DNA of 64,000 nt. Source: Acidobacteriota bacterium (GTDB lineage: Bacteria > Acidobacteriota > UBA890 > WLXD01). The translations under genes were made by a program, and so were the position numbers. The notes beneath the pieces are model-generated. The model saw only the letters and a list, made by a program, of their open reading frames with translations, ran no database searches and was not told the origin of the DNA. Position 1 is the first letter of the stretch, and the number at the start of each line of letters is the position of its first letter. Of this stretch, positions 1-64,000 are shown one piece after another. The DNA is taken from positions 64,001 through 128,000 of the forward strand of contig CAXWPH010000015.1 in the NCBI GenBank assembly GCA_963666055.2. The letters run 5' to 3'.

Positions 1-106
1 GCATCGCGCCGCTGCTGGCACGAATCATGGAGGGCGAGGACACTGCGCGCGACGTCGACCGCGCCCGATTGCTCGAATCGCGGCCACGAGCGAGCCGCCT
101 CGATCA

Positions 107-1534
107 GTGAGCCCGGCCGAGCCCACCAATCGCCGCCGTTTCGTACTAGGAGCACTCGGCGCTGCTTCGCTGCTCGGCGTACCACGGTTGCCACGGCGAG
201 TCGGCGCGCCTTGGCGATGGCATTGGCCACTCGACCTGGATGGCGACGGTGTGATCTCAGAGACGGATCGCGCCTTGCTTTCCGGCCTGCAGGATTCGTC
301 GCGCGGTAGTCGGCTGCACCCCCGCGACGGCTGGGATCCGCGGCTCGATTTCCTCTCGCGAGGACACGTCAGCGCCGACCAGTTGCAACGCTACGATGCG
401 GTACGTCCCGTTCTCGGCACCCGCCTGCCGCCGCGGCCCATCGTGGCTTGTTGGCACTACGGCTGGTATGGACCAGGCCGCCGCCGCGGCGAGCCAACCA
501 CGGTTCGCTATCTGGGTGGCAGCTACCTCTCGCACGATCGCCGCACAGAGGAAGAGTTCAACGCACTCAAGGAAGAGTTCGGCATCAGTGCCGACTTGCT
601 GTCGTGGACCGACGAGCGCCGGCTCTTGCAAGCCTACGAGCGTGCCTACCTGAGCGCCTCCAACCACCACCGACGACGATTCGGGTTGCTGTACGAAAGC
701 AACATCAGCCTCGGCACGACGCGGCGAATCGACTTTGCCCCAGAGGGGCCGGCGTTCGACAAGCTGGTGCGCGACTTCCGCCGCATGGGCGGCTGGCTAG
801 CGGCAATCGACAGCGATCGACTCTTGCGGTTCGACGGGCGCCCGGTGGTGTTCGTATTCGGATCTCACACCTTCGGCCCGACGCGCGCCAACCTGCCGCA
901 CGTGGGCAGAGCTCTCGAACGCGCCCGCAGCGCCTTCGCCGAGGCCTTTGGCACCCCGCCTTGGCTGATCGGCGACGAAGCGTTGTTTCCGGCCGACCCG
1001 GGAGCGGGACATGACCGACTGTTTCGAGCCGCCTACTTCGATGCGGTGTCGCGCTACCACCACTACGACGCCACACAGATCAGGGCTCTCGGCGAGGGTC
1101 GCGCGGTGCGCCTCGACGGGTCGCATGTGCGGCGGCTGGTGGCCAACGAGAGGCGCACGATGGCGGCCTACCGCGCGGTGAAGAATCGTTACAGTGGCGA
1201 ACCGCTGCTGGTGATCCCGTCCAGTGCGGCCGGGTTTGCCAAGGTCCGCCTGCCATCGCTGCTCGCCAGCCGCGACGACTACGCCTCCCTGCTGGCGGCC
1301 ATGCAAGAGCTCACCGACGAGCACCTGCGCGACCTGCACGCCGAACGACTCGGCACACCAGCGATGCCCGCGCCGCTGGTCATCGCCGGGTCGTGGAACG
1401 AGGAGTTCGAGGGACACGCGCTCATGCCGGCGGCCACCAACCGCGCACTGTTTCACATGCGCGACGGCGGTTTCGACTGGCTGTATGCCCTCAAGTCGAT
1501 GTACGGCTGGAACAGCTGGGCCGTACGGAGCTAG
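107..1534 (+). CDS. Tat-exported glycoside hydrolase family 99-like protein with N-terminal dockerin/EF-hand-like motif
   Basis: Twin-Arg leader RRRFVLGALG; Ca-binding-like loop DLDGDGVISETD; GH99/GH71-like motifs HYGWYG, LLYES, GSWNEEFEGHALMP. Confidence 0.6.
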   Translation: MSPAEPTNRRRFVLGALGAASLLGVPRLPRRVGAPWRWHWPLDLDGDGVISETDRALLSGLQDSSRGSRLHPRDGWDPRLDFLSRGHVSADQLQRYDAVRPVLGTRLPPRPIVACWHYGWYGPGRRRGEPTTVRYLGGSYLSHDRRTEEEFNALKEEFGISADLLSWTDERRLLQAYERAYLSASNHHRRRFGLLYESNISLGTTRRIDFAPEGPAFDKLVRDFRRMGGWLAAIDSDRLLRFDGRPVVFVFGSHTFGPTRANLPHVGRALERARSAFAEAFGTPPWLIGDEALFPADPGAGHDRLFRAAYFDAVSRYHHYDATQIRALGEGRAVRLDGSHVRRLVANERRTMAAYRAVKNRYSGEPLLVIPSSAAGFAKVRLPSLLASRDDYASLLAAMQELTDEHLRDLHAERLGTPAMPAPLVIAGSWNEEFEGHALMPAATNRALFHMRDGGFDWLYALKSMYGWNSWAVRS

Positions 1535-1544
1535 ACTGCCCGCC

Positions 1545-1832
1545 ATGTCTGCCCGAGAGCGCATCGAACGTGTCGCCGAGCTCGCCCGACTGGAGCTTTC
1601 GGCGCACGAGTGCGACGAGATCGCGCCCCAAATCGAGCGTATCCTCGCCTATGTGGATCAGCTGCGGGAGGTCGACGTGACGGGCGTCGAGCGCACCCGG
1701 AACCTGCGTGAGGACGAGGACGTGCGACGCGCCGACGAGCCGCAACCGTCGTTGCCTCGTCAGCGCACCTTCGAGGGCGCGCCGGAGATCGTCGACGAGC
1801 ATTTCGCAGTGCCGCGTGTGATCCCTGGATAG
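1545..1832 (+). CDS. gatC: Asp/Glu-tRNA amidotransferase subunit C
   Basis: 95 aa starting MSARERIERVAELARLELS, with ILAYVDQLREVD and FAVPRVI; directly upstream of gatA. Confidence 0.92.
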   Translation: MSARERIERVAELARLELSAHECDEIAPQIERILAYVDQLREVDVTGVERTRNLREDEDVRRADEPQPSLPRQRTFEGAPEIVDEHFAVPRVIPG

Positions 1833-1845
1833 GCGGCAGGCGCAC

Positions 1846-3285
1846 ATGAGCAACGCTCTCGGTGAGCTCTCGGTAACAGCTACGGTCGAGGGAATCCAGT
1901 CCGGCAAATTCAGCGCCGCGGAGCGCGTCGCGTCGGCGTTGCGCCGCATCGAGGAGCGCGATCCCGCCGTACACGCGTTTCTCGAGGTATGGGCCGACGA
2001 GGCCGGCAGGGCCGCTCAACAACTCGACACCAGCTCCGACATGCGCCAGCTGCCGCTCGCCGGTGTTCCCGTGGCGCTCAAGGACAACCTGTGTTTCGAG
2101 GGCCACATCGCCGCGGCGGGCTCCAGAATCCTCCGCGATTGGATCTCGCCCTACTCGGCCACGGCCGTGCAACGATTGCTCGACGCCGGTGCGATTCCGG
2201 TCGGGCGCGCCAACATGGACGAATTCGCCATGGGGTCGTCGACCGAGAATTCCTCGCTCGGCCCCACCCACAATCCGGCGGCTCCGGGACGCGTTCCTGG
2301 CGGCAGCAGCGGCGGCCCGGCGGCAGCGGTGGCGGCGGGCATGGTGCCGGTGGCGCTGGGCTCCGACACCGGCGGCTCGGTACGCCAACCGGCTTCCTTC
2401 TGCGGCATCGTCGGGCTCAAGCCCACCTACGGACGGGTGTCGCGCTACGGGCTCATCGCCTTCGCCTCGTCACTCGACCAGATCGGCCCGCTGTGTGGCA
2501 ACGTCGCCGACAGCGCCCAGGTGTTGAGGGTGATCGCCGGGCACGATCGACGCGACTCCACCAGCTTGAACGAGCCGGTCGAGAACTATGCGGCGCGGCT
2601 CGCCAATTCCGATGCGGCCATCCGCCTGGGCGTGGCCTCCGACTGGAAGGGCGAGGGCATCGACAGCGCCGTAGCCGGCTGCTTCGAGGGCGCGCTGGAG
2701 GCGCTCGCCGACCGCGGCATCGAGATCAGCACGATCGAGCTTCCGCATGCCGCCTACGCGGTGGCGACCTACTACGTCATCGCCACCGCCGAGGCGAGCT
2801 CCAACCTGGCTCGCTACGACGGGGTGCGCTACGGGCATCGCGCCGAGGAAACCGAGAGTCCGGTGGAGATGTTGCGGCGCAGCCGCAGCGAGGGCTTCGG
2901 CGCCGAGGTGAAGCGCCGCATCCTGCTGGGAACCTTCGTTCTGTCAGCCGGCTACCACGACCAGTACTACGGGCGCGCCCAACGCGTTCGCACCCTGGTG
3001 TGCGGCGATTTCGACGCCGCATTCGCCGGCGTCGACGCCATCATCGGACCCACCAGCCCCACCGTCGCTTTCGAGCTCGGCGAGCGCACCGCGGATCCGC
3101 TGGCGATGTATCTGAGCGACATCTACACGGTAACAGCGAACCTCGCCGGACTGCCGGCGATCTCGATTCCTGCCAACGTCGGCGCCGACGGCCTGCCGAT
3201 CGGCATCCAGCTCGTCGCGCCAAAGCTGGCGGAATCGCGACTGTTGCAGATCGCCCACCGTGTCGAGACCGTGCTCGCCGGCTGA
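1846..3285 (+). CDS. gatA: Asp/Glu-tRNA amidotransferase subunit A
   Basis: Amidase signature GGSSGG/GSDTGGSVRQPASFCG; GatA motifs EASSNLARYDG, EVKRRILLG, MYLSDIYTV. Confidence 0.97.
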   Translation: MSNALGELSVTATVEGIQSGKFSAAERVASALRRIEERDPAVHAFLEVWADEAGRAAQQLDTSSDMRQLPLAGVPVALKDNLCFEGHIAAAGSRILRDWISPYSATAVQRLLDAGAIPVGRANMDEFAMGSSTENSSLGPTHNPAAPGRVPGGSSGGPAAAVAAGMVPVALGSDTGGSVRQPASFCGIVGLKPTYGRVSRYGLIAFASSLDQIGPLCGNVADSAQVLRVIAGHDRRDSTSLNEPVENYAARLANSDAAIRLGVASDWKGEGIDSAVAGCFEGALEALADRGIEISTIELPHAAYAVATYYVIATAEASSNLARYDGVRYGHRAEETESPVEMLRRSRSEGFGAEVKRRILLGTFVLSAGYHDQYYGRAQRVRTLVCGDFDAAFAGVDAIIGPTSPTVAFELGERTADPLAMYLSDIYTVTANLAGLPAISIPANVGADGLPIGIQLVAPKLAESRLLQIAHRVETVLAG

Positions 3286-3324
3286 CCCAGGCCGCCTTGC
3301 ATCTGACCCAACTCGCCGTAGGCG

Positions 3325-3346
3325 CACTTTCACCACGGCCTGCTAG
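3325..3346. repeat. Partial (right-end) copy of the CTAG-targeting MITE terminal repeat
   Basis: cactttcaccacggcctg-ctag is identical to 29376-29397; the CTAG overlaps the tatD stop codon. Confidence 0.8.
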
Positions 3347-4155
3347 ATACCGAACAGCATCCGACAGTTAGCGGCGGTAATCGACGCCACCGCTTCGGCG
3401 TCCACCCGATGAATCGTCGCCAGGCACTCGGCCACGGCGCCCACGAACGCCGGCTCGTTGCGCTTTCCACGGTGCGGCACCGGCGCCAGATAGGGAGCAT
3501 CGGTCTCGATCAACGTGCGCTCGAGCGGCACGGTGGCGGCGCTGCGTCGGAGATCCTTGGCGCTACCGAACGTCAGGATGCCCGAGAACGACACGTAGAA
3601 CCCGGCATCGACGGCCGCCGCCGCCATGCGCTCGCTCTCGGTGAAGCAGTGGATCACGCCGCGCAGCGGAGCCCGTTCGGGGTCGCCGCCAGCGCCAGCG
3701 TCGCGGATCATCGCCATCACGTCATCCTCGGCCTCGCGACTGTGCACCACCACTGGGAGTTGGTCTTCCAGGGCCCATCGGAGTTGTGCGCCGAACAGGT
3801 CGCGTTGCTCGTCGGGCGGCATGTCGTAGTGATAGTCGAGGCCAATCTCGCCGACCGCAACGATGCGCGGACGCGACAGCAACGCTTGCACCTCGGTACG
3901 AGCGCTGGCATGCGCCTCGGCGACATTGTGCGGTGCGAAGCCGACCGTGCCATACAGCGCCGGTGCTGGTGCCGGTGAATCGTCGTCCCCGGCGCCCGAC
4001 GTCACCAACTCCACCACCTGGTGACTCGATTCCAGGTTGTAGCCGATCACCACCACCGCCTCGACGCCGGCGCTGGCGGCACGCGCCAGCAGCTCGGTAC
4101 GGTCCTCGTCGAAGCGCTCGTCGGTGAGATGGGCGTGTGAGTCGATGAGCTTCAA
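3343..4155 (-). CDS. tatD: TatD family nuclease
   Basis: DSHAHL, GEIGLDYHY, VVVHSREA, HCFT, ETDAPYLAPVPHRGKRNEP. Confidence 0.95.
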   Translation of the reverse strand: MKLIDSHAHLTDERFDEDRTELLARAASAGVEAVVVIGYNLESSHQVVELVTSGAGDDDSPAPAPALYGTVGFAPHNVAEAHASARTEVQALLSRPRIVAVGEIGLDYHYDMPPDEQRDLFGAQLRWALEDQLPVVVHSREAEDDVMAMIRDAGAGGDPERAPLRGVIHCFTESERMAAAAVDAGFYVSFSGILTFGSAKDLRRSAATVPLERTLIETDAPYLAPVPHRGKRNEPAFVGAVAECLATIHRVDAEAVASITAANCRMLFGI

Positions 4156-4472
4156 CGCACCCGCTGTCCCGGCGGAATCCAGCGATCGAAGGTAGCGAGC
4201 ATCGGGCTGCCGTCGACGTCGGCGGCGAGCACCATACCTTGCGATTCCACCCCTCGGATGGTCGCCGGCTCGAGATTCGCAACGACGATGATCTTCATCC
4301 CGGGCAGCTCAGCCACGTCGTATGCGGCGGCGATCCCCGCCACCAGGGTGCGCACCTCGTCGCCCAGATCCACCGTGAGCTTTATCAACTTGTCCGTCTT
4401 CGGGACGCGCTCAGCGGTCTCGATGCGGGCGCTGCGCAACTCGATTTCCATGAAGTCCTTGATCGAGATCAT
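4152..4472 (-). CDS. Stand-alone tRNA-binding OB-fold protein (MetG C-terminal domain / Trbp111-CsaA family)
   Basis: ISIKDFMEIELRSARI, DKLIKLTVDLG, VVANLEPATIRGVESQGMVLAA; ATG at 4472; overlaps the tatD start. Confidence 0.9.
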   Translation of the reverse strand: MISIKDFMEIELRSARIETAERVPKTDKLIKLTVDLGDEVRTLVAGIAAAYDVAELPGMKIIVVANLEPATIRGVESQGMVLAADVDGSPMLATFDRWIPPGQRVR

Positions 4473-4578
4473 TGGTATTCCTGTGGTTCGCTGATCGGGG
4501 TGAAGGGTGCTCGGCCTGGGTGCGATACGAAGACTTGGCTCGTAGGTCACTGGGGCTCGCGGACTTGAGCGATCCCGT

Positions 4579-6933
4579 TCAGAAAAACTCCGCCTTGAAC
4601 GCTTCATGTTTGAGCCGAGCCCTCTCGAGAACGGCATCGAGACCGGGGTGTCCGCGAGCCGGATCCAGGAACCGGCACTTCAGCCAGTGCGAGTACTCGA
4701 AAGCTCCCCCATCGACCGCCTTGTCGAGCAGAGCAATGCACTTGTCGATCTCGCTGTTGATGCAATAGATTCCGGCTAGGTAGAACCATCCCTCGCCGTC
4801 AACGAGGTCGGCCTCTTCCCACCTGCGGGCGGCCTCGAGCGCCCGCTCGTAGTCTCCATCGAGCGCCGACAACAGGCCGATCGCCCAGAGTCCGATGATG
4901 CCCTCCGGATCGGCGGCGATGGCCTGGGACAATTTCGCCCGCGCCTCTTCGATCTGTCCACGCCGAATCGCGATCTCACCTTCCCACGCCATTGCGAGAT
5001 CGGGTGGCCCGAGGTAAAAGGCTTCGATCGCATCTTCGTATCGTCCGTTCTGGACATACGAAAAAGCGGCCGACCGAAACAGGGAATTGGTGGGGTCTAT
5101 GTCGAGAGCAGTGTCCATGGCGGTTATCGACTCCTCGAGCATGCCCGCGTAGCGTAGTACGTAGCCGTACGCGAAGACTCCCACGGCGCTGTTGGGATTG
5201 ATCTCGAGAGTTCGCTGCGCCGTTTCCATGGCCAGATCAGTCTCTCCGGAATCGACGTAGAGCATGGTCACGTGGGCAAGCGCGCTGAGTAGCTCGGGAT
5301 TTATCTCGAGAGCCTTCAGCAAGAAACCTCTTGCCTGATTCTCGACCTCCTCACCCCCAAGCTCCCAGTACGCCGCTACCTGGGCTCGCCTTCCAAGCGC
5401 ATCCCACGCCGGTGCGAACGTCGGGTCGAGCTCGGTCGATTGGCGGAGCATGTTGACGGCTAGTCGGTTGCCCTCGGGTTCCTCCGGGTACAACAGAGAG
5501 CGCAGGTAATACTCGTATGCCAACGGACTGCTTGAAACGTCGGCGTTCATTCGATCCCGCTCGTCTTCGGAGAATGAAACCTCGAGCCGCGTGAGCAACC
5601 GTTCCGACACCAGATCCTGCATCTGGAAGGCGTCGTGGTACGACACCTCTATCGGTTCGCTCCATACAATTTGTCCGCTATGCAGATCGATCAGCTCGAC
5701 GGTGAGCCGCATCCTGTCGCCCTGCTGCAGATAGTTGCCGGCCAGTACGAAGTTCACGGCCAGCTCATCCCTCACTTCATCCAGGTCGTAGTCGCCATGC
5801 TGGTACTTGCGTACCGAACTCGATGGGCGGACGTTCAGATCCTGTACGTAGGTAAGCGAACCGATGATTTGATCTGCCAGCGCGTAACCCAGGAAGTCGG
5901 TCTCAGGGTCGGTCCGCAGATTGGAGAACGGAAGGACCGCCAACTTGGTTACCTCATCGGGCCCAATCGTTTCCTTCTCCCGGTCGAACACCGTGTATGA
6001 GGCAACCACCAAGAATCCGATCAGAGCAACTGCCGCCACGACCGCCACCCACCTCTGTCTCCCTGTGTCATCCGCGTCGGTGGATCGAACAGCCGCATCG
6101 CGTAGGCTCTGGAGCTCGACCGACAACTCACGCGAGCTCTGGTATCGGTCGGCAGGCTCTTTCTCCAGGCACCGGTGGACGATCCTCGCGAGAAGCGGCG
6201 GCAGATCGGCTCGTCGCTCGCCGAGCGGGGTCGGGGTGTCCTTGAGGATTAAGGAGATCGTCTCAAACGCCGACGCGCCCCTGAAGGGTCGGTTCCCCGA
6301 CGCCATCTCGTAGAGCACGATGCCCAGCGAGAAGATATCGCTTCGATGGTCGACGGGTCGTGCGCTCGCCTGCTCGGGCGACATGTAGGCTGTCGTGCCC
6401 ATGATCATCCCCTGCCGCGTCAACAGATCGGTCTCCGTGCTCTCCGAAACGGCCCCATCCTTCTGGAGCTTGGCGATGCCGAAGTCGAGGACCTTCACCA
6501 GGCCGTCGTCCGTCACCATGATGTTGGCCGGCTTCAGATCGCGGTGAACCACGCCTTGATCGTGCGCGGCACGGAGCGCCTCCGTGACCGGGCTGGCAAC
6601 CTCGAAGAACCGCTCGACCGACATGCCGTCCGGGCCGATGAGTTGATCCAGCGTTGAGCCCTCGACGTACTCCATCACGATGAAGTGGACGCCGTCGTGC
6701 TCCTCCACCGAATGCAAGGTCACGACGCTGGGGTGGTTGATCCGCGCGACGGCCTTGGCTTCTCGCCGGAATCTTCCCAACCTTTCGGGATCGCTGGCCA
6801 CCTCTGCAGGCAAGACCTTGATCGCCACCTTGCGACCCAGCCGTGTGTCCTTCCCCAGATACACCTCGCCCATACCGCCTGCACCAAGCAGTGTGAGGAT
6901 CTCGTAGTGGCCTAGTTTGGTACCGGGTTCCAT
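4579..6933 (-). CDS. Ser/Thr protein kinase with TM helix, TolB-N-like and TPR domains
   Basis: GAGGMGEVY, VAIK, HRDLKPANIM, DFG, YMSPEQ; TM segment; LAVLPFSN domain; TPR-like helices. Confidence 0.93.
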   Translation of the reverse strand: MEPGTKLGHYEILTLLGAGGMGEVYLGKDTRLGRKVAIKVLPAEVASDPERLGRFRREAKAVARINHPSVVTLHSVEEHDGVHFIVMEYVEGSTLDQLIGPDGMSVERFFEVASPVTEALRAAHDQGVVHRDLKPANIMVTDDGLVKVLDFGIAKLQKDGAVSESTETDLLTRQGMIMGTTAYMSPEQASARPVDHRSDIFSLGIVLYEMASGNRPFRGASAFETISLILKDTPTPLGERRADLPPLLARIVHRCLEKEPADRYQSSRELSVELQSLRDAAVRSTDADDTGRQRWVAVVAAVALIGFLVVASYTVFDREKETIGPDEVTKLAVLPFSNLRTDPETDFLGYALADQIIGSLTYVQDLNVRPSSSVRKYQHGDYDLDEVRDELAVNFVLAGNYLQQGDRMRLTVELIDLHSGQIVWSEPIEVSYHDAFQMQDLVSERLLTRLEVSFSEDERDRMNADVSSSPLAYEYYLRSLLYPEEPEGNRLAVNMLRQSTELDPTFAPAWDALGRRAQVAAYWELGGEEVENQARGFLLKALEINPELLSALAHVTMLYVDSGETDLAMETAQRTLEINPNSAVGVFAYGYVLRYAGMLEESITAMDTALDIDPTNSLFRSAAFSYVQNGRYEDAIEAFYLGPPDLAMAWEGEIAIRRGQIEEARAKLSQAIAADPEGIIGLWAIGLLSALDGDYERALEAARRWEEADLVDGEGWFYLAGIYCINSEIDKCIALLDKAVDGGAFEYSHWLKCRFLDPARGHPGLDAVLERARLKHEAFKAEFF

Positions 6934-7156
6934 GGCGCTACCAGAGGGGTGTGGGTGAGCTGTTGAAGCCTATCGCAAAGCCCAGCTGAGGCTTCTTGAC
7001 CGGAGCTGAAACGACAGCTATTTGCGCAGCGAATCCCTTGAGGAGCCCAACGATCGGTGGTTGTATCCGGGCGTCCCGATACTGACCAAGCCAGGAACGT
7101 GCCTCAACAAGGGTCATCTCGGAAATCCCGGGAGGTAGACAGTGGCTGGAGGATCG

Positions 7157-8962
7157 ATGACGGAAACCAGGCCCGGGCTGTGGATCGCTTTGCTGGCGAG
7201 CTTGAGCATAACGGCTTGTCAGCCGTCAACGGAGGACGCGTCGCCAGGCGATGCTGGCGGTCCTGCCGATTTGGTCCTGCAGGGCGGTAAGTTCTTTACC
7301 GTCGACGAAGCCCAGGTCTGGGCTGAAGCCGTCGCGATCAAGCACGGTAGGTTCGTCTACGTCGGCGACAACACTGGCGTACAGGACTTCGTTGGCCCCG
7401 ATACCGATCGCTATGACCTCGGCGGCAAGCTGGCAATTCCCGGTCTAGTGGATTCCCATACACACCCAGGTCTGATGGGGCGGGAGACGGCCGGGTATAC
7501 CGCGGTCCCCGTGGGTGGTGGTCCCAGAGGGACGCTGCCCAGGGGCGGGAGCAAGGAGGAGATCCTCGCTGCGGTGGAGGCGTATGCCCAAGCCAACCCG
7601 GACCTTGCCTGGATCGAGATGGGTAGTTGGTCCGGGGATCTGTACGGCGTCGCGGGCCCACATAGGAGAGATTTGGATCGCGTGGTACCGGATCGACCGG
7701 TGCAGTTAGGAAGCATCCATAGCGTTTGGGTCAATTCCGTGGCGCTCGAGATGATGGGGGTCGACAGCAATACACCCGATCCGGTACCCGGTCTTTCATA
7801 CTTCGTACGGGATGCCGATGGGGAGCCTACCGGCTGGATCAAGGAACTTGCCGCCTGGCCCTATTCGCAGCACCTTGCTGACGTTGACCGGGAGTCCAAC
7901 AAGGAGGGTATCGTCACCTTCTTGGAGTACCTGGCACGCCACGGCGTTACTTCACTCTGGGACGCTGGCAACTTCAACTACCACGATCTCACGTACTCGC
8001 TGTTGGCTGAGCTAGAGGCGGCCGGTCGTCTGCCAGTTCGCTACGAGGGCAGCTATCACATCTACTTGCCCGATCAGGTGCCCGATGCGATCGATGAGCT
8101 ACGGCGGCTGCGCCGCACCTACGGCGGCGAGCGTCTACGGTTCAACACCATCAAGATTCACTTCGATGGCACGAATGAGATTCGTACCGGCGCGCTGCTC
8201 GAGCCATTCAGCGATGACCCGGGCAACCGGGGCGCTACCCTGCTCGACACCGAGCAACTGCGTGACTTCATCGTGCAGCTTCACGAAGCCAGGATCGATC
8301 TGCACTTGCACATCCGGGGCGACCGGGGCATTCGCATCGCACTGGATGCCGTGGAAGCAGCGCGCAGGTCGGTCGACGGCGAGCTCTATCCACGCGTCAC
8401 CATCTGCCACCTCGACCTCATCGATACGGCTGACTATCCCCGTTTCAAACAGCTGGGTGTCATTGCCAACTACACGCCCCAATGGCTCGGCCTGGGAGAC
8501 CGACCGCCGCTGACCGCCGGTACCCTTGGCCCTCGCTACGCAAGGATGTTTCTGGTCCAGCCGTTACTGGACGACGGCGCGGTCGTGACCTTCTCCAGCG
8601 ACGTGGTATCGCTCAGGGGCATGGAGCGGGCCAACCCTTATCTGGGGATGCAGATCGGCCACAACCGCCAATACCATCAGCAAGGTGAGGCTGCGCCGAT
8701 CAGGCTGCCGATGAGCGAACGCCTGGACCTGGAGGATCTAATCAAGGGATATACCTTGAGCGGCGCCTATCAGCTCCGCATGGAGGACCAGCTCGGCTCG
8801 ATCGAGGTGGGCAAACTCGCCGACCTGGTCGTGTTGGATCGCAACCTGTTCGAAATCGATCGCTACGAGATCCACGAGGTTCGACCCGAAGCGGTCATCA
8901 TGGAAGGCGAGATCATCAGGGGAAGCCTGGCAGGCCGTGGTGAAAGTGTGGCGGGGAGATGA
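7157..8962 (+). CDS. Lipoprotein amidohydrolase (YtcJ / Amidohydro_3 family)
   Basis: Lipobox SITAC; PGLVDSHTHP; HIRGDRG; FSSD; [18 protein letters not shown]. Confidence 0.9.
   Translation: MTETRPGLWIALLASLSITACQPSTEDASPGDAGGPADLVLQGGKFFTVDEAQVWAEAVAIKHGRFVYVGDNTGVQDFVGPDTDRYDLGGKLAIPGLVDSHTHPGLMGRETAGYTAVPVGGGPRGTLPRGGSKEEILAAVEAYAQANPDLAWIEMGSWSGDLYGVAGPHRRDLDRVVPDRPVQLGSIHSVWVNSVALEMMGVDSNTPDPVPGLSYFVRDADGEPTGWIKELAAWPYSQHLADVDRESNKEGIVTFLEYLARHGVTSLWDAGNFNYHDLTYSLLAELEAAGRLPVRYEGSYHIYLPDQVPDAIDELRRLRRTYGGERLRFNTIKIHFDGTNEIRTGALLEPFSDDPGNRGATLLDTEQLRDFIVQLHEARIDLHLHIRGDRGIRIALDAVEAARRSVDGELYPRVTICHLDLIDTADYPRFKQLGVIANYTPQWLGLGDRPPLTAGTLGPRYARMFLVQPLLDDGAVVTFSSDVVSLRGMERANPYLGMQIGHNRQYHQQGEAAPIRLPMSERLDLEDLIKGYTLSGAYQLRMEDQLGSIEVGKLADLVVLDRNLFEIDRYEIHEVRPEAVIMEGEIIRGSLAGRGESVAGR
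8931..8956. repeat. Partial (left-end) copy of the MITE terminal repeat, inside the amidohydrolase 3' end
   Basis: caggccgtggtgaaagtgtgg matches 29223-29243; preceded by CTGG instead of CTAG. Confidence 0.75.
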
Positions 8963-9081
8963 GACCATAGCGGCAGCTTCGGCTTCGTAAGCTGCTTCAA
9001 GCGCCAGTTGCCCCGTGCTACATCGCCTGCCTACTGCTCATCCGATGACCCTCTCCAATCCCGACGCTCGGGGATGTTGGA

Positions 9082-9288
9082 CTATCTGCAGCCGTTGCAG
9101 GTGAGGTCGATGTGGAGTGGGTTATCAGAACCGCCGAGACCCGAGATGCTGAGCTGTTCTTCTCCGCCACCCGCAAGACCGATGCTGGCAACGGCAGGCT
9201 GAGGAGACAGGGCGACCATTAGGATCAACGTCCAGAGTCCAGCAGCGATGATGGTCAGTACGACCTTGGTGTAGCGATCTACTTTCAC
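9082..9288 (-). CDS. Small membrane-anchored/secreted hypothetical protein (68 aa)
   Basis: GTG preceded by GGGGGA; MKVDRYTKVVLTIIAAGLW hydrophobic N-terminus; C-terminal CNGC. Confidence 0.6.
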   Translation of the reverse strand: MKVDRYTKVVLTIIAAGLWTLILMVALSPQPAVASIGLAGGGEEQLSISGLGGSDNPLHIDLTCNGCR

Positions 9289-9481
9289 GGCAGTTCCCCC
9301 TATTAGGGTTTGAAGTGGGCTTTCGCGAGTCTTGACATGGTCGGGTGGCTTGTCCAGCGAATCGGGTACGCGATCATGGGCCCCTTGTAGTCCTAGCAGC
9401 GCCGGATCACAGTGCGGCCCAGGACCACCACAATGGGCGAGGTGAGCAATGGATCTCGAGCAACGAATCTGTTACAGGCCA

Positions 9482-10153
9482 CTAGAGAAGCCCGCGCTCT
9501 TTGAAGCTCACGAACCCCTCGGCGCCGACCACCAGGTGATCGAGCACGCGAATGCCCAGCAACTCGCCGGCCTGCAGAATCTGCCGGGTGATTCCGACGT
9601 CTTCTCGACTCGGCGTCGGATCACCTGAGGGGTGATTGTGGAACAAGACGAGCGCCGGTGCAGCCGCCAGCAGGCTCTGCCGGAATACCTCACGGGGTCG
9701 AACGACGCTGGCGCTCCATCCGCCGCGTGAAAGCACTCGCTCGCTCAGGAAGCGGTTGCGGCCATCCAGTAGCACCACTCCGAAGCATTCGGCGCGCTCG
9801 CCGCCGTAGCGCGACATCAGATGTCGTCCCAAGTCGCGCGGGCGACGTATGACCAGGCCACGCGAGGGCGCTGGAGCGGCGAGCCGACGCGCCACCTCGA
9901 AGAGGGCGGCCAGGCGCGCCGCCGACGCCACCCCCACTCCGGGCTCCGAGCGCCATTCTTGCGGCTCGCCGCGGGCGAGCTCCCGTAGTCCGCCATGACG
10001 GAGCAGCGATCGCGCCATTGCCGCCGCCGAGCGGTTGCGCTGACCGTGGCCGATCACCAGCGCCAGCAGCTCGACGTCGCTTAGCGCCCCCGCACCGAGC
10101 TGTTCGAGCCGCTCCCGTGGACGGTCTCCGGGGTCGGCGGACGCCGATGGCAC
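9482..10153 (-). CDS. radC: RadC (JAB/MPN domain) protein, full length
   Basis: RPRERL..GAGALSDVELLAL, HhH region, HNHPSGDPTPSREDV, LDHLVVG. Confidence 0.95.
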   Translation of the reverse strand: MPSASADPGDRPRERLEQLGAGALSDVELLALVIGHGQRNRSAAAMARSLLRHGGLRELARGEPQEWRSEPGVGVASAARLAALFEVARRLAAPAPSRGLVIRRPRDLGRHLMSRYGGERAECFGVVLLDGRNRFLSERVLSRGGWSASVVRPREVFRQSLLAAAPALVLFHNHPSGDPTPSREDVGITRQILQAGELLGIRVLDHLVVGAEGFVSFKERGLL

Positions 10154-10328
10154 CTTTGATAGACTTTCTCTTGCAAGCAGCTTTCCCTACCGAGCGACCT
10201 GGCAGCATTTCCGCGGCCTGTGCCGCTACCCTCCACTAGACGGGCACCATGGCCGGCAATCCGACGTACAGGCTGGCCATATCGACTTTTTCGGCCTGCC
10301 GGGCGTCCCATTCTGTGGAGAGACGAGA

Positions 10329-10946
10329 ATGGTAAGGGCCTCTGGAACCTCAATGGCAGCAGCGCCCACAGCTCCCAGTGACGAACAGCTCGTAGCCCGA
10401 TCCGTCGGCGGCGACGTAGGTGCGTTCAACGAGCTCGTTGTGCGCTGGGAGGGGCCACTGTACAAGTTCGTCTACCGTTACCTCGGCGACCCCGAGGAGG
10501 CGCGCGACATCTGCCAGGAGGCCTTCCTGCGGGCCTACTCGAACCTGAGCCGTTTTCGCAGCGAGGCGAAGTTCTCATCGTGGCTGTACCAGATCGCCCT
10601 CAACCAGTGCCGCAGTCAGTTCCGCCGCAAGCAGTCGCGGCCGACGGTGGCGCTGGACGACGACGAGAGCCAGCACCAGCTTGGGCTCGTGCAGGACTCG
10701 GCCGAGGCGCCGGATCGCGAGGCAATGGGGCGCCAGCGATCGAAAGTGCTGAGGGCGGCGATCGCGGAGTTGCCAGAAACGCAACGCGAAGTGATTATCC
10801 TGAAGCAGTATCACGGGCTGAAGTTCCGCGAGATTGCGGAAGTGCTCGGCACACCTGAAAGTACAGTGAAATCCCGGCTCTACCATGGCTTCGAATCGCT
10901 GGCCAAGAGCCTGGGACACCTGAAGACCGAGGGGTTGGAGATATGA
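10329..10946 (+). CDS. ECF sigma-70 factor
   Basis: Region 2 EARDICQEAFLRAY..FSSWLYQIALN; region 4 FREIAEVLGTPESTVKSRL. Confidence 0.93.
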   Translation: MVRASGTSMAAAPTAPSDEQLVARSVGGDVGAFNELVVRWEGPLYKFVYRYLGDPEEARDICQEAFLRAYSNLSRFRSEAKFSSWLYQIALNQCRSQFRRKQSRPTVALDDDESQHQLGLVQDSAEAPDREAMGRQRSKVLRAAIAELPETQREVIILKQYHGLKFREIAEVLGTPESTVKSRLYHGFESLAKSLGHLKTEGLEI

Positions 10947-11812
10947 GCGGCGACCGCGAAGACCTACAGGAGCTACTGGTCGAGCTCGAGTATGGGGAGC
11001 TCGATGCCACAGACCGCGCCGCAGCGCAGGCACGCATCGACGAACACCCCGAACTCGTCCGCATGCAAGCGGCCTTTCGTGCCGTGCGCGAGAACCTGTC
11101 TGCCTGGGACGAGGTGGAAGGGCAGCCGGCCCGAATCGCCTTCGTAACCATGCCAGGCGATGTTCGCCCTGGCTCCATCAACACGTTCGGCTGGATGAAG
11201 GGCGCGGCAATCGCGGCAAGCTTCGTGCTCGGCATCCTGCTGGCCGCGGCGTTTGCCAGCACGAACCTGACACGCACCGACACCGGCTGGACGCTCAGCA
11301 CCGGCCTGTCGCGCAGCGGCGTATCGGCGCCAGTCTCGCAACCGAGCGCCACAACCTCGGTGGGCACCCCCCCAGTCGGCCAGATTCCAGCCGGCCAAAC
11401 GCCCGTCGGTCAGACAGCTATAGGTCGAGTTGCCGGCGGCAGGGCTACCGGCGGCGGGGTTACAGGCGGCCAGGCGCGGCCGTTCCGCATGAGCACAAGC
11501 CAGTTCGGCATCGAGCCCATGCTGGTCGAGGTGCCCGGCGATCGCGAGCTCCAACTTCGGATCCTGGTGCGCCAGATGGTCGCTGCCGCCGAGCAGCGAC
11601 ATCAGCAGCAGACCGACTCGCTACTCACCGACCTGTACCAGACGTTCGATACCCAGCGCACCAGCGATCTGAGCGTTGTCTTCGACGAGCTCGGCTTGCT
11701 GCGTTCTTCCACCGGGCTCGAGCTGCAGCGTACGAATCAGGTCATCGACTTCCTGGTTACCCGGATTGGTAGCGACATCGAGGCACAGGTGCCCGAGCAG
11801 CGCGATGACTAA
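10943..11812 (+). CDS. Putative anti-sigma factor (single TM)
   Basis: ATGA overlap with the sigma gene; N-terminal ASD-like YGELD..; TM AAIAASFVLGILLAAAF; low-complexity linker. Confidence 0.7.
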   Translation: MSGDREDLQELLVELEYGELDATDRAAAQARIDEHPELVRMQAAFRAVRENLSAWDEVEGQPARIAFVTMPGDVRPGSINTFGWMKGAAIAASFVLGILLAAAFASTNLTRTDTGWTLSTGLSRSGVSAPVSQPSATTSVGTPPVGQIPAGQTPVGQTAIGRVAGGRATGGGVTGGQARPFRMSTSQFGIEPMLVEVPGDRELQLRILVRQMVAAAEQRHQQQTDSLLTDLYQTFDTQRTSDLSVVFDELGLLRSSTGLELQRTNQVIDFLVTRIGSDIEAQVPEQRDD

Positions 11813-12929
11813 CGCGATCACCACCAGGCACATCGGCAGGCTGGCGATCGGCGCGGCGGCAGCGCTCTTGCTCGCCGGCGGCAGCTCCTGGGCAGTGCCG
11901 AAAAATGCTGTGCCGGAAAGTGCAGCGTCGGAAGGCGCGGCGCTGGAGGGTCAGGAGTCGCAGCGCCTGCGGCAGCTCGAGGTATTCGAGGGCCTGCTCA
12001 CCGACCTGGTGCAAGAGCGCGTCTCGGCGCAGGTCAACACGACAATTGATCTGGAGCGCAGCGGCGACCCTGACGGCGATGGTGAAGCCAACGTCATCGC
12101 CCTGGAGCCGGTGGTTGTCAAGGTGGGCAGGCCGCTTGCCGCCCACGGCTTTTACCTCGACGGCTACGGCGTGATGTTCTCCATCCAGACGCCGCAGGTG
12201 GCGGTGCTGCCGCGCGCCTTAGATGCGCGGATGGCGGCCCCGATGGCCATCCTGCGCGCCAATATCGGTCCGGGCTTCGATGACTACCCCCTCGCCCCCG
12301 GCTTGATCGACATGCGCGCCGACATGCTCATGCGCTCCGTCGGCGATCTGCGCGTCCTCATGGAGCGCGACGCCCCCGCGATCGACATCGATGCCCTGCA
12401 CGAGCTATCCAGGTTCGAGGACGTGCTGGAGGAGATTCGCGATTCGCTGGCTCCCGACAGCGGAGGTACGGAGGAAGCGGCGCTCGATCGAGAGCAAGAA
12501 ACGATCGCACCGGCGCGGCGCCGGGATGGGGGAGCCTGGGCGCGCCCGCATTGGCGCGACAGCCGCGCCTACTTCCGCGGCGCCATCGAGCAACAGCGCA
12601 CCCTCAAGCAGATCCTCGAGCGCGATCATCAGCAGATCGCCAACGCCGTAAACGACGCCGCCATCGAGGCGCTGGCGCAGTTCGGCACCCTCCTGCGCGG
12701 GCTCGACTCCGACGACCAGGTGTCGATCATGGTGCTGCCGCCAAACCCCTGGATGCTGGCGCGGCGCAACGGCGTGGGCGTGGACCAGGCCGAGTACGTG
12801 ATCTCGATTCGCTACAAGGACATCCGCGACTTCGGCAACGAGAAGATCGACATGGAGAAGTTCCGCGAGCGCATCGAGATCCACAATCGGCTGGGCATCG
12901 AGCTGCCGATCGAAGCCGAGCAGCAGTAG
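11805..12929 (+). CDS. Secreted hypothetical protein, third gene of the ECF operon
   Basis: Signal peptide; overlaps the anti-sigma stop; motif AHGFYLDGYGVMF. Confidence 0.65.
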   Translation: MTNAITTRHIGRLAIGAAAALLLAGGSSWAVPKNAVPESAASEGAALEGQESQRLRQLEVFEGLLTDLVQERVSAQVNTTIDLERSGDPDGDGEANVIALEPVVVKVGRPLAAHGFYLDGYGVMFSIQTPQVAVLPRALDARMAAPMAILRANIGPGFDDYPLAPGLIDMRADMLMRSVGDLRVLMERDAPAIDIDALHELSRFEDVLEEIRDSLAPDSGGTEEAALDREQETIAPARRRDGGAWARPHWRDSRAYFRGAIEQQRTLKQILERDHQQIANAVNDAAIEALAQFGTLLRGLDSDDQVSIMVLPPNPWMLARRNGVGVDQAEYVISIRYKDIRDFGNEKIDMEKFRERIEIHNRLGIELPIEAEQQ

Positions 12930-12975
12930 CACCGACCAGCGAGCCAGGTTTCGCTAGGCCCGACCCGGCGCGGAA

Positions 12976-12984
12976 TGCTATTCT
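12976..12984 (+). promoter_or_regulatory. Possible extended -10 promoter (TGcTATTCT) for ssrA
   Basis: TGn plus TATTCT about 50 bp upstream of the mature tmRNA 5' end. Confidence 0.35.
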
Positions 12985-13032
12985 GGGAGCATCGACTTCG
13001 GATCCGGGTAGTGCCGGAACAGCCGTAGAGTC

Positions 13033-13386
13033 GGGGGCGTCAGGGTTCGACGGGAGCACTGAAGCCGAGGCTGCATGTCGAGCGTTCCACGTATGCTCGT
13101 TAATCCCACGTGGAAACCAACACAACTGCCAACACACCGGTAGCTCTAGCGGCTTAAACACCCGCTAGCGTTCCCCGACCCGGGCCTGCAAGGGTCGGAG
13201 CGAACGCCGTTCAGCAGGCTGGCCGCCCAGTTCCGTTCGGGGGCGAGGCGGCGAGACACTACCCGGACTAGCGTCGTATCAGCTGGCCCGCCGGGTCGAT
13301 ACAGCGTGAAACCTATCGGCGGGATAAGCATGTAGACGCTTCGTGTGGACGGTTTTCGGACGCGGGTTCAATTCCCGCCGCCTCCA
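13033..13386 (+). ncRNA. ssrA: tmRNA (transfer-messenger RNA)
   Basis: 5' GGGGGCG..GGTTCGAC; 3' T-arm GCGGGTTCAATTCCCGC then CGCCTCCA with G3-U70 and A73; tag ORF ANTPVALAA* at 13128-13157; CCA not encoded. Confidence 0.95.
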
Positions 13387-13426
13387 CTTCTATGTTATTG
13401 TGTCTATTGGAGTTACTGGTTACATC

Positions 13427-14524
13427 CTAGCCCGTCTCCACAATGTCTCCAAAACGAGGGCCACTTTTGGGCCCTTCGAGCAGCCTGATTGTCGCGTCTA
13501 TGGCTGCTGGGGACAGGTGCATATAACGCTGCGTCGTGGCCAGGTTGGCGTGCCCAGCGAGCACCTGGATGGCGCGCACCGGCCCACCCTGCATCGACAG
13601 ATGCGAGCAGAATGTGTGTCTGAGGATGTGCACCCCCTCATGCTGCAGGTTGGCGCGACGCGCCGCCCTGCGAACGAGGTTCTGCACCACCTTCTGGGTC
13701 AGCGGGCTTCCGCCGGTCTCGCACAGCACCCGTGCCCCACGCAGGTGACGCAGCGTCCGTAGCGCCTCCTGCAACCTGGTGGTCATCGGGACACGCCGGG
13801 GTCGACCGCTCTTGGGTGCGGTGACCTGGCCCTTCCACTCGGATCGGGCCACACGGAGCTGGCGCTTGCTGAAGTCGACATCCGTCCACTCCAGCGCCAT
13901 CATCTCCCCGCACCGCAGGCCGGCCTCTCCCCCGAGCAACACGATGGCGTGGGCACGCCGGTCAGTTGCCCGAGCCGCCTCGACAAGACGTTCGTACTCG
14001 TCGAAGTCGTGGAACGCCGCTTCCGTCGGTGTCACCGGAAGCAGCCGTACCGTGCACGGCATCGTGTCGATCACGTCCCATTCCACAGCGCATTTCAGCA
14101 GCCGGCTCAGGACCGACAGCACGTTGTTGACCGTCTTGACGGCCCTGGTGCTGAGGCGTTGCTTGAGCCGCTGCACATCTTCGTTGCCGATGGCGTCGAG
14201 CCTGCGCTGCCCAAGCGTCGGAATCAGGTGGATTCGCAGGATCGAATCCTGCGCCGCCTGAGTACTCGGCTTGAGCCGGTTGGCTCGAACGTGGCCATCC
14301 ATGTACCTGGGAGCGAAATGCACCAGTGTCGGCACCTCCTTTGATGGTCTCGGTGGTCCATTGGCCAATAGCTGCCGCTCACGCGCCTGCCCCCAGCGCC
14401 GGGCACCGGATTTCGCGGCGACGGGAGACTTCCTTCGCTCCCGTATTTCCCGGCCATCGTCCATCCGAATGCGGATGTCCACCTCCCAGCCGCCACGTCG
14501 ATAGGGTCGAATCGTTACACTCAT
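13427..14524 (-). CDS. Tyrosine recombinase / integrase
   Basis: Catalytic residues GLRCGE, APK, HILRH, LAGH, TQRY; N-terminal arm-binding-like and SAM-like regions; start overlaps the xis stop. Confidence 0.95.
   Translation of the reverse strand: MSVTIRPYRRGGWEVDIRIRMDDGREIRERRKSPVAAKSGARRWGQARERQLLANGPPRPSKEVPTLVHFAPRYMDGHVRANRLKPSTQAAQDSILRIHLIPTLGQRRLDAIGNEDVQRLKQRLSTRAVKTVNNVLSVLSRLLKCAVEWDVIDTMPCTVRLLPVTPTEAAFHDFDEYERLVEAARATDRRAHAIVLLGGEAGLRCGEMMALEWTDVDFSKRQLRVARSEWKGQVTAPKSGRPRRVPMTTRLQEALRTLRHLRGARVLCETGGSPLTQKVVQNLVRRAARRANLQHEGVHILRHTFCSHLSMQGGPVRAIQVLAGHANLATTQRYMHLSPAAIDATIRLLEGPKSGPRFGDIVETG
13433..13454. repeat. Tandem 11-bp repeats, putative integrase arm-type sites (left)
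   Basis: cgtctccacaa tgtctccaaaa; same motif as 21161-21182. Confidence 0.7.
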
Positions 14525-14805
14525 CAACGCTCCTTTCGCGCTGATGGCGCACGGCTTTCATCGAGCGAGCGTAGCAGGTCTTCGGACCGGACAAGTAAGC
14601 GGCGGCCGATCCGGGTTACGCCGACGAGTTGGCCTCTGCTGGCCATTGCGTAGATCGCCCCTCGGGTGGTGCGGAGAATCTCGGCTACCTCATCGGCGGT
14701 CAGGAGGATCGGGAGTCTGTCACCTGTCGGACCGATCGGTGATCCTTGTTTGGGTTTGACCGAACGGCGGCGGTCGCGAAGTCCTTGAAGTACGCGGTCT
14801 GCCAT
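14524..14805 (-). CDS. Excisionase-like helix-turn-helix (HTH_17) protein; start uncertain
   Basis: LLTADEVAEILRTTRGAIYAMASRGQL..RIGRRLLVRSEDL; translationally coupled to the integrase. Confidence 0.85.
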   Translation of the reverse strand: MADRVLQGLRDRRRSVKPKQGSPIGPTGDRLPILLTADEVAEILRTTRGAIYAMASRGQLVGVTRIGRRLLVRSEDLLRSLDESRAPSARKER

Positions 14806-15110
14806 TTCTCTCACGCGCGCTTTGTCTTCTGGACTGCGGTCGAGCCAAGTGACTTCCGAGCGGCTTGAGCGACCGCCGCCGAAGACACACCCCACCGATT
14901 GCGAACCGCTCGGACTTGTTCGAATTGCATGTCACCTCGCGCGAGTAATCGCTACCGCTGATGCCACTGACGGCTACTACACACCATCGAGGCACACGCC
15001 TGCTGAAGTTATTCATGCCAAGAAAAGCCCACAAATCCTTGTTATTCAATTACTTGAGCCATTCGGAGGGTTCACAACAAGGACAGAATGGACTGCGGAA
15101 ACCCGCTGTC

Positions 15111-15977
15111 TTAGGCGCGAGTCCGCTTGTTTGACCTTCGGAACGCCTTTGCGCACGCTTCGTCGCAGAACCGTCGCCTCGCACGCACGAGCCCGCTCGT
15201 CTCCAGTCGCTCGCCAACGAGAATCGGCGTCCCACACCAAGGGCAGAACCGCCTGTCTCTGCTGATTGTCTTCAAGGCGTTCGAGAAAGGAATTCCACGG
15301 AGCTCTGACTGGATCTGGGCCCGGTCGTTCCACCTGATTCGCATCTCGGACACGCGGTAGAGCTTTAACCGTCGATACTCAGGCAGTGGTTCGGCTGAGC
15401 CGTCCTCCGGGGTGATGTCGGTGTCCGGGGTTACATAGACAGGAATCGATTCGCCGATAATCGGATCGTAAGAATCGAAACGTCGCCACACGCGCCCCTT
15501 GTGCCTCTTGCCGGTCTCGGGGCTTGTCGTTCGTTTGCGATGCATCACACGGAGCGGTGACTCTGTGCGTCGCCTGGCAGCGGCAGCTCGCCGAGCGCGA
15601 ACCTGCCGACCAATCTGATTGATTCGCGCAAGCTCCCGGGATACTGATGGTTGAGACAGGACAAGTTCACTTGCAAGGGACTGTTGCGAAGGTGTCTTCG
15701 ATGGCGGCCGACATTCCACAACGAGCTGGGCCACTCTCCGCTGTCGCTCTGTGAGGCGATACTCCCCATAGAGTCGCAGCCGTTCCGATGCCGCTCGGCG
15801 CTCGCTACCCACTTCTGGATAGCTCCAATCGCGAAGACGCTCATCAGCCTCGAGTGCCGCACGAGCCTCACGCCAGGCGGCTCTCTCAGCCGCGTGTTCG
15901 CGCTGGAAGTGGCCGTCCAAGCTGTGGAAGTCCGCGAACACTTGGCCACAGTCGTGACACACATGCTGTGGTTCCAC
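15111..15977 (-). CDS. Hypothetical nucleic-acid-binding protein: C2H2 zinc finger + HTH + C-terminal C4 zinc finger
   Basis: CHDCGQVFADFHSLDGHFQREH; SQQSLASELVLSQPSVSREL; CPWC...RRRFCDEAC. Confidence 0.7.
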   Translation of the reverse strand: MEPQHVCHDCGQVFADFHSLDGHFQREHAAERAAWREARAALEADERLRDWSYPEVGSERRAASERLRLYGEYRLTERQRRVAQLVVECRPPSKTPSQQSLASELVLSQPSVSRELARINQIGRQVRARRAAAARRRTESPLRVMHRKRTTSPETGKRHKGRVWRRFDSYDPIIGESIPVYVTPDTDITPEDGSAEPLPEYRRLKLYRVSEMRIRWNDRAQIQSELRGIPFSNALKTISRDRRFCPWCGTPILVGERLETSGLVRARRRFCDEACAKAFRRSNKRTRA

Positions 15978-16042
15978 TTAGAGTCACTCCACGAAGGTGC
16001 CTACTATCCGAACAAACGCACTGTACGCCAGCAGGGTGGGCG

Positions 16043-16066
16043 TGACCTGCCCCCCTTTTCTGGTCC
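16043..16066. repeat. Orphan IS3-family terminal inverted repeat
   Basis: tgacctgccccccttttctggtcc resembles the adjacent IS end tgacctgaccccccaaaacggatcc. Confidence 0.55.
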
Positions 16067-17326
16067 TGACCTGACCCCCCAAAACGGATCCAGAGGTAAT
16101 CTCACGATCTGGGTCGAAAAGGGGAGGTCAGAATGCCGACGAAGAGGCACAGCGCCGAGCAGATCGTACGCAAGCTCCGGGAGGCTGAAGTGGAGCTGGC
16201 GCAAGGCGGGACGGTCAAGGATGCCTGCCGCAAGCTAGCGATCACCGAGCACACCTACTATCGGTGGCGGCGGGAGTAGGGGGGGCTGAAGGTCAACCAG
16301 GCCAGAAGGCTCAAGCAGCTGGAGAAAGAAAACGCCCGGCTCAAGAAACTGGTGGCGGAGAAAGAGCTCGACCTGTCGATCCTGAAGGAAGTCGCGGAGG
16401 GAAACTTCTGAGCCCAGCTCGACGGCGCGAGGCGGTGGCGCATGTACGGGGGCGGCTGGGCGTCTCCGAGAGGCGGGCGTGCCGGGTACTGAAACAACCA
16501 CGCACGACACACAGGTACATGCCAACAGAACCGGGCGATGAGCAGATGTTGACGGAGCGGATCGTGGATCTAGCCCGACAATACGGGCGCTACGGGTATC
16601 GGCGAGTGACGGCGTTGTTGCGTATGGAGGGCTGGTGGGTGAACCACAAACGAGTGCAGCGTATCTGGAGGCGTGAGGGGCTGAAAGTACCGACAAAGCA
16701 GCCCAAACGAGCCCGGCTGTGGCTCAGCGATGGCTCGTGCATCCGGCTGCGACCACAGCGCAAAGATCACGTCTGGGCGTATGACTTCGTCCATCACCGG
16801 ACGCACGAGGGTCGGGCTATGAGGCTGCTGACGATCGTCGATGAGTACACACGAGAAAGCCTGGCGATCGACGTGGCACGGAAGCTCAACTGTGAGGACG
16901 TGCTCGAGCGGCTCGGGTGGTTGTTCGTGCACCGGGGCATACCTGAGCACATCCGGTCCGATAACGGACCGGAGTTCACCGCCGAGGCGGTTCGCGACTG
17001 GCTCGGTAGGCTCGGTGTGGGCACGCTGTTCATCGAGCCGGGCTCGCCGTGGGAGAACGGCTACGTGGAGAGCTTCAACGGCAAGCTCCGAGACGAGCTG
17101 CTCAACGGCGAGATCTTCTACACGCTCAAGGAGGCAAAGGTTCTGATCGAGAGATGGAGGCAGCAGTACAACCGCATGCGACCGCACAGCTCGTTGGGCT
17201 ACCGACCACCGGCCCCGGAGGCGCTGTTGTTGAAGCCGGCTACGCTCCGCTTCGCCGGCCTCAACAACCCCTTGTCAGCACCGAGTTACTGAGATAAGAC
17301 GTGGTACTAACCGTGGGGTCAGGTCA
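16067..17326 (+). mobile_element. IS3-family (IS407-group-like) insertion sequence
   Basis: Ends TGACCTGACCCC (16067) and GGGGTCAGGTCA (17326); orfA/orfB with G GGA AAC -1 slip site near 16399; no clear target duplication. Confidence 0.9.
16133..17292 (+). pseudogene. IS3-family transposase orfAB with nonsense mutation in orfA
   Basis: orfA 16133-16411 has an in-frame TAG at 16277 where EYGGLK is expected; orfB is intact with DDE motifs (WAYDF, RSDNG, VESFNG). Confidence 0.85.
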
Positions 17327-17479
17327 CCCTCGAGCAATCCCGAACAGCGTCCACGCCAAGATCTGATTGTCATCGATGTCACCCGTGTGGTCGTCGAAGT
17401 GACACCTGTGGCTAAGTTTCCACGGGGCGCGAGCTCGACTGGCGATGTCGATGTGACCTTGCCCCGCTTTCCCGGACAC

Positions 17480-18764
17480 TTAGTTAAGATCCATTGTCGT
17501 AGTCGTATTAGCGGCTGTGGGAGCTGTTGGCAACGCGGAGCGTTGTCCAAGCGACGGTGGAAATCGGGAGTCGATTTCCACGGGCGCGTCAGCTTCCACA
17601 GCTGATTGGCCGCTCTGGCCTGGCCGCCGCATTGCCGCCTCCAACTGAGCCGGACTCTGGTCTCCGATCGAGGTGTGCATGCGAGCCCGGTTGTAGAACA
17701 CTTCGATGTAGTGGAACAACTCGGCTCGGGCCGCCGCCCGGGAACTGAAGCAGCCACCGAGTTCGAACTTCAGGGTAGAGAAGAAACTCTCCATCGGCGC
17801 GTTATCCCAGCAGTCTCCTTTCCTGCTCATGCTGATGGTGAAGCCACGGTCACGCAGCTTGTCTAGGTAATCGTCGCTGCTGTACTGGCTGCCGCGGTCG
17901 CTGTGATGGAGCACTCCGGAACCGGGACGGCGTTGCTCCAAGGACTGATCCAGGACCGCCAGCGTCAAATCGTCCGTCATCGTCTCGCTCACCGCCCAGC
18001 CGATGATCCGTCGCGAGCACAGATCCATCAGCACGGCCAGGTATAGCCATCCTTCCTGCGTCCACAGGTATGTCAGGTCGCCCACCCAGACGCTGTCCAC
18101 GGCATCCACCGTGAAGCGCCGTGCCAGCACGTTGGGCGCCGCTGACCGCCCAGGTGTGGGCCGTGTTGTCACCCGGAACCGACGGGGTTGGCGAGCTCGA
18201 AGTCCTTCCTGGCGCATCAGCCGAGCTACCCGCTTGCGAGAGCAGCGGATCCCTCGTTGCCGAAGTTGCTTGTGGATGCGCGGACTTCCGTAACGGTCGC
18301 GGCTCTCTCGGAATGCAGCTCTGATCTGCACACGTAGACGGCGATCTTCTCGCGCTCTCGGGCTCGGCCCCCTTCCTCGCCACTCGTAGTAACCGCCGTG
18401 AGACACCTCGAGCATCTTGCACAACCGCCGCACCGGGAACTTGCCGGACAGTTGCTTGATGATCGGGTACTTCATCGCGGGCGTTCCGAGAAGATCGCCA
18501 ACGCTTTTTTAGAATGTCGCGCTCCTGCCGTACTCGCCGCAGGTCCCGCCGTAGCTGTTGCCCGTCCAGGTCCTGGTCGGGCATCTTCCCCGCGCCCGGA
18601 AACGCCGTGACCCCCTGCTCCTGGAGCTGTTTGCGCCACTTGGTCAACATGCCGCGGCCAACACCCAGATCCCGGGCCACCTCAGACACCGGATGGCCCA
18701 GCTGCGTCACCATCCTCACTGCCTCAATCTTGAACTCGCGACTGTACCGCCGTCGTGACCCCAT
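17480..18764 (-). pseudogene. IS3-family transposase orfAB, orfA apparently frameshifted at the A-run
   Basis: orfA RRYSREFKIEAV..ERDILKK; the A6G at 18504-18510 needs one more A to read KKALAIFSERPR* and couple to orfB (WVGDLTY, HHSDRGSQY, MESFF). Confidence 0.75.
17514..17602. repeat. Structured palindromic element inside the IS 3' end
   Basis: Outer IR gctgtgggagctg/cagcttccacagc enclosing two hairpins (ttggcaacgc..gcgttgtccaa; gtggaaatcg..cgatttccac). Confidence 0.7.
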
Positions 18765-18913
18765 GCTTCACCTCCGAGCCCATTATCGGGCTTCCAAAGG
18801 TGTCCGGGAAATCGGGGAGGCCCACCTTAGGGGCCGGTGGGCTTGAGCTCGGGGGTTATGATGGATGGCTCTTTCGCGACGACGACGCAGGTCCGTGAAC
18901 TTCAGGAGAGCCC

Positions 18914-20167
18914 ATGCTTGAAGAGAGTCACCACTACTTCAACAAGGCGGCCGATTTGCTCGGCCTCTCCGAAAGGGTCCGCAAGATCCTGATTACTCCA
19001 CGCCGGGTGGTCAAGGTAGAGATCGTAATCGAAAGTGACGGCGGCCAACTACTCCACTTCCTCGGGTTTCGGGTGCAACACAGCAACACTCGCGGGCCCT
19101 ATAAGGGGGGCTTGCGGTACCACCCCGCGCTGGACGAGAACCATGCGGCGGCTCTGGCCAATCTGATGACCTGGAAGACCGCCATCGCCAATGTGCCATT
19201 CGGGGGTGCTAAGGGGGGTATCGACTGCGACCCGGCGCAGCTTTCGAAGTCCGAACTTGATCGCGTCACTCGTGCCTTCGTGGGTCAGATCAAGGAGGTA
19301 ATTGGCCCGAACTTGGATGTCCCCGCGCCTGACGTCAACACAAATGCTGAAGTGATGGCGTGGATCATGGACGAGTATTCGAAATACGAGGGTTTCTCAC
19401 CTGGGGTGGTCACGGGGAAGCCGGTTCATCTGTTCGGATCGGCAGGCCGGGAGGAAGCTACCGGACGTGGCTTGTTGTACGTCCTGGAGGAGGCACTCGG
19501 CGATCACGACCTGCCACTAGCAGGTCGAACCATCGCGCTACAGGGATTTGGAAACGTGGGCAGTAACGCAGCCCGGCTCATTGCCGAAAAAGGGGGGAGG
19601 ATCGTGGCAGTAGCCGACCATGCCGGAGCCGTCCACAATCTCGATGGGCTCGACGTGTCGGCTCTGGCGGATTGGGTCAAGGAGCATGGGACCGTTCACG
19701 GCTTTCCGCGTGGCGATGCCTTCGACGGCACCGAGATCATCACCTGGCCGGCGGAGATCCTGATCCCTGCGGCTCTCGAGAACATGATCACAGCGGACAA
19801 CGCCAAGGACGTTCAGGCCAGGATCGTGATCGAAGGAGCCAATGGCCCCACTACTCCCCAGGCCCACGAGATTCTTTTGGAACGTGGCGTCACGGTAGTG
19901 CCGGACATCCTCGCCAACTGCGGTGGCGTTACCGTCAGTTACTTCGAATGGGCTCAGAACGTCCAGCGATTCAGCTGGGAATACGACCGAGTGGTTAAGG
20001 AACTTGAGAAGGTCATGCGGCGAGCCTACCGGGCGGTCAGGAGTCTTGCACAGAAAAAGAATGTCGACCTGCGAACGGCTGCTTTTGCATTGGCGATTCA
20101 ACGAGTGGGCAGGGCGGCTGCCTCTCGCACGACAATGCGAGAAGAGATCGGCTTCCAAGATTCTTGA
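18914..20167 (+). CDS. gdhA: Glu/Leu/Phe/Val dehydrogenase, most likely glutamate dehydrogenase
   Basis: GPYKGGLRY, MTWK, GGAKGG, PAPDVNT, VVTGKP, EATGRG, QGFGNVG, EGANGP, GGVTVSYFEW; AGGAG RBS. Confidence 0.9.
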   Translation: MLEESHHYFNKAADLLGLSERVRKILITPRRVVKVEIVIESDGGQLLHFLGFRVQHSNTRGPYKGGLRYHPALDENHAAALANLMTWKTAIANVPFGGAKGGIDCDPAQLSKSELDRVTRAFVGQIKEVIGPNLDVPAPDVNTNAEVMAWIMDEYSKYEGFSPGVVTGKPVHLFGSAGREEATGRGLLYVLEEALGDHDLPLAGRTIALQGFGNVGSNAARLIAEKGGRIVAVADHAGAVHNLDGLDVSALADWVKEHGTVHGFPRGDAFDGTEIITWPAEILIPAALENMITADNAKDVQARIVIEGANGPTTPQAHEILLERGVTVVPDILANCGGVTVSYFEWAQNVQRFSWEYDRVVKELEKVMRRAYRAVRSLAQKKNVDLRTAAFALAIQRVGRAAASRTTMREEIGFQDS

Positions 20168-20237
20168 CGCCATGACGGGCGACGACCGCGACCTGCGTGC
20201 ACGAGGACCCGGCCACGGAGGACGAGAGGGTGGAGCG

Positions 20238-20849
20238 GTGAGTGGTTGGATTATCTGGTTCGAACGAGTTGTGATTTTCGCCGTCTCCGCATCTGTGATC
20301 GAGTTCACGGTGAGCACGATGCCAGTCGGAGAATCGGCACCGCTATTACGCATGACGGCTGCTGTGTTGCGGGTTTGGTTCGTGATCGAGTACGCGCTGC
20401 GCATCGTGATGAGCAGTAGGAAGTGGCGCTACGTAGTGAGCGTAGCTGGCGTGGCAGATCTTCTTGCCGTGGTGCTCGACGCAGGGGTGCTGAAGCTGCT
20501 GCGCCTGCTGAAGCTCACGTCGAGGGCAACAGCGCTCAACCGATTGAAACGAGGTGTCTTCGCAGTGCGCCACGAACTCGCTGCCGCCGCGGGGGGTACT
20601 GGCATGCTGCTCTACGTCTCAGCTGTCGCTCTGTACTACGCCGAACGCGACGTGCAACCAGACACCTTCGGCTCCATTCCGGCCGCGCTGTGGTGGTCCG
20701 TTATCACTTTGACGACGGTCGGATACGGAGACGTGACCCCAGTAACACCGGCAGGACGGGTGCTCACGGGAATCGTCGTCCTGCTCGGGATTGGCGTTGT
20801 CGCCGTTCCTACCGGTCTGATCGCGTCGGGACTGTCGAGAGACGCGTAG
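20238..20849 (+). CDS. Voltage-gated-type potassium channel (start 20172 or 20238)
   Basis: Selectivity filter TTVGYGD, WWSVIT pore helix, S4-like LKLLRLLKL. Confidence 0.88.
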   Translation: MSGWIIWFERVVIFAVSASVIEFTVSTMPVGESAPLLRMTAAVLRVWFVIEYALRIVMSSRKWRYVVSVAGVADLLAVVLDAGVLKLLRLLKLTSRATALNRLKRGVFAVRHELAAAAGGTGMLLYVSAVALYYAERDVQPDTFGSIPAALWWSVITLTTVGYGDVTPVTPAGRVLTGIVVLLGIGVVAVPTGLIASGLSRDA

Positions 20850-21160
20850 CCGGCTAGTGGAGGGCGGGGAGGTGCAGTGATGCTGGGCCAACGCCGCTTA
20901 GTCGCCAGTCTCACTAACTGTAGTAGATTGAGTCGCCTTCCTCAGTGTGCGCGACTGGCGGCACGGTTCCCCGCGTCGTGTTTGCGCCGGTTTGAATCCC
21001 ATTTCCCCGTTCAACACCCGGCGCGGAACCCCGAGCGCACCGTCGCTCCTAGGCACAGTACGCTCAGCATTATCTGCAATGATGGATGGTCGCCCACGAT
21101 AAGCACCTCCACCGATCTCAATATCCCGGTGGCTCTACGCTGCCGCGAGTTCAACATGGT

Positions 21161-21230
21161 CGTCTCCAAAACGTCTCCAAAACCCGGGTGCACTCCAGTA
21201 GATTCCAGTCGACTGGAGTCGACTCCCTGA
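21161..21230. repeat. Putative att arm: two 11-bp arm-type repeats followed by four 10-bp-period repeats
   Basis: cgtctccaaaa x2 (21161-21182); cactccagta gattccagtc gactggagtc gactccctga (21191-21230). Confidence 0.65.
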
Positions 21231-21337
21231 GTCGCCGTAAACGGATACCTGTCAACGAGAAACGGCGAAAGCCGCGCGCCATCAACCACTTAGAGGAATC
21301 CGTTACAGCGGGTTCAATTCCCGCCGCCTCTTTCGGG

Positions 21338-21820
21338 TCATTCCATGCGTAGCGAGAGCGCCAGCAGGACGGCCGCGACGAACGGAGCGATCGTGCGTAC
21401 GTGGTTCATCCTCACCCACTCCTGCAGATATGTCGCCCAGTAGGCGACTCCCTCCGCAGAGTTCGGATCCATAGCCTCCAGGATGTCGTTACGGGGAACG
21501 TGGTAGCCGACCGTGACCAACAGCACGCCGACGATGTACAGGGCGCCGGCGATCAACTGGTATCTGGACCCAGGGTGCTGAAGGTGCATCGCCGCGTAGA
21601 TCATGAGAACGAGACAGGCGGTGCCCGTGCCGAACAGCAGCAGCATGAAGGGCAGCGTCGGCGCTTCCTTGTTGATCGCCTGCATGGCAGCAGCCCCTTG
21701 CTCCGGGGCGAGGCGCTTGAGCCCCGCCATGGTGAACGTCGAGAAGGTAAAGAACGCCCCGGCCGCGGTGGCCGCGCCAACGGCGCAGATGATCGTCATG
21801 GTTTGAGCGAAGGAGCTCAT
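21338..21820 (-). CDS. DUF1772 / anthrone oxygenase family membrane protein
   Basis: GAFFTFSTFTMAGL, AMQAIN, VPRN, YWATYLQEWVRMNHVRT. Confidence 0.85.
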   Translation of the reverse strand: MSSFAQTMTIICAVGAATAAGAFFTFSTFTMAGLKRLAPEQGAAAMQAINKEAPTLPFMLLLFGTGTACLVLMIYAAMHLQHPGSRYQLIAGALYIVGVLLVTVGYHVPRNDILEAMDPNSAEGVAYWATYLQEWVRMNHVRTIAPFVAAVLLALSLRME

Positions 21821-22122
21821 GATGCCTCCCCCTGCAGATTCCAGACGCCGGGTGCAGCCGTGGCGCGGGCATAGTCGGCGAAGCTGCCCACCCTGTCGGC
21901 GGCGCCGGGGAAGGCGAGGTCGGGGTAGTAGGTGATGTATACGGCGTCCACGCCATCCAGGGCGGGAGCCCAGGTGTGGTCGTCGTTCCAGTCGAAGCGC
22001 GTCTCACCGGAGCGAGATGCGGCCCGCACCGGACATCCGCCCGCAGTCAGCAGGTCGGTCACCCGCCGCCCGGTCTTACCGCTGGCGCCAAGAACGAGGG
22101 TCGTTCGTGTGGTCTCGAGCAT
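21817..22122 (-). pseudogene. NmrA-family NAD(P)-binding protein with large in-frame internal deletion
   Basis: Rossmann start LVLGASGKTGRRV joined directly to the family C-terminus FADYARATAAPGVW; only 101 aa. Confidence 0.75.
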
Positions 22123-22241
22123 CTGTGCACTCCGTTTGGTTTGAGTGATACCGGCCATAGGAGCAGTGTGTGTGTGCGGCCAACCAGACGGTCCATGGCT
22201 CAGATGCTCAACTTCATGTGTGGTCGTCTATGCTGATGGGA

Positions 22242-23180
22242 ATGGATCCTTTCGTCGGCTTGCTCGATGGTCCGCGTGCCCGCGGCGCCTTCGCGCTGCG
22301 CACCGTGATGACCCCACCGTGGTCGCTGCGGATCCTCGCCGAATCACCGCTCACGGTGCTCGCCATGGTGCAGGGCGAGGCGTGGGTGGTGCCCGACGAC
22401 GGCGAAGCGGTGCGCCTCGCTGTGGGCGACGTGGCGGTCACCCGCGGTCCCGACCATTACAACGTCGCCGACCGCCCGGACCGATCGCCCGACATCGTGA
22501 TCCACCCCGGCCAGCAGTGCCGGTCGCTGGACGGCGAGTCCATGCAAGAGGAGATGTCGCTCGGCGTGCGCACCTGGGGCAACGACCCTGCCGGCTCCAC
22601 CGTGATGCTCGTCGGTGCCTACGAGGCTATCGGCGACATCAGCGATCGCCTGCTCCGTGCGCTGCCACCGGTCTTGTCAGTGCTACACGATCAGTGGGAC
22701 TCGCCACTGGTGTCGTTGCTCTGCGAGGAAGTCGTGAAGGACGAACCCGGCCAGGCGGCAGTTCTCGACCGACTGATCGATCTGTTGCTCATCCAGGTTC
22801 TGCGCACTTGGTTCGCCCGACCCGAGGCCGACGCCCCGGAGTGGTACCGGTCGCAGGGTGATCCGGTTGTCGGGCGGGCGCTGCGCGTCATGCACATCGA
22901 TCCCGCCCGTCAATGGACGGTGGCCGGCCTCGCTGCCGAAACCGGGGTTTCGCGCGCCGCGCTGGCTCGACGATTTCACCAAGTGGTGGGCGAGCCGCCG
23001 ATGACGTTCCTTACCGGATGGCGCCTGGCCCTGGCCGCCGATCTGCTGTGCGAACCGGATGCAACGGTCGGCTCCGTGGCTGAGCAGGTGGGCTACAGCA
23101 GTCCGTTCGCCCTCAGCACGGCCTTCAAACGAGTGCGCGGCCTCAGTCCGCAAGAGCATCGCGTCCGCGCCATGTCCTGA
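22242..23180 (+). CDS. AraC-family regulator with cupin_6 domain
   Basis: LLDGPRARGAF; DPVVGRAL..WTVAGLA..SRAALARRF; VGYSSPFALSTAFKR. Confidence 0.92.
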   Translation: MDPFVGLLDGPRARGAFALRTVMTPPWSLRILAESPLTVLAMVQGEAWVVPDDGEAVRLAVGDVAVTRGPDHYNVADRPDRSPDIVIHPGQQCRSLDGESMQEEMSLGVRTWGNDPAGSTVMLVGAYEAIGDISDRLLRALPPVLSVLHDQWDSPLVSLLCEEVVKDEPGQAAVLDRLIDLLLIQVLRTWFARPEADAPEWYRSQGDPVVGRALRVMHIDPARQWTVAGLAAETGVSRAALARRFHQVVGEPPMTFLTGWRLALAADLLCEPDATVGSVAEQVGYSSPFALSTAFKRVRGLSPQEHRVRAMS

Positions 23181-23372
23181 AACTCGCGACTCGCCGACTT
23201 CGGCCTACCTCCGGGTCCAGGCGCGAGCCTGCCCTTGCCGTGCATAGGGTCGATATGCGAGGGTCCGGCCTCGATGGGCTGAGACCCGCAGAGTTGCGCG
23301 CCGGTGGATGGCCGCCGCGACGACCGGGGAAGCCCACCCTGGGCGAATCTGCTTGACAGGAGGCAAGAGAGG

Positions 23373-24050
23373 ATGAGCGGCAAGCGAAGTGCAACGTTCG
23401 CGGTGTTCGGCCTGGTGATGCTGGCGATGGCGGTCCAGGTCACGGCGCAGCAAGACCAGGAGACGGAACCGATGGGCTTCTTCATTACCAGCGTCGGTCC
23501 GGGGAGCGGCGGCGATCTCGGAGGCCTGGTGGGAGCGGATGCTCACTGTCAATCGCTCGCCGAGGCGGTGGGTGCCGGCGGCCGCACCTGGAGGGCGTAC
23601 CTGAGTACCCAGGCAGCAGGCGGCCATCAGGCCATCAACGCTCGGGACCGGATCGGCGAAGGTCCCTGGGCCAACTCCGTGGGGCTCGGGATCGCCTCCG
23701 ATGTAGACGAGCTGCACTACAACAATGCCAACATCCGCTACGAGCACGCGCTCAACGAGCGGGGGCAGCGCGTGAACTCCGGAGCTTCGGGCGACTCGCC
23801 GAGCATGCACGACATCCTGACAGGGTCGAGGCTCGACGGCACCGCCTTCCCGCCGGGTGAGGACCGGACCTGCGGCAACTGGACAAGCAGCAGCGAGGGC
23901 AGCGCGATGCTGGGGCACCACGACCGGTTCAGGTTCACCACGCCGGGCAGCCCGTGGAACATGGCGCATCCGTCGCAGGGCTGCAGCCAAGAGGATCTCG
24001 TGGGGACAGGAGGAAACGGGCTCTTCTACTGCTTTGCCGCGGAGCGATAG
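23373..24050 (+). CDS. Secreted lectin/endostatin-like domain protein
   Basis: Signal peptide; GGDLGGLVGADAHCQSLA, WRAYLS, HDILTGS, TCGNWTS, GLFYCFAA. Confidence 0.75.
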   Translation: MSGKRSATFAVFGLVMLAMAVQVTAQQDQETEPMGFFITSVGPGSGGDLGGLVGADAHCQSLAEAVGAGGRTWRAYLSTQAAGGHQAINARDRIGEGPWANSVGLGIASDVDELHYNNANIRYEHALNERGQRVNSGASGDSPSMHDILTGSRLDGTAFPPGEDRTCGNWTSSSEGSAMLGHHDRFRFTTPGSPWNMAHPSQGCSQEDLVGTGGNGLFYCFAAER

Positions 24051-24186
24051 ACGAGGCCCGAGGTATCGTCGGGACTGAAGTGCACCACTAGAAGATGTCT
24101 CGCAAGAGCACGATGAAATCGGCCCACATGCCGCAGGATAGGAGGTTCTGGGCCGCATGATTGCCCCACTCGGGAGGTTTCGACCG

Positions 24187-25011
24187 ATGAGAGAACGTGT
24201 GCTCGCCGTGATCCTGGTGCTCGCCATCGCGGCGCCGATGATGGCGCAGGATATGGACGCACCCCGACCGATCGACGCGCTCGACACCGTGTGGATCGAA
24301 GAAATGACGTGGATGGAAGTGCGGGACGCGCTCGCCGACGGCAAGACAACGGTCATCGTGGCTGCCGGAAGCCTCGAACAGAACGGTCCTTACATCCCGA
24401 CCGCCAAGCACGCCTACGTCCTGCGCGCAACGACGGAAGCCATCGCACGCAAGCTGGGCAACGCGCTGATCGCCCCGATCGTGCGCTATGAACCCGGCGA
24501 TCCGGAAAACCCGCGCTATCCGGGTACCATCCCGGTGCGCCTGGAGACCTACAAGGCGATCCTGGCCGACGTGTCCTCGAGCCTGAGGCAGCACGGCTTC
24601 CGCAACATCGTCTTGATCGGAGACAGCGGCGGCAACCAGCGCGGCCTCGAGGAAGTCGCCGAAGAATTGACCACCGCATGGGACGGCGGCGACACCGCCA
24701 TCTATTTCGTACGCGAGTACTACGACAGTTGGTATGCCTCGGATGCAGCGGTCGAGCAGGTCGCCGGCAAGGCGGAGGTGCGGGAAGGTATCCACGACGA
24801 CTACAGCGTTACTTCGATCATCATGACCGTCGACCCTCAGGCGGTGCGCTACGACCAGCGCGTCGCCGCCAACAGAGCCTCCATCAACGGGATCAGCATC
24901 ATGCCGAAAGAGCGGACGATCGCGAACGGACGAAAGCTGGTCGACATTCGCGCCAACGCGACTGTCGAGGCGATTCTGCGAACGGTCGGCGAGACCAGCA
25001 TCAACCAGTAA
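24187..25011 (+). CDS. Secreted creatininase-family protein
   Basis: EEMTWMEVRDA, GSLEQNGP, HGFRNIVLIGDSGGNQ, IHDD. Confidence 0.85.
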   Translation: MRERVLAVILVLAIAAPMMAQDMDAPRPIDALDTVWIEEMTWMEVRDALADGKTTVIVAAGSLEQNGPYIPTAKHAYVLRATTEAIARKLGNALIAPIVRYEPGDPENPRYPGTIPVRLETYKAILADVSSSLRQHGFRNIVLIGDSGGNQRGLEEVAEELTTAWDGGDTAIYFVREYYDSWYASDAAVEQVAGKAEVREGIHDDYSVTSIIMTVDPQAVRYDQRVAANRASINGISIMPKERTIANGRKLVDIRANATVEAILRTVGETSINQ

Positions 25012-25164
25012 CGGCGCCGATCGAGCTCACTACGGTCGATCGCATCGGGCCACGTTCTTACCGACCCAGTCGCGGCAGCACCGTAGCGCGACCCGACTAT
25101 TTACGGCACGGATCAGATACGATCAGCTTGCGGGGGTACTGGAACACGGGGTGAACGAGGGGCA

Positions 25165-25980
25165 ATGAGAGGTTTCGGTCCGATCGCGCTGGCTGCGGGC
25201 TTGTGCCTCGCCCTCGCCGCGCCCGCCCGGGCTCAGGAAGAGCAGCTCGGGCTGTTCGACAAAGTAAGCGTCGCCCTCGAGGCTTCCTACCTGCTGAATC
25301 TCAAGACGGTTGTCCGCCTGGATTCCGAGCAGCTCGGCGTCGGCACGACGATCAACTTCGAAGGCGACTTGGGCCTCGACACGTCGAAGACCATACCCAG
25401 CCTCAGCGCCGAGTGGCGAATCGCCAAGCGACACCTGCTCGGCGCAAGCTGGTTCAAAGTCGATCGCAGCTCGGCGAGCCAAGCGTTGACCGGGATTCAA
25501 TTCGGTGACATCGAGATCCCTATCAACCAGGCTGTCACCTTGGCAACAGGACAGGAGGAGCTCCGCCTTTGGTATCGCTACTATCCGATCGTCACCAACC
25601 ACACGGCGTTCGGCATCGGCATCGGGGTGCGGCGCGTAAATTACGTTTTCTCCATCGAGGCGCCGGTGCTCGGGCTGCGCGAAGAGGCAACCGTTGATGC
25701 GCCGCTGCCGTTCGTTGGCGTGGAGTTGCGGCAAATGTTGTCTCGGAAGTGGCGCTTCACGGCGGATTTCGGCTGGTTTGCCGTGAAGTTCCGAACTGTG
25801 GACGGGTCGCAGTTCATTCGCGGCGCCGGGCTGGAACACCTGAGCTTCAAGAACGCGAGCATCGGTATCCGCGTTCAGAGCTCGAGCATCGACGCCAGCG
25901 TCAACGACCAACCGCTCTTTGCCGGCACCGCAGACGTGGACGGCACTCGCGCCAGCATCTTCGTCAAAGCGCGCTGGTAA
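25165..25980 (+). CDS. Putative outer-membrane beta-barrel protein
   Basis: Signal peptide; GTTINFEGDLGL; alternating beta-strands; C-terminal aromatic residue (FVKARW). Confidence 0.65.
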   Translation: MRGFGPIALAAGLCLALAAPARAQEEQLGLFDKVSVALEASYLLNLKTVVRLDSEQLGVGTTINFEGDLGLDTSKTIPSLSAEWRIAKRHLLGASWFKVDRSSASQALTGIQFGDIEIPINQAVTLATGQEELRLWYRYYPIVTNHTAFGIGIGVRRVNYVFSIEAPVLGLREEATVDAPLPFVGVELRQMLSRKWRFTADFGWFAVKFRTVDGSQFIRGAGLEHLSFKNASIGIRVQSSSIDASVNDQPLFAGTADVDGTRASIFVKARW

Positions 25981-25984
25981 CCGC

Positions 25985-28630
25985 ATGGAACCCGGTACTC
26001 GCCTAGGCCACTACGAGATCCTCTCCCCGCTCGGTGCGGGCGGGATGGGTGAGGTGTATCGAGCCAAGGACACCAAGCTCAAGCGCGATGTGGCCATCAA
26101 GGTACTCCCAGATGGGGCGGTTTCCGCTGCGACCCTGGCGAGGTTCGATCGCGAAGCTGAGATTCTGGCCGGACTCAACCATCCCAACATCGCCACTATC
26201 CATGGACTGGAAGAGCACGACGGTCGCCCGTGTCTGATCCTCGAGCTGGTGGAGGGAGAGACCCTCGCCGAGCGGCTGAGAGAAGGGCCTCTATCGCTGC
26301 AAGGTGCCCTGCGCATCAACCGACAGATCGCCCAGGCACTGGAGGCTGCTCACGAGAAGGGGATCATCCATCGCGATTTGAAACCCGGCAACGTGATGGT
26401 GACGCCACAGGGTGGGGTCAAGGTGCTCGATTTCGGCATCGCAAAAGCACTCCAACACGTGGAAGAGGCTGATCTGACGCAGGCCAACACGGAAGCCTTT
26501 GAGCTCACGGCAAAGGGTGCGTTCCTTGGCACGGCCGCCTACATGAGTCCGGAGCAGATGCGAGGACAGCCGCTCGATACGCGTACCGATATCTGGTCGT
26601 TTGGATGCGTGCTCTACGAGACCTTGACCGGTAAGCGGGCGTTTGCGCGTGAGACGGCCGCCGACACGCTCAACGCCATCCTCGAGCACGAGCCCAACTG
26701 GAGTGACTTGCCAGCTGGCACACCTGGTTCTGTGGAGTCCTTGTCGCGGCGATGTTTGCAGAAGGACAGGGTTGAACGACTGCATGACATCGCCGACGCG
26801 CGGATCGAGATCGAGGAGGAGCTCTCGGGTCGGTCGGGGAGTGTCGCCGCCGTTGCCACGCGTCGGCTTGGCAAGAAGCTAATCGTGGCCTACTCGGTGG
26901 GCGCGCTCGCCCTGGTTGCGACGCTCGTGATCGGCTGGCAGACGCTGTGGACGACCGCAGATACCTCGGGCGCGCCGCTGGGCACGCCGAACTCCGGCCG
27001 GACCGGGGCGAGGGTTGCGGCCACAGCGTTCGACCCGACCGACTGGGTCATCACCGTCCTGCCCATCCTCGCCCGGGCCGAGGCAGACGCCGAGATCGTG
27101 GCGCTGAACGACGGCCTGACCGTGACGCTGACGGCGCGGCTGGCGGGGCTCTCTCGCACCCACGGTTTACAGGTGATCCCCGCCAGCTCGCTGCGCGAGC
27201 TGCGTATCGACACGCTGCAGAAAGCTCGCGAGGAGCTCGGCGTGTCGCTCGCCATCAACTATGCGACGCGTCGAGTTGGCGAGCGGGATCTCCGTGTCAC
27301 GGCGACCCTGGTCGACGTCGGCGCGCAGCGCCAGCTTGGTGCCGACACCATCGACGGCACGCTCGACGACCTCATCGAGTTCGAGGAACGAGTGGCGCAG
27401 CAGGTCCTGGGCATGCTCCAAGTGGAGCTCGAGCCAATGGACCGGCAGGCCCTCAGTGCCGGTACGCGCGATCCGGCAGCCTACGCGCTATTCCTGCGCG
27501 GTCAGGGGTTGCTCGCAGACTACGATGATCCTGACAACATCGAGTCCGCCGCCGACCTCTTCCAACAGGCCTTGCGGCTCGATCCGACCTATGCCGACGC
27601 TCACGCTGCCCTGGGCACGGCCTTCTGGCGTCGGTTCAACGACACGCGCGAGCCAATGTGGATCGACCGCGCCACCCAACAGTGCCGTCGCGCTCAGGAG
27701 CTCGACGACCAGGCGGCGCTTGCCCATGTCTGCCTCGGTGAGCTTTACAACGGCACGGGAGAGCCGGAGATCGCCATCGCCGAGCTCTCCCGAGCGTTGG
27801 CCCTCGATCCGACGATCGATGTCGCCTACGTCGAGCTGGGCAAGGCGTACCAGGAGCTCAACAAGCCGGAGCTGGCAGAGGAGACCTACCGGGACGCGAT
27901 CACGACCCGGCCGCACTACTGGGCCGGCCACCAGTGGCTCGGCATCTTCCTGCTTCGCCGTGGTCGCCTGGACGAGGCGATCGTCAGCCTGGGGGAGGTC
28001 GTACGACTGGCACCGGCCAGCTACAGCGGCTATCGCAACCTCGGGACCGCCCACTACTTCGCGGAGAACTGGGACGAGGCGCGCCGGCTGCTCGAGCGGG
28101 CGCTGAGCATCCGGCCGGATGACGAGAGGTCGCTGTCGAACCTGGCGACACTCTACTTCTTTCAGCGACGCTATGCCGACGCGGCGCGCACCTTCGAGCG
28201 CGCCGCGGATCTCGACGACAAGAACCACTTGCGTTGGGGCAATCTAGCCGACGCCTATTATTGGCTCCCTGGGGCGCGCGACAGGGCGGCCGACACATAC
28301 AGGCGGGCAATCGCGCTGGGCGAGACACAGCTGCGTATCAATCCTCGTGATGTCGATGCTCTTATCGACCTGGCCTTTTACAACGCCATGCTCGAGCAAA
28401 GCGACAACGCGATCACACACATCGAAAAGGCCCTGGCTCTGGAGGCCAGCGAGGGATACGTCCTGCTCCAGGCGGCCAAGGTATATCACCGTCTGGGAAA
28501 TGACGTTACGGCACTAGGCCACCTGGACGCGGCCGTAACAGCGGGGTACACGGTCGCCGAGATCCGAGCGGACCCCGTGTTCGACGACCTCGCGGGCGAC
28601 CCGCGATTCGAGGCCTTGCTGGATCCATGA
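25985..28630 (+). CDS. Ser/Thr protein kinase with TM helix and TPR repeats
   Basis: GAGGMGEVY, HRDLKPGN, DFG, YMSPEQ; TM segment; long TPR array. Confidence 0.93.
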   Translation: MEPGTRLGHYEILSPLGAGGMGEVYRAKDTKLKRDVAIKVLPDGAVSAATLARFDREAEILAGLNHPNIATIHGLEEHDGRPCLILELVEGETLAERLREGPLSLQGALRINRQIAQALEAAHEKGIIHRDLKPGNVMVTPQGGVKVLDFGIAKALQHVEEADLTQANTEAFELTAKGAFLGTAAYMSPEQMRGQPLDTRTDIWSFGCVLYETLTGKRAFARETAADTLNAILEHEPNWSDLPAGTPGSVESLSRRCLQKDRVERLHDIADARIEIEEELSGRSGSVAAVATRRLGKKLIVAYSVGALALVATLVIGWQTLWTTADTSGAPLGTPNSGRTGARVAATAFDPTDWVITVLPILARAEADAEIVALNDGLTVTLTARLAGLSRTHGLQVIPASSLRELRIDTLQKAREELGVSLAINYATRRVGERDLRVTATLVDVGAQRQLGADTIDGTLDDLIEFEERVAQQVLGMLQVELEPMDRQALSAGTRDPAAYALFLRGQGLLADYDDPDNIESAADLFQQALRLDPTYADAHAALGTAFWRRFNDTREPMWIDRATQQCRRAQELDDQAALAHVCLGELYNGTGEPEIAIAELSRALALDPTIDVAYVELGKAYQELNKPELAEETYRDAITTRPHYWAGHQWLGIFLLRRGRLDEAIVSLGEVVRLAPASYSGYRNLGTAHYFAENWDEARRLLERALSIRPDDERSLSNLATLYFFQRRYADAARTFERAADLDDKNHLRWGNLADAYYWLPGARDRAADTYRRAIALGETQLRINPRDVDALIDLAFYNAMLEQSDNAITHIEKALALEASEGYVLLQAAKVYHRLGNDVTALGHLDAAVTAGYTVAEIRADPVFDDLAGDPRFEALLDP

Positions 28631-28652
28631 GCACGCTGAGCGGTGGCGGCGA

Positions 28653-29090
28653 TCAGGGGACGTCCATGCGGGGGTCGAGCACGACCTCGTCGCCGTCGCA
28701 CATGAACTTCACCTTGTAGTAGTACGTCCCGTCACCGACCCCGCCGCTCGGGGCCGTTCCCGTCACCTCCCCACCCTGGCTCGTCCCGCCGTTCGAGAGT
28801 GTCCACGGGAAATTGTCCACCGGTTCGATCTCGAAGTTGCCGTTGTAGCCGCCGACTCGCTGCCATGTAGCGGTGTCGTCGCGGCCCAGGTGATGCCGAA
28901 ACGGATTGACCCGGATTCCGACCTGGCCCCCCGCGTTGCAGGTCAGAATGACGTTGATTGGCTGGGTAGCCTGCACCCGGGGCGGACCGGCTTCGAGGGT
29001 CTCAGGCGCCAAGCCTCGAACGCTCGCCGCAACAGCAGTGCCGGCGATGAGAAGCGTCAGTGGCAAGACAGCGAAGCGTTTCATCTCCAT
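28653..29090 (-). CDS. Small secreted beta-rich hypothetical protein
   Basis: GGAGG RBS before ATG 29090; signal peptide; two Cys; ends YYYKV..VVLDPRMDVP. Confidence 0.65.
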   Translation of the reverse strand: MEMKRFAVLPLTLLIAGTAVAASVRGLAPETLEAGPPRVQATQPINVILTCNAGGQVGIRVNPFRHHLGRDDTATWQRVGGYNGNFEIEPVDNFPWTLSNGGTSQGGEVTGTAPSGGVGDGTYYYKVKFMCDGDEVVLDPRMDVP

Positions 29091-29222
29091 CAGATGGCCT
29101 CCGTTCCGTTTCGGGTCCGCTCCCCAGGGGGGGCAATCCGTCGATTCGCCCCGACGTCGGGCCGCGTCTACCCGGCTGCGCTCCGCTTCGAACGCACAGG
29201 GAACCAACGGCCGCGATTCTAG

Positions 29223-29393
29223 CAGGCCGTGGTGAAAGTGTGGTGGGTCTGGCGACAGGGTCTTGCGAAGTGCAGGCAAGGAGAGAGGAGGAGGCGATGG
29301 TTACCCCATCGTTGACGAGGAACGACGCAGCATACGCGCGCAACCCCCTGTCGCCCGAAGGGTTACGGCCCACCACACTTTCACCACGGCCTG
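29223..29393. mobile_element. MITE, 171 bp, perfect 25-bp TIRs, flanked by CTAG
   Basis: caggccgtggtgaaagtgtggtggg (29223-29247) and its exact reverse complement (29369-29393); CTAG at 29219-29222 and 29394-29397. Confidence 0.9.
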
Positions 29394-29473
29394 CTAGGAA
29401 CCGGCAAGGGATTCCACAAGGGAGCTTCTATCTCATTGCCATTACCGAGGAGCACGGGTAGCGGCGCGGCGCT

Positions 29474-30046
29474 CTACGCGTTGCCGGGAAGATCCAGCAA
29501 CTCGCGCACCCTGCTCGTCAGCGCGCCCGGCGTGAACGGCTTCTGAAGGAACGCCGTCCCCTGATTCGACAGGCCGCGGCCGGCGTGAACCTCGTCCATG
29601 TAGCCCGAGATATACAGCACCTTCAGGTCCGGTCTCAGCATGGTCAACCGCTCCGCCAGCTCACCACCGCTCATTCCCGGCATCACCACATCAGTCAGCA
29701 GCAGGTTGATCGGCCCCTCGTGCCGCTCGGCGATCTCGATGGCCTTGGAGCCCCCCGGCGCCTCCAGAATCCTGTACCCGCTCCTCTCGAGGACCTCGCC
29801 GAGCAGGGCGCGCACCATCTCTTCGTCCTCCACCAGCAGCACCGTCTCCGTGCCCTCCAGCAACTTGACCGGCTCAGTCCTGGGTTCGAGCGGCTCGGTG
29901 GCCTCATCGACCCGCGGCAGGTAGATCTTGAACGTCGTGCCATGCTCCGGCTCGCTGTGCACGCCGATGAAGCCGTCGCTCTGTTTGACGATCCCGTAGA
30001 CCGTCGATAGGCCCAGACCCGTCCCTTCGCCCGGGCCCTTGGTGGT
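29474..30046 (-). pseudogene. 5'-truncated hybrid histidine kinase (end of HATPase plus receiver domain)
   Basis: Begins abruptly at TTKGPGEGTGLGLSTVYGIV; receiver VLLVEDEE..LLTDVVMPGMSG..FLQKPF. Confidence 0.85.
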
Positions 30047-30366
30047 AAGTCTTACACTGGCGCGTCTCCGCTTGCGTCACGTCTGCACTGCGCAGATGCG
30101 CATCCATTCGCCGGTCGCGAGCCCCGACCCGGCCGACCCGTCGACGGAATTCCGCAAAGACTGCTCAGCCTAGCGGATTAGAACGGCTCTCACCATGCGA
30201 GAGCGTGCAGCCGCTCGAGAAGCTCCGAGATCCGCGCCCCCGTCCATCTTGCCTTGTTTCCCAGCGCCGCCTTGCAGCTGTCCCGTCACGGAACAGGCGT
30301 GCTGACGAGCGGTGGTCCCGACAGCGTAGTGCCGATACAGATGGCATCCAGGAGAGTAGTCTTCCG

Positions 30367-31149
30367 TTACTTGAGCGTCACCCAGATCAGATCGATCGTG
30401 GTGTCGCCGGTGTTCCCTGATTCGTGCTGCGCGCTCAAGGGAACCGCGTTCGACCAGCCGACGGAGCCGGTCTCCGAGAACGGTGACGGATCGCGCTGCA
30501 CGCCGCCGCGGCGTCCCGACCAGATGCCTCCCTTGATGTGGATGTAAACCTGGTTGCCGGGATGCGAGTGGATGCCCTCCCACTCACCGGGGCGGAGGAT
30601 AAACCGTTGTACGACGACGCGCTCGTTCTCCAGCAGCACCTCACCGTCAGGGTCCGCCAGGTTCGGATAGGTCAACAGAACCTGCTTGTCGGCAGGACCA
30701 ACCGGCGCATCTTTCTTCAGCGTCACCCAGATCAGATCGATCGGTGCATCGCCAGTGTTGCCGGATTCGTGCCCCTCGCTGAGCGGAATCGGCTCCATCC
30801 AGCCCACCGAGCCGTCCTCACGGGCGGCACCGGAAGTTGGCTCGCCTCCTCCTCTGCGGCCCGACCATTGCCCGCCTTTGACATGCACGAAAACCTGGTT
30901 GCCCGGATGAGAGTGAATCCCCTCCCACTCGCCCGGGCCCACGACGAAACGTTGCACGACGACAAGCTCGTTCTCGAGCAGCACCTCACCGTCGGGATTT
31001 GCCAGGTTCGGGTAGGTCAACAGAAACTGGTTGTCGCTGGCGGCGGCCGGCGCCGGCGCTTGCTCGGGCCGAGTCACAGCTTGCTGCCTGCCGCCACAGG
31101 CGGCAGTAAGGAGGATCAAGACAACGCTCAGGGCCAGGCCAAGTCGCAC
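30367..31149 (-). CDS. Lipoprotein with two tandem cupin domains
   Basis: AGGAG RBS; lipobox LTAAC; 115-aa-period duplication with GEWEGIHSHPGNQV motifs. Confidence 0.85.
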   Translation of the reverse strand: MRLGLALSVVLILLTAACGGRQQAVTRPEQAPAPAAASDNQFLLTYPNLANPDGEVLLENELVVVQRFVVGPGEWEGIHSHPGNQVFVHVKGGQWSGRRGGGEPTSGAAREDGSVGWMEPIPLSEGHESGNTGDAPIDLIWVTLKKDAPVGPADKQVLLTYPNLADPDGEVLLENERVVVQRFILRPGEWEGIHSHPGNQVYIHIKGGIWSGRRGGVQRDPSPFSETGSVGWSNAVPLSAQHESGNTGDTTIDLIWVTLK

Positions 31150-31393
31150 GGTTTTCTCCTGCGCACGATGATCGCGCGCTGCCGTTTGCATTCGAAAAAC
31201 TCACCACCGCTAGCATTCACTGGGCGCGAGCTTGGTTCAAGAGTCGCCGCGCGCCGAGGGTGCTGACGAGGCTTCTTGACAAGTCTTTACGGGACTTTAC
31301 GGTTGCTTGGCATCGATTACCTACCCAGCGGGGTCGTAAATACTGTGAGACTGATCGGTCCGCGAAGGGTCCCCTCGGAGAAGAAACGTCAGG

Positions 31394-34192
31394 ATGACGG
31401 TACGCACGGCTCTGGCCTCAGTGTTGGTGGTGTCGCTTGGTGCCGGCGCTTCGGGCCTGGCTGAGCCGAGCCAGGTGGACGCTGTGACGGCGCCCACCAA
31501 GCTCACGCTGATGGGATGGAACATTCGAGGCCTGGGACAGAACCAGACCTGGGAAGTGGCCCGGGAGAGCATCATCGCGTACATGCTCGATTCCGGGGCC
31601 GACATCATCGCCCTGCAGGAAGCGCGCAGGGCCGTAGCCGACATGATGGCGGATCCCGCCCTGGGCAGCCGGTATGACTTCTACCAGACGGCGAGCGACC
31701 AGCCGATTCTGATCGACAAGTCGCTTCCCCTCACGGTGTCAGACGACGGCCCAAGCGGCGTCGGACTCTGCAGCGGAGGCACCGTGGCCACGATTCAGTT
31801 GCCGTCCGAGGCGACCTCCTTTCGCCTCTACAACAGTCACTTCTGCTTCGACCCACGCAACGCCACGGACGGAAGCGACCTCGTGAGGGTTGCCGACCCG
31901 GGCGACCGTTCCCAAATGGTCGTGGCGATTGGCGATTTGAACACCAGCCCCCGTTTCAACCCCGAGTTCGGAGCCGAGTTCGGCCTGACGGTCGAGCCGC
32001 TGGAGCACAGCTTCGGGGAGGTCGAGCTCGGTGCGGCGGTGCTGAGAAAGGTCACCGTCACCAACCACGCGCCACAGGATGTCGACATCTCGGCGATCCG
32101 GATCACCGGGCGCGGCCGATCGCAGTTCGATCTGCCAGCACGCCGGGACGCGTGCTCGGGCGCGATCTTGGCGCCTCGGCAATCCTGTCGTTTTCGGGTC
32201 GGCTTCGAGCCCACCGCGACCGGGCAGCAGCGAGCCAAGGCGGTGATCGACTCCAATGACCCCAACGGAAGCAAGATCCGAGTGAAGTTGCGCGGCACGG
32301 CGGTGACCGATCTCCGTGCCGCCGGCGGCGTCAAGAACTCTTCGCGGAGCGGCCGGCAGCACCTGGGTGAGCTCGTGCTAGTCAACGGCAACATCCTGAC
32401 GATGGACAGGGTCGACCGCGTCGTCTCGGGGGTCAGGATCGTCGACGGACACTTCGTGGAGGTCGGCGACGACGTCTCTGTCGGGGGCTCTGACGTCCAG
32501 GTGATCGATCTCGGCGGCAGGACGGTGACCCCGGGGCTGATCGACACCCACATCCATTATTTCCGCGATGCGCATGTACCCGGACATCTCCTCTCGAGCA
32601 TCGAGCGGGTCTTCACGATCCCGGACTTGCTCAGCGCGGTGACCGAGCGCGCTGTTACTGTGCCGGCCGGCGAGTTCATCACCGTTCTGGGCAGATTCAA
32701 TCCGAGCCAGTTTGCCGAGAACCGGCTGCCGACGCTCGCCGAGCTCGACGGCGCCGCGCCGGGTCACCCCGTCTACCTGCAGACGGGCTTCGACGGTCCA
32801 GCCGCGACCAACACTCCGGGGAAGGGGTACTTCGAAGCCCACGGCGTCGTCGTCGACTCAAGCGGCGTATTCAACAGAGGGCAGACTGATGCGCCTGTTC
32901 AGGCTCTCTTCGATGAGTTCGCGAACGCCGATACCCTGCGGACGGTGGGAGAGTACATGCGATTCTCGGCCTCGCTGGGGCTGACGATGGTACAGAACTA
33001 CTCGGGGTGCGGCGGCTTCGGTCGGCTGCCGGCCGGCACCCGTTGCGAAGAGAACTTTCTCGACCTGTGGCAGAGACGAGCATTGCGGCTACGGATTGGC
33101 ACCTCCGTAGGAGGAACCGGCACTCAAACCGATGGAAGCGGCATCTATCAGGTTGTTCCGGATACGGAAGCTGCCTTGCAGGAGCTGGAGGATCTGGGAG
33201 GAGGCGACGACATGTTCGATTTCTCCGCAACCGGAGAGTTCGTGGTCGGCAACTTCGGCTCCACGAGCGCACCCTTCGAGGACGCCTACCGGCAGATCGC
33301 CGAGCGCGGCTGGTCGCTGCGCCAGCATTCGATCAGCCCGGCGGAGAACGAAGCCCACATCTCCGCTTTCGAGGCGGTCGACTCGGTCGTCCCCATCGCC
33401 GAGATGCGCTGGGCAGTCGAGCACGTATTCTCGATCGGCGCCGACCACACCCGCCGGCTCGGCCGGATAGGCGCCGGCGCGACGGTTCAGAACCAGCAGT
33501 ACCTGCTGGGAGGCAGCGGGCCCCCGTATCGAGACCTCCTCGACAGCGGCATCGCACTGTCGGCCGGCACCGACGCCGCGGCCATCAGTCCCATGAGTCC
33601 CTGGATCTCGCTCTACCACATGGTCACGGGGAGGGACTCGTCCGGAAGGGTGGTCAACGCCGGTCAGCAGATCACCAGGATGGAGGCGCTGCGGATCTAC
33701 ACGAGGGGCGGAGCCTGGCATACGTTCGAGGACGAGGAGGTGGGCTCGATCGAGGTCGGCAAGCTGGCCGACCTGGTGGTCTTGAGCGACGACTACCTGT
33801 CGGTCCCGGACCAGGAAATTCGCACCCTGTCGTCCGTCCTTACACTGGTCGGCGGGGCGACCGTCCACGCGGCGGCCGAGTTCGTCGCCGCCCAACCCAG
33901 AAAGCCCAAGAATCTCCGCGCGGTCGCCGTGGCACCCACCGAGGTCACCTTGCGCTGGGACGACCGATCGGACAACGAGGATTCGTTCGAGATCCAGATG
34001 CAGCCGCCGGGAAAGAGCTTCGGTATCGCCGCGATCGTGGGGGCTGACGTCGACGACGTGACGATCACCGACCTGACGCCGGCCACGACCTACAGGTTCC
34101 GGGTCCGCGCCCTAGCCGGCTCGGAGAAGTCCGGGTTCTCCAACAAGCTCAGCGTGGACGGCTCGCAGCGAAAGCGCTCTGCGCCTCGTTGA
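31394..34192 (+). CDS. Secreted multidomain protein: EEP-like + ASH/choice-of-anchor D + Amidohydro_3 + fibronectin type III
   Basis: [18 protein letters not shown]; Ig-like C..LAPRQSC..F.P; [23 protein letters not shown]; [22 protein letters not shown]. Confidence 0.85.
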
Positions 34193-34308
34193 CGCACCGG
34201 GCGATTTTCGGCCTCCCCAGCGCGAAGCTTTCGTCGCCGAAGTCGGCGCGTCCGATCGCGAACCCGGCGTGCGCAAACAACCCGGCCTTCGGGCCAGAGC
34301 CGCACAAG

Positions 34309-34518
34309 CTGTTCATGGATCAGCCGGTGCGCAATCTCTCCCTGGCGCAGCGCATGCGCTGCGAGCTGGCGGCGTCGCTGCTACACGGGCCGAAGGTGCT
34401 GTTCCTCGACGAGCCCACCATCGGGCTCGACGTGCAGGTGCAGAGGACGGTGCGTCGGTTCGTGAAGGAGTATCAGCGTCGCCATGAGGCGACGGTACAT
34501 GCTCACCAGCCACGACTT
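34309..34518 (+). pseudogene. Fragment of an ABC transporter ATPase
   Basis: [36 protein letters not shown], then frameshifted LTSHD; no Walker A motif. Confidence 0.8.
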
Positions 34519-34580
34519 CCTGTCTCCAACGGCCGCTGCACGGTACCCTGCCGATCCTCAGCTGAACTATGGAGGCTCCG

Positions 34581-37500
34581 ATGCGTGCGCTCTCTATTGC
34601 CCTGCTGTTGGTCCTGCTCACCGGCCAGGCGCTGGTCCCGGCGGTTGGTGGCGCTATCGGCCCCCAAGAAGAGGACGACGCCGCCACCCTCGAAGACCTG
34701 CTGGGTGGGCTCTCCTGGCGCGCCATCGGCCCTGCTTTCATGGGTGGCCGCACGGTCGACCTGGCCGGGGTTCCGGGGCGTCCCAACATGCTCTACATGG
34801 CGACCGCTTCCGGCGGCCTATTCCGCACCGAGGATCGGGGCGTCACCTGGGAGTCGATCTTCGACGACGGTGGAACGTTGTCGCTCGGGGCAGTTGCGGT
34901 AGCGCCGTCAGACCCCAATGTCATCTACCTCGGCACCGGCGAGCACAACCCGCGCAACTCGACGTCGTTTGGCGACGGGGTGTATCGCTCCACCGACGGT
35001 GGCGACACCTGGACGCACATCGGCCTGCAGACTACCGAGCGCATCGCCCGCATCCGCGTGCATCCGGACAACCCCGACCACGTCTACGTCGGCGCGATGG
35101 GGCACGCCTGGGGAGCCCACCCGGACCGCGGCGTGTACCGCAGCCTCGACGGCGGCGAAACCTGGGACAAGGTCCTCTACGTCGACGAGACCACCGGCGT
35201 ATCCGACCTGGCGATAGACGCCACCAACCCCCGCATCCTGTACGCCGGCATGTGGGACTTCCTGCGCCAGCCGTGGAACTTCCGCTCGGGCGGCCTGGGC
35301 AGCGGCCTGTACATGAGTCGTGACGGTGGCGACAGCTGGACCGAGCTCACCGACGAGAAGCTCGACAACGGGCTGCCGACCGGCGTGCTCGGACGGATCG
35401 GCGTGGCGATCGCCGTCTCCGATCACGACGTGGTCTACGCCATGATCGAGTCGACTGACGGGGCCCTGTGGCGCAGCAGCGACGGCGGCGACTCCTGGGT
35501 ACACGTAAGCGACGACCGCGCCATCGCCTCGCGCCCCTTCTACTACAGCGACTTCCGCATCGATCCGTCCAACGAGAATCGCCGCTACATGGTGGGAGGG
35601 CGATTGAACCTGTCCACGGACGGGGGCGCACCTGGCGGCGTATCGGCACAACGCATCACGGCGACCACCAGTCGTTCTGGATCAACCCCGACGATCCGAT
35701 GATGGTGGTCGACGGCAACGACGGCGGCATCGCCTACTCCTACAACGGCGGTGAGACCTGGGAGCTGGTCAACAACCTGCCGCTGCAGCAGGTCTACCAG
35801 CTCGGCGCCGACATGCGCGACCCCTACTTCGTCTGCGCCGGCTTCCAAGACAACGACGCCTGGTGCGGGCCGAGCAACACGATGACCAGCACCGGCATCC
35901 TCGAGGCCGACTGGTACCACGTGCAGTACGGCGACGGCACCTATATCCAACCCGACCCCAGCGACCACAACATCGTCTACGCCGGCTCCCAGGGCGGGAG
36001 CATCCTGCGTATCGACCTGCGCACCAACGAGAACCGCTCCATCCGCCCCTACCCGTTCTCGGGCGGCGCCGTCAGCGAGCACCCCTACCGGTTCAACTGG
36101 AACTCGCCGATCCACATCTCGCCGCACGACCCGAAAGCCGTCTATCTGGGCGGCAACATACTGTTCCGCACCAACGACGGCGGCGATTCCTGGATTCAGA
36201 TCAGCCCCGACCTCACCACCAACGACGAGGAGAAGCAGCGCCCGTCGGGCGGCCCGATCACCCCCGACAACACCACCGCCGAGTACCACACGACGATCTA
36301 CACGATTGCCGAATCACCGGTTCAGGCCGGAGTGATCTGGGTGGGCACCGACGACGGCAACGTGCAAGTAACGCGCGACGATGGAGCCCTCTGGACCAAC
36401 GTCGTGGGCAACATCCCGGTACCACCGGAGTCTTGGGTGTCGCGCATCGAGGCCTCGCGGCGCGACGCGGGCACCGCCTACGCCGCCTTCGACCGACACC
36501 GCCTCGACGACTTCGCGCCGTATCTGTTCATGACCACCGACTTCGGCGACAGCTGGGCCGACATCGGCTCGAGCCTCCCCGACCCAGGCTACCTACACGT
36601 AGTGCGTGAAGACCCGCGCAACCCCGACCTGCTGTACGTCGGCACCGAGTTGGGCATCTTCGCCTCCTGGGGCCCGGGGCACGACGACTCGGAGATGCGC
36701 GCCTGGACCTCGCTGCGCCTCGGGCTGCCGCCGGTGGCGGTGCGGGACATCCTGATCCACCCGCTCGCCAACGACCTAATCATCGGCACACACGGGCGCT
36801 CGATCCTCATTCTCGACGACATCACGCCGCTGCAACAGCTCGTAGCGGTACTCCACGGCACTGGCGGAGCAACGGCCTCGGCGGAGGGCGGCACCGCGGC
36901 CGGGACCGATGCGGCCGCTGTTCACCTGTTCGACATGCCCACAGCGACGCGCTTTCAACCGTACACGCGCGAGCTGCGCGTCGACCTGGGCGACAAGGTC
37001 TTCATCGGCGAGAACCCGCCCTACGGCGCCGTGATCTCCTACTTCGTGCCGCCGGGGCTGGATCTGTCGGAACCCGGACTCGATGCGGAGGAAGGCGGCG
37101 GCGTTGCGGACGTTGCCGAGTCAGATAACGAAGCGGCCCCCGAGGAGCAGGCGTCCGGGGAGCCCGCTGAGGCGGACAGTGAGCCTGCGATCAAGATCGA
37201 GATCCAGTCCGCCGACGGCGAGGTTGTCCGCACTCTCGAGGCACCCGCCGAGACGGGGCTCAACCGCGTCGCCTGGAACCTGCGGCACCAGTCGGAGGAA
37301 GAGCAAGCAACGGCGACCACGTTCCCGGGGTCCGGACCAACCGCACCGCTGGTGATCCCGGGGACCTACCGGGTGGTCTTGAAGGCGGCGGGGACGGAGT
37401 CGGCGACCGAGCTCGTGGTGCGGATGGACGCGCGCATCGAGGTCTCGTTACAAGACCTCCGCGCGCAGCGCGACGCTCTGCTGCTCCTGGCCGACCTGCG

Positions 37501-37927
37501 CGCCCGATCGAAGAAGGGGATCGAGCGCATCGACGACCTCGTCGGGCAGCTGCAGTCGCTCGGCGATCGGATCGGCGACGCTGACGCCGACGCCGCGGGT
37601 GACCTTGCGAGCACTGCAGAGGATCTCTCCGTACGTCTCGATGAGATCAGGTCAGGAATCACCAGCCAGCCACGTGCAGACGCCGACAGCGGCCCCGCCA
37701 GGCCTTACATCGCTGGCCCCGAGATCCACCAGAAGCTACGCACGCTCGCCTCGGCCGTCGGCCGCGCCTCCGCCGCCCCGACGCAGACCCAGGCCGAGTG
37801 GATCGAGCAACTTGGCGCCGACCTCGAGGAGGCACTCGGCAGCCTCGAGACGCTAGTTCAGGAGGATCTCAGCGAGCTCAACCGCCGTATCCTCGAGGCC
37901 AACGTTCCGTTCATCCGGCAGCGCTGA
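34581..37927 (+). pseudogene. VPS10/BNR-repeat (Asp-box) secreted glycosyl hydrolase-like gene with one frameshift
   Basis: WRAIGP and repeated S-x-D-G-G-x-T/S-W boxes; frame changes at the G5 run 35622-35626 (STDGG/RTW); may be a sequencing error. Confidence 0.8.
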
Positions 37928-37949
37928 GCTCCGACCCTCGTGGGGTTGG

Positions 37950-38450
37950 CTAATCTTCGGCCAGATCGCGCCGTGTGGGCGGCACGTGGCCCCGCTTGTA
38001 CACCATGATCGTGCGCTCGAACTCGATCACGGTGACGTTGTCCTGGTTGAAGCCGGTGGTCTTCACACGGACGATGCCGACGTTGGGTCGCGACTTGCTC
38101 TCGCGTTTCTCAAGAACCTCGGTGCGCGAGTAGATGGTGTCGTCCTCGAAAACCGGGTGCGGTAGCCGCACTTTGTCCCAGCCGAGGTTGGCCATGACGT
38201 TCTGGGAGATGTCGGTCACCGACTGACCAGTCACCAGCGCCAGCGTCAACGTCGAGTTAACGAGCGGCCGACCGAACTCGGTGCCCTTGGCGTACTCATG
38301 ATCGAAATGAAGCGGGTTGGTATTCATTGTCATCATGGTGAACCAGATATTGTCGGCGGTGGTAATCGTTCGGCCAAGCGGATGCGGGTAGACGTCGCCC
38401 ACCTCGAAGTCTTCGTAGACCCTCCCCTGCCAGCCTCGCTTGATCGCCAT
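37950..38450 (-). CDS. MaoC-family hydratase (RipB / itaconyl-CoA hydratase-like)
   Basis: YEDFEVGD..GRTIT..DN..MNTNPLHFD..ANLGWDKVRLPHPVF. Confidence 0.85.
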   Translation of the reverse strand: MAIKRGWQGRVYEDFEVGDVYPHPLGRTITTADNIWFTMMTMNTNPLHFDHEYAKGTEFGRPLVNSTLTLALVTGQSVTDISQNVMANLGWDKVRLPHPVFEDDTIYSRTEVLEKRESKSRPNVGIVRVKTTGFNQDNVTVIEFERTIMVYKRGHVPPTRRDLAED

Positions 38451-38482
38451 GTCGTCGACTCCTGACGGTTGTTTCCAGGGAC

Positions 38483-39670
38483 TCAGATTACCCGCGCTTC
38501 GCGCAGCTCGGTGATTTGTTCAGCATCGAAGCCGAGCTCCTCGAGGATGGACTCGGAATGCTCGCCCACCTCCGGGATCGGCCCCAGAGCGGGCGCGTAA
38601 GCGGAGGTCGTCACCGGCGGCAGCAGGGCGCGCAGCTTTCCGGCCGCCGAGTCGACCTCGCACCAGCGATTCCGCGACTCGAGTTGTGGGTGGGCGAGGA
38701 ACTCTTCGACACGGTTCATTTTGGCATGCGCCAGGTTGGCGGCCTCGAGAGCCTGCTCGACGTCCTGGACGGTACGAGCCTGGAACACGTCCTCGATGAG
38801 CTCGGTGAGGGCTTCGACGTTGGCCACCCGCTGCGGGCCGCTCGCGTAGCGTGGGTCGGCGGCGAGCTGCGCATCGCCCAGCACGCGCTCGCAGAAACGT
38901 GACCACTCACGCTCGTTCTGAACCGCCAGAAATACCGCCTTGCCGTCGCCGCAGCGGAAGGGGCCGTAGGGGGCGATGGCCGCGTGCCGGGGGCCGCTGC
39001 GCCGCGGCGCCGATCCAGAGTAGGCGGTGTAGTAGAGCGGGAACCCCATCCATTCGGCGAGCGCGTCGAGCAGCGAGACCTCGAGCGCCGCACCTTCGCC
39101 CGTGCGGCCACGTGCGATCAACGCGGCGAGCACGCCGGAGTACGCGTACATGCCTGCTGCGATGTCGGCAACCGGGATCCCTACCTTGCTCGGTGTTTGC
39201 TGCGAGCCGGTGATCGACATCAGGCCGCTCTCGGCTTGCACCAAGAGGTCGTAGGCCTTGCGATTACCGTAGGGGCCGCTCGAGCCGTAGCCGGAAATGG
39301 TGCACACGATGATCTGCGGGTAGCGGTCCCGCAGCGCCGGCGCGTCGAGGCCGAGCCGTTCGGCGGCGCCGGGTCCAAGGTTGTGCAGGAACACATCGGC
39401 TTTCTCGAGCAAGCGCTCCAACACCGGGCGCGACCCGGGGCTCTTGAGATCGAGCGCCAGCGACTCCTTGGAGCGATTCAGCCAGACGAAATGACTAGAG
39501 AGCCCCTCGACAGCCGTATCATACGAGCGCGCGAAGTCGCCGCGCCCGGGTCGCTCGATCTTGATGATCCGCGCTCCGAGGTCGGCCAGGTGACGGCTGG
39601 CAAACGGTGCGGCGACCGCCTGCTCGACCGCAACCACGGTGATTCCGTCGAGCGGCCGGGCGCCGGACAC
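38483..39670 (-). CDS. CaiB/BaiF class III CoA-transferase (itaconate CoA-transferase-like)
   Basis: RPLDGITVVAVEQAVAAPFASRHLADLGA..GDFARSYD..SHFVWLNRSKESL; KAYDLLVQ. Confidence 0.88.
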   Translation of the reverse strand: MSGARPLDGITVVAVEQAVAAPFASRHLADLGARIIKIERPGRGDFARSYDTAVEGLSSHFVWLNRSKESLALDLKSPGSRPVLERLLEKADVFLHNLGPGAAERLGLDAPALRDRYPQIIVCTISGYGSSGPYGNRKAYDLLVQAESGLMSITGSQQTPSKVGIPVADIAAGMYAYSGVLAALIARGRTGEGAALEVSLLDALAEWMGFPLYYTAYSGSAPRRSGPRHAAIAPYGPFRCGDGKAVFLAVQNEREWSRFCERVLGDAQLAADPRYASGPQRVANVEALTELIEDVFQARTVQDVEQALEAANLAHAKMNRVEEFLAHPQLESRNRWCEVDSAAGKLRALLPPVTTSAYAPALGPIPEVGEHSESILEELGFDAEQITELREARVI

Positions 39671-39683
39671 TACTGGCCTGCCA

Positions 39684-40847
39684 CTAGTACGACCTCGGTA
39701 GCCCGAGGACGTGCTCGCCGATGTACGCGAGGATGAGGTTCGTCGATACCGGAGCCACCTGATACAGCAGCGTCTCCCGATACTTGCGCTCGACGTCGAA
39801 CTCCTCGGCGAAGCCGAAGCCACCGTGGGTTTGTAAGGCCACCCGGCCGGCCTCGGCGGAAGCGTCGGCGGCCAGTAACTTCGCCATGTTGGCCTCGGCT
39901 CCGCAAGGCTCACCGCAGTCGAACAGCTTGGCGGCACAATAGCGCATCAGGTCGGCGGCCTCGAGATCGGCGTAGACGCGGGCAAGAGGAAACTGGATCC
40001 CCTGGTTCTGCCCGATGGGGCGGCCAAACACGACGCGCTCGCTCGCGTACCGGCACGAGCGCTCGACGAACCAGCGGGCGTCTCCGATGCACTCCGCGGC
40101 GATCAGGATGCGCTCGGCGTTCCAGCCATCGAGGATGTAGCGGAATCCCTTGTCCTGCTCGCCGACAAGCGCATCCAGCGGGACTTCCAGGTCATCGATG
40201 AACAGCTCGGTCGTCTGGTGGTTCATCATCGTGCGCAGGGGTCGAACCGTGATGCCCTTACCGATGGCTTCCCTGAGGTCGACGAGCAGCACCGACAGCC
40301 CGTCGGTGCGCTTGGCCACCTCTGTAGCGGGAGTGGTTCGCACCAGCAACAGCATGAGGTCCGAGTACTCGACCCGCGAGATGAATACCTTCTGCCCGTT
40401 GACCACATAACGGTCACCCTGGCGTACGGCGGTGGTTTTGAGCTGCGTCGTGTCGGAGCCCGTCGTCGGCTCGGTTACGCCGAACGCCTGCAGGCGGAGC
40501 GCGCCGCTGGCGATGTCGGGTAGGTACTTGGCCTTCTGAGCCTCTGAGCCGTGCCGCAGCAGCGTGCCCATGATGTACATCTGGGCGTGGCAGGCGGCGG
40601 CGTTGCCCCCGGAACGGTTCGTCTCCTCGAGGATGATGCTGGCCTCCAGCACCCCCAGGCCCGAGCCGCCATACTCTTCAGGAATCAGCGCCGCCAGCCA
40701 ACCACCTCGGGTAAGCGCAGCGACAAACTCCTCCGGGTACCTGAGCTCGGCATCGACCTGACGCCAGTACTCGTCGGGGTAGTCGCTGCAGAGCTCGCGA
40801 ACCGCTTGCCGGATCTGCTCTTGTTCGGAACTCAGGCGTTGTGCCAT
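39684..40847 (-). CDS. Acyl-CoA dehydrogenase (methylsuccinyl-CoA dehydrogenase-like)
   Basis: CHAQMY, LRLQAFGVTEPTTGSDT, NAERILIAAECIGD, QTHGGFGFAEEFDVERKYRE. Confidence 0.9.
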   Translation of the reverse strand: MAQRLSSEQEQIRQAVRELCSDYPDEYWRQVDAELRYPEEFVAALTRGGWLAALIPEEYGGSGLGVLEASIILEETNRSGGNAAACHAQMYIMGTLLRHGSEAQKAKYLPDIASGALRLQAFGVTEPTTGSDTTQLKTTAVRQGDRYVVNGQKVFISRVEYSDLMLLLVRTTPATEVAKRTDGLSVLLVDLREAIGKGITVRPLRTMMNHQTTELFIDDLEVPLDALVGEQDKGFRYILDGWNAERILIAAECIGDARWFVERSCRYASERVVFGRPIGQNQGIQFPLARVYADLEAADLMRYCAAKLFDCGEPCGAEANMAKLLAADASAEAGRVALQTHGGFGFAEEFDVERKYRETLLYQVAPVSTNLILAYIGEHVLGLPRSY

Positions 40848-40890
40848 CGGTCGGGGGTGGAGGCCGCCCTCGGTCCAGTCCGCGCGGCGG

Positions 40891-40899
40891 TGCTAATCT
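40891..40899 (+). promoter_or_regulatory. Possible extended -10 promoter (TGcTAATCT) in the divergent intergenic region
   Basis: TGn plus TAATCT 40 bp upstream of the MmgE/PrpD start. Confidence 0.3.
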
Positions 40900-40938
40900 A
40901 GCAGACTCTCGACCAAAGGAACGCGGAAGCAAGGGACG

Positions 40939-42291
40939 ATGGGCGCAGCCTCCCTGACCGAGCAGCTGGCGCGGCAGCTTGTGGGCACTAGGGAGCGCGG
41001 CATCCCCTCCGCTGCGGTCGCCATTGCGCCCACCTACGTGATCGATTGGCTGGGTTCGGTGCTGGCCGGCACTGCGACCGAGGCCGGCGGCATGCTCGTG
41101 GAACACGCCAGACAGCGCCCCGAGGCCGCGGCAAGCGTTCTGGGAACGGAGCTCCGACGCTCCCCGGAGGTAGCTGCTCTTGTAAACGGTGGGTTGTCAC
41201 ACATCGTCGAGATGGACGACCTTCACCGCGCCTCGGTGCTTCACCCGGGCACCGTGGTGATTCCGGCAGCGCTTGCCGCCGCCGAGACAACCGACGCCAG
41301 CGGTGGCGATTTCCTGGCGGCCGTCGTCGCCGGCTACGAGGTTGCGATCCGAATCGGTGAGGCGGTGGGCAAGCGCCACTACCACTACTTTCACAACACC
41401 GCCACATGCGGTGTGTTCGGCGCCGCAGCCGCGGCCGGCTGGCTGTTGGGTCTGGACGCAGATCAGATGGTCTGGGCGTTGGGTAACGCCGGCACGCAGG
41501 CTTGTGGCCTCTGGGAATTCAATGCCGACGGCGCCATGAGCAAGCATCTGCACGCCGGCCGCGCGGCGGCGGCCGGACTGGTTGCGGCGGAGCTTGGCGG
41601 CCGGGGGTTTACCGGCGCGAGACGGATCCTCGAAGGGGAGCGCGGCTTCTTCGCGGCCACGGCTCCAGACGCCGAGCCGGAGCGAGTGATCGAAGGGCTC
41701 GATAGCTGGGTCGATCATCCCCGAATCGAGGGTGTGTCGATCAAGCCGCACTCCAGCTGCCGCCACACACACGCCGGTATCGATGCGGCGCTCGACCTCC
41801 GCGCCGAGATCTCCGGACAGCAGCTAGACGCCATCGAAATCGGCACCTACCAGGCCTCCCTCGACCTGTGCGACAACCCGGAGCCGGTAGATCCCTACGC
41901 GGCAAAGTTCAGCTTGCAATACTGCATCGCCGCGGCGTTGACGTGGGGGCACGTATCTCCGGCGGATTTCAGCCCCGACTCGATTGCCGACCCCGCCGTG
42001 CGAGGCTTGCTCCCCAACATCTCGGTGGTTGCGGAGCCAGAGTTCGAGACCCTGTACCCGCGCCAATGGCCGGTGCGGTTGCGGGTGCGATCGACAGCGG
42101 GAGGCTCATGGGAACGACACGTGAGCTCGCCGAAGGGAGATCCGGAGAACCCTCTGTCTGACGGCGAGCTGGAGACGAAATTCCGGCAGCTTGCCGCCTC
42201 GGGTGGCCACGCGATCGACGCTAACGGCTTCTTGCAGTGGGTTCGGAGCCTCGATGCTGGCGGCGCGCTCACCCCGCCGCGCGCATCGTAG
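40939..42291 (+). CDS. MmgE/PrpD family protein
   Basis: HIVEMDDLH..HPG, KHLHAGRAA, LEGERGF, KPHSSCRHTH, AKFS, PKGDPENPLS. Confidence 0.92.
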   Translation: MGAASLTEQLARQLVGTRERGIPSAAVAIAPTYVIDWLGSVLAGTATEAGGMLVEHARQRPEAAASVLGTELRRSPEVAALVNGGLSHIVEMDDLHRASVLHPGTVVIPAALAAAETTDASGGDFLAAVVAGYEVAIRIGEAVGKRHYHYFHNTATCGVFGAAAAAGWLLGLDADQMVWALGNAGTQACGLWEFNADGAMSKHLHAGRAAAAGLVAAELGGRGFTGARRILEGERGFFAATAPDAEPERVIEGLDSWVDHPRIEGVSIKPHSSCRHTHAGIDAALDLRAEISGQQLDAIEIGTYQASLDLCDNPEPVDPYAAKFSLQYCIAAALTWGHVSPADFSPDSIADPAVRGLLPNISVVAEPEFETLYPRQWPVRLRVRSTAGGSWERHVSSPKGDPENPLSDGELETKFRQLAASGGHAIDANGFLQWVRSLDAGGALTPPRAS

Positions 42292-42306
42292 GCCGAGGCT
42301 TCGGTC

Positions 42307-43191
42307 TCAGGCGCTACCCAGTCCGAGCTCCTGGCGCGCCTGGTCGGGGTCGAGCACCTTCCCGCCAAGCTCCTCGATGATGCGCACCGCTTTCTCGACC
42401 AGCTCGCCGTTGCTGGCCAGCACGCCGCGGCTCAGGTAGAGGTTGTCTTCGAGGCCGACACGTACGTGGCCACCGAGGAGAATTGCCTGAGCGACCATCG
42501 GCATTTGTTGGCGACCGACACCGAACGCGAACCACTTGGAACCTGTCGGCAACTCGTTGCGCATCGCCAGCATCGACTCGGCGTCGGCGCCAGCGCCCCA
42601 CGCCAGCCCGAGACAGATCTGGAACACGGGGGGGTCATCCACCAGCCCTTGGTCTCGCAGGTACTTGGCGCAGCGGATCTGGCCGAGATCGAAGACCTCG
42701 AGCTCCGGCTTGACGCCGATCTGCTGGCAGCGCTCGGCCATGATCTCGAGGTTGGCGGTGGTGTTGATATATACCTCGTGCCCGAGGCCGAAGTTCATGC
42801 TGCCGCAATCGAGGCTGCAGATCTCGGGACGCAGCTCCTCGATGTGGGCCAGCCGCTCGAGCGGGCCGACGAGGTCGGTTCCGGGCCCGGGTACGGCCGG
42901 GTCGCCCTCGCCGGGAACGAAGTCGCCACCCATTCCCGAGGTCAAGTTGATGATCACTTCAGGGTTCCGTTCGCGCACCTGCTCGACGACCTCGCGGTAC
43001 AGATCGGTATTGCGGCTTCCTTTGCCGGTCGCGGGATCCCGCACGTGAACGTGCACCACGGCGGCGCCCGCATTCGCCGCCTCGATGCAGGCATCGACAA
43101 TCTGATCCGGGGTGACCGGCACGCCCGGGTGCTTGTCGAGTGTGTCACCGGCACCGGTAACGGCGCAGGTGACGATCACGCCACTACTCAT
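42307..43191 (-). CDS. BKACE (DUF849) beta-keto acid cleavage enzyme, dehydrocarnitine-cleavage-like
   Basis: [52 protein letters not shown]; clustered with carnitine dehydrogenase. Confidence 0.9.
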
Positions 43192-45275
43192 GATGTTGCC
43201 TCACCCTCGGGCTCCCGCAGAGACATTCGAATCAACGCGTCGGCAACGACAACACCGCTGCCGTCAGGAAGAACCATGAGCGGGTTGATGTCGAGCTCCA
43301 CGAGGGTATCCCAATGGTCGGTGGCGAACTCCGCCACCGAGACGATGGCATCGATCGCCGCATTCCGGTCGCCCGCCGGCGCGCCGCGGAACCCGTCGAG
43401 CAGCCGTGCCACTTTGAGCGATGACAGGGCAGCATCTATCGTCTGCCGGTCGGTTGGGAGCAGCAGCACGGCGGTTTCGGCTAGCAGCTCCACCAGCGCG
43501 CCGCCCGTACCGATCACCATGCTAGGGCCGAATTGCGCGTCCCGCTTCACCCCCACGAGAAGCTCGACCACGGCGCCTTCTACCATCCGCTCGACCAGGA
43601 AACGCTCCGGCCGCTCACCGCGATCGACAGTCGCCTTGGTGATCGCCGCAACCGCGGCCACCACGTCGGCATCGGTATGCAGGTCGAGCACCACCGCGCC
43701 AAGCTCGGACTTGTGGGCAAACTCCGCCCCCAGCGCCTTTACCGCCACCGGGTATCCGATGCGTGCGGCGATGCTAGCCGTCTCCGCAGCCTGGCCGACA
43801 TCGCCAGCGGGCAACACCAGCCCATAGGTACGCAGCCGCTGCTTGCTCTCCCACTCGTCAAGAAGCGCCGCATCGGTCGGCACACCGGTGGACAGCGCTA
43901 CCGCACGACGCGCTTGTCGGTGCCCACGCGGATAGGCGGCCGCAGCAGCAAGAGCGAAGAGCGCATCGTCTAGCCCCTGCAGCGGAGTGACCCCGCAGTC
44001 GATCAGCCGCTCGCGGAGCACCCGGGGCAGCAGCTCGGTGATCGTGCAGACGACGAACGCCGACATGCCGGTAGCTCGATGTGCCGCCACAAAGGCATCC
44101 ACGGCGGTGGTCCACTCGTCGACCTCTTCCGCCTGCACCGTCGGATGGTCGTAAATGAGCAGGGCCGCGTCATGCACGCCGCGCATCGACGTTGTGAAGC
44201 AGCGCTCCTGGGCGGCTCTGTCGCCCCATATGGAGGTGTTGTAGTCGAATGGGTTCGAGACGGTCACGTAATTGGCGAACTCGGCCTCGAGGTCGCAACG
44301 TTGTGCCTCCGTAAACGGTGATGTGCGGAGCCCGTGTTCGTCGGTCAGGTCGGCGAGGATGGCGGCCTCACCTCCCGAGCACGAAAGCGTCACTACATCG
44401 TTGCCGCGCAGCGGGCCCGACACGTCGAACACCTTGAGGGTCTCGAGCAGCTGGTTCAGCGAGCTCACCCGAACGACCCCCAGGCGTTTGAAGTAGGCAT
44501 CGACCAGCGCGTCCGAGCCGGTGACTGAGCTGGTGTGTGTGCTGGCGCGCTCGGCGGCCGCGTCGGTGCGTCCCACCTTCAAGACCACCACTGGCACTCC
44601 CAGGTCCAGGGCACGCAGCGCCGCTCGCTGGAAGCGGTCGACATCGTCCAGGCCCTCCAGGTACATGCCGACGGCACGCACACGGCGATCGTCCAGCAGC
44701 GCGTCGAGATAGTCTCCGGGCGCCAGAACGGCCTGGTTCCCGGTACCGATTACATGGGTAAACCTCACGGATCGCTGATTCATCGTGAGGTTCATGGCGA
44801 TGTTGCCGCTCTGGGAGATCAGCGCCACGCCCTGTTCAACGTGCCCACCGCCGAACAGGTAGGGCCAGAGCGCGCAGTCCTCGACCAGGTTCAGGAAGCC
44901 AAAGGTGTTGGGGCCGACCAGCGGCATGTCGTCCGCCGCTTCGACGAGGCGATCCTGAACCTCCTGCCCCTCGTCGCCCATCTCGGCGAACCCGGCCGCG
45001 TAGCATACGCAGCCGCCCGCGCCCATCGTCGCGAGGCGCGCCACGAGGTCGACGGTGAGATCACGGTTGACCCCGACATAAGCGGCGTCGGGCACCTGGG
45101 GCAGGGATTCGAGAGTCGGGTAGCATCGAACGCCCGCCACCGTCTGACGCTCGGGATGTACCGGCATGATCTCGCCGGCGAAACCGAGCTCCTGGCACCG
45201 CCGGATCGCCATCTCCGCAATCCGCCCGCCAACGAACGCCACGCTTCGTGGCGACAGCAGGCGCCTCAGGTCCAT
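43188..45275 (-). CDS. Acetate-CoA ligase (ADP-forming) family acyl-CoA synthetase
   Basis: CoA-binding N-terminus, VGPN, SQSG, HT phospho-His region, [17 protein letters not shown]-grasp, ELDINPL. Confidence 0.9.
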
Positions 45276-45281
45276 CCGGCG

Positions 45282-46082
45282 CTACTCGCTCTTGAAGGTG
45301 GGATCACGTTTCTCGACGAAAGCGCTGACCCCTTCCTTGGCGTCCTCGGAGGTCATCATCCGCTCGTAGTGTTCGAAGTTGCCCTCGCGCAGCGCTTCGT
45401 AGGCACGTCGGGGTGCCAGACCCTCCAGGCCTGAGGTCACCTGTTTCATCGCTTGCACCGCCAGGGGAGCCACCTCGGCAATCCGATCTGCCCACTGGCG
45501 CGCCTTGTCCATCAGCTCGGACGGCTCGACCACCGCGTTCACCAGCCCGAGGCCGGCCGCTTCGTCGGCAGTGAGCCAGCGCCCCAGGTAGAGCATCTCC
45601 ATGGCGATGTTGTGGGGCAGCCGCCGCGGCAGGCGCTGCACGGCACCGGCGTCGGGCACCAACCCGAGGGGAAGCTCTGGTAATCGGAAGCTCATGTGAC
45701 TCGCTGCCACCAGGAGATCACAAGCAAGCGCGAGCTCGAACCCGCCGCCGATGGCGTGCCCATTGAGCGCACCGATCACCGGCTTGTGCAGGTCCCAGAG
45801 CTCGGTCAACCCGGCGAATCCGCCGGGACCGTAGTCGGCCTCCCACCAGCGCTCAAACGGCATGTCACCGGCGTCGAGAGCCTTCAGGTCCCAGCCGGCG
45901 CAGAAGATCTTCTCGCCACCCCCGGTGACGATGCCGACTCGGAGGTCGGGATCATCGCGTAGCTCCGCGAACGCCTCGCCGAGAGCAACGCTGGTGGGTA
46001 GATCGATGGCGTTGACCGGTGGTCGATCGAGGGTGACCTCCAGCACGCCGCCTCGTCTCACGACGGCAACGGCTTCACTCAT
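45282..46082 (-). CDS. caiD: Carnitinyl/crotonobetainyl-CoA hydratase (CaiD-like crotonase)
   Basis: LEVTLDRP..NAID, FCAGWDLKA, DYGPGGFAGLTE, GGGFELAL. Confidence 0.8.
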   Translation of the reverse strand: MSEAVAVVRRGGVLEVTLDRPPVNAIDLPTSVALGEAFAELRDDPDLRVGIVTGGGEKIFCAGWDLKALDAGDMPFERWWEADYGPGGFAGLTELWDLHKPVIGALNGHAIGGGFELALACDLLVAASHMSFRLPELPLGLVPDAGAVQRLPRRLPHNIAMEMLYLGRWLTADEAAGLGLVNAVVEPSELMDKARQWADRIAEVAPLAVQAMKQVTSGLEGLAPRRAYEALREGNFEHYERMMTSEDAKEGVSAFVEKRDPTFKSE

Positions 46083-47037
46083 CAGTGCCCTCCGAATTGC
46101 GCCGATCGAGGGCTCTGATGATCTCGATCAGGCTGTCGTCGCGCTCCCGGATAAGCTCCGCGATGCTACGACCGTTAGCTTCTTCATCGCAGCCGTCGAT
46201 CATGCGGCGGCGTAGATCATCGGTCAGCTCGGGAGCTTCGAGCCGCGTCCACGGCCACTTCAAGGCAGGACCGAACTGGTCGAGCACGTGCGCCATTCCG
46301 CCCTCGCCACCGCCAACGTGGAACGCCATCCCCGGTCCCATGATTGCCCAGCGCAGCCCTGGTCCGGCGATAATCGCTTCGTCGATCTCCTGCACCGTCG
46401 CCTCGTCGTTGGCCACCATGTGGAGCATCTCGCGCCACATTGCCTCCTGCAGCCGGGCGGCTATGAAGCCCGGAAGCTCCTTCCGAAGCTTCACGACACG
46501 CTTGCCGACGGCCGAGTAAAAGTCGGCGGCACGGTCGACCGCCGCGGTGCTCGTTTGCCGTCCACCGACCACCTCCACCAGAGGAATCAGGTAGGGCGGA
46601 TTGAACGGATGCCCGACGACGGTGCGCTCGGGATGTACACAGGCAATCTGCATCTCGGACATCGACAGGCCGGAGGTGCTCGACAGCAACAACGTGTCCG
46701 GCTTCGCAGCCGCGTCCATGCGGCAGAATACGTCGATCTTCGATTCGAGGTCCTCCGGGGTGCTTTCCTGAACCACATCGACGTCTGCGGCCGCGGCCTC
46801 CAGGGTGTCGACGAACCTGAGCCGCCGCAACGAGGCACCCGGCTCGAGACCGAGCTTCTCGAGCGCCGGCCAGGCGATCTCGGTCAGACGGTCGAAACGC
46901 GCACGAGCTTCCGGATGCGGGTCGAAGGCGACTACGTCCAGTCCCTGGGCGAGAAAGTGCAGCGCCCAGCCGCCGCCGATCACGCCGGTACCGACGATTC
47001 CGACAGCCGAGACCGGGGGCGCCTCGAGCGTCGTCAC
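46075..47037 (-). CDS. L-carnitine dehydrogenase-like 3-hydroxyacyl-CoA dehydrogenase family protein
   Basis: GTGVIGGGW, SSTSG, HPFNPPYLIPLVE, RLQEAMWRE, GPGLRWA, QFGPALKWPWTRLEAPELT. Confidence 0.88.
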   Translation of the reverse strand: MTTLEAPPVSAVGIVGTGVIGGGWALHFLAQGLDVVAFDPHPEARARFDRLTEIAWPALEKLGLEPGASLRRLRFVDTLEAAAADVDVVQESTPEDLESKIDVFCRMDAAAKPDTLLLSSTSGLSMSEMQIACVHPERTVVGHPFNPPYLIPLVEVVGGRQTSTAAVDRAADFYSAVGKRVVKLRKELPGFIAARLQEAMWREMLHMVANDEATVQEIDEAIIAGPGLRWAIMGPGMAFHVGGGEGGMAHVLDQFGPALKWPWTRLEAPELTDDLRRRMIDGCDEEANGRSIAELIRERDDSLIEIIRALDRRNSEGTDE

Positions 47038-47077
47038 CGCAATGCCACCCGCGGCGGGCGCCAGCCAGTGCCCCTGA

Positions 47078-47494
47078 TCATGCTTCAGTCGGTCCCGGTG
47101 CCGTCCGTATCGGCCGGTAGGCGACGACCTCGACCTCTACCCGAACGTCGACCAGTAGATCACTGACGACGGCCGATCGAGCGGGCGGCTCTGCCGGGAA
47201 ATATTCACCGTAAACAGCGTTGAACCCAGCGAAGTCAGCCCGGTCGCGCATCCATACCGTCGACTTCACGACATCCGCGAGAACGCATCCGGCCTCCCCC
47301 AGCGTACCCTTGATCAGATCAAGCACGATCCTCGTTTGATCTTCAATCGAGCCAGCAGTAACCACTTCGCCGTTGCGGATCGGGATCTGCCCGGCCAGAA
47401 AGACGAAATCACCGGCACGAATCGCCGTCGAGACCGACAGCTTGCGACCGTCGATGCTGACGGCGCCCCCGACCACCTGTCGTCCAGTGCTCAA
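47078..47494 (-). CDS. RidA/YjgF family protein
   Basis: GDFVFLAGQ, DVVKSTVW, FNAVYGEYF..PPARS, VEVEVVAY; GAGGAGG RBS. Confidence 0.9.
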   Translation of the reverse strand: MSTGRQVVGGAVSIDGRKLSVSTAIRAGDFVFLAGQIPIRNGEVVTAGSIEDQTRIVLDLIKGTLGEAGCVLADVVKSTVWMRDRADFAGFNAVYGEYFPAEPPARSAVVSDLLVDVRVEVEVVAYRPIRTAPGPTEA

Positions 47495-47719
47495 TCGCCA
47501 GCCTCCTCAGTCGGCCCCACGGTGGATCTCGCTCGGGCGCGGGCCCCTCATCTTATGCGTGGGGTCCCTCGACGTCACTTGATGTAAGCGCGATCAGGAT
47601 GCACAACTAGTGGCCTGTAACAGATGATCGTTGCATATCGTGGCGAGCGCGACCGGGGCGAGTCCGCGGAGCGGCCGAGGACGGCGATGTTCGTACATCG
47701 CCGAGGAGCTGCGACATCG

Positions 47720-49276
47720 ATGGAGCCCCCGGAAATCAACCAACCAATGATTCGTAACGTACCGGTCGAAGGCCCGGCAATCGATCGCGTGATGTTCACC
47801 GTGGTCATCGTCGTGGTCGCCGCCGCCTGCGTTCCGCTCGGGCTCATGCCGGAGCGCGCCACGGCATTCGTCTCCGATCTGTACGACGGCATCACGCACA
47901 ACTTCGGCTTCCTCTACCAGTGGTGCGCCATCGGCACGATCCTGTTCATGATCTGGCTGGCGACTGGCCGCTTCGCTCACGTGCGGCTGGGGGGAGCCGG
48001 CGAGCGGCCGGATTTCTCCACGTTCTCATGGGCGGGCATGTTGTTTTGCGCCGGCACCGGCGCGTCGCTGCTGGTCTGGGGAGGCGTGGAGTGGATCACC
48101 TACTACAACGCTCCGCCGTTCGGAGCTGAGCCCCGCTCCGTCGAGGCCATCGAATGGGCCACCGCCTACGGCCCATTTCACTGGGGCGTGACCGCCTGGA
48201 GCCTGTACGCCCTGGCGACCATCGCCATCGCCTATCCGTTCTACGTGCAGCGCGTGCCGCATCTGTGCGCCAGCACTTCGTGGCACGCTTTGCTCGGACC
48301 CGAGGGCCATCGCAGCATCGTTGGGCGCGCCGTCAACTTGGCCGCCATGCTGGGCCTTCTGGGCGGTGCCGGCACCTCGCTGGGGCTCATCGCGCCGATG
48401 ATCGCCGCCGTCACCGCCGAGCTCTTCGGCGTCGAGCCGTCGTTCGCCCTGGAGACGGGGGTGGTGGTCTTCTGCGTCGGGCTGTTCGGGATCAGCGTCT
48501 ACCTGGGCCTCGAACGGGGCATCAAGCGGCTCAGCGACCTCAACGTCGTGCTGGCGTTGCTATTCCTCGCCTACATCCTTCTGGTGGGACCGACGCTGTT
48601 CATCCTCAAGACCGCTACCGACACCGTGGGCTTCATGGCTCAGAACTTCGTCCGCATGATGACCTGGACCGATGCCGTTGAGTCGACGGGCTTCGTGGAG
48701 GCCTGGACCATTTTCTACTGGGCCTGGTGGATCGCCTTCGCCCCGGTGATCGGGATCTTCGTGACTCGCATCTCGCGCGGACGGACCATACGGCAGGTCA
48801 TCGTATCGATGATCTTCTTCGGTACGCTGGGCTGTTGGGTCTTCTACTTCGTGATGGGCAACTACGCCCTGTATCTGGAGCTGGAGAACATGCTCCCGCT
48901 GAGCGCGATACTGGCGGACAGCGGCATGAACGCCGCCACGGCACAGATCGTCGCGTCGCTGCCGTACGGTGCCCTGGCGCTCGCCGTGCTGGCTGTGGTC
49001 AGCAGCGTGTCGGTGGCCACAACGTACGATTCGGCGTCGTATACGCTCGCCGCAACGGTCACCGCCGAGCTCGGGCCGAACCAGAACCCGACCCGCGGGC
49101 ATCGTCTGTTCTGGGCGCTGGTCATCGGCGTGCTGCCGATCTTCATGATGCTCGTCGGCGGCCTTCAGGTAATTCGCCTGGGGGTATTGATCGGGTCGTT
49201 CCCGGTGTTGTTTATTGGCATCGGCATGGCCATCTCGCTGGTCAAGTCGCTGAACCAGTCGGTGGAGACGAGATGA
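47720..49276 (+). CDS. BCCT-family betaine/carnitine/choline transporter
   Basis: SWAGMLFCAG, FHWGVTAW, GIKRLSDLN, WTIFYWAWWIAFAP..ISRGRTIRQ; multiple TM segments. Confidence 0.93.
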   Translation: MEPPEINQPMIRNVPVEGPAIDRVMFTVVIVVVAAACVPLGLMPERATAFVSDLYDGITHNFGFLYQWCAIGTILFMIWLATGRFAHVRLGGAGERPDFSTFSWAGMLFCAGTGASLLVWGGVEWITYYNAPPFGAEPRSVEAIEWATAYGPFHWGVTAWSLYALATIAIAYPFYVQRVPHLCASTSWHALLGPEGHRSIVGRAVNLAAMLGLLGGAGTSLGLIAPMIAAVTAELFGVEPSFALETGVVVFCVGLFGISVYLGLERGIKRLSDLNVVLALLFLAYILLVGPTLFILKTATDTVGFMAQNFVRMMTWTDAVESTGFVEAWTIFYWAWWIAFAPVIGIFVTRISRGRTIRQVIVSMIFFGTLGCWVFYFVMGNYALYLELENMLPLSAILADSGMNAATAQIVASLPYGALALAVLAVVSSVSVATTYDSASYTLAATVTAELGPNQNPTRGHRLFWALVIGVLPIFMMLVGGLQVIRLGVLIGSFPVLFIGIGMAISLVKSLNQSVETR

Positions 49277-50364
49277 GGGTCCTGGCAGAGTGCGGAAGAG
49301 CCCTTTGGTGTGGGGCGGTGCTCGTCGGGCTGGCCTTGCCCGTCATGGCACAGACCCAGTCCGACGACACCAAGCAATGGGTCATGCCGCGGACGCCCGA
49401 CGGCCATCCGGATCTGCAGGGCAACTGGACCAACGCGACGATTACCCCCATTCAGCGCCCCGAGGGTCAGGCCCCGGTGCTCGCCGCGGAGCAGGTCGCC
49501 GAGATCGAAGGGCGTCGGCAGGGCCGGATCGATTCACGCGCCCAGCCCAGCGACCCTGACCGCCAGGCGCCGCCGGTGGGTGGCGATGGCTCGACTGGAG
49601 CCGCAGGCGGGGTGGGAGGCTACAACTACTTCTACATTGATGCCGGCGACCGGGTGGCCGTCTTCAACGGCAAGCCGCGAAGCTCATTGGTGGTGGATCC
49701 CGCGGACGGCCGGTTTCCGCCGCTGACGCGCGCCGCGCAGGAGACGCGTAAGGAGGCCGCCGCGCGGCGAGCCGAGTTCGGCGACTACGACAACCCGGAG
49801 AACCGGCCGCTCGGCGAACGCTGCCTCAAGTCGTTCGGCTCCAATGCCGGCCCACCGATGCTTCCCAACTATTTCTACAACAACAGCTACACCATCGTGC
49901 AGACCGCCGATCACGTGATGATCATGACCGAGATGGTGCACGATGTGCGGATCATCAGGCTGGGCGAGCCTACCCCACTGGCGGAGCACATCCGCCCATG
50001 GATGGGTGACTCGTGGGGTTGGTGGGAAGGCGACACGCTGGTCGTCGAGACCACCAATCTCCCCTCGAAGCAGATCAACGGGCAGCTGTGGATCTACCCC
50101 GGCGGCTCCGAGGACATGAAGGTAACCGAGCGCTTCACCCGGGCCGACGAGCAGACGATCAACTACCAATTCACGGTGCACGACCCCAACACCTACACGC
50201 GTCCGTGGAGTGGGGAGGTGCCGTTCAAAGCGCTTGGCGACCTGGTCTATGAATATGCGTGCCACGAGGCGAACTACGCACTCTTCAACGTGCTGAGCGG
50301 GGCGCGCGCCCAGGAACGCGCCGCGGCGGAGAAGGGCCCGGAACCGAGCAGTCGCCCAGATTGA
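49273..50364 (+). CDS. Conserved secreted hypothetical protein
   Basis: Signal peptide; PRTPDGHPDLQGNWTN, GDSWGWWEGDTLVVETTN, YEYACHE. Confidence 0.8.
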   Translation: MRVLAECGRALWCGAVLVGLALPVMAQTQSDDTKQWVMPRTPDGHPDLQGNWTNATITPIQRPEGQAPVLAAEQVAEIEGRRQGRIDSRAQPSDPDRQAPPVGGDGSTGAAGGVGGYNYFYIDAGDRVAVFNGKPRSSLVVDPADGRFPPLTRAAQETRKEAAARRAEFGDYDNPENRPLGERCLKSFGSNAGPPMLPNYFYNNSYTIVQTADHVMIMTEMVHDVRIIRLGEPTPLAEHIRPWMGDSWGWWEGDTLVVETTNLPSKQINGQLWIYPGGSEDMKVTERFTRADEQTINYQFTVHDPNTYTRPWSGEVPFKALGDLVYEYACHEANYALFNVLSGARAQERAAAEKGPEPSSRPD

Positions 50365-50381
50365 GGGTTGCGGGGACCCGC

Positions 50382-51605
50382 ATGCGGGGACGCATCATCT
50401 GGTCGATCGTTGTCCTGTCCGCGTTGCCGGTTGCGAGCATCGGTCAGGATCAGGCGGCCTCTGTTACGGCTTTCGAGATCAGCGTCGACGACGAGGTTCT
50501 CGACGATCTCCGACAGCGCCTCGAGCGCACCCGCTTTCCGGATCAGATCAGTGGGGCGGGCTGGGACTACGGTACCGAGCTCGGATACCTGCGTGAGCTG
50601 ATCGGATACTGGCTCACCGAGTACGACTGGCGTCAGCAGGAGCGCCGGCTCAACCGCTTCGACCAATTCACCACCGAGATCGACGACCTGCGAGTTCACT
50701 TCATCCATCAGCGCTCGAAGGAATCCGACGCGATGCCGCTGGTGATCACCCATGGTTGGCCGGGGTCGGTCTTCGAGTTCGCCAAGATCATCGGACCGCT
50801 GACCGATCCGGTTGCCTACGGGGGCCGTGCCGAGGACGCGTTTCATGTGATCTGCCCCTCGATACCCGGCTACGGCTTCTCCGGGAAGCCCAACGAGAGG
50901 GGGTTCAACAGCGGGCGGATGGGCCAGGTCGTCGCCCAGCTGATGGCACGCCTCGGCTACGAGCGTTACGGCGTTCAGGGAGGAGACTGGGGCTCATCGG
51001 TGAGCGCTTGGCTGGGTCGCAACGAGCCCGATCACGTTGCCGGCGTGCACCTGAACTTCATCTGGATCGGACCACCCGCCGGCGCCGAAGACCCCGACGC
51101 AAGTCTCTCCGGTCGGGAGATCGAGTGGTTGGAGCGGCGCCAGGTCTGGTTGAGCGAAGAATGGGGCTATGGCCAGATCCAAGGCACCAAGCCGCAGACG
51201 CTTGGCTACGCCCTCAACGACTCTCCGGCCGGGCTGGCCGCCTGGCTGGTCGAGAAATTCCGCCGCTGGAGTGATAGCGACGGCAATGTGGAGAGCAGAT
51301 TCAGCAAGGATGAGCTGATCACCAACGTCATGCTCTACTGGGTGACGGAGTCGATCACTTCCTCCGTGCGGCTCTACTATGAAGGGAGGCACTCAGTGAG
51401 CCCGGGAGTGGATGGGCCGGTGGAGGTCCCCACCGCGTACGCCGTGTTCCCCAAGGAGGTTGTGCTGTCGCCGCGAAGCTGGGTCGAGGCCCGTTACAAC
51501 ATCACGCGCTGGACCGAGATGCCACGCGGCGGCCACTTCGCCGCGCTCGAAGAGCCCGAGCTGCTCGTCGACGATATCCGCGCCTTCTTCCGACAGCTCC
51601 GCTGA
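50382..51605 (+). CDS. Epoxide hydrolase (EHN-type alpha/beta hydrolase)
   Basis: YDWRQQE, HGWPGS, PSIPGYGFS, QGGDWG, GGHFAALEEP. Confidence 0.92.
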   Translation: MRGRIIWSIVVLSALPVASIGQDQAASVTAFEISVDDEVLDDLRQRLERTRFPDQISGAGWDYGTELGYLRELIGYWLTEYDWRQQERRLNRFDQFTTEIDDLRVHFIHQRSKESDAMPLVITHGWPGSVFEFAKIIGPLTDPVAYGGRAEDAFHVICPSIPGYGFSGKPNERGFNSGRMGQVVAQLMARLGYERYGVQGGDWGSSVSAWLGRNEPDHVAGVHLNFIWIGPPAGAEDPDASLSGREIEWLERRQVWLSEEWGYGQIQGTKPQTLGYALNDSPAGLAAWLVEKFRRWSDSDGNVESRFSKDELITNVMLYWVTESITSSVRLYYEGRHSVSPGVDGPVEVPTAYAVFPKEVVLSPRSWVEARYNITRWTEMPRGGHFAALEEPELLVDDIRAFFRQLR

Positions 51606-51683
51606 TCGACGTCGCCCGAGCGCCCGAGTCGATCCATCGCGATCAGCGGACCGCACGGAGCGGAGGTCGAGGGATCCACTGAG

Positions 51684-53903
51684 TCATACCGTAGAACCCT
51701 CCGCTCTATGCGCGACGCTACGGGCCTTTAACTGTCTGCGACGCGAATGGAGCACGGTCTCGGTGTAGCCGTTGGGCTCGTCCCGACCCTTCAGGACCAA
51801 ATCCAGCGCCGCCTGGAACTCCACGCTGGCTTCAAGGTCCGGGGTCATCGGCGTGTACGCCGGATCCTCGGCATTCTGCCGGTCGACGACCGCGGCCATC
51901 CTCTCGAAAGTAACGACGACCTGGTCCTGGGTAACCACCGCATGGTGAAGCCAGTTGGCAATGTGCTGGCTAGAGATTCGGAGGGTGGCGCGATCCTCCA
52001 TCAGCCCCACTTCACCAATATCCGGTACCTTGGAACAGCCGATCCCCTGTCCGACCCAGCGGACGACGTAGCCGAGAATGCCCTGCGCGTTGTTGTCCAG
52101 CTCCTGCTGGATCTCCTCGTCGGTCAGTCGGCGGCTACCGAGAAGCGGTGGCGTGAGGATGGCGCCCAGGTCGGCGCGGGCGCGGGCGGCTATCGCCGCC
52201 TGGACCTCCCGTACGTTCACTCGGTGGTAGTGCAGCGCATGCAGCGTCGCGGCGGTCGGCGAGGGCACCCATGCGGTGTTGGCGCCCGACGCCGGGTGCT
52301 CGCCCTTTGTCTCGACCATTGCACTCATCAGATCGGGCATCGCCCACATGCCTTTACCGATCTGACCCCGCCCAGGAAGGCCACATTCGATGCCCACGTC
52401 GACGTTCCAATCCTCGTACGCCAGCATCCACGGGCAGCTCTTGATCTCCGGCTTCGGGATCATCGGCCCGGCCTGCATGCTGGTGTGGATCTCGTCACCG
52501 GTGCGATCAAGGAATCCCGTGTTGATGAAGATCACCCGATCCTTGGCGGCGCGAATGCACTCCTTGAGATTCACCGTGGTGCGCCGCTCCTCGTCCATGA
52601 TCCCGATCTTGATCGTCGTGGGCGGCAGCTCGAGCGCTTGCTCGACACGATCGAACAGCTCGACCGTGGCGGCCACCTCCTCGGGCCCGTGGAGCTTGGG
52701 CTTGACGATGTAGATGCTGCCGGTGCGGCTGTTGCGCACCGGGCTGTTTCCGTTCACATCGTGAATGGCGGCGAAAGCGGTGATCAGCGCGTCGAGGAAC
52801 CCCTCGGGGATCGCCTCCCCCGCCGTGGTCGTCACCGCGTCGGTGTACATGTGGATCCCGACATTTCGCACCAACAGCAGGCTGCGCCCGGGCAAGGTGA
52901 GCATGCCGCCAGGCGCGGCTCGATACGTTCGATCGGGATTGAGCCGGCGGGTAACCGGCTCGAGGTTCTTCGTGAAGGATGCCTCGAGGGAGCCCTTCAT
53001 GATCCCGAGCCAATTGCGATAGACGACCACCTTGTCGGCCGCATCGACGGCGGCAACGGAATCCTCGCAGTCCTGGATTGTCGTGACGGCGCTCTCCAGC
53101 TGCACGTCGCTCACACCCGCCGGATGCGCTGCCCCGACCGGATGGCTGCGATCGATGCGGATTTCAATGTGCAGTCCATTGTTGCTGAGCAGTACCGCGC
53201 TGAGGGTACCCGCCTCCTCCGTGTAGCCGACCAGCTCCGACTCTTCTGCGAGCCGCGTCTGCTGCCCGTTGGCGAGCCGAACGATCAGCCGCTTGCCGTC
53301 CTCACCGTCTTCGAGCTGAAACGCAACGGCATCAGAGTGGCTGTCCTGAGCAAGCGGAGCTACGTCATCGAGGAACTGCTCAGCCCATGCGACGACTCGG
53401 GAGCCTCTAACGACGTTGTACGCGGCCCCTTTCGTCGCCCCGTCGTCCTCGGGGATCACGTCGGTCCCGTAGAGCGCATCGTAGAGGCTTCCCCAGCGCG
53501 CGTTGGCCGCATTCAAGGCATATCGAGCGTTGTCCAGCGGCACGACGAGCTGCGGGCCGGCGATCGACGTGATCTCCGCATCGACGTTCTCGGTGGTGAT
53601 CTGGAAATCTTCGCCCTCGGGAAGCAGGTAGCCCGTAGACAGGAGGAAATCCCGGTACTCGTTCTCGTCGATAGCCTGCCCGAATCGTTCCTGATGCCAG
53701 CTGTCGAGCTGTTGCTCATGGTGGGCGCGGGCCTCCAGCAACCGGCGATTCTCCGGTCCGAGATCCTCCACGATGCGGCCGAGAGCCTTCCACACCTCGT
53801 CAGGGTCCAGCCCCGTACCAGGGGCGATCTCGGATCGAACCAAGTCGTACAGCGGCTTGGCGACGCTGAGATCGTGAACCTCGATGAAATCGCTCGCGCT
53901 CAA
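51684..53903 (-). CDS. glcB: Malate synthase G
   Basis: 739 aa; [60 protein letters not shown]. Confidence 0.97.
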
Positions 53904-54115
53904 GGATCCCTCCTGCGCTCAAGGCAACCGCGCCGGGCGTTTGCCACGCTAGATTGGAAACCTACACTGGCTGAGCACCGCCCGCCTGCGTCGAACGCAG
54001 CAGACGTCCGGACACCCGCCGAAGGCATCCTCGCCAGCCTGACTCGACTGCACCATGCTCGCCAGGGAATGAAGTACGGTTGCGCCGAGACTCGCCTCAA
54101 CAGGAGCGCACCAGC

Positions 54116-55225
54116 GTGACGATCGTGCGCGCCGTATTCCTCCTGGCCGTGATCCTCGGATTGCCCCGGGTTGCCGTGGCGCAGGGACCGCAGTACCCGA
54201 CCACCCCGAGAGGGCTCTACGAGATCGGTTGCGCGAGCTGTCATGCGCTTGACGGACGTGGCTTCGATCTGGAGAAGGTCGCTTTCAGCGACCCCCTACC
54301 CGACTTTACCGACTGCTCCTTCGGCGCGCGCGAGCCCGACGCCGACTGGATCACGGTGAGCCATCAGGGCGGCCCGTCGCGCGGCTTCAGCTCGAGCATG
54401 CCCGCCTTCGGTGAGGCCTTCTCGATGCAGCAGCTGCAGCTGATCATGGATCACCTGCGCACCTTCTGTACCGACAAGCGCTGGCCGCGTGGGGAGCTCA
54501 ATCTACCCCGGGCCCTGGTTACGGAGAAAGCGTTTCCGGAGGACGAGGCCGTCTACACGCTCGGCGTCAACACGAGCGGCGCCGGCGGCGTGCTCAACGA
54601 GATCACCTACGAGAAGCGCTTCGGACCGCGCAGCATGTGGGAGGTCATCGTGCCATTCGGCGCCCGCGAGCTCTCGGGCAAGGACGGCTGGGGCAACGTC
54701 GGTGTGGGCGATATCGCCGTCGCGGTGAAGCACACCGTTCACCATAGCGTCGAAAGCGGGTCCATCGCGGCGGTCGGCGGCGAGGTAATCCTGCCCACGG
54801 GCAGCACAGAACAGGGTCTCGGCACCGGGGTCACGAGATTCGAGCCCTTCGTCGCCTACGGCCAGATCCTGCCAAACAATCTGTTTCTGCAGCTTTTCGG
54901 GGCTGTGGAGCTCTCCACCGATCGCCAAAAGGTGTCCCACGAGGCGCTCTGGCGAGCGGTGGTCGGAGGAAGCTGGAGCCAGCGCGATTTCGGACGGACA
55001 TGGTCGCCGATGGTCGAAGTTCTCGGCAATATCGCGCTGACGGATGGTGCCAAGGTCGACTGGAGCTTGGTGCCGCAGCTGCAGATGTCGCTCAATCAGC
55101 GCCAGCACATACTGCTCAACGTCGGCGTTCGCCTGCCGCTGACCAACTCGCGCACGCGCGGCACCCAGTTGCTACTGTACGTGCTGTGGGACTGGTTCGA
55201 TGGCGGTCTTCTCGACGGCTGGTAA
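54116..55225 (+). CDS. Secreted monoheme cytochrome c fused to a putative beta-barrel domain
   Basis: Signal peptide; CASCH and distal MPAF; C-terminal beta-strands ending YVLWDWFDGGLLDGW. Confidence 0.75.
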   Translation: MTIVRAVFLLAVILGLPRVAVAQGPQYPTTPRGLYEIGCASCHALDGRGFDLEKVAFSDPLPDFTDCSFGAREPDADWITVSHQGGPSRGFSSSMPAFGEAFSMQQLQLIMDHLRTFCTDKRWPRGELNLPRALVTEKAFPEDEAVYTLGVNTSGAGGVLNEITYEKRFGPRSMWEVIVPFGARELSGKDGWGNVGVGDIAVAVKHTVHHSVESGSIAAVGGEVILPTGSTEQGLGTGVTRFEPFVAYGQILPNNLFLQLFGAVELSTDRQKVSHEALWRAVVGGSWSQRDFGRTWSPMVEVLGNIALTDGAKVDWSLVPQLQMSLNQRQHILLNVGVRLPLTNSRTRGTQLLLYVLWDWFDGGLLDGW

Positions 55226-55257
55226 GGACGCTCTGGTGAGCGTTCGCAGGCTCGTGC

Positions 55258-55983
55258 ATGGGTGCTTCGCGAAAATTCGTAGTGTTTGCGACGGTGCTCG
55301 TGTTCGTCGGCGCTGCGTTGCTGTCGAAGCCGGCAAAGGGAATCGGATCGGTCGAGGCGCCGGCGCAAGGCTCTGTCGCGGGGCACATAGCATTCACCGG
55401 CGTAGCGCCCGAACCGACGGCGGCGGCGTTGGCGGCCGATCCTTACTGTTCGTCGCAACACTCCGAAGCAATGATGCTCCGCCCGGTAGATGTCGGCGAT
55501 TCGGGCGGACTTCGCCACGTCGTCGTCTATCTGCGTGATGCCCGCGGCGGCGGCGGCAATGCGGAGGTCGTGTTCGATCAGAAGGGCTGCGTGTACACGC
55601 CCCACGTGCTGCGGGCCACCGTGGGTCAAACGGTGGTGTTTCGCAATAGCGACCAGACGTTGCACAGCATCCACGTGCGACCGACCGCCAGCCCCGAATT
55701 CAACGTTGGCCAGCCGCTCCAGGGCATGGAGACGCGGCGCGTCTTCAACAGCCCGGAGATCGGTATTCCGATTCGCTGCGACGTGCACCCGTGGATGACG
55801 GCGTTCCTGAGCGTGTTCGGCCATCCGTACCACGCCACCACCGACGACGACGGCAACTTCACCATCGACCAGATCCCGGATGGGTCATACGTCATCGAGG
55901 CGCGGCATGAAGTGCTAGGCACGCTAACCCGGGAGATCATCATCTCCGGCGGACGCACGACGGTGACGTTCGAGTTCAGCTGA
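55258..55983 (+). CDS. Cupredoxin-like protein with carboxypeptidase-regulatory-like domain
   Basis: DQKGCVYTPHV, NSDQTLHSIH, RCDVHPWM, TDDDGNFTIDQIPDGSY. Confidence 0.8.
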   Translation: MGASRKFVVFATVLVFVGAALLSKPAKGIGSVEAPAQGSVAGHIAFTGVAPEPTAAALAADPYCSSQHSEAMMLRPVDVGDSGGLRHVVVYLRDARGGGGNAEVVFDQKGCVYTPHVLRATVGQTVVFRNSDQTLHSIHVRPTASPEFNVGQPLQGMETRRVFNSPEIGIPIRCDVHPWMTAFLSVFGHPYHATTDDDGNFTIDQIPDGSYVIEARHEVLGTLTREIIISGGRTTVTFEFS

Positions 55984-56077
55984 CCTCGAGCGGATCCTGC
56001 GCGGTTTGAAGCGGCATCACGAAACTAGACGTGCCAGAAGCTGTCCGCAGCGTGAGGGGGCGGCTTAGAATCGCCAC

Positions 56078-58378
56078 ATGTCCCGGTTCCGCTTGGCGCT
56101 ATTGCTGCTATTGGCCGGAAGCCCCATCGCTCCGGGGCTCGCCGAACCGTGGATTCAGCTCCCGGCAAACGCGGCGAGCCCCGCTGAAGGCGGCGGAAGA
56201 GTCGTCCGTGCTCTGGCTGCTCAACAGCAGCCGGTCTCCTCCGGCCACGCCAGCATGGTGGCGTTGCTGGCAGAAATCGGCCGCACGAAGCCCCTCGGCT
56301 TCCAAGAAGCAGCGGTTGTCGAAAGGCTGCGGAGGGAGCTCGCCGCAACGGTCGGCCGTGCCTCGTCGCTCGAGCGAGCGGCAAGGCTCAGCAGGCTCGG
56401 TGCGTTTGAGCTTCGTATCGATGTTCGTGGCGGAATCGAACGTCTCGAGCAGGTGGCCGAGTTGCTCCCGGGGCTGTCGGGCCCAGAACGGGCTTCGGTG
56501 GGACCGAACATCGACTTCTGGCTGGCAGTGGGGTATCTGCGCGAGGCGATGACATCGAACTGCGTGGGACTGCGTATCGACAACGGCTGTGTTCTCGCGG
56601 CCGGGCCATCCGGAGTGCATCGAGAGGTGGAGCCGGCCGAGGCGGCGCTAGGTCATCTGGTGCGGCTCCTGCGGAACACCCCGCCGCAGCATGCGCTTCA
56701 TCTCACCGCCAAATGGCTCGCCAACATCGCGTCCATGCAGCTTGGCCGATATCCGGGCGGCGTCCCCGAGGGATTGGCAATCAGCCCGACGGTGTTCGAA
56801 GCGGATGAAGGTTTTCCGCGCTTCGAGAACGTCGCCGCGCCGGCGGGCCTCGACACCTACGACCATGCCGGCGGCGCCATCGTCGACGACTTCGACAACG
56901 ACGGCTATCTCGACGTCGTGTCCTCGACGCTGGATTCTAACGGTCAGCTCCGCTTCTTCCGCAACCAGGGCGATGGCTCGTTTGCCGAGCTCACGGAAAG
57001 CGCAAACCTCGTCGGCATCTTCGGCGGGCTCAACATCAACCAAGCGGACTACGACAACGACGGTGATCTCGACGTCCTGGTGCTACGCGGCGCCTGGCTG
57101 GAGGCCGACGGACGCATGCCGAACTCGCTGCTACGCAACAACGGCGACCTGAGCTTCACCGACGTGACCTTCGAGGCCGGCCTGGCAGACCCTCGCTATC
57201 CGACGCAGACCGCCGGGTGGGCCGACTACGACAACGACGGCGACCTCGATCTGTTCGTGGGCAACGAGTCGAGCGATGCTCAGGTAAGCCCGTCACAGCT
57301 GTTCCGCAACAACGGCAACGGCACGTTCACCGACGTCGCGGAGAGCGCCGGCGTGCACAACCTGCGGCGCGCCAAGGGCGTCGCCTGGGGCGACTACAAC
57401 GGCGACCGCTTTGCCGACCTCTACGTATCGAACCTGGACGGCGACAACCGCCTTTACCGCAACGATCGCGACGGCACATTCACCGACGTGGCGCCCGAGC
57501 TCGGGGTTGTAGAGCCGATGTCGGGATTCTCGACCTGGTTCTGGGACGTCGATAACGACGGCGCTCTCGACTTGCTGGTGAACAACTACGGGGTTCCGGA
57601 CGGGCACCGGGGGCCGCGCGTCGCCCCGGCGGCGGCAAGCGTGATGCACGAAGCTGGTGCCACCAAGATTCCCCGCCTCTATCTGGGCGACGGCCAAGGC
57701 GGCTTCCGGGAGGTGGCGGTGCAATACGGCATCGGCCAGTCGACGTTGCCGATGGGCTCGAACTTCGGCGATCTCGACAACGACGGCTACCTGGACTACT
57801 TCCTCGGCACCGGCTACCCGGGCTACGAGGCTCTGCTGCCCAATGTGATGTACCGGAGCGTGCGCGGAGAGCGCTTCAGCAACGTCACCTATGCAGGTGG
57901 CTTCGGTCACCTCGCCAAGGGCCACGCGGTCGCCTTCGCCGATATTGACAACGACGGCGACCAGGACGTCTTCGAGCAACTCGGGGGCATCTATCCGCAG
58001 GACGCCTACTTCAACGCCCTGTACGAGAATCCCGGCTTCGGCAACCACTGGATCGCCATCAAGCTCGTCGGCACGCAATCGAACCGCGCCGCCATCGGTG
58101 CGCGCATCCGCCTCGAGGTCGAGTCAAACGGGCTCCGGCGCTCGATTTACCGACACATCGGCAGCGGTAGCAGCTTCGGCGCCAACCCGCTGCGTGCCGA
58201 AATCGGTCTGGGAGCAGCCTCGAGCGTGGAACTCCTCGAGGTCTACTGGCCGACCAGCGGACAGACGCAGACCTTTCATGATGTGCTCGCCGACCGATTC
58301 ATCCGTATCACCGAGAGCAACGATCGGATCGAGGAGATGGCACGGCGCTCTTTCAAGCTCGGCAGCAGCGAGCGCTGA
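56078..58378 (+). CDS. CRTAC1-family protein (FG-GAP repeats + ASPIC/UnbV)
   Basis: Multiple D-x-DNDG-x-LD repeats; SNRAAIGARI; EIGLG; VYWP. Confidence 0.9.
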   Translation: MSRFRLALLLLLAGSPIAPGLAEPWIQLPANAASPAEGGGRVVRALAAQQQPVSSGHASMVALLAEIGRTKPLGFQEAAVVERLRRELAATVGRASSLERAARLSRLGAFELRIDVRGGIERLEQVAELLPGLSGPERASVGPNIDFWLAVGYLREAMTSNCVGLRIDNGCVLAAGPSGVHREVEPAEAALGHLVRLLRNTPPQHALHLTAKWLANIASMQLGRYPGGVPEGLAISPTVFEADEGFPRFENVAAPAGLDTYDHAGGAIVDDFDNDGYLDVVSSTLDSNGQLRFFRNQGDGSFAELTESANLVGIFGGLNINQADYDNDGDLDVLVLRGAWLEADGRMPNSLLRNNGDLSFTDVTFEAGLADPRYPTQTAGWADYDNDGDLDLFVGNESSDAQVSPSQLFRNNGNGTFTDVAESAGVHNLRRAKGVAWGDYNGDRFADLYVSNLDGDNRLYRNDRDGTFTDVAPELGVVEPMSGFSTWFWDVDNDGALDLLVNNYGVPDGHRGPRVAPAAASVMHEAGATKIPRLYLGDGQGGFREVAVQYGIGQSTLPMGSNFGDLDNDGYLDYFLGTGYPGYEALLPNVMYRSVRGERFSNVTYAGGFGHLAKGHAVAFADIDNDGDQDVFEQLGGIYPQDAYFNALYENPGFGNHWIAIKLVGTQSNRAAIGARIRLEVESNGLRRSIYRHIGSGSSFGANPLRAEIGLGAASSVELLEVYWPTSGQTQTFHDVLADRFIRITESNDRIEEMARRSFKLGSSER

Positions 58379-58391
58379 GCTGCGGGCGGGC

Positions 58392-59635
58392 CTACGGCTC
58401 CGCTTTGCCCAACTCCTCGTCGTACAGCTCCTCCTCGTACACGCTCGACGCCGTCTGCACCGACGCCAGGGCATCGGTGAACGCGGCTCGCTCCGACGGC
58501 GGCGCACGCCGTAGCGTACGGAACATCAGGTAGACGCCGAAGATGACGTTGACACAGCCGGTAAACAGGTAGAGGCTCCCGGGCGCCAGCCAGGTCATCA
58601 TTGCGGAGGCAATGAAGGGCCCGATGACCGCTCCGATTCCGTACATCAGCAACAGGCCGCTCGAGACCGGGACGTACTCGTCGGGCTCGGCATAGTCGTT
58701 GGCGTGGGCCGCCGATATCGAGTACATGGGGAAGGACACGGCTCCCCAGACGGCTGCGAGCCCGATGATGCCCAGCATCGTTAGCTGCTGCGCCATGAGC
58801 CACATTGCCGCACCGGTGGCGGCCGCCACAAGCGTGATCACCGCCAGCACCAGGCGTCGATCAACACGATCAGACCAGCGGCCGAGAGGCCACTGACCGA
58901 CGGCACCGCCAAGCACGCTGGCGGTCATGAACCACGCCGCCAGGCCCACATCAGACGAATACGCGGCGGTAAATACTGGCGCCAGCGACCAGAACGCGCC
59001 GGCGGAGAATCCGGCAGCAAGAGCGCCGGTCATGCCGGCCGGAGAAAGCCTGTACAGAGACGGGATGTCGAGCTTGACGGAAACGGGCTGCGGCGGCGTG
59101 GAGGAACTGGAGAGCACCACCGGCACAGCGGCCAACGAGACCAGCGCCGAAGCGATCGCGAACAGCGCCATGCGATGCGGATCGTAGAGCAGTAGCATCT
59201 GCGCCCGACGGCGAGAACAGTCAGGGTGATCAGGACATAGAACACCGTGCCCCGCGTCTCATTGGTAGCGTGCTCGTTGAGCCAGCTCTCGATAACCACG
59301 TACAGCACCGCAAAGCAGTAGCCGGAGACCACCCGCAACACCGTCCACGTCCAGACGACCGTCCAAAGTCCGTGCAACAGCGGCACCGCAGAGGCCATCG
59401 CGGTCATCGCAGCGAATACCCGAACGTGGCCCACCCGGCGCACCAGGTCGCCGCCGCGCAAGCAGCCAAAGGTGAACCCCAGGAAATACGCCCCACCCAT
59501 CAGGCCGATGGACACGGTCGAGAAATGCTCGAGCGACGCCCTGACGGGAATCAGCACGCTTTGCAGGCCCTGGCCAGCGAGCAGAATCGCCACACCGAAC
59601 AGCAACGTTGCAACAGGAGCGATAGCGCGAATCAA
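58392..59635 (-). pseudogene. YcaD-like MFS transporter with a frameshift
   Basis: RRVGHVRVFA, VVIESWLNE, QWPLGRWSDRVDRR; frame shifts near 59200-59206 (G-Q-M with 2 extra nt). Confidence 0.8.
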
Positions 59636-59638
59636 AGC

Positions 59639-59890
59639 TCAACCGTGCCGGTCGTGACTCTCTTCGTATTTGCGCTGCTCGATGGCGCGATCCGTGGCGA
59701 GCGCCCGGTCACGCTTCTTGGCGGCTCGCATGGCCATGCGGTGTGTGCCTTCGGAGTGCACCGATGGCGAGGAGATCAAGCGCTCGAGGTCTCGGCTTGC
59801 GCAGGACGGGCACTCGAGCGTCGTGTTCACCAACACGAGGATCTCGAAGCTGTCGCTACATGCATTGCAGGAGTATTCGTAGATCGGCAT
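59639..59890 (-). CDS. FmdB-family zinc ribbon protein
   Basis: MPIYEYSCNACSDSFE..CPSCAS..LERLIS. Confidence 0.9.
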   Translation of the reverse strand: MPIYEYSCNACSDSFEILVLVNTTLECPSCASRDLERLISSPSVHSEGTHRMAMRAAKKRDRALATDRAIEQRKYEESHDRHG

Positions 59891-60006
59891 CGTCGGCTCC
59901 CGTCCTTCAATCCTCCGATTCTCGCACGTTGCGTGATCGGCGGCGGGTGTCGCAGTGCCACCTCCTTCACGCTCTCTCCGGCGTCGAGTCCGGCTCCCTC
60001 CGGCGG

Positions 60007-61044
60007 TTACTGGAAAGCCGGCATTACCTCATCGATGAACAGTCGTAACGACGTCTTCTGCTCCGGCATCGGGCAGCCGTAGCTGGCGCAGTAACAGAAG
60101 TAGTCGACACCGAGCGCCTCGTAGGGTCTCAGCTTCTCGATCACCTGGTCGGGAGACCCGAAGATAAGGTTCTCGAGCAACACCTCGGGCTCGTACTCGG
60201 CGCGGTTCCTGAGCTTCTCGAACGGCACCGCCTCGGGGAATCCCTCTACCACCGGCGCTAGCTGCCCGAACAGGTTCTCGAACTGGCCCCCCTGCAGGAT
60301 AACCGCATTGACATACGTGTCGGCGTCCTCGGGCCGCTCGTAGACGGCGGCGTGGCGCATGGTCATGAAGCGAGGTCGCTCTGCTTCAGGATGGTTGGCC
60401 AGTGCATCCTCGAAGCGACCCATGTAGGCCTCGACCTCGGCAAACGGGCGCGTCAGCGCCCAGGTCATCACACTGCAATTATTTTTGACCGCCGAATCGA
60501 AGGTCGACGGGTGGCGCGCCGCCACCCACAGCGGAGGATGCGGCTTCTGCAGCGGCTTGGGGCACGACGTGGTGGCGGGAAACGACCAGTACTCTCCCTC
60601 ATGCGCGTAGTCACCCTGCCACAGGGCCCTCAGCGCCGGCATCATCTCGAGCATCATCGGTACGCCCTGATTCAGGTCGATGCCATCGATAATGCGATCG
60701 AACTCGCGCTGGTAGGCGCCCTTGCCGATGCCGAGCTCCAGGCGACCGCCGGAGAGCAGATCGATCATCGCCGCCTCACCGGCCAGCTTGATCGGATGCC
60801 AGTAGGGGGCGACGACCACGGCGGTGCCGAGGCGAATGCGTGAGGTGTGGGCGGCAAAGTGCGCCAGCAGCTGGAAGGGGCCTGGGGCGATAGTCATCTC
60901 GATGGCGTGGTGCTCGGCGGCCCAGACAATGTCGAAGCCACCGACATCCGCCATCTGCACCATCTCGGTGACGTGACGCGCCACTTCGCGCATGTCCTCG
61001 TCCGGGTGCATGCGCTCCATGTTGATCACCAGGGTAAATCGCAC
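60007..61044 (-). CDS. Luciferase-like flavin monooxygenase (TgnB-like)
   Basis: MER..GG..W.AEHH..TIAP.P; APYWHPIKLAGEAAM; KPLQKPHPPLWVAAR; FIDEVMPAF. Confidence 0.85.
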   Translation of the reverse strand: MRFTLVINMERMHPDEDMREVARHVTEMVQMADVGGFDIVWAAEHHAIEMTIAPGPFQLLAHFAAHTSRIRLGTAVVVAPYWHPIKLAGEAAMIDLLSGGRLELGIGKGAYQREFDRIIDGIDLNQGVPMMLEMMPALRALWQGDYAHEGEYWSFPATTSCPKPLQKPHPPLWVAARHPSTFDSAVKNNCSVMTWALTRPFAEVEAYMGRFEDALANHPEAERPRFMTMRHAAVYERPEDADTYVNAVILQGGQFENLFGQLAPVVEGFPEAVPFEKLRNRAEYEPEVLLENLIFGSPDQVIEKLRPYEALGVDYFCYCASYGCPMPEQKTSLRLFIDEVMPAFQ

Positions 61045-61108
61045 CTATGTCCCTCCGACTGTGGCAGAAACCGATCGAGCCACCAGCACCGATCCGCCTG
61101 ACTCGAGC

Positions 61109-62491
61109 CTACCGCGGGCGGGTGACGTTACCGGCAGCTCTGTAGCCGGGATCGGTTGAAGGGTCGAATTCGAGCTGCTGGCGATCAACGATCCTGCCGC
61201 CTTGCAGGAGCACCGCGATGTTCCGCGTATCGCCGATGTTGGCGGCGGGATCGCCATCGACGATCAATACGTCGGCGCGCTTACCTGGCTCGAGGGTGCC
61301 CCAGTCATCCGCCTGCATCAGCGCCGCAGCGTTGCGCGTCGCCGTGGAGATTGCCTGCAGGGGAGTCAGCCCCGCCTCCACCAGCAGCTCCAGCTCGCGA
61401 TGCAGACCCTCGCCGAAGAACAGGCCCGGGGCCGGGGTGTCGGTACCCGCCACCAGCAGTATCCCGGCGTCGAACATGCGCTTGGCGTTGCGCAGCCGCA
61501 GGCGCCGCGATTCGGCACCGCCGCTGCCATAGGAGGTTCCTTGCCCACGCATGACAACATCGGTAAGCGGCTCGAACACCCAGGGCGGAGTAACCGCACC
61601 CACCAAGGGCGCTGCGGCGAAGTCGCCACCGCGCTCCTGCCATCGCAGCCGTGAGTCCGACAGCGTAGCGGTGGTGATGGTTGCTATACCCTCTCGAACC
61701 ATTACCTCGATCGCTTCGTCGGTGACCTCCCCAAAACCCAGGTGTGCGAACGCGGTGATCCCCGTTGCCGCCGATCCGGCAGAGCCGTTGCGTCGCCCTA
61801 CATCCACAATGACCGGAAGATCTTCCTGCGCCGCCGCCTCCACCAGGTGCACCAACATCTCGTCGGCAAGCCCGCCGTACCCCTTGATGACATGAGCGCC
61901 GGCGGCCTTGAGCTTGCGCACGTAGCCCTGCATCTGGGATACCGACGAGATGGCGTAGGAGATCTCGGGCCACGATGGCTCCGGGCCGTCGAGAATGGGA
62001 CCGGCGAAGTACACCCGCGGGCCCTGCAGCCGCCCGGCTCGAATCTCGTCGTGGATCTGCTTGATATGCGGTCCCACGTCACCCAGCGTCAGCACGGTGG
62101 TGACCCCGGCGTAGAGGTGCGCGTTGAGATAGCGCTGGAAACCGAGCAGGTCCGCTGTCGTACCGTCCCAGCCACCCTGTCCCAGATGGACATGCATGTC
62201 TGCCAGGCCCGGCAGGGCCGTCTGCCCCGTTGCGTCGATGATGTGGGCGCCGTCGGGCACCGGAGTCGAGCTCGCCGGCCCGACCGCTTCGATACGCTCG
62301 CCGCGGATCACGATGACGCCATCCGCCACCGGCTCGCCACCGTTGCCATCGATAATGCGTGCGCCGGTGATCGCGGTGACGTCAGACTGGGACGCCGCAC
62401 CGTTGTCGACCTCAGCACAGCCCGCCGCCGGCAATATCAGTGCTGTCAGCGCGATCAGGACAAGCAGCCGTCGCTCACGCGGTGCGCTCAT
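61109..62491 (-). CDS. Lipoprotein amidohydrolase (Amidohydro_1)
   Basis: Lipobox AAGC; PGLADMHVH; AGTD; GTLEPGKRADVLIVDGDP. Confidence 0.88.
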   Translation of the reverse strand: MSAPRERRLLVLIALTALILPAAGCAEVDNGAASQSDVTAITGARIIDGNGGEPVADGVIVIRGERIEAVGPASSTPVPDGAHIIDATGQTALPGLADMHVHLGQGGWDGTTADLLGFQRYLNAHLYAGVTTVLTLGDVGPHIKQIHDEIRAGRLQGPRVYFAGPILDGPEPSWPEISYAISSVSQMQGYVRKLKAAGAHVIKGYGGLADEMLVHLVEAAAQEDLPVIVDVGRRNGSAGSAATGITAFAHLGFGEVTDEAIEVMVREGIATITTATLSDSRLRWQERGGDFAAAPLVGAVTPPWVFEPLTDVVMRGQGTSYGSGGAESRRLRLRNAKRMFDAGILLVAGTDTPAPGLFFGEGLHRELELLVEAGLTPLQAISTATRNAAALMQADDWGTLEPGKRADVLIVDGDPAANIGDTRNIAVLLQGGRIVDRQQLEFDPSTDPGYRAAGNVTRPR

Positions 62492-62656
62492 TGGTCATTT
62501 CGCCTCGTAATAGTGGGCCGCCGGGTGCAGCGTCGGCACTCAAACACAGGCCACGCGTTTTCGCCAGACGTCCCCTATTGCTACCGCAGATTGCCACCCC
62601 TCGCGGTGGGAGCTGCTCCCGAAGTACGGTAGATCGCTATTCCATCCAGGAGACCG

Positions 62657-63484
62657 ATGACAGATTCCATCGCCGGCAACACCGCAGACACCGCCTACGA
62701 GGTGACCGGCTCAGGCTCGGTGGTGGTGTTGATCCATGGCGTCGGTCTCGACCGCGAGATGTGGAGGCCGCTGGCGACCCGGCTCGTCCATAGACACACG
62801 ATCGTCCGCTACGATCTGGCGGGTCACGGCGAGTCGGGGTCGGGCGCGCTTGGCATCAGCCTTGCCGGGTTCGCCGACCAGCTCGAGCAGCTGCTCGACG
62901 ATTTGAGTCTGCACCGCGTCGCGCTCGCCGGATTCTCTCTCGGTGCGTTGGTCGCCCGCCGGTTTGCGCTGACCCACCCAGACAAGCTGACTCGCTTGAT
63001 TCTGATCAGCAGCGTCTTCCGGCGTCGGCCCGCGCAGATCGCCGCCGTGCAATCGAGGCTTGACCAGGCCACCGAGGACGGGCCCGACAGCATCATCGAC
63101 GCTGCGATAGCCCGCTGGTTCACGCCGGCGTTCATGGCACGCGAGCCTGCAGCGATCGATCGGGTGCGGGCTCGACTGCAACGCAACAACCGCCAAGACT
63201 TCCTCGCCGCCTACCGGATATTCGCCGAGCCCGATCGCACCGCGAGCGAAGACCTGCGCCGCATCAGCTGCCCGGCTCTGGTGACCACCGGCGCCCTCGA
63301 CTGCGGATCGACGCCGGACATGGCCAGGGCACTCGCGGCAGCGCTCGGCAACGGCCGCGCCGTGATCCTGCCCGACCTGGCGCACATGGCTCCCGTCGAG
63401 GGCGCCGATGCGATGGCCGAGTTGGTGCTCGACTTCCTGAACGAACATGCTTCCGACCTGTACCTCCTGCCTGAAGAGGAATGA
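62657..63484 (+). CDS. Alpha/beta hydrolase (TgnD/PcaD-like)
   Basis: LIHGVGL, YDLAGHG, GFSLG nucleophile elbow, D..GSTP, HMAPVE. Confidence 0.88.
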   Translation: MTDSIAGNTADTAYEVTGSGSVVVLIHGVGLDREMWRPLATRLVHRHTIVRYDLAGHGESGSGALGISLAGFADQLEQLLDDLSLHRVALAGFSLGALVARRFALTHPDKLTRLILISSVFRRRPAQIAAVQSRLDQATEDGPDSIIDAAIARWFTPAFMAREPAAIDRVRARLQRNNRQDFLAAYRIFAEPDRTASEDLRRISCPALVTTGALDCGSTPDMARALAAALGNGRAVILPDLAHMAPVEGADAMAELVLDFLNEHASDLYLLPEEE

Positions 63485-64000
63485 CTCCAGTGGAATTCAA
63501 GCTATTTATCGACGGCGCGTTTTGCGAGGCGGCGGACGGCGCTCGATTCGAGAGCCTCGATCCGGCACACGAGACAGTCTGGGCGACCGCGCCAGAGGCC
63601 GGTGAGGAGGATGTCGACCGCGCCGTCGCTGCGGCCAGGAGCGCCCTCACCACAGGACCCTGGGCTGCGATGACCGCTACCGAACGCGGCCACCTCCTGC
63701 GCCGGCTCGGCGACTTGCTGATCGAGCGGTCCTCCGAGTTCGCCGAGATCGAGACCAGAGACACCGGCAAGATCATTCGCGAGACCGCTGGTCAGGCTGC
63801 CTATATGGCGAGCTACTACCACTACTTCGGGGGTATGGCGGACAAGATCGAGGGCGCCGTCCTGCCAATCGACAAGCCCGACATGATCACCATGACGGTG
63901 CGCGAGCCGCTCGGCGTGGTGGCCGCCATAATCCCCTGGAACGGGCAGATTCTCCTCACAGCATCCAAGCTCGCGCCGGCGCTGGCGGCAGGCAACACCG
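63481..64000 (+). CDS. Aldehyde dehydrogenase (TgnC-like), runs off the window end
   Basis: ATGA overlap; FKLFIDG, ETRDTGKIIRET, DKIEGAVLPIDKPDM, REPLGVVAAIIPWN, KLAPALAAGNT. Confidence 0.92.
   Translation, partial: MTPVEFKLFIDGAFCEAADGARFESLDPAHETVWATAPEAGEEDVDRAVAAARSALTTGPWAAMTATERGHLLRRLGDLLIERSSEFAEIETRDTGKIIRETAGQAAYMASYYHYFGGMADKIEGAVLPIDKPDMITMTVREPLGVVAAIIPWNGQILLTASKLAPALAAGNT

Follow-up and report, generated by a model that had tools for sequence, protein, structure and literature searches.

The window is the whole stretch of DNA that was analysed, 64,000 nucleotides in length, and it carries an 8-kb island within a tmRNA gene. The gene (tag ANTPVALAA; positions 13033–13387, plus strand) is the target of integration and is intact after the insertion. 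The sequence-only reading had proposed att repeats bounding about 8 kb, and this is borne out by an identical 23-bp direct repeat at 13362–13384 and 21308–21330, 7946 bp apart, with 6e-9 such repeats expected by chance per window. The first copy (attL core, plus strand) comprises the T-arm and the acceptor 3′ strand of the tmRNA, and the second (attR core, plus strand) is a displaced tmRNA 3′ fragment. The features used by Islander are all found here, namely an intact tDNA with a displaced 3′ fragment in the same orientation, a PF00589 integrase, and a length (7946 bp) in the range of 2–200 kb. In the available part of the Islander report (PMC4383910), the tDNA islands share with this one the restored tmRNA target, the displaced fragment, the integrase family, the size range, the cargo and the switching of tDNA targets, and mobility genes are not required. 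The island is real and its class is ordinary: it is a member of the tDNA-targeted tyrosine-integrase genomic islands, with no difference from them at this level.

The integrase gene (int; 13427–14524, minus strand) reads towards attL and therefore faces outward. It encodes 365 residues from its ATG and scores over the PF00589 cut-off (E 2.7e-30), with all the catalytic residues intact (R204, K238, H299, R302, H325 and Y334). The scores against the XerC, XerD and integron models are far under their cut-offs, and no Pfam match to an arm-binding N-terminal domain was found. No integrase of more than 60% identity was found in cultured phages or plasmids, where the best matches are 24–30% identical, and the viral contigs gave one partial integrase match, with 63% identity. 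The excisionase gene (xis; 14524–14895, minus strand) encodes an HTH_17 protein (PF12728, E 2.3e-10; excisionase in PHROGs), and its stop overlaps the int start. The xis open frame has 123 aa, with the true start uncertain, and is 70 aa in the closest relatives. By sequence, this is a lambda-type tyrosine-integrase module.

The attL core has 5-bp inverted arms that flank the 7-nt T-loop, which is likely to be the overlap region. The junction of one relative (G002, locus L105) is a tRNA-Leu/tmRNA chimera with the crossover at the T-arm. The outer edge of the attR core is 4 nt shorter than at the same junction in G003 and G004. Tandem GTCTCCA pairs, predicted to be arm-type sites, are located on both sides of the core and are conserved. 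The pair within the last int codons (13434–13451, plus strand) probably forms the Int arm-type sites of the P′ arm, and a tandem at the end of int is found at 45 of 81 loci with up to two mismatches. The other pair (21162–21179, plus strand), where the similarity between attR copies starts, probably forms those of the P arm. Four imperfect 10-bp direct repeats (21191–21230, plus strand), with the same spacing by eye in related arms, are likely Xis sites on the basis of their periodicity. Positions 21281–21293 (plus strand) contain a putative IHF-like site, and a similar site is in the same place in related arms. Tandem junctions resembling attP are present in two relatives (L117 and L228). No attP or empty-site joint was among the joints listed for the contigs of seven runs, and contigs drop rare variants.

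Two IS elements and two cargo genes had been read in the island, and all four are confirmed. Element A (16067–17326, plus strand) and element B (17454–18824, minus strand) belong to the IS3 family and have several near-identical copies elsewhere in the genome; the first ORF of element A has an in-frame stop that is shared by two other copies. Element A truncates a 24-bp orphan end of a third IS (16043–16066, plus strand), and the same end is found at four other genome sites. Neither element has a target duplication, which points to deletions. The cargo consists of a Glu/Leu/Phe/Val (glutamate) dehydrogenase (18914–20167, plus strand) and a potassium channel (20172–20849, plus strand; start uncertain). 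No replication, conjugation or capsid family was found in the element, in agreement with the earlier claim, by Pfam for all seven proteins and by PHROGs for Int, Xis and the third gene product (ORF3). This covers a primase or replication initiator (a PICI/P4-like trait), a relaxase or coupling protein, and capsid, terminase and packaging-interference families; ORF3 has no family assignment and might conceivably act in interference. An eroded larger element, the second of two options offered before, fits best. The island appears to have been eroded by IS-linked deletions, and its transfer is likely to depend on outside help.

The module has many relatives. Among 74 loci with enough DNA, xis is found upstream of int in full at 51 and in part at 2. 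The int-xis module is at the head of islands of several kinds, 3.6–90 kb in length, and a primase or replication initiator is present in 5 of 51 relatives and, by Pfam, a relaxase or coupling protein in 5. The compact-element option of the sequence-only reading would have been refuted in part had the relatives been only full prophages or ICEs. This is not the case: some are islands with a primase, some have a relaxase, and others carry cargo only. The closest relatives, G003 and G002, have integrases 84–85% identical to Int. The three integrases group together (SH-aLRT 100) and targets switch in a quick integrase tree of 62 rows with partial integrases omitted, which is used here only for these two points.

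Inside xis there is an extended −10 motif, TGnTAnnnT (14568–14576, minus strand), which is predicted to be an int-only promoter with its +1 at 14561. The motif is found in 45 of 46 distinct junctions, and none of 1239 windows taken from int coding DNA has it. Its presence requires a CTA, GTA or TTA codon, and CTA and TTA together make up 4.9% of the Leu codons in these int genes. A purine is located 6 nt after the motif in 43 of 45 cases, and the motif is retained at two loci without detectable xis (L018 and L080). No −35 motif is evident. A consensus promoter scan, which demands a −35 and is blind to extended −10 sites, gave nothing above shuffles. We infer that this internal promoter yields an int-only mRNA.

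The int AUG is positioned in the 3′ strand of a predicted RNA hairpin (14513–14553, minus strand), with the 3′ end of xis as the 5′ strand and an SD-like AAAGGAG in the loop. Across 45 junctions, pairing is kept in 97.2% of 494 cells (13 cells are unpaired). The start pattern used to choose the junctions, present at 48 of 80 loci, fixes part of the 3′ strand. Changes that keep the pairs are two-sided in 21 cases and one-sided in 34. None of 500 shuffles is as high, the slid controls reach 13–49%, and RNAalifold recovers the same 11 pairs. The leader has no match in Rfam.

A second copy of the int leader is located in attR. The leader motif, 18 nt covering a toehold and the 5′ strand of the hairpin (14542–14559, minus strand), is identical at 17 of 18 positions to a segment at 21267–21284 (plus strand), whose minus-strand reading gives the antisense of the leader. 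In the 24 junction/attR pairs examined, 7 of them with the attR partner on another contig, the attR copy corresponds to the first ~19 nt of the predicted int mRNA and co-varies with it. The match begins at or beside the predicted +1, and the attR copy sits 25–28 nt inside the core in 22 of the 24 pairs. All 23 scored pairs (scores 21–33) beat all of 200 shuffles, and six tmRNA fragments without this arm have scores of 10–18. None of 10000 permutations of the partners matches as well as the cognate pairing, with kin among the pairs not independent. In about half of the pairs a 1-nt gap interrupts the middle of the match. The predicted promoter, hairpin and attR copy together are a conserved feature, common to relatives across Acidobacteriota.

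The direction of wobble changes was considered as an independent proof of RNA pairing and was rejected, since the G·U counts between the copies are equivocal (27:13, p 0.04; 18:14 in a fixed 19-nt window, p 0.6). A ratio of 17:4 is reached only on post hoc removal of two edge columns and two misanchored rows. Part of any G·U bias follows from the hairpin alone. The feature formed by promoter, hairpin and attR copy had been overlooked in the sequence-only reading.

Folding from +1 leaves the AUG unpaired at 0.03 for the leader alone, 0.52 with the attR antisense and 0.04 with shuffled antisense. The AUG is opened in 22 of 24 cases with the antisense, against 0 of 24 in the comparison, for fragments chosen after the result with longer ones, and the outcome depends on the choice of fragment. 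In the longer fragments (−70 to +40) the hairpin is below 0.5 in 17 of 24, and the mean accessibility of the initiation region goes from 0.45 to 0.46, which is no gain. For the full-length mRNA of the window, the hairpin is at 1.0 in the integrated state and 0.0 on the modelled circle, where the AUG is only 0.24 unpaired and SD accessibility falls from 0.88 to 0.39.

On balance, we favour the reading that this is an eroded tmRNA island whose int-xis-att module senses its own excision through RNA pairing. In the integrated state, the int-only mRNA from the internal promoter would be locked by the hairpin, and ribosomes on xis, in transcripts from an upstream promoter, would melt it, so that Int would be made only together with Xis and excision would follow. 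Once the circle has formed, transcription of this mRNA, or of a short RNA begun near attP, would continue past the core and reach the P arm some 90 nt beyond the int stop. The antisense copy there could pair with the leader from +1. This pairing would open the hairpin and give Int without Xis on the circle only, and the circle would reintegrate. The wider proposal is nearly evenly poised and slightly to the doubtful side: a widespread clade of tRNA/tmRNA-targeting integrases may use positive retroregulation, with a leader-locked int mRNA unlocked only by transcription across attP. It counts against the switch that an untranslated 1.1-kb mRNA may be halted by Rho before attP.

The shared 19-mer might instead be bound as double-stranded DNA by Xis, Int or a host protein, which we regard as rather unlikely. 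It would then serve as an operator over positions +1 to +19 at the int promoter and as an accessory site at attR, as for TorI/IntS in KplE1, and the hairpin would be a separate device coupling int to xis translation. A layout just downstream of +1 is common for operators, co-variation is expected if the protein changes, and two IHF-like sites flank the attR copy, in a region of recombination-protein binding. The fixed-window test gives no significant wobble bias, and autoregulation by RDFs and integrases is documented in the accessible part of PMC2951348. However, the motif is unlike the arm sites, the core and the 10-bp repeats, and the central 1-nt gap by which the copies often differ is easier to reconcile with a bulge in RNA than with a single protein site. 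Moreover, both copies are kept in L011, where xis is partial, and in L018, where it was not found, and the orientation and both boundaries of the match suit strand displacement of the hairpin.

It is improbable that the duplex on the circle instead silences int, as an RNase III substrate, a leader block or a sib-like negative retroregulator, or trims the xis end off the xis-int mRNA. A duplex of ~19 bp is of a size that RNase III can cut, the SD is less accessible in the modelled circle of the window, and the long fragments show no average gain in accessibility. Lambda offers a precedent (PMC5300877, in the portion available). Against this, the AUG opens in nearly all of the +1 transcripts, and even with no trailer the hairpin keeps the leader locked (0.97), so extra silencing would add little. 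Finally, it is very unlikely that the attR copy has no function and is left over from an old duplication. The circle brings xis, int and attP next to one another and they are inherited together, so some similarity could be shared history, but the two copies change in step among integrases that are roughly 55–85% identical while their surroundings differ, and the position of the attR copy is fixed.

The lambda promoter pI depends on CII, and expression of Int from the long lambda transcript is reduced by sib. The favoured reading of an excision-sensing module differs: what lies downstream is the int leader in antisense, its predicted effect is to increase Int by opening the hairpin, and the island has no phage genes. 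Shared with lambda, as far as covered by the accessible parts of PMC2951348 and PMC5300877, are xis-int reading towards att, an int-only promoter inside xis (predicted here), core plus arm, Xis and IHF sites (predicted here), and sequence after att that is transcribed only when unintegrated. ICEKp1, ICEclc (Pcirc) and KplE1 also tie Int output to the integrated or circular state and favour integration, in the available parts of PMC13023037, PMC5812530 and PMC2951348. There int faces inward and excision joins a new upstream promoter, whereas here int reads towards att, excision adds a downstream antisense trailer, and control would act on translation. The literature searched yielded no account of an antisense to an int leader encoded at attP; most subscription papers and older phage work are outside its coverage, and this negative is therefore no proof of novelty. 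An excision-unlocked int hairpin would likely be a new way of steering integration. The module matters because direction control by integrases other than that of lambda is poorly known, according to the part of PMC2951348 available. If the reading is correct, the recombination product itself sets the Int:Xis ratio without any regulator protein. Such an integrase switch, self-limiting and protein-free, would be useful in genome engineering. The feature reaches dozens of elements in little-studied phyla, and the prediction is precise and testable by a few compensatory mutations.

The third gene, ORF3 (15111–15977, minus strand), encodes a near-orphan of 288 aa: its N-terminus is C2H2-like, its centre has an HTH-like stretch, and its C-terminus carries a four-cysteine finger. 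It had been described as a zinc-finger/HTH gene in a co-oriented core of about 2.7 kb with int and xis. The three genes are indeed all on the minus strand, over 2551 bp (~2.6 kb). The label is weakly supported: the Pfam matches are below cut-off (E 0.013–0.036), but two remote homologues, obtained in a search without length limit (another search covered near lengths only), keep the C-terminal CxxC...CxxxC unchanged. These homologues, and a recognition of 2510, support a real protein. The single-sequence structure model has a pLDDT of 44, the Atlas matches are all ≤0.85 and are leads only, and PADLOC and NCBIfam gave no match.

It is highly doubtful that int, xis and the zinc-finger gene define a compact, satellite-like class, even with three co-oriented genes, complete att sites, a small size and a genuine-looking ORF3 protein. 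ORF3 is missing from all 80 related integrase loci, 60 other genomes and 400 genomes of the phylum, and was rejected as a core gene; as it is not conserved with the integrase, the proposed trio is not a unit. This lack of conservation is the more important half of the refutation that the sequence-only reading had specified for the trio. In the closest relatives its slot is filled by unrelated genes, a 264-aa orphan in G003 and a GIY-YIG-like gene with a DrmD-like helicase in G002. Its four weak metagenome/viral matches cover the finger alone, with neither int nor xis matched at those four loci, and the IS elements speak for deletions. ORF3 is probably a cargo regulator outside the module, and together with the dehydrogenase and the channel it would be exchangeable cargo.

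Islands in tmRNA genes without transfer genes are already well described. The Pseudomonas islands I23, I44 and I55 and VPI-1 share the tmRNA site, direct repeats, a tyrosine integrase, variable cargo and the lack of autonomous transfer genes (PMC12595487, available part); they measure 23–55 kb and have a core of alpA, YqaJ and inovirus Gp2-like genes, none of which was found here. The tycheposons and 'cryptic' integrase-plus-excisionase elements of Prochlorococcus, in the accessible text of bioRxiv 2020.12.28.424599, are likewise small and tRNA-targeting with an integration module and cargo, and a primase module is likewise present in some of the relatives here and absent from others. In tycheposons the integrase is lineage-specific and points inward, and a replication module is usually present, whereas the integrase of this island faces outward and the island has no replication module. 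The iOriT islands (bioRxiv 2026.01.13.699239, in part) share the integrase, the att sites and the lack of relaxase and mating-pair genes, and are defined by an oriT. RadC, which belongs to the shared core of the I55/VPI-1-like islands, is also not among the element proteins; a radC gene is located at 9482–10153, outside the island and in host synteny.

The island at the tmRNA gene (13033-13387) is bounded by the last part of that gene and an identical 23-mer at 21308-21330, 7946 bp distant (chance expectation 6e-9 per window), which confirms the ~8-kb element with 23-bp att repeats described in the sequence-only reading. The minus strand carries the genes for a tyrosine integrase (int), with all six catalytic residues present, an HTH_17 excisionase (xis), whose stop codon overlaps the int start, and, third, ORF3 (288 aa, 15111-15977). 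Two IS3-family elements are located beyond ORF3, with near-identical copies at other places in the genome, and beyond them are the cargo genes, for a glutamate dehydrogenase and a potassium channel. The GC content is 61%, compared to 63-64% in the flanks. At the closest integrase match, from Acidobacteriota, the neighbouring genes are conserved. Without the IS elements the island measures about 5.3 kb.

Both att sites are complete, with the T-stem present in the core as inverted arms that flank a 7-nt loop. A tandem pair of GTCTCCA is present in both arms, the left one within the final int codons (a pair at the int end is found in 45 of 81 loci), and the right arm has in addition four 10-bp repeats and a site that we take to be IHF-like. 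The layout appears to be lambda-like, with the repeats and sites in presumed roles. No excision junction was seen in the contigs of 7 runs. A further sequence, presumably IHF-like, is found at 15044-15056, between xis and ORF3; this gap is AT-richer and may contain the promoter of xis-int.

Comparison with the best 80 of 149 integrase relatives found in GTDB genomes shows that int is adjoined by a tmRNA or tRNA in 68 of the 80 loci (43 tmRNA, 25 tRNA and 12 none), and that xis is upstream of int in 51 (full) plus 2 (partial) of the 74 loci with enough DNA. No match to ORF3 was found at ORF level in the 80 loci (the best other E value is 0.21), in 60 relatives or in 400 genomes of the phylum. 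Two remote homologs were found among 1.8 billion representatives (E values 2.5e-13 and 6.6e-4), as well as four weak matches to the finger part only, whose fetched loci contain neither int nor xis. The nearest integrases, from the same-genus genomes G003 (85%) and G002 (84%), group with that of the window at SH-aLRT 100 and have different genes in the ORF3 slot. The int-xis-zinc-finger trio is not a unit, and the satellite-like class that it had been proposed to define is not supported.

Island contents were surveyed by Pfam in the 51 loci where the inward DNA measures 5.5 kb or more, with a maximum of 4 genes per locus (170 proteins). Primase or helicase modules were found in 5 loci, relaxase or coupling genes in 5, and an unnamed conserved family in 7; the other 34 have genes for defence or metabolism, IS, host genes or unknown genes, and weaker signs of mobilisation are present in 3 of the 34. 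None of the 170 proteins matched a phage structural family, and with such mixed contents the integrase of the relatives is not restricted to prophages or ICEs, as had been considered earlier. The distance from target to displaced fragment in the relatives is 3.6 to 90 kb. A ~340-aa unnamed family, with no Pfam match and often as two tandem paralogs, comes next after xis in L010, L040, L043, L045, L046, L054 and L059 (also in L036 and L068). The tRNA-Ser island of L011 (7517-11125), which at 3.6 kb is smaller than that in the window, consists of int, part of xis and a single cargo gene, and retains the promoter motif, hairpin and attR copy discussed below. The integrase 84% identical to that of the window is located at a tRNA-Met fragment, and chimeric tRNA-Leu/tmRNA junctions have the crossover in the T-arm (L100:10054 on contig C7 of G002, L104:8080 and L105:8792); the clade therefore switches targets easily.

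Target duplications are absent at both IS elements of the window, and an orphan 24-bp IS end adjoins one of them (IS-A). IS-linked deletions are therefore indicated, and the suggestion of an eroded larger element fits; an eroded or cargo-only island is most likely. Islands of this kind are already described by Islander (PMC4383910), PMC12595487 and, as cryptic elements, the tycheposon preprint. By the membership tests for PICI, IME and tycheposon the element belongs to none of these, and the island itself is an ordinary member of the tDNA-island class. The first ORF of IS-A has TAG at 16277-16279, a stop that three IS-A copies in the genome share; the codon is TAC in two near-identical copies. 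ARAGORN predicts a tRNA-Pyl (CTA) in the same genome (C5:65608).

A repeat search of the window revealed an 18-bp inverted match between the 3' end of xis (14542-14559) and attR (21267-21284). The former is part of the leader, the predicted 5' end of an int-only mRNA (+1 at 14561). Junctions were taken from 48 of the 80 loci (start pattern present), G002 and the window. Of the 46 distinct junctions, 45 have an extended -10 motif within xis, compared to 0 of 1239 control windows. The motif imposes rare codons; its last T is constant while the codon varies among Trp, Ser and Phe, and a purine follows after 6 nt in 43 of 45. The motif is also kept in L018 and L080, two loci in which xis was not detected. 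L031, with an IS in place of xis, lacks both the motif and the hairpin and was not counted here. The predicted leader hairpin has the SD within its loop and the AUG within its 3' strand. In the junction alignment 97.2% of cells are paired (controls far lower), with two-sided changes at four pairs and 34 one-sided pair-keeping changes; the hairpin of the window has a z of -2.1.

For 24 junctions an attR partner was taken; 17 of the partners share the contig of their junction, and 7 are at other places in its genome. The attR copy spans roughly +1 to +19 of the leader, and in 22 of the 24 pairs its distance inward from the core is 25-28 nt. In every one of the 23 pairs scored the match exceeds all shuffles, and lineage-specific variants occur in leader and attR copy alike (for example L011, L022 and L048). 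A permutation test of cognate pairing gave 0/10000, with kin not independent. At the level of sequence, the conserved promoter-hairpin-attR arrangement is real.

Since int reads towards attL, its mRNA in the integrated island would enter the tmRNA gene antisense and never reach the attR copy. On the excised circle, the mRNA would cross the core and then reach the complement of its own 5' end, about 90 nt beyond the int stop in the model. This complement would pair first with a single-stranded toehold and then with the 5' strand of the hairpin. Co-folding from the predicted +1 opened the AUG in 22 of 24 modeled pairs, compared to 0 of 24 with shuffles, and in folds of the full-length window mRNA the predicted hairpin goes from 1.0 (integrated) to 0.0 (circle). 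In the integrated state, Int would be made only via coupling to xis translation, and excision would therefore be favored; on the circle, Int would be made without Xis, and integration would therefore be favored. The arrangement is best read as an excision-sensing RNA switch, including a variant with a short attP-born RNA, and we consider this reading modestly probable.

Several results stand against the switch. The G.U bias is 27:13 (p 0.04) with loose alignments and 18:14 (p 0.6) with a fixed window; a ratio of 17:4 was reached only by trimming afterwards. We consider a DNA operator at the two copies a less probable alternative. In longer fragments the mean folding accessibility is not raised, and in the circle model of the window the unpaired value of the AUG is no higher than 0.24 and the SD becomes closed. 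A silencing duplex between leader and attR copy would agree with this closure and not with the co-folding, and is improbable. Untranslated int mRNA could also be stopped by Rho.

In its geometry the module resembles lambda pI plus sib, and in its presumed purpose ICEKp1, ICEclc and KplE1. The known cases depend on an activator protein, on RNA decay or on a new promoter upstream (PMC2951348, PMC5300877, PMC5812530, PMC13023037). The literature, as far as its accessible text extends, gave no description of an antisense to an int leader that is encoded in attP, and Rfam has no match to the leader. The probably novel part is the conserved promoter-hairpin-attR arrangement.

The genome has no second copy of the integrase. 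The ~170-bp attR arm recurs, in whole or in part, at eight other places (C2:344309, C2:346675, C5:98846, C8:36498, C8:60001, C13:40753, C15:1362512 and C15:1360185), 80-93% identical, with tmRNA, tRNA-Leu or no cores; 6 of the 8 carry the leader copy. Several form same-orientation pairs, 1.5-2.4 kb apart, enclosing one or two genes, and such pairs are present in G002 and G003 as well. At L233:5171-11176 (G410:C12:22149-28154), five tmRNA-end cores, four with the P arm of the clade, are spaced at 1.3-1.6 kb, with three AAA_14/DUF4143 ATPase genes, each by itself between cores, and a fourth, partial, beyond; no integrase was found in the fetched DNA. The locus resembles an integron-like array, its cassettes bounded by att sites and holding one gene each, and our guess is that it arose by attR x attR shuffling.

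To the right of attR in the window (21338-23180) are genes for an anthrone-oxygenase, a truncated NmrA and an AraC, which an older island probably carried as cargo. They stand where G004 has a 7-kb block after the tmRNA; in G004 these genes are found behind a tmRNA-end core distant from the tmRNA, and in G003 behind such a core on a different contig. A ~180-bp MITE-like repeat with inverted ends, at 29219-29398 and 8925-8955, recurs with 91-97% identity at other places in the genome, in G002 and in G003.

Follow-up and report, generated by a model that had tools for sequence, protein, structure and literature searches.

The 288-aa protein encoded at positions 15111 to 15977 (minus strand) of the window, that is, of the whole 64,000-nucleotide stretch of Acidobacteriota DNA analyzed here, combines an N-terminal classical C2H2 zinc finger motif with a predicted helix-turn-helix (HTH), a basic linker, a predicted hairpin, and a C-terminal four-cysteine (C4) module, and is probably a true gene product of a small integrative element. 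Judged by sequence comparison, its finger, HTH, and hairpin are one inherited unit with two occurrences, each upstream of an excisionase-integrase (xis-int) pair, and the protein as a whole is a mosaic with an exchangeable zinc module at its C terminus. Only in this open reading frame (ORF) were all three modules found together. The finger is likely to be a structural or pairing module and not a reader of DNA. With regard to function, we favor an element-encoded DNA-binding regulator of the island's own xis-int, a reading that we consider evenly poised between right and wrong. On this reading, the ORF belongs with the element-encoded HTH regulators, and what is unusual about it is the finger motif. 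Such a mobile-element protein offers a small, testable case of the role of a lone finger in a prokaryote, bears on the origin of the eukaryotic finger and on the question of whether it began as a protein-pairing rather than a DNA-reading unit, and would point to a possible switch for small integrative elements in a group that cannot be cultured; its weight is limited by there being two finger-plus-HTH sequences, a role predicted from sequence, and a copy that is possibly silent.

The gene and its integrative element

A 7.9-kb island that has inserted into the tmRNA gene carries the ORF; the two ends of the island are marked by an exact 23-nt repeat from the 3' end of tmRNA. An integrase beside the target, an xis gene, and the duplicated 3' end of the target mark the island as a tmRNA integrative element; among the papers that we found, in a search whose coverage excluded most subscription papers, none dealt with such elements in Acidobacteria. 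Read from the tmRNA, the order is integrase, xis, a 305-nt gap, the ORF (all three genes on the minus strand), two IS3 elements, and cargo, with the following features.

13033..13387, plus strand: tmRNA gene, the integration site (Rfam; the sole Rfam match in 12900-21500)
13362..13384, plus strand: attL core, a 23-nt exact repeat with attR (repeat search)
13427..14527, minus strand: tyrosine integrase (PF00589, E = 2.7e-30)
14524..14805, minus strand: xis, an excisionase-type HTH_17 protein of 93 aa from an ATG at 14805 picked from the sequence (PF12728, E = 2.3e-10; PHROG excisionase matches)
14806..15110, minus strand: gap of 305 nt between ORF and xis, a candidate promoter/operator region
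15111..15977, minus strand: the 288-aa ORF, an open frame
15978..16042, minus strand: native DNA remaining upstream of the ORF start, 65 nt including GGAG
16043..16066, no strand assigned: 24-nt end of a multicopy IS, interrupted by the next IS (the same 24 nt occur at four other genome sites)
16067..17326, plus strand: IS3-family element, multicopy in the genome (profile and repeat search)
17454..18824, minus strand: second IS3-family element, multicopy in the genome (profile and repeat search)
18914..20849, plus strand: cargo, glutamate dehydrogenase-like and potassium-channel-like genes (NCBIfam, both under equivalog cutoffs)
21308..21330, plus strand: attR core (repeat search)

Arm-type GTCTCCA repeats are present at 13434/13445 and 21162/21173, and the genome contains several relic att arms.

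The GTG start codon of the ORF abuts an in-frame TAA and is preceded at a distance of 9 nt by GGAG. Base shuffles left the frame free of stops in 2 of 20,000 trials, and public collections call the ORF as a protein (in a cluster of 1). Its codon score of -0.080 is weak and only marginally the highest among the six frames (for comparison, xis scores -0.024, int scores 0.094, and the host training set scores 0.25 ± 0.06). Two frames overlapping it, 15545-15964 (minus strand) and 15651-16238 (plus strand), were rejected as real genes; neither has a Pfam match, and the latter enters IS DNA. A contig from a second study (run X4) is identical across 13358-16093, and one from another study (run X8, depth of 2.2) aligns gap-free over 15322-16066 with 15 differing letters. 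Beyond its matching part, the run X8 contig continues for 542 letters foreign to the window. Among public sequencing runs, those of two studies, one of them perhaps the source, contain at least half of the stretch and those of a third contain a part; no RNA run was listed among them, which is evidence neither for nor against expression.

We consider it improbable that in this genome, whatever its original role, the gene is a silent remnant of an island in decay, parted from its promoter by nested IS insertions. Consistent with such decay, directly upstream lie two IS3 elements and a 24-nt terminal remnant of another IS, in which the first IS3 is nested; the XRE-to-replication block found beside the other occurrence of the unit (see below) is missing here; and the weak codon score and the relic att arms point the same way. 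With the insertions leaving no more than 65 nt of native sequence ahead of the start codon, this copy may be silent. Against decay, however, the frame, int, xis, and both att cores are all intact, the two other studies provide a second allele without a gap and an identical contig, and an IS end can also provide a promoter.

The C2H2 finger

The modules of the protein, all on the minus strand, are distributed as follows.

15894..15959: C2H2 motif of classical spacing, C-x2-C-x3-F-x5-L-x2-H-x4-H, aa 7-28, with C7, C10, H23, and H28 as candidate zinc ligands
15822..15893: predicted long helix that extends the helix of the finger, aa 29-52, a candidate pairing helix (AlphaFold2 helix 17-52, block pLDDT of 62-78)
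15621..15755: predicted sigma4/LuxR-like HTH, aa 75-119 (weak profile, model, and Foldseek matches; aligns with an HTH_38-like segment of the relative P0005)
15495..15611: Arg/Lys-rich linker, aa 123-161 (from sequence)
15450..15494: R-x2-R-x-D-x-Y-D-P-x2-G-E motif, aa 162-176, a predicted beta hairpin (common to the relatives P0005 and P0003)
15123..15344: C-terminal module, aa 212-285, with C245/C248/C271/C275, treble-clef-like (C4 core at 15153-15245; weak zf-FCS and DUF2116 matches)

The initial annotation had described a consensus C2H2 finger followed by an HTH-like segment, an Arg/Lys-rich linker, and a C4 motif, and all of these are present (aa 7-28, 75-119, 123-170, and C245-C275, respectively). 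The finger is the single match to the strict motif (H-x3-5-H permitted) in the 11,454,510 six-frame residues of the 5.7-Mb genome, the chance expectation from residue frequencies being 0.019 per genome and 0.0002 per window. Both it and the finger of P0005, a protein of another genome of the same order (G020), show the C-x2-4-C-x12-H-x3-5-H spacing, along with the core residues F and L, by which classical fingers are defined. Scored against zf-C2H2 (PF00096), aa 1-40 reach 18.5 bits, under the gathering score of 25.2, and P0005 reaches 26.4 bits in the genome scan and 22 as a whole protein; no module of the ORF attains a curated Pfam or NCBIfam cutoff in whole-protein and fragment scans. The solved sequences nearest to a two-finger profile are eukaryotic or designed C2H2 fingers (2i13, 1mey, ZBTB17, and ZFY). 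With PF00096-type fingers of the H-x4-H kind, such as ZFY (7znf and 5znf), the ORF shares the C-x2-C-x12-H-x4-H spacing, the F and L residues, and, in one of its two models, a predicted beta-beta-alpha fold, but it differs in its single finger, the lack of a TGEKP-type linker, the sub-cutoff score, the acidic face, and the fusion to a bacterial-type HTH. AlphaFold2 models the hairpin and helix of the finger at a pLDDT of 70-78 from a three-sequence alignment; the single-sequence model, with a pLDDT near 40, is without the hairpin. Ros/MucR proteins (PF05443) also have a bacterial Cys2His2 site, the Ros motif being given in PMC9779718 as C-X2-C-X3-F-X2-L-X2-H-X3-H-H in a larger domain; the spacer of 9 residues against 12 in the ORF, together with zero PF05443 matches in the source genome, rules out this identity, as had been claimed.

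C2H2 DNA-binding proteins are usually tandem arrays that read DNA via helix positions -1, 2, 3, and 6 (PMC4330361). No tandem array or linker was found in the ORF. Its finger has 1 basic residue versus 4 acidic ones and that of P0005 has 1 versus 7, and the residues at -1/2/3/6, which are D/H/S/G in the ORF and E/G/E/T in P0005, are not conserved between them and include no Arg, Lys, Asn, or Gln in either. A composite finger-plus-HTH transcription factor is conceivable, in which the lone eukaryote-type finger would contact the bases, aided by basic residues on its flanks, in the manner of GAGA or AFV1p06. The exact classical spacing, the uniformly eukaryotic or designed nearest solved sequences, the basic residues directly preceding the P0005 finger, and the precedent of AFV1p06, a single archaeal-virus finger that binds DNA alone with a positive helix face (PMC3541406), are in keeping with this; nevertheless, the net acidic charge of both fingers, the unconserved reading positions, and the missing array and linker make it very improbable. 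The finger does not look like a reader of DNA, and because both fingers are acidic and have no basic residue at the DNA-reading positions, the HTH is the likely DNA binder.

In the preferred reading, the finger is a structural or pairing module, and the acidic finger and the long helix continuing from it would fold or dimerize the N terminus instead of reading bases. Weak FOXP-CC matches span the finger together with the helix behind it in both proteins (E = 0.043 for the ORF and 0.055 for P0005), FOXP-CC being a finger-plus-coiled-coil dimerization unit. AFV1p06 and other single archaeal-virus fingers are likewise lone classical fingers encoded by prokaryotic mobile elements, and proteins of the AFV1p06 type are likewise proposed to be regulators needing other modules or partners for specificity (PMC3541406). 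Compared by motif alone, AFV1p06 is a 59-aa protein with a basic helix face and DNA binding of its own, whereas the ORF encodes 288 aa, is bacterial, and adds an HTH and a second zinc module.

The HTH, the C-terminal module, and their mosaic ancestry

The top family match of the HTH is sigma70-ECF (TIGR02937, profile positions 96-157 of 165; E = 0.0025; 17.5 bits against a cutoff of 42.9); HTH_Crp_2 scores 15.5 bits against a cutoff of 27, and P0005 matches HTH_38 at an E value of 1e-4. The AlphaFold2 model from the three-sequence alignment has a mean pLDDT of 55.8, with a helical bundle at 54-139 (blocks of 51-80) that contains the HTH helices 77-88, 98-105, and 109-139 (block pLDDT of 62-80), and most of 138-266 lies below 50; the single-sequence model (mean pLDDT of 44) was uninformative. 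The structural check proposed for the protein predicted HTH-like helices but yielded no Foldseek match at an E value of 0.001. The top PDB rows, none at that E value, are WhiA, sigma region 4 domains, LuxR-type regulators, and KorA, and those of the viral library, likewise none at that E value, are phage sigma-like and HTH proteins. Over aa 46-119, the helix pattern and weak matches resemble the tetra-helical HTH of sigma-70 region 4 and LuxR-GerE, from which the ORF differs in having neither region 2 nor a receiver domain and in scores far under the cutoffs.

These similarities could be taken to mean that the protein is directed at RNA polymerase, as a sigma-region-4-like factor or an anti-sigma/appropriator in which the HTH would sit at a -35-like site or on polymerase and the zinc modules would contact polymerase or a partner. 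Speaking for this reading, the sigma70-ECF profile is the top match, and the Foldseek lists place structures of sigma region 4 (3hug, 4g8x, and 6onu) and sigma factors of phages (S5MMM6 at E = 0.037) near their heads. We regard it as unlikely in view of the sub-cutoff score, the unmatched region 2, and the about equal scores of LuxR-type, KorA, and MarR-type HTHs, because of which the matches name a fold and not a function. A sigma factor proper is ruled out by the same score and the unmatched region 2.

C-terminal to the HTH, aa 123-170 contain 17 Lys/Arg residues versus 3 Asp/Glu residues, and the strands of the YDP region (165-171 and 176-182) are modeled at a pLDDT below 50. In the C-terminal module, the cysteines (C245-x2-C248...C271-x3-C275) are invariant in all four aligned sequences. 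Its scores against zf-FCS (15.7 of 22.4 bits) and DUF2116 (12.4 of 26.8 bits) are weak and below both cutoffs, PDB profile matches have E values of 0.15 or worse, and the region is modeled at a pLDDT of 46-71. With the treble-clef C4 families zf-FCS (PF06467), DUF2116 (PF09889), and phrog_6504 it shares the pattern C-x2-C ... R-x-F-C-x3-C followed by a basic helix; unlike them, it has a longer loop and a preceding helix pair common only to the ORF, P0003, P0004, and the protein of G754. The shared pattern is common in small phage and mobile-element proteins.

Relatives were few. A word-indexed search of 5.8 billion clusters recovered the protein itself alone, and a three-sequence profile run on the same clusters recovered it and P0004. 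Of 299 shorter candidates, none was a relative, longer fused forms being outside the scope of these searches. A HMMER scan of 1.84 billion representatives retrieved three proteins, namely, the query and two finger-less relatives: P0003, with an MshEN-like domain at its start (E = 2.5e-13 over query aa 145-282), and P0004, with an HTH_11-like segment (E = 6.6e-4 over query aa 213-285). Without the C4 part, the score of P0004 against the ORF is attained by 570 of 2,000 shuffles, which does not support homology of their HTHs. A four-sequence profile gave three matches in 401 genomes of another class, of which one, a 123-aa stand-alone C4 module in G754 (E = 2.1e-12), is real and two are GntR-like; in 401 genomes of the phylum, a C4 profile found only the ORF's own genome. 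Further loci retrieved with the C4 profile (4 viral, 1 genomic, and 19 metagenomic) gave no relative among the 15 that were translated, each of which was either off-frame or a protein of a generic CxxC or CxxC..FC kind, with neither finger nor HTH.

P0005 is the sole PF00096 match among 301 genomes of the phylum. It aligns with aa 7-176 of the ORF at 28% identity (pairwise E = 1e-8) and retains the C, C, F, L, H, and H residues of the finger, the HTH start TxRQ..V, the L-A..S..RE helix pair, and the YDP..GE motif. Since P0005 had been chosen by its finger, the fingers were cut off before comparison; the remaining similarity scored 72 against a shuffle mean of 36.3 and was attained by 0 of 2,000 shuffles, the YDP..GE motif alone being weaker (36 of 2,000). 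Five other finger-motif frames from the phylum showed no such similarity (29 to 317 of 500 shuffles); these controls came from a PF13894 scan with six matches in 5 of 401 genomes, none above the cutoff and one at a locus without a motif frame. All four Cys/His ligands are kept in the homolog, in agreement with what had been expected of a genuine finger, on the strength of n = 2, as only two finger-plus-HTH sequences are available and one was found via its finger. The C terminus of P0005 is a different Cys/His module. As the finger and HTH are shared with P0005 only and the C4 part with P0003, P0004, and the G754 protein only, the protein is best described as a mosaic.

When 401 genomes were searched with a profile built from the finger-plus-HTH halves of both proteins, a third member did not emerge. 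At an E value of 0.01, the profile matched 16 of the 401, of which 2 contributed the model's own sequences; 7 of 15 other loci were inspected and rejected as off-frame matches or generic HTH regulators, presumably of the LuxR/NarL, GntR, ArsR, and MarR types. Viral contigs contained no confirmed relative by searches with this profile, P0005, P0003, or P0004; tblastn with the ORF and P0005 gave zero matches in 50,697 phage and 72,556 plasmid records; and no full-length family match appeared in PHROG, Pfam, NCBIfam, or PADLOC (best PHROG E = 0.0064 over 40 aa). The refuting outcome named at the outset, a full-length match to a well-known phage regulator family, was thus not observed. The best ESM Atlas scores, 0.85 and 0.88, are leads only. 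Because the HMMER scan of 1.84 billion representatives missed P0005, more distant members probably exist unseen. The notion of an undescribed three-module regulator stands insofar as no family matches over the full length, and the papers that we found, most subscription papers being outside coverage, do not describe a C2H2-HTH-C4 architecture; it fails insofar as the modules are not a conserved unit.

Possible control of excision and known parallels

In G020, one strand encodes, in order, a tyrosine recombinase, P0005, an XRE HTH, an unknown ORF, a DnaB-N-like protein, a DUF3987 protein, an HTH_17 protein, and an integrase. This element shows neither DNA similarity nor a common operator with the island, and its integrase resembles that of the island only over a 102-aa stretch (33%), so the position ahead of xis-int recurs in a distinct element. 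The recurrence makes xis-int the candidate target. Close integrase relatives occur in 7 of 61 genomes (its own included), and the slot before xis could be compared in the four with readable DNA upstream (G002, G003, G033, and G051; 62 to 85% identity). There, DNA similarity ends within xis or before, and the slot is occupied by other genes, among them a GIY-YIG-like ORF and, in another case, an XRE HTH next to an unknown ORF of 271 aa, which indicates that the protein is optional for this integrase family. The neighborhood of homologs hence speaks both ways, and the earlier assertion that the protein controls xis-int is unsupported as stated, being drawn from position while integrase relatives carry other genes there.

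The ORF, xis, and int are co-oriented, and neither of the two terminator-like sites found lies in the gap between ORF and xis. Within this gap (14806-15110), TGAATAAC is present twice, 33 nt apart; the repeats there comprise one 8-nt direct pair and short inverted pairs, none of them 11 nt or longer, and no clear palindrome was found. A search of 14500-16200 for sigma-70 consensus promoters was negative. As the preferred course of regulation, the sigma4/LuxR-like HTH and basic linker would bind an element operator, for which the 305-nt gap ahead of xis is the most plausible place, and the C-terminal zinc module would be an exchangeable accessory making a second nucleic acid or protein contact. 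The preferred direction would be activation of xis transcription, with repression as the alternative; in G020, the target would include XRE-replication transcription besides xis-int. A possible functional analog is FseA (DUF6499 plus DUF2285) of ICEMlSym, an element-encoded two-domain HTH protein that switches on a recombination directionality factor by activating the rdfS excisionase promoter (PMC10359603). Neither DUF2285 nor DUF6499 is listed for the ORF among Pfam matches at E values up to 1; furthermore, FseA is described without zinc fingers, and the ORF's island is without conjugation or quorum-sensing genes.

The same surroundings might instead suggest an accessory of replication or recombination, i.e., an architectural protein binding an origin or att arm and aiding circle replication or the direction of Xis/Int. 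The island has no recognizable replication gene in its ORF list and profile scans, the protein offers several possible DNA contacts, and the neighbors of P0005 include another tyrosine recombinase and the DnaB-N/DUF3987 pair. We find this quite unlikely, however, as the G020 element has an apparent replication pair of its own, so that P0005 need not be a Rep, nuclease, primase, and helicase motifs are absent from Pfam, PHROG, NCBIfam, and PADLOC scans, and the gene is missing from close integrase relatives.

Extending the preferred regulatory reading, the two proteins might represent a modular family of Acidobacteriota excision switches in which the finger and helix would form a zinc-dependent dimerization or partner module on a sigma4-like head and exchangeable C-terminal zinc modules would set the second contact. 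We put this forward as a doubtful proposal; if true, excision would be controlled by a finger used like some eukaryotic protein-interaction fingers.

Finally, classical fingers are rare in bacteria yet have precedents, and the rarity claimed at the outset is accordingly borne out by the single PF00096-positive genome among the 301 of the phylum but qualified by these cases. They are termed nearly absent from bacteria (bioRxiv 10.1101/2025.07.27.667033), 489 bacterial ones, in about 0.003% of genes, were counted in UniProt in 2013 (PMC3541406), and a C2H2-like gene of Frankia integrative elements is named in a figure legend (PMC3218068). Archaeal Tn7 TniQ proteins with C2H2 arrays also represent classical fingers co-opted by a prokaryotic mobile element, but those arrays are tandem, archaeal, and target selectors, the TniQ domain is absent from the ORF, and the authors who described them reported no C2H2 arrays in thousands of bacterial TniQs (bioRxiv 10.1101/2025.07.27.667033). 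In the ESM Atlas, some clusters from bacteria and phages include zf-C2H2 proteins; one such cluster comprises 665 proteins, 35% with PF00096. A separate two-finger protein of ~139 aa occurs at four loci of the phylum.

Att-arm sequences inside and outside the island

Within the 7.9-kb island integrated in the tmRNA gene, the attR arm contains an 18-nt motif that is repeated in inverted orientation with a single mismatch, and this motif is present at 6 further sites in the genome.

21267-21284: 18-nt motif, attR arm
14542-14559: inverted copy in the 3' end of xis, one mismatch

The motif could be a Xis site, a host-factor site, or a chance repetition. Copies of the island's att arm are present elsewhere in the same genome (G000), several of them ending in the tmRNA 3' core.

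C2:344309-344503 and C2:346675-346839: att-arm copies
C5:98846-98976: att-arm copy
C8:36498-36606 and C8:59893-60001: att-arm copies
C13:40622-40753: att-arm copy
C15:1360078-1360185 and C15:1362442-1362512: att-arm copies

No close integrase was found near these dispersed copies in the tblastn list, and they are likely to represent relic or non-autonomous islands that were formerly moved by the integrase family of the island.

Gene content of the island, its flank, and its sister islands

Directly upstream of the gene for the finger-HTH-C4 protein lies a nested arrangement in which an IS3 element interrupts another, multicopy IS. The island cargo comprises a glutamate dehydrogenase-like gene, whose top profile matches are archaeal GdhA/GdhB (below the cut-off), and an overlapping small, potassium-channel-like gene. 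Judging from their translations, the host genes to the left of the tmRNA encode a RadC-like protein, an ECF sigma factor, and probably an anti-sigma factor.

16067-17326: IS3 element
16043-16066: terminal 24 nt of the interrupted multicopy IS
18914-20849: cargo gene pair
9482-12929: host flank to the left of the tmRNA

Sister islands in G003 and G002 have integrases that are 84-85% identical and differ in their pre-xis genes.

L012:12223-13775 (G003): unknown 271-aa ORF, XRE HTH, 70-aa ORF
L013:11908-13682 (G002): exonuclease-endonuclease-phosphatase-like ORF, GIY-YIG-like ORF

Other contexts of the finger and C4 modules

The finger-HTH relative P0005, from a genome of the same order, is encoded in a compact integrative element whose gene row is small tyrosine recombinase, P0005, XRE HTH, unknown ORF, DnaB-N-like ORF, DUF3987, HTH_17, integrase. 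The C-terminal end of P0005 is a C-x2-C...H module, which differs from that of the island protein.

L048 (G020:C200) 130-5762: compact integrative element

In the metagenome protein P0003, the hairpin and C4 parts in common with the island protein are joined to an MshEN-like domain, a type II secretion ATPase N-terminal domain. The helix+C4 C-terminal module also occurs as a stand-alone protein of 123 aa, whose gene adjoins a convergent small two-gene pair resembling a HicA/HicB toxin-antitoxin module.

L066:1456-1827 (G754:C30): stand-alone helix+C4 module

One family of the phylum conserves a ~139-aa protein in which a unit made up of CxxC and a C2H2-like finger (C-x2-C-x3-F...W.GI..HW.A.H) is present twice; the protein was found at loci L072, L073, L076, and L077 (G558 twice, G519, and G455). 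It is unrelated to the island protein and apparently lies outside any mobile element.
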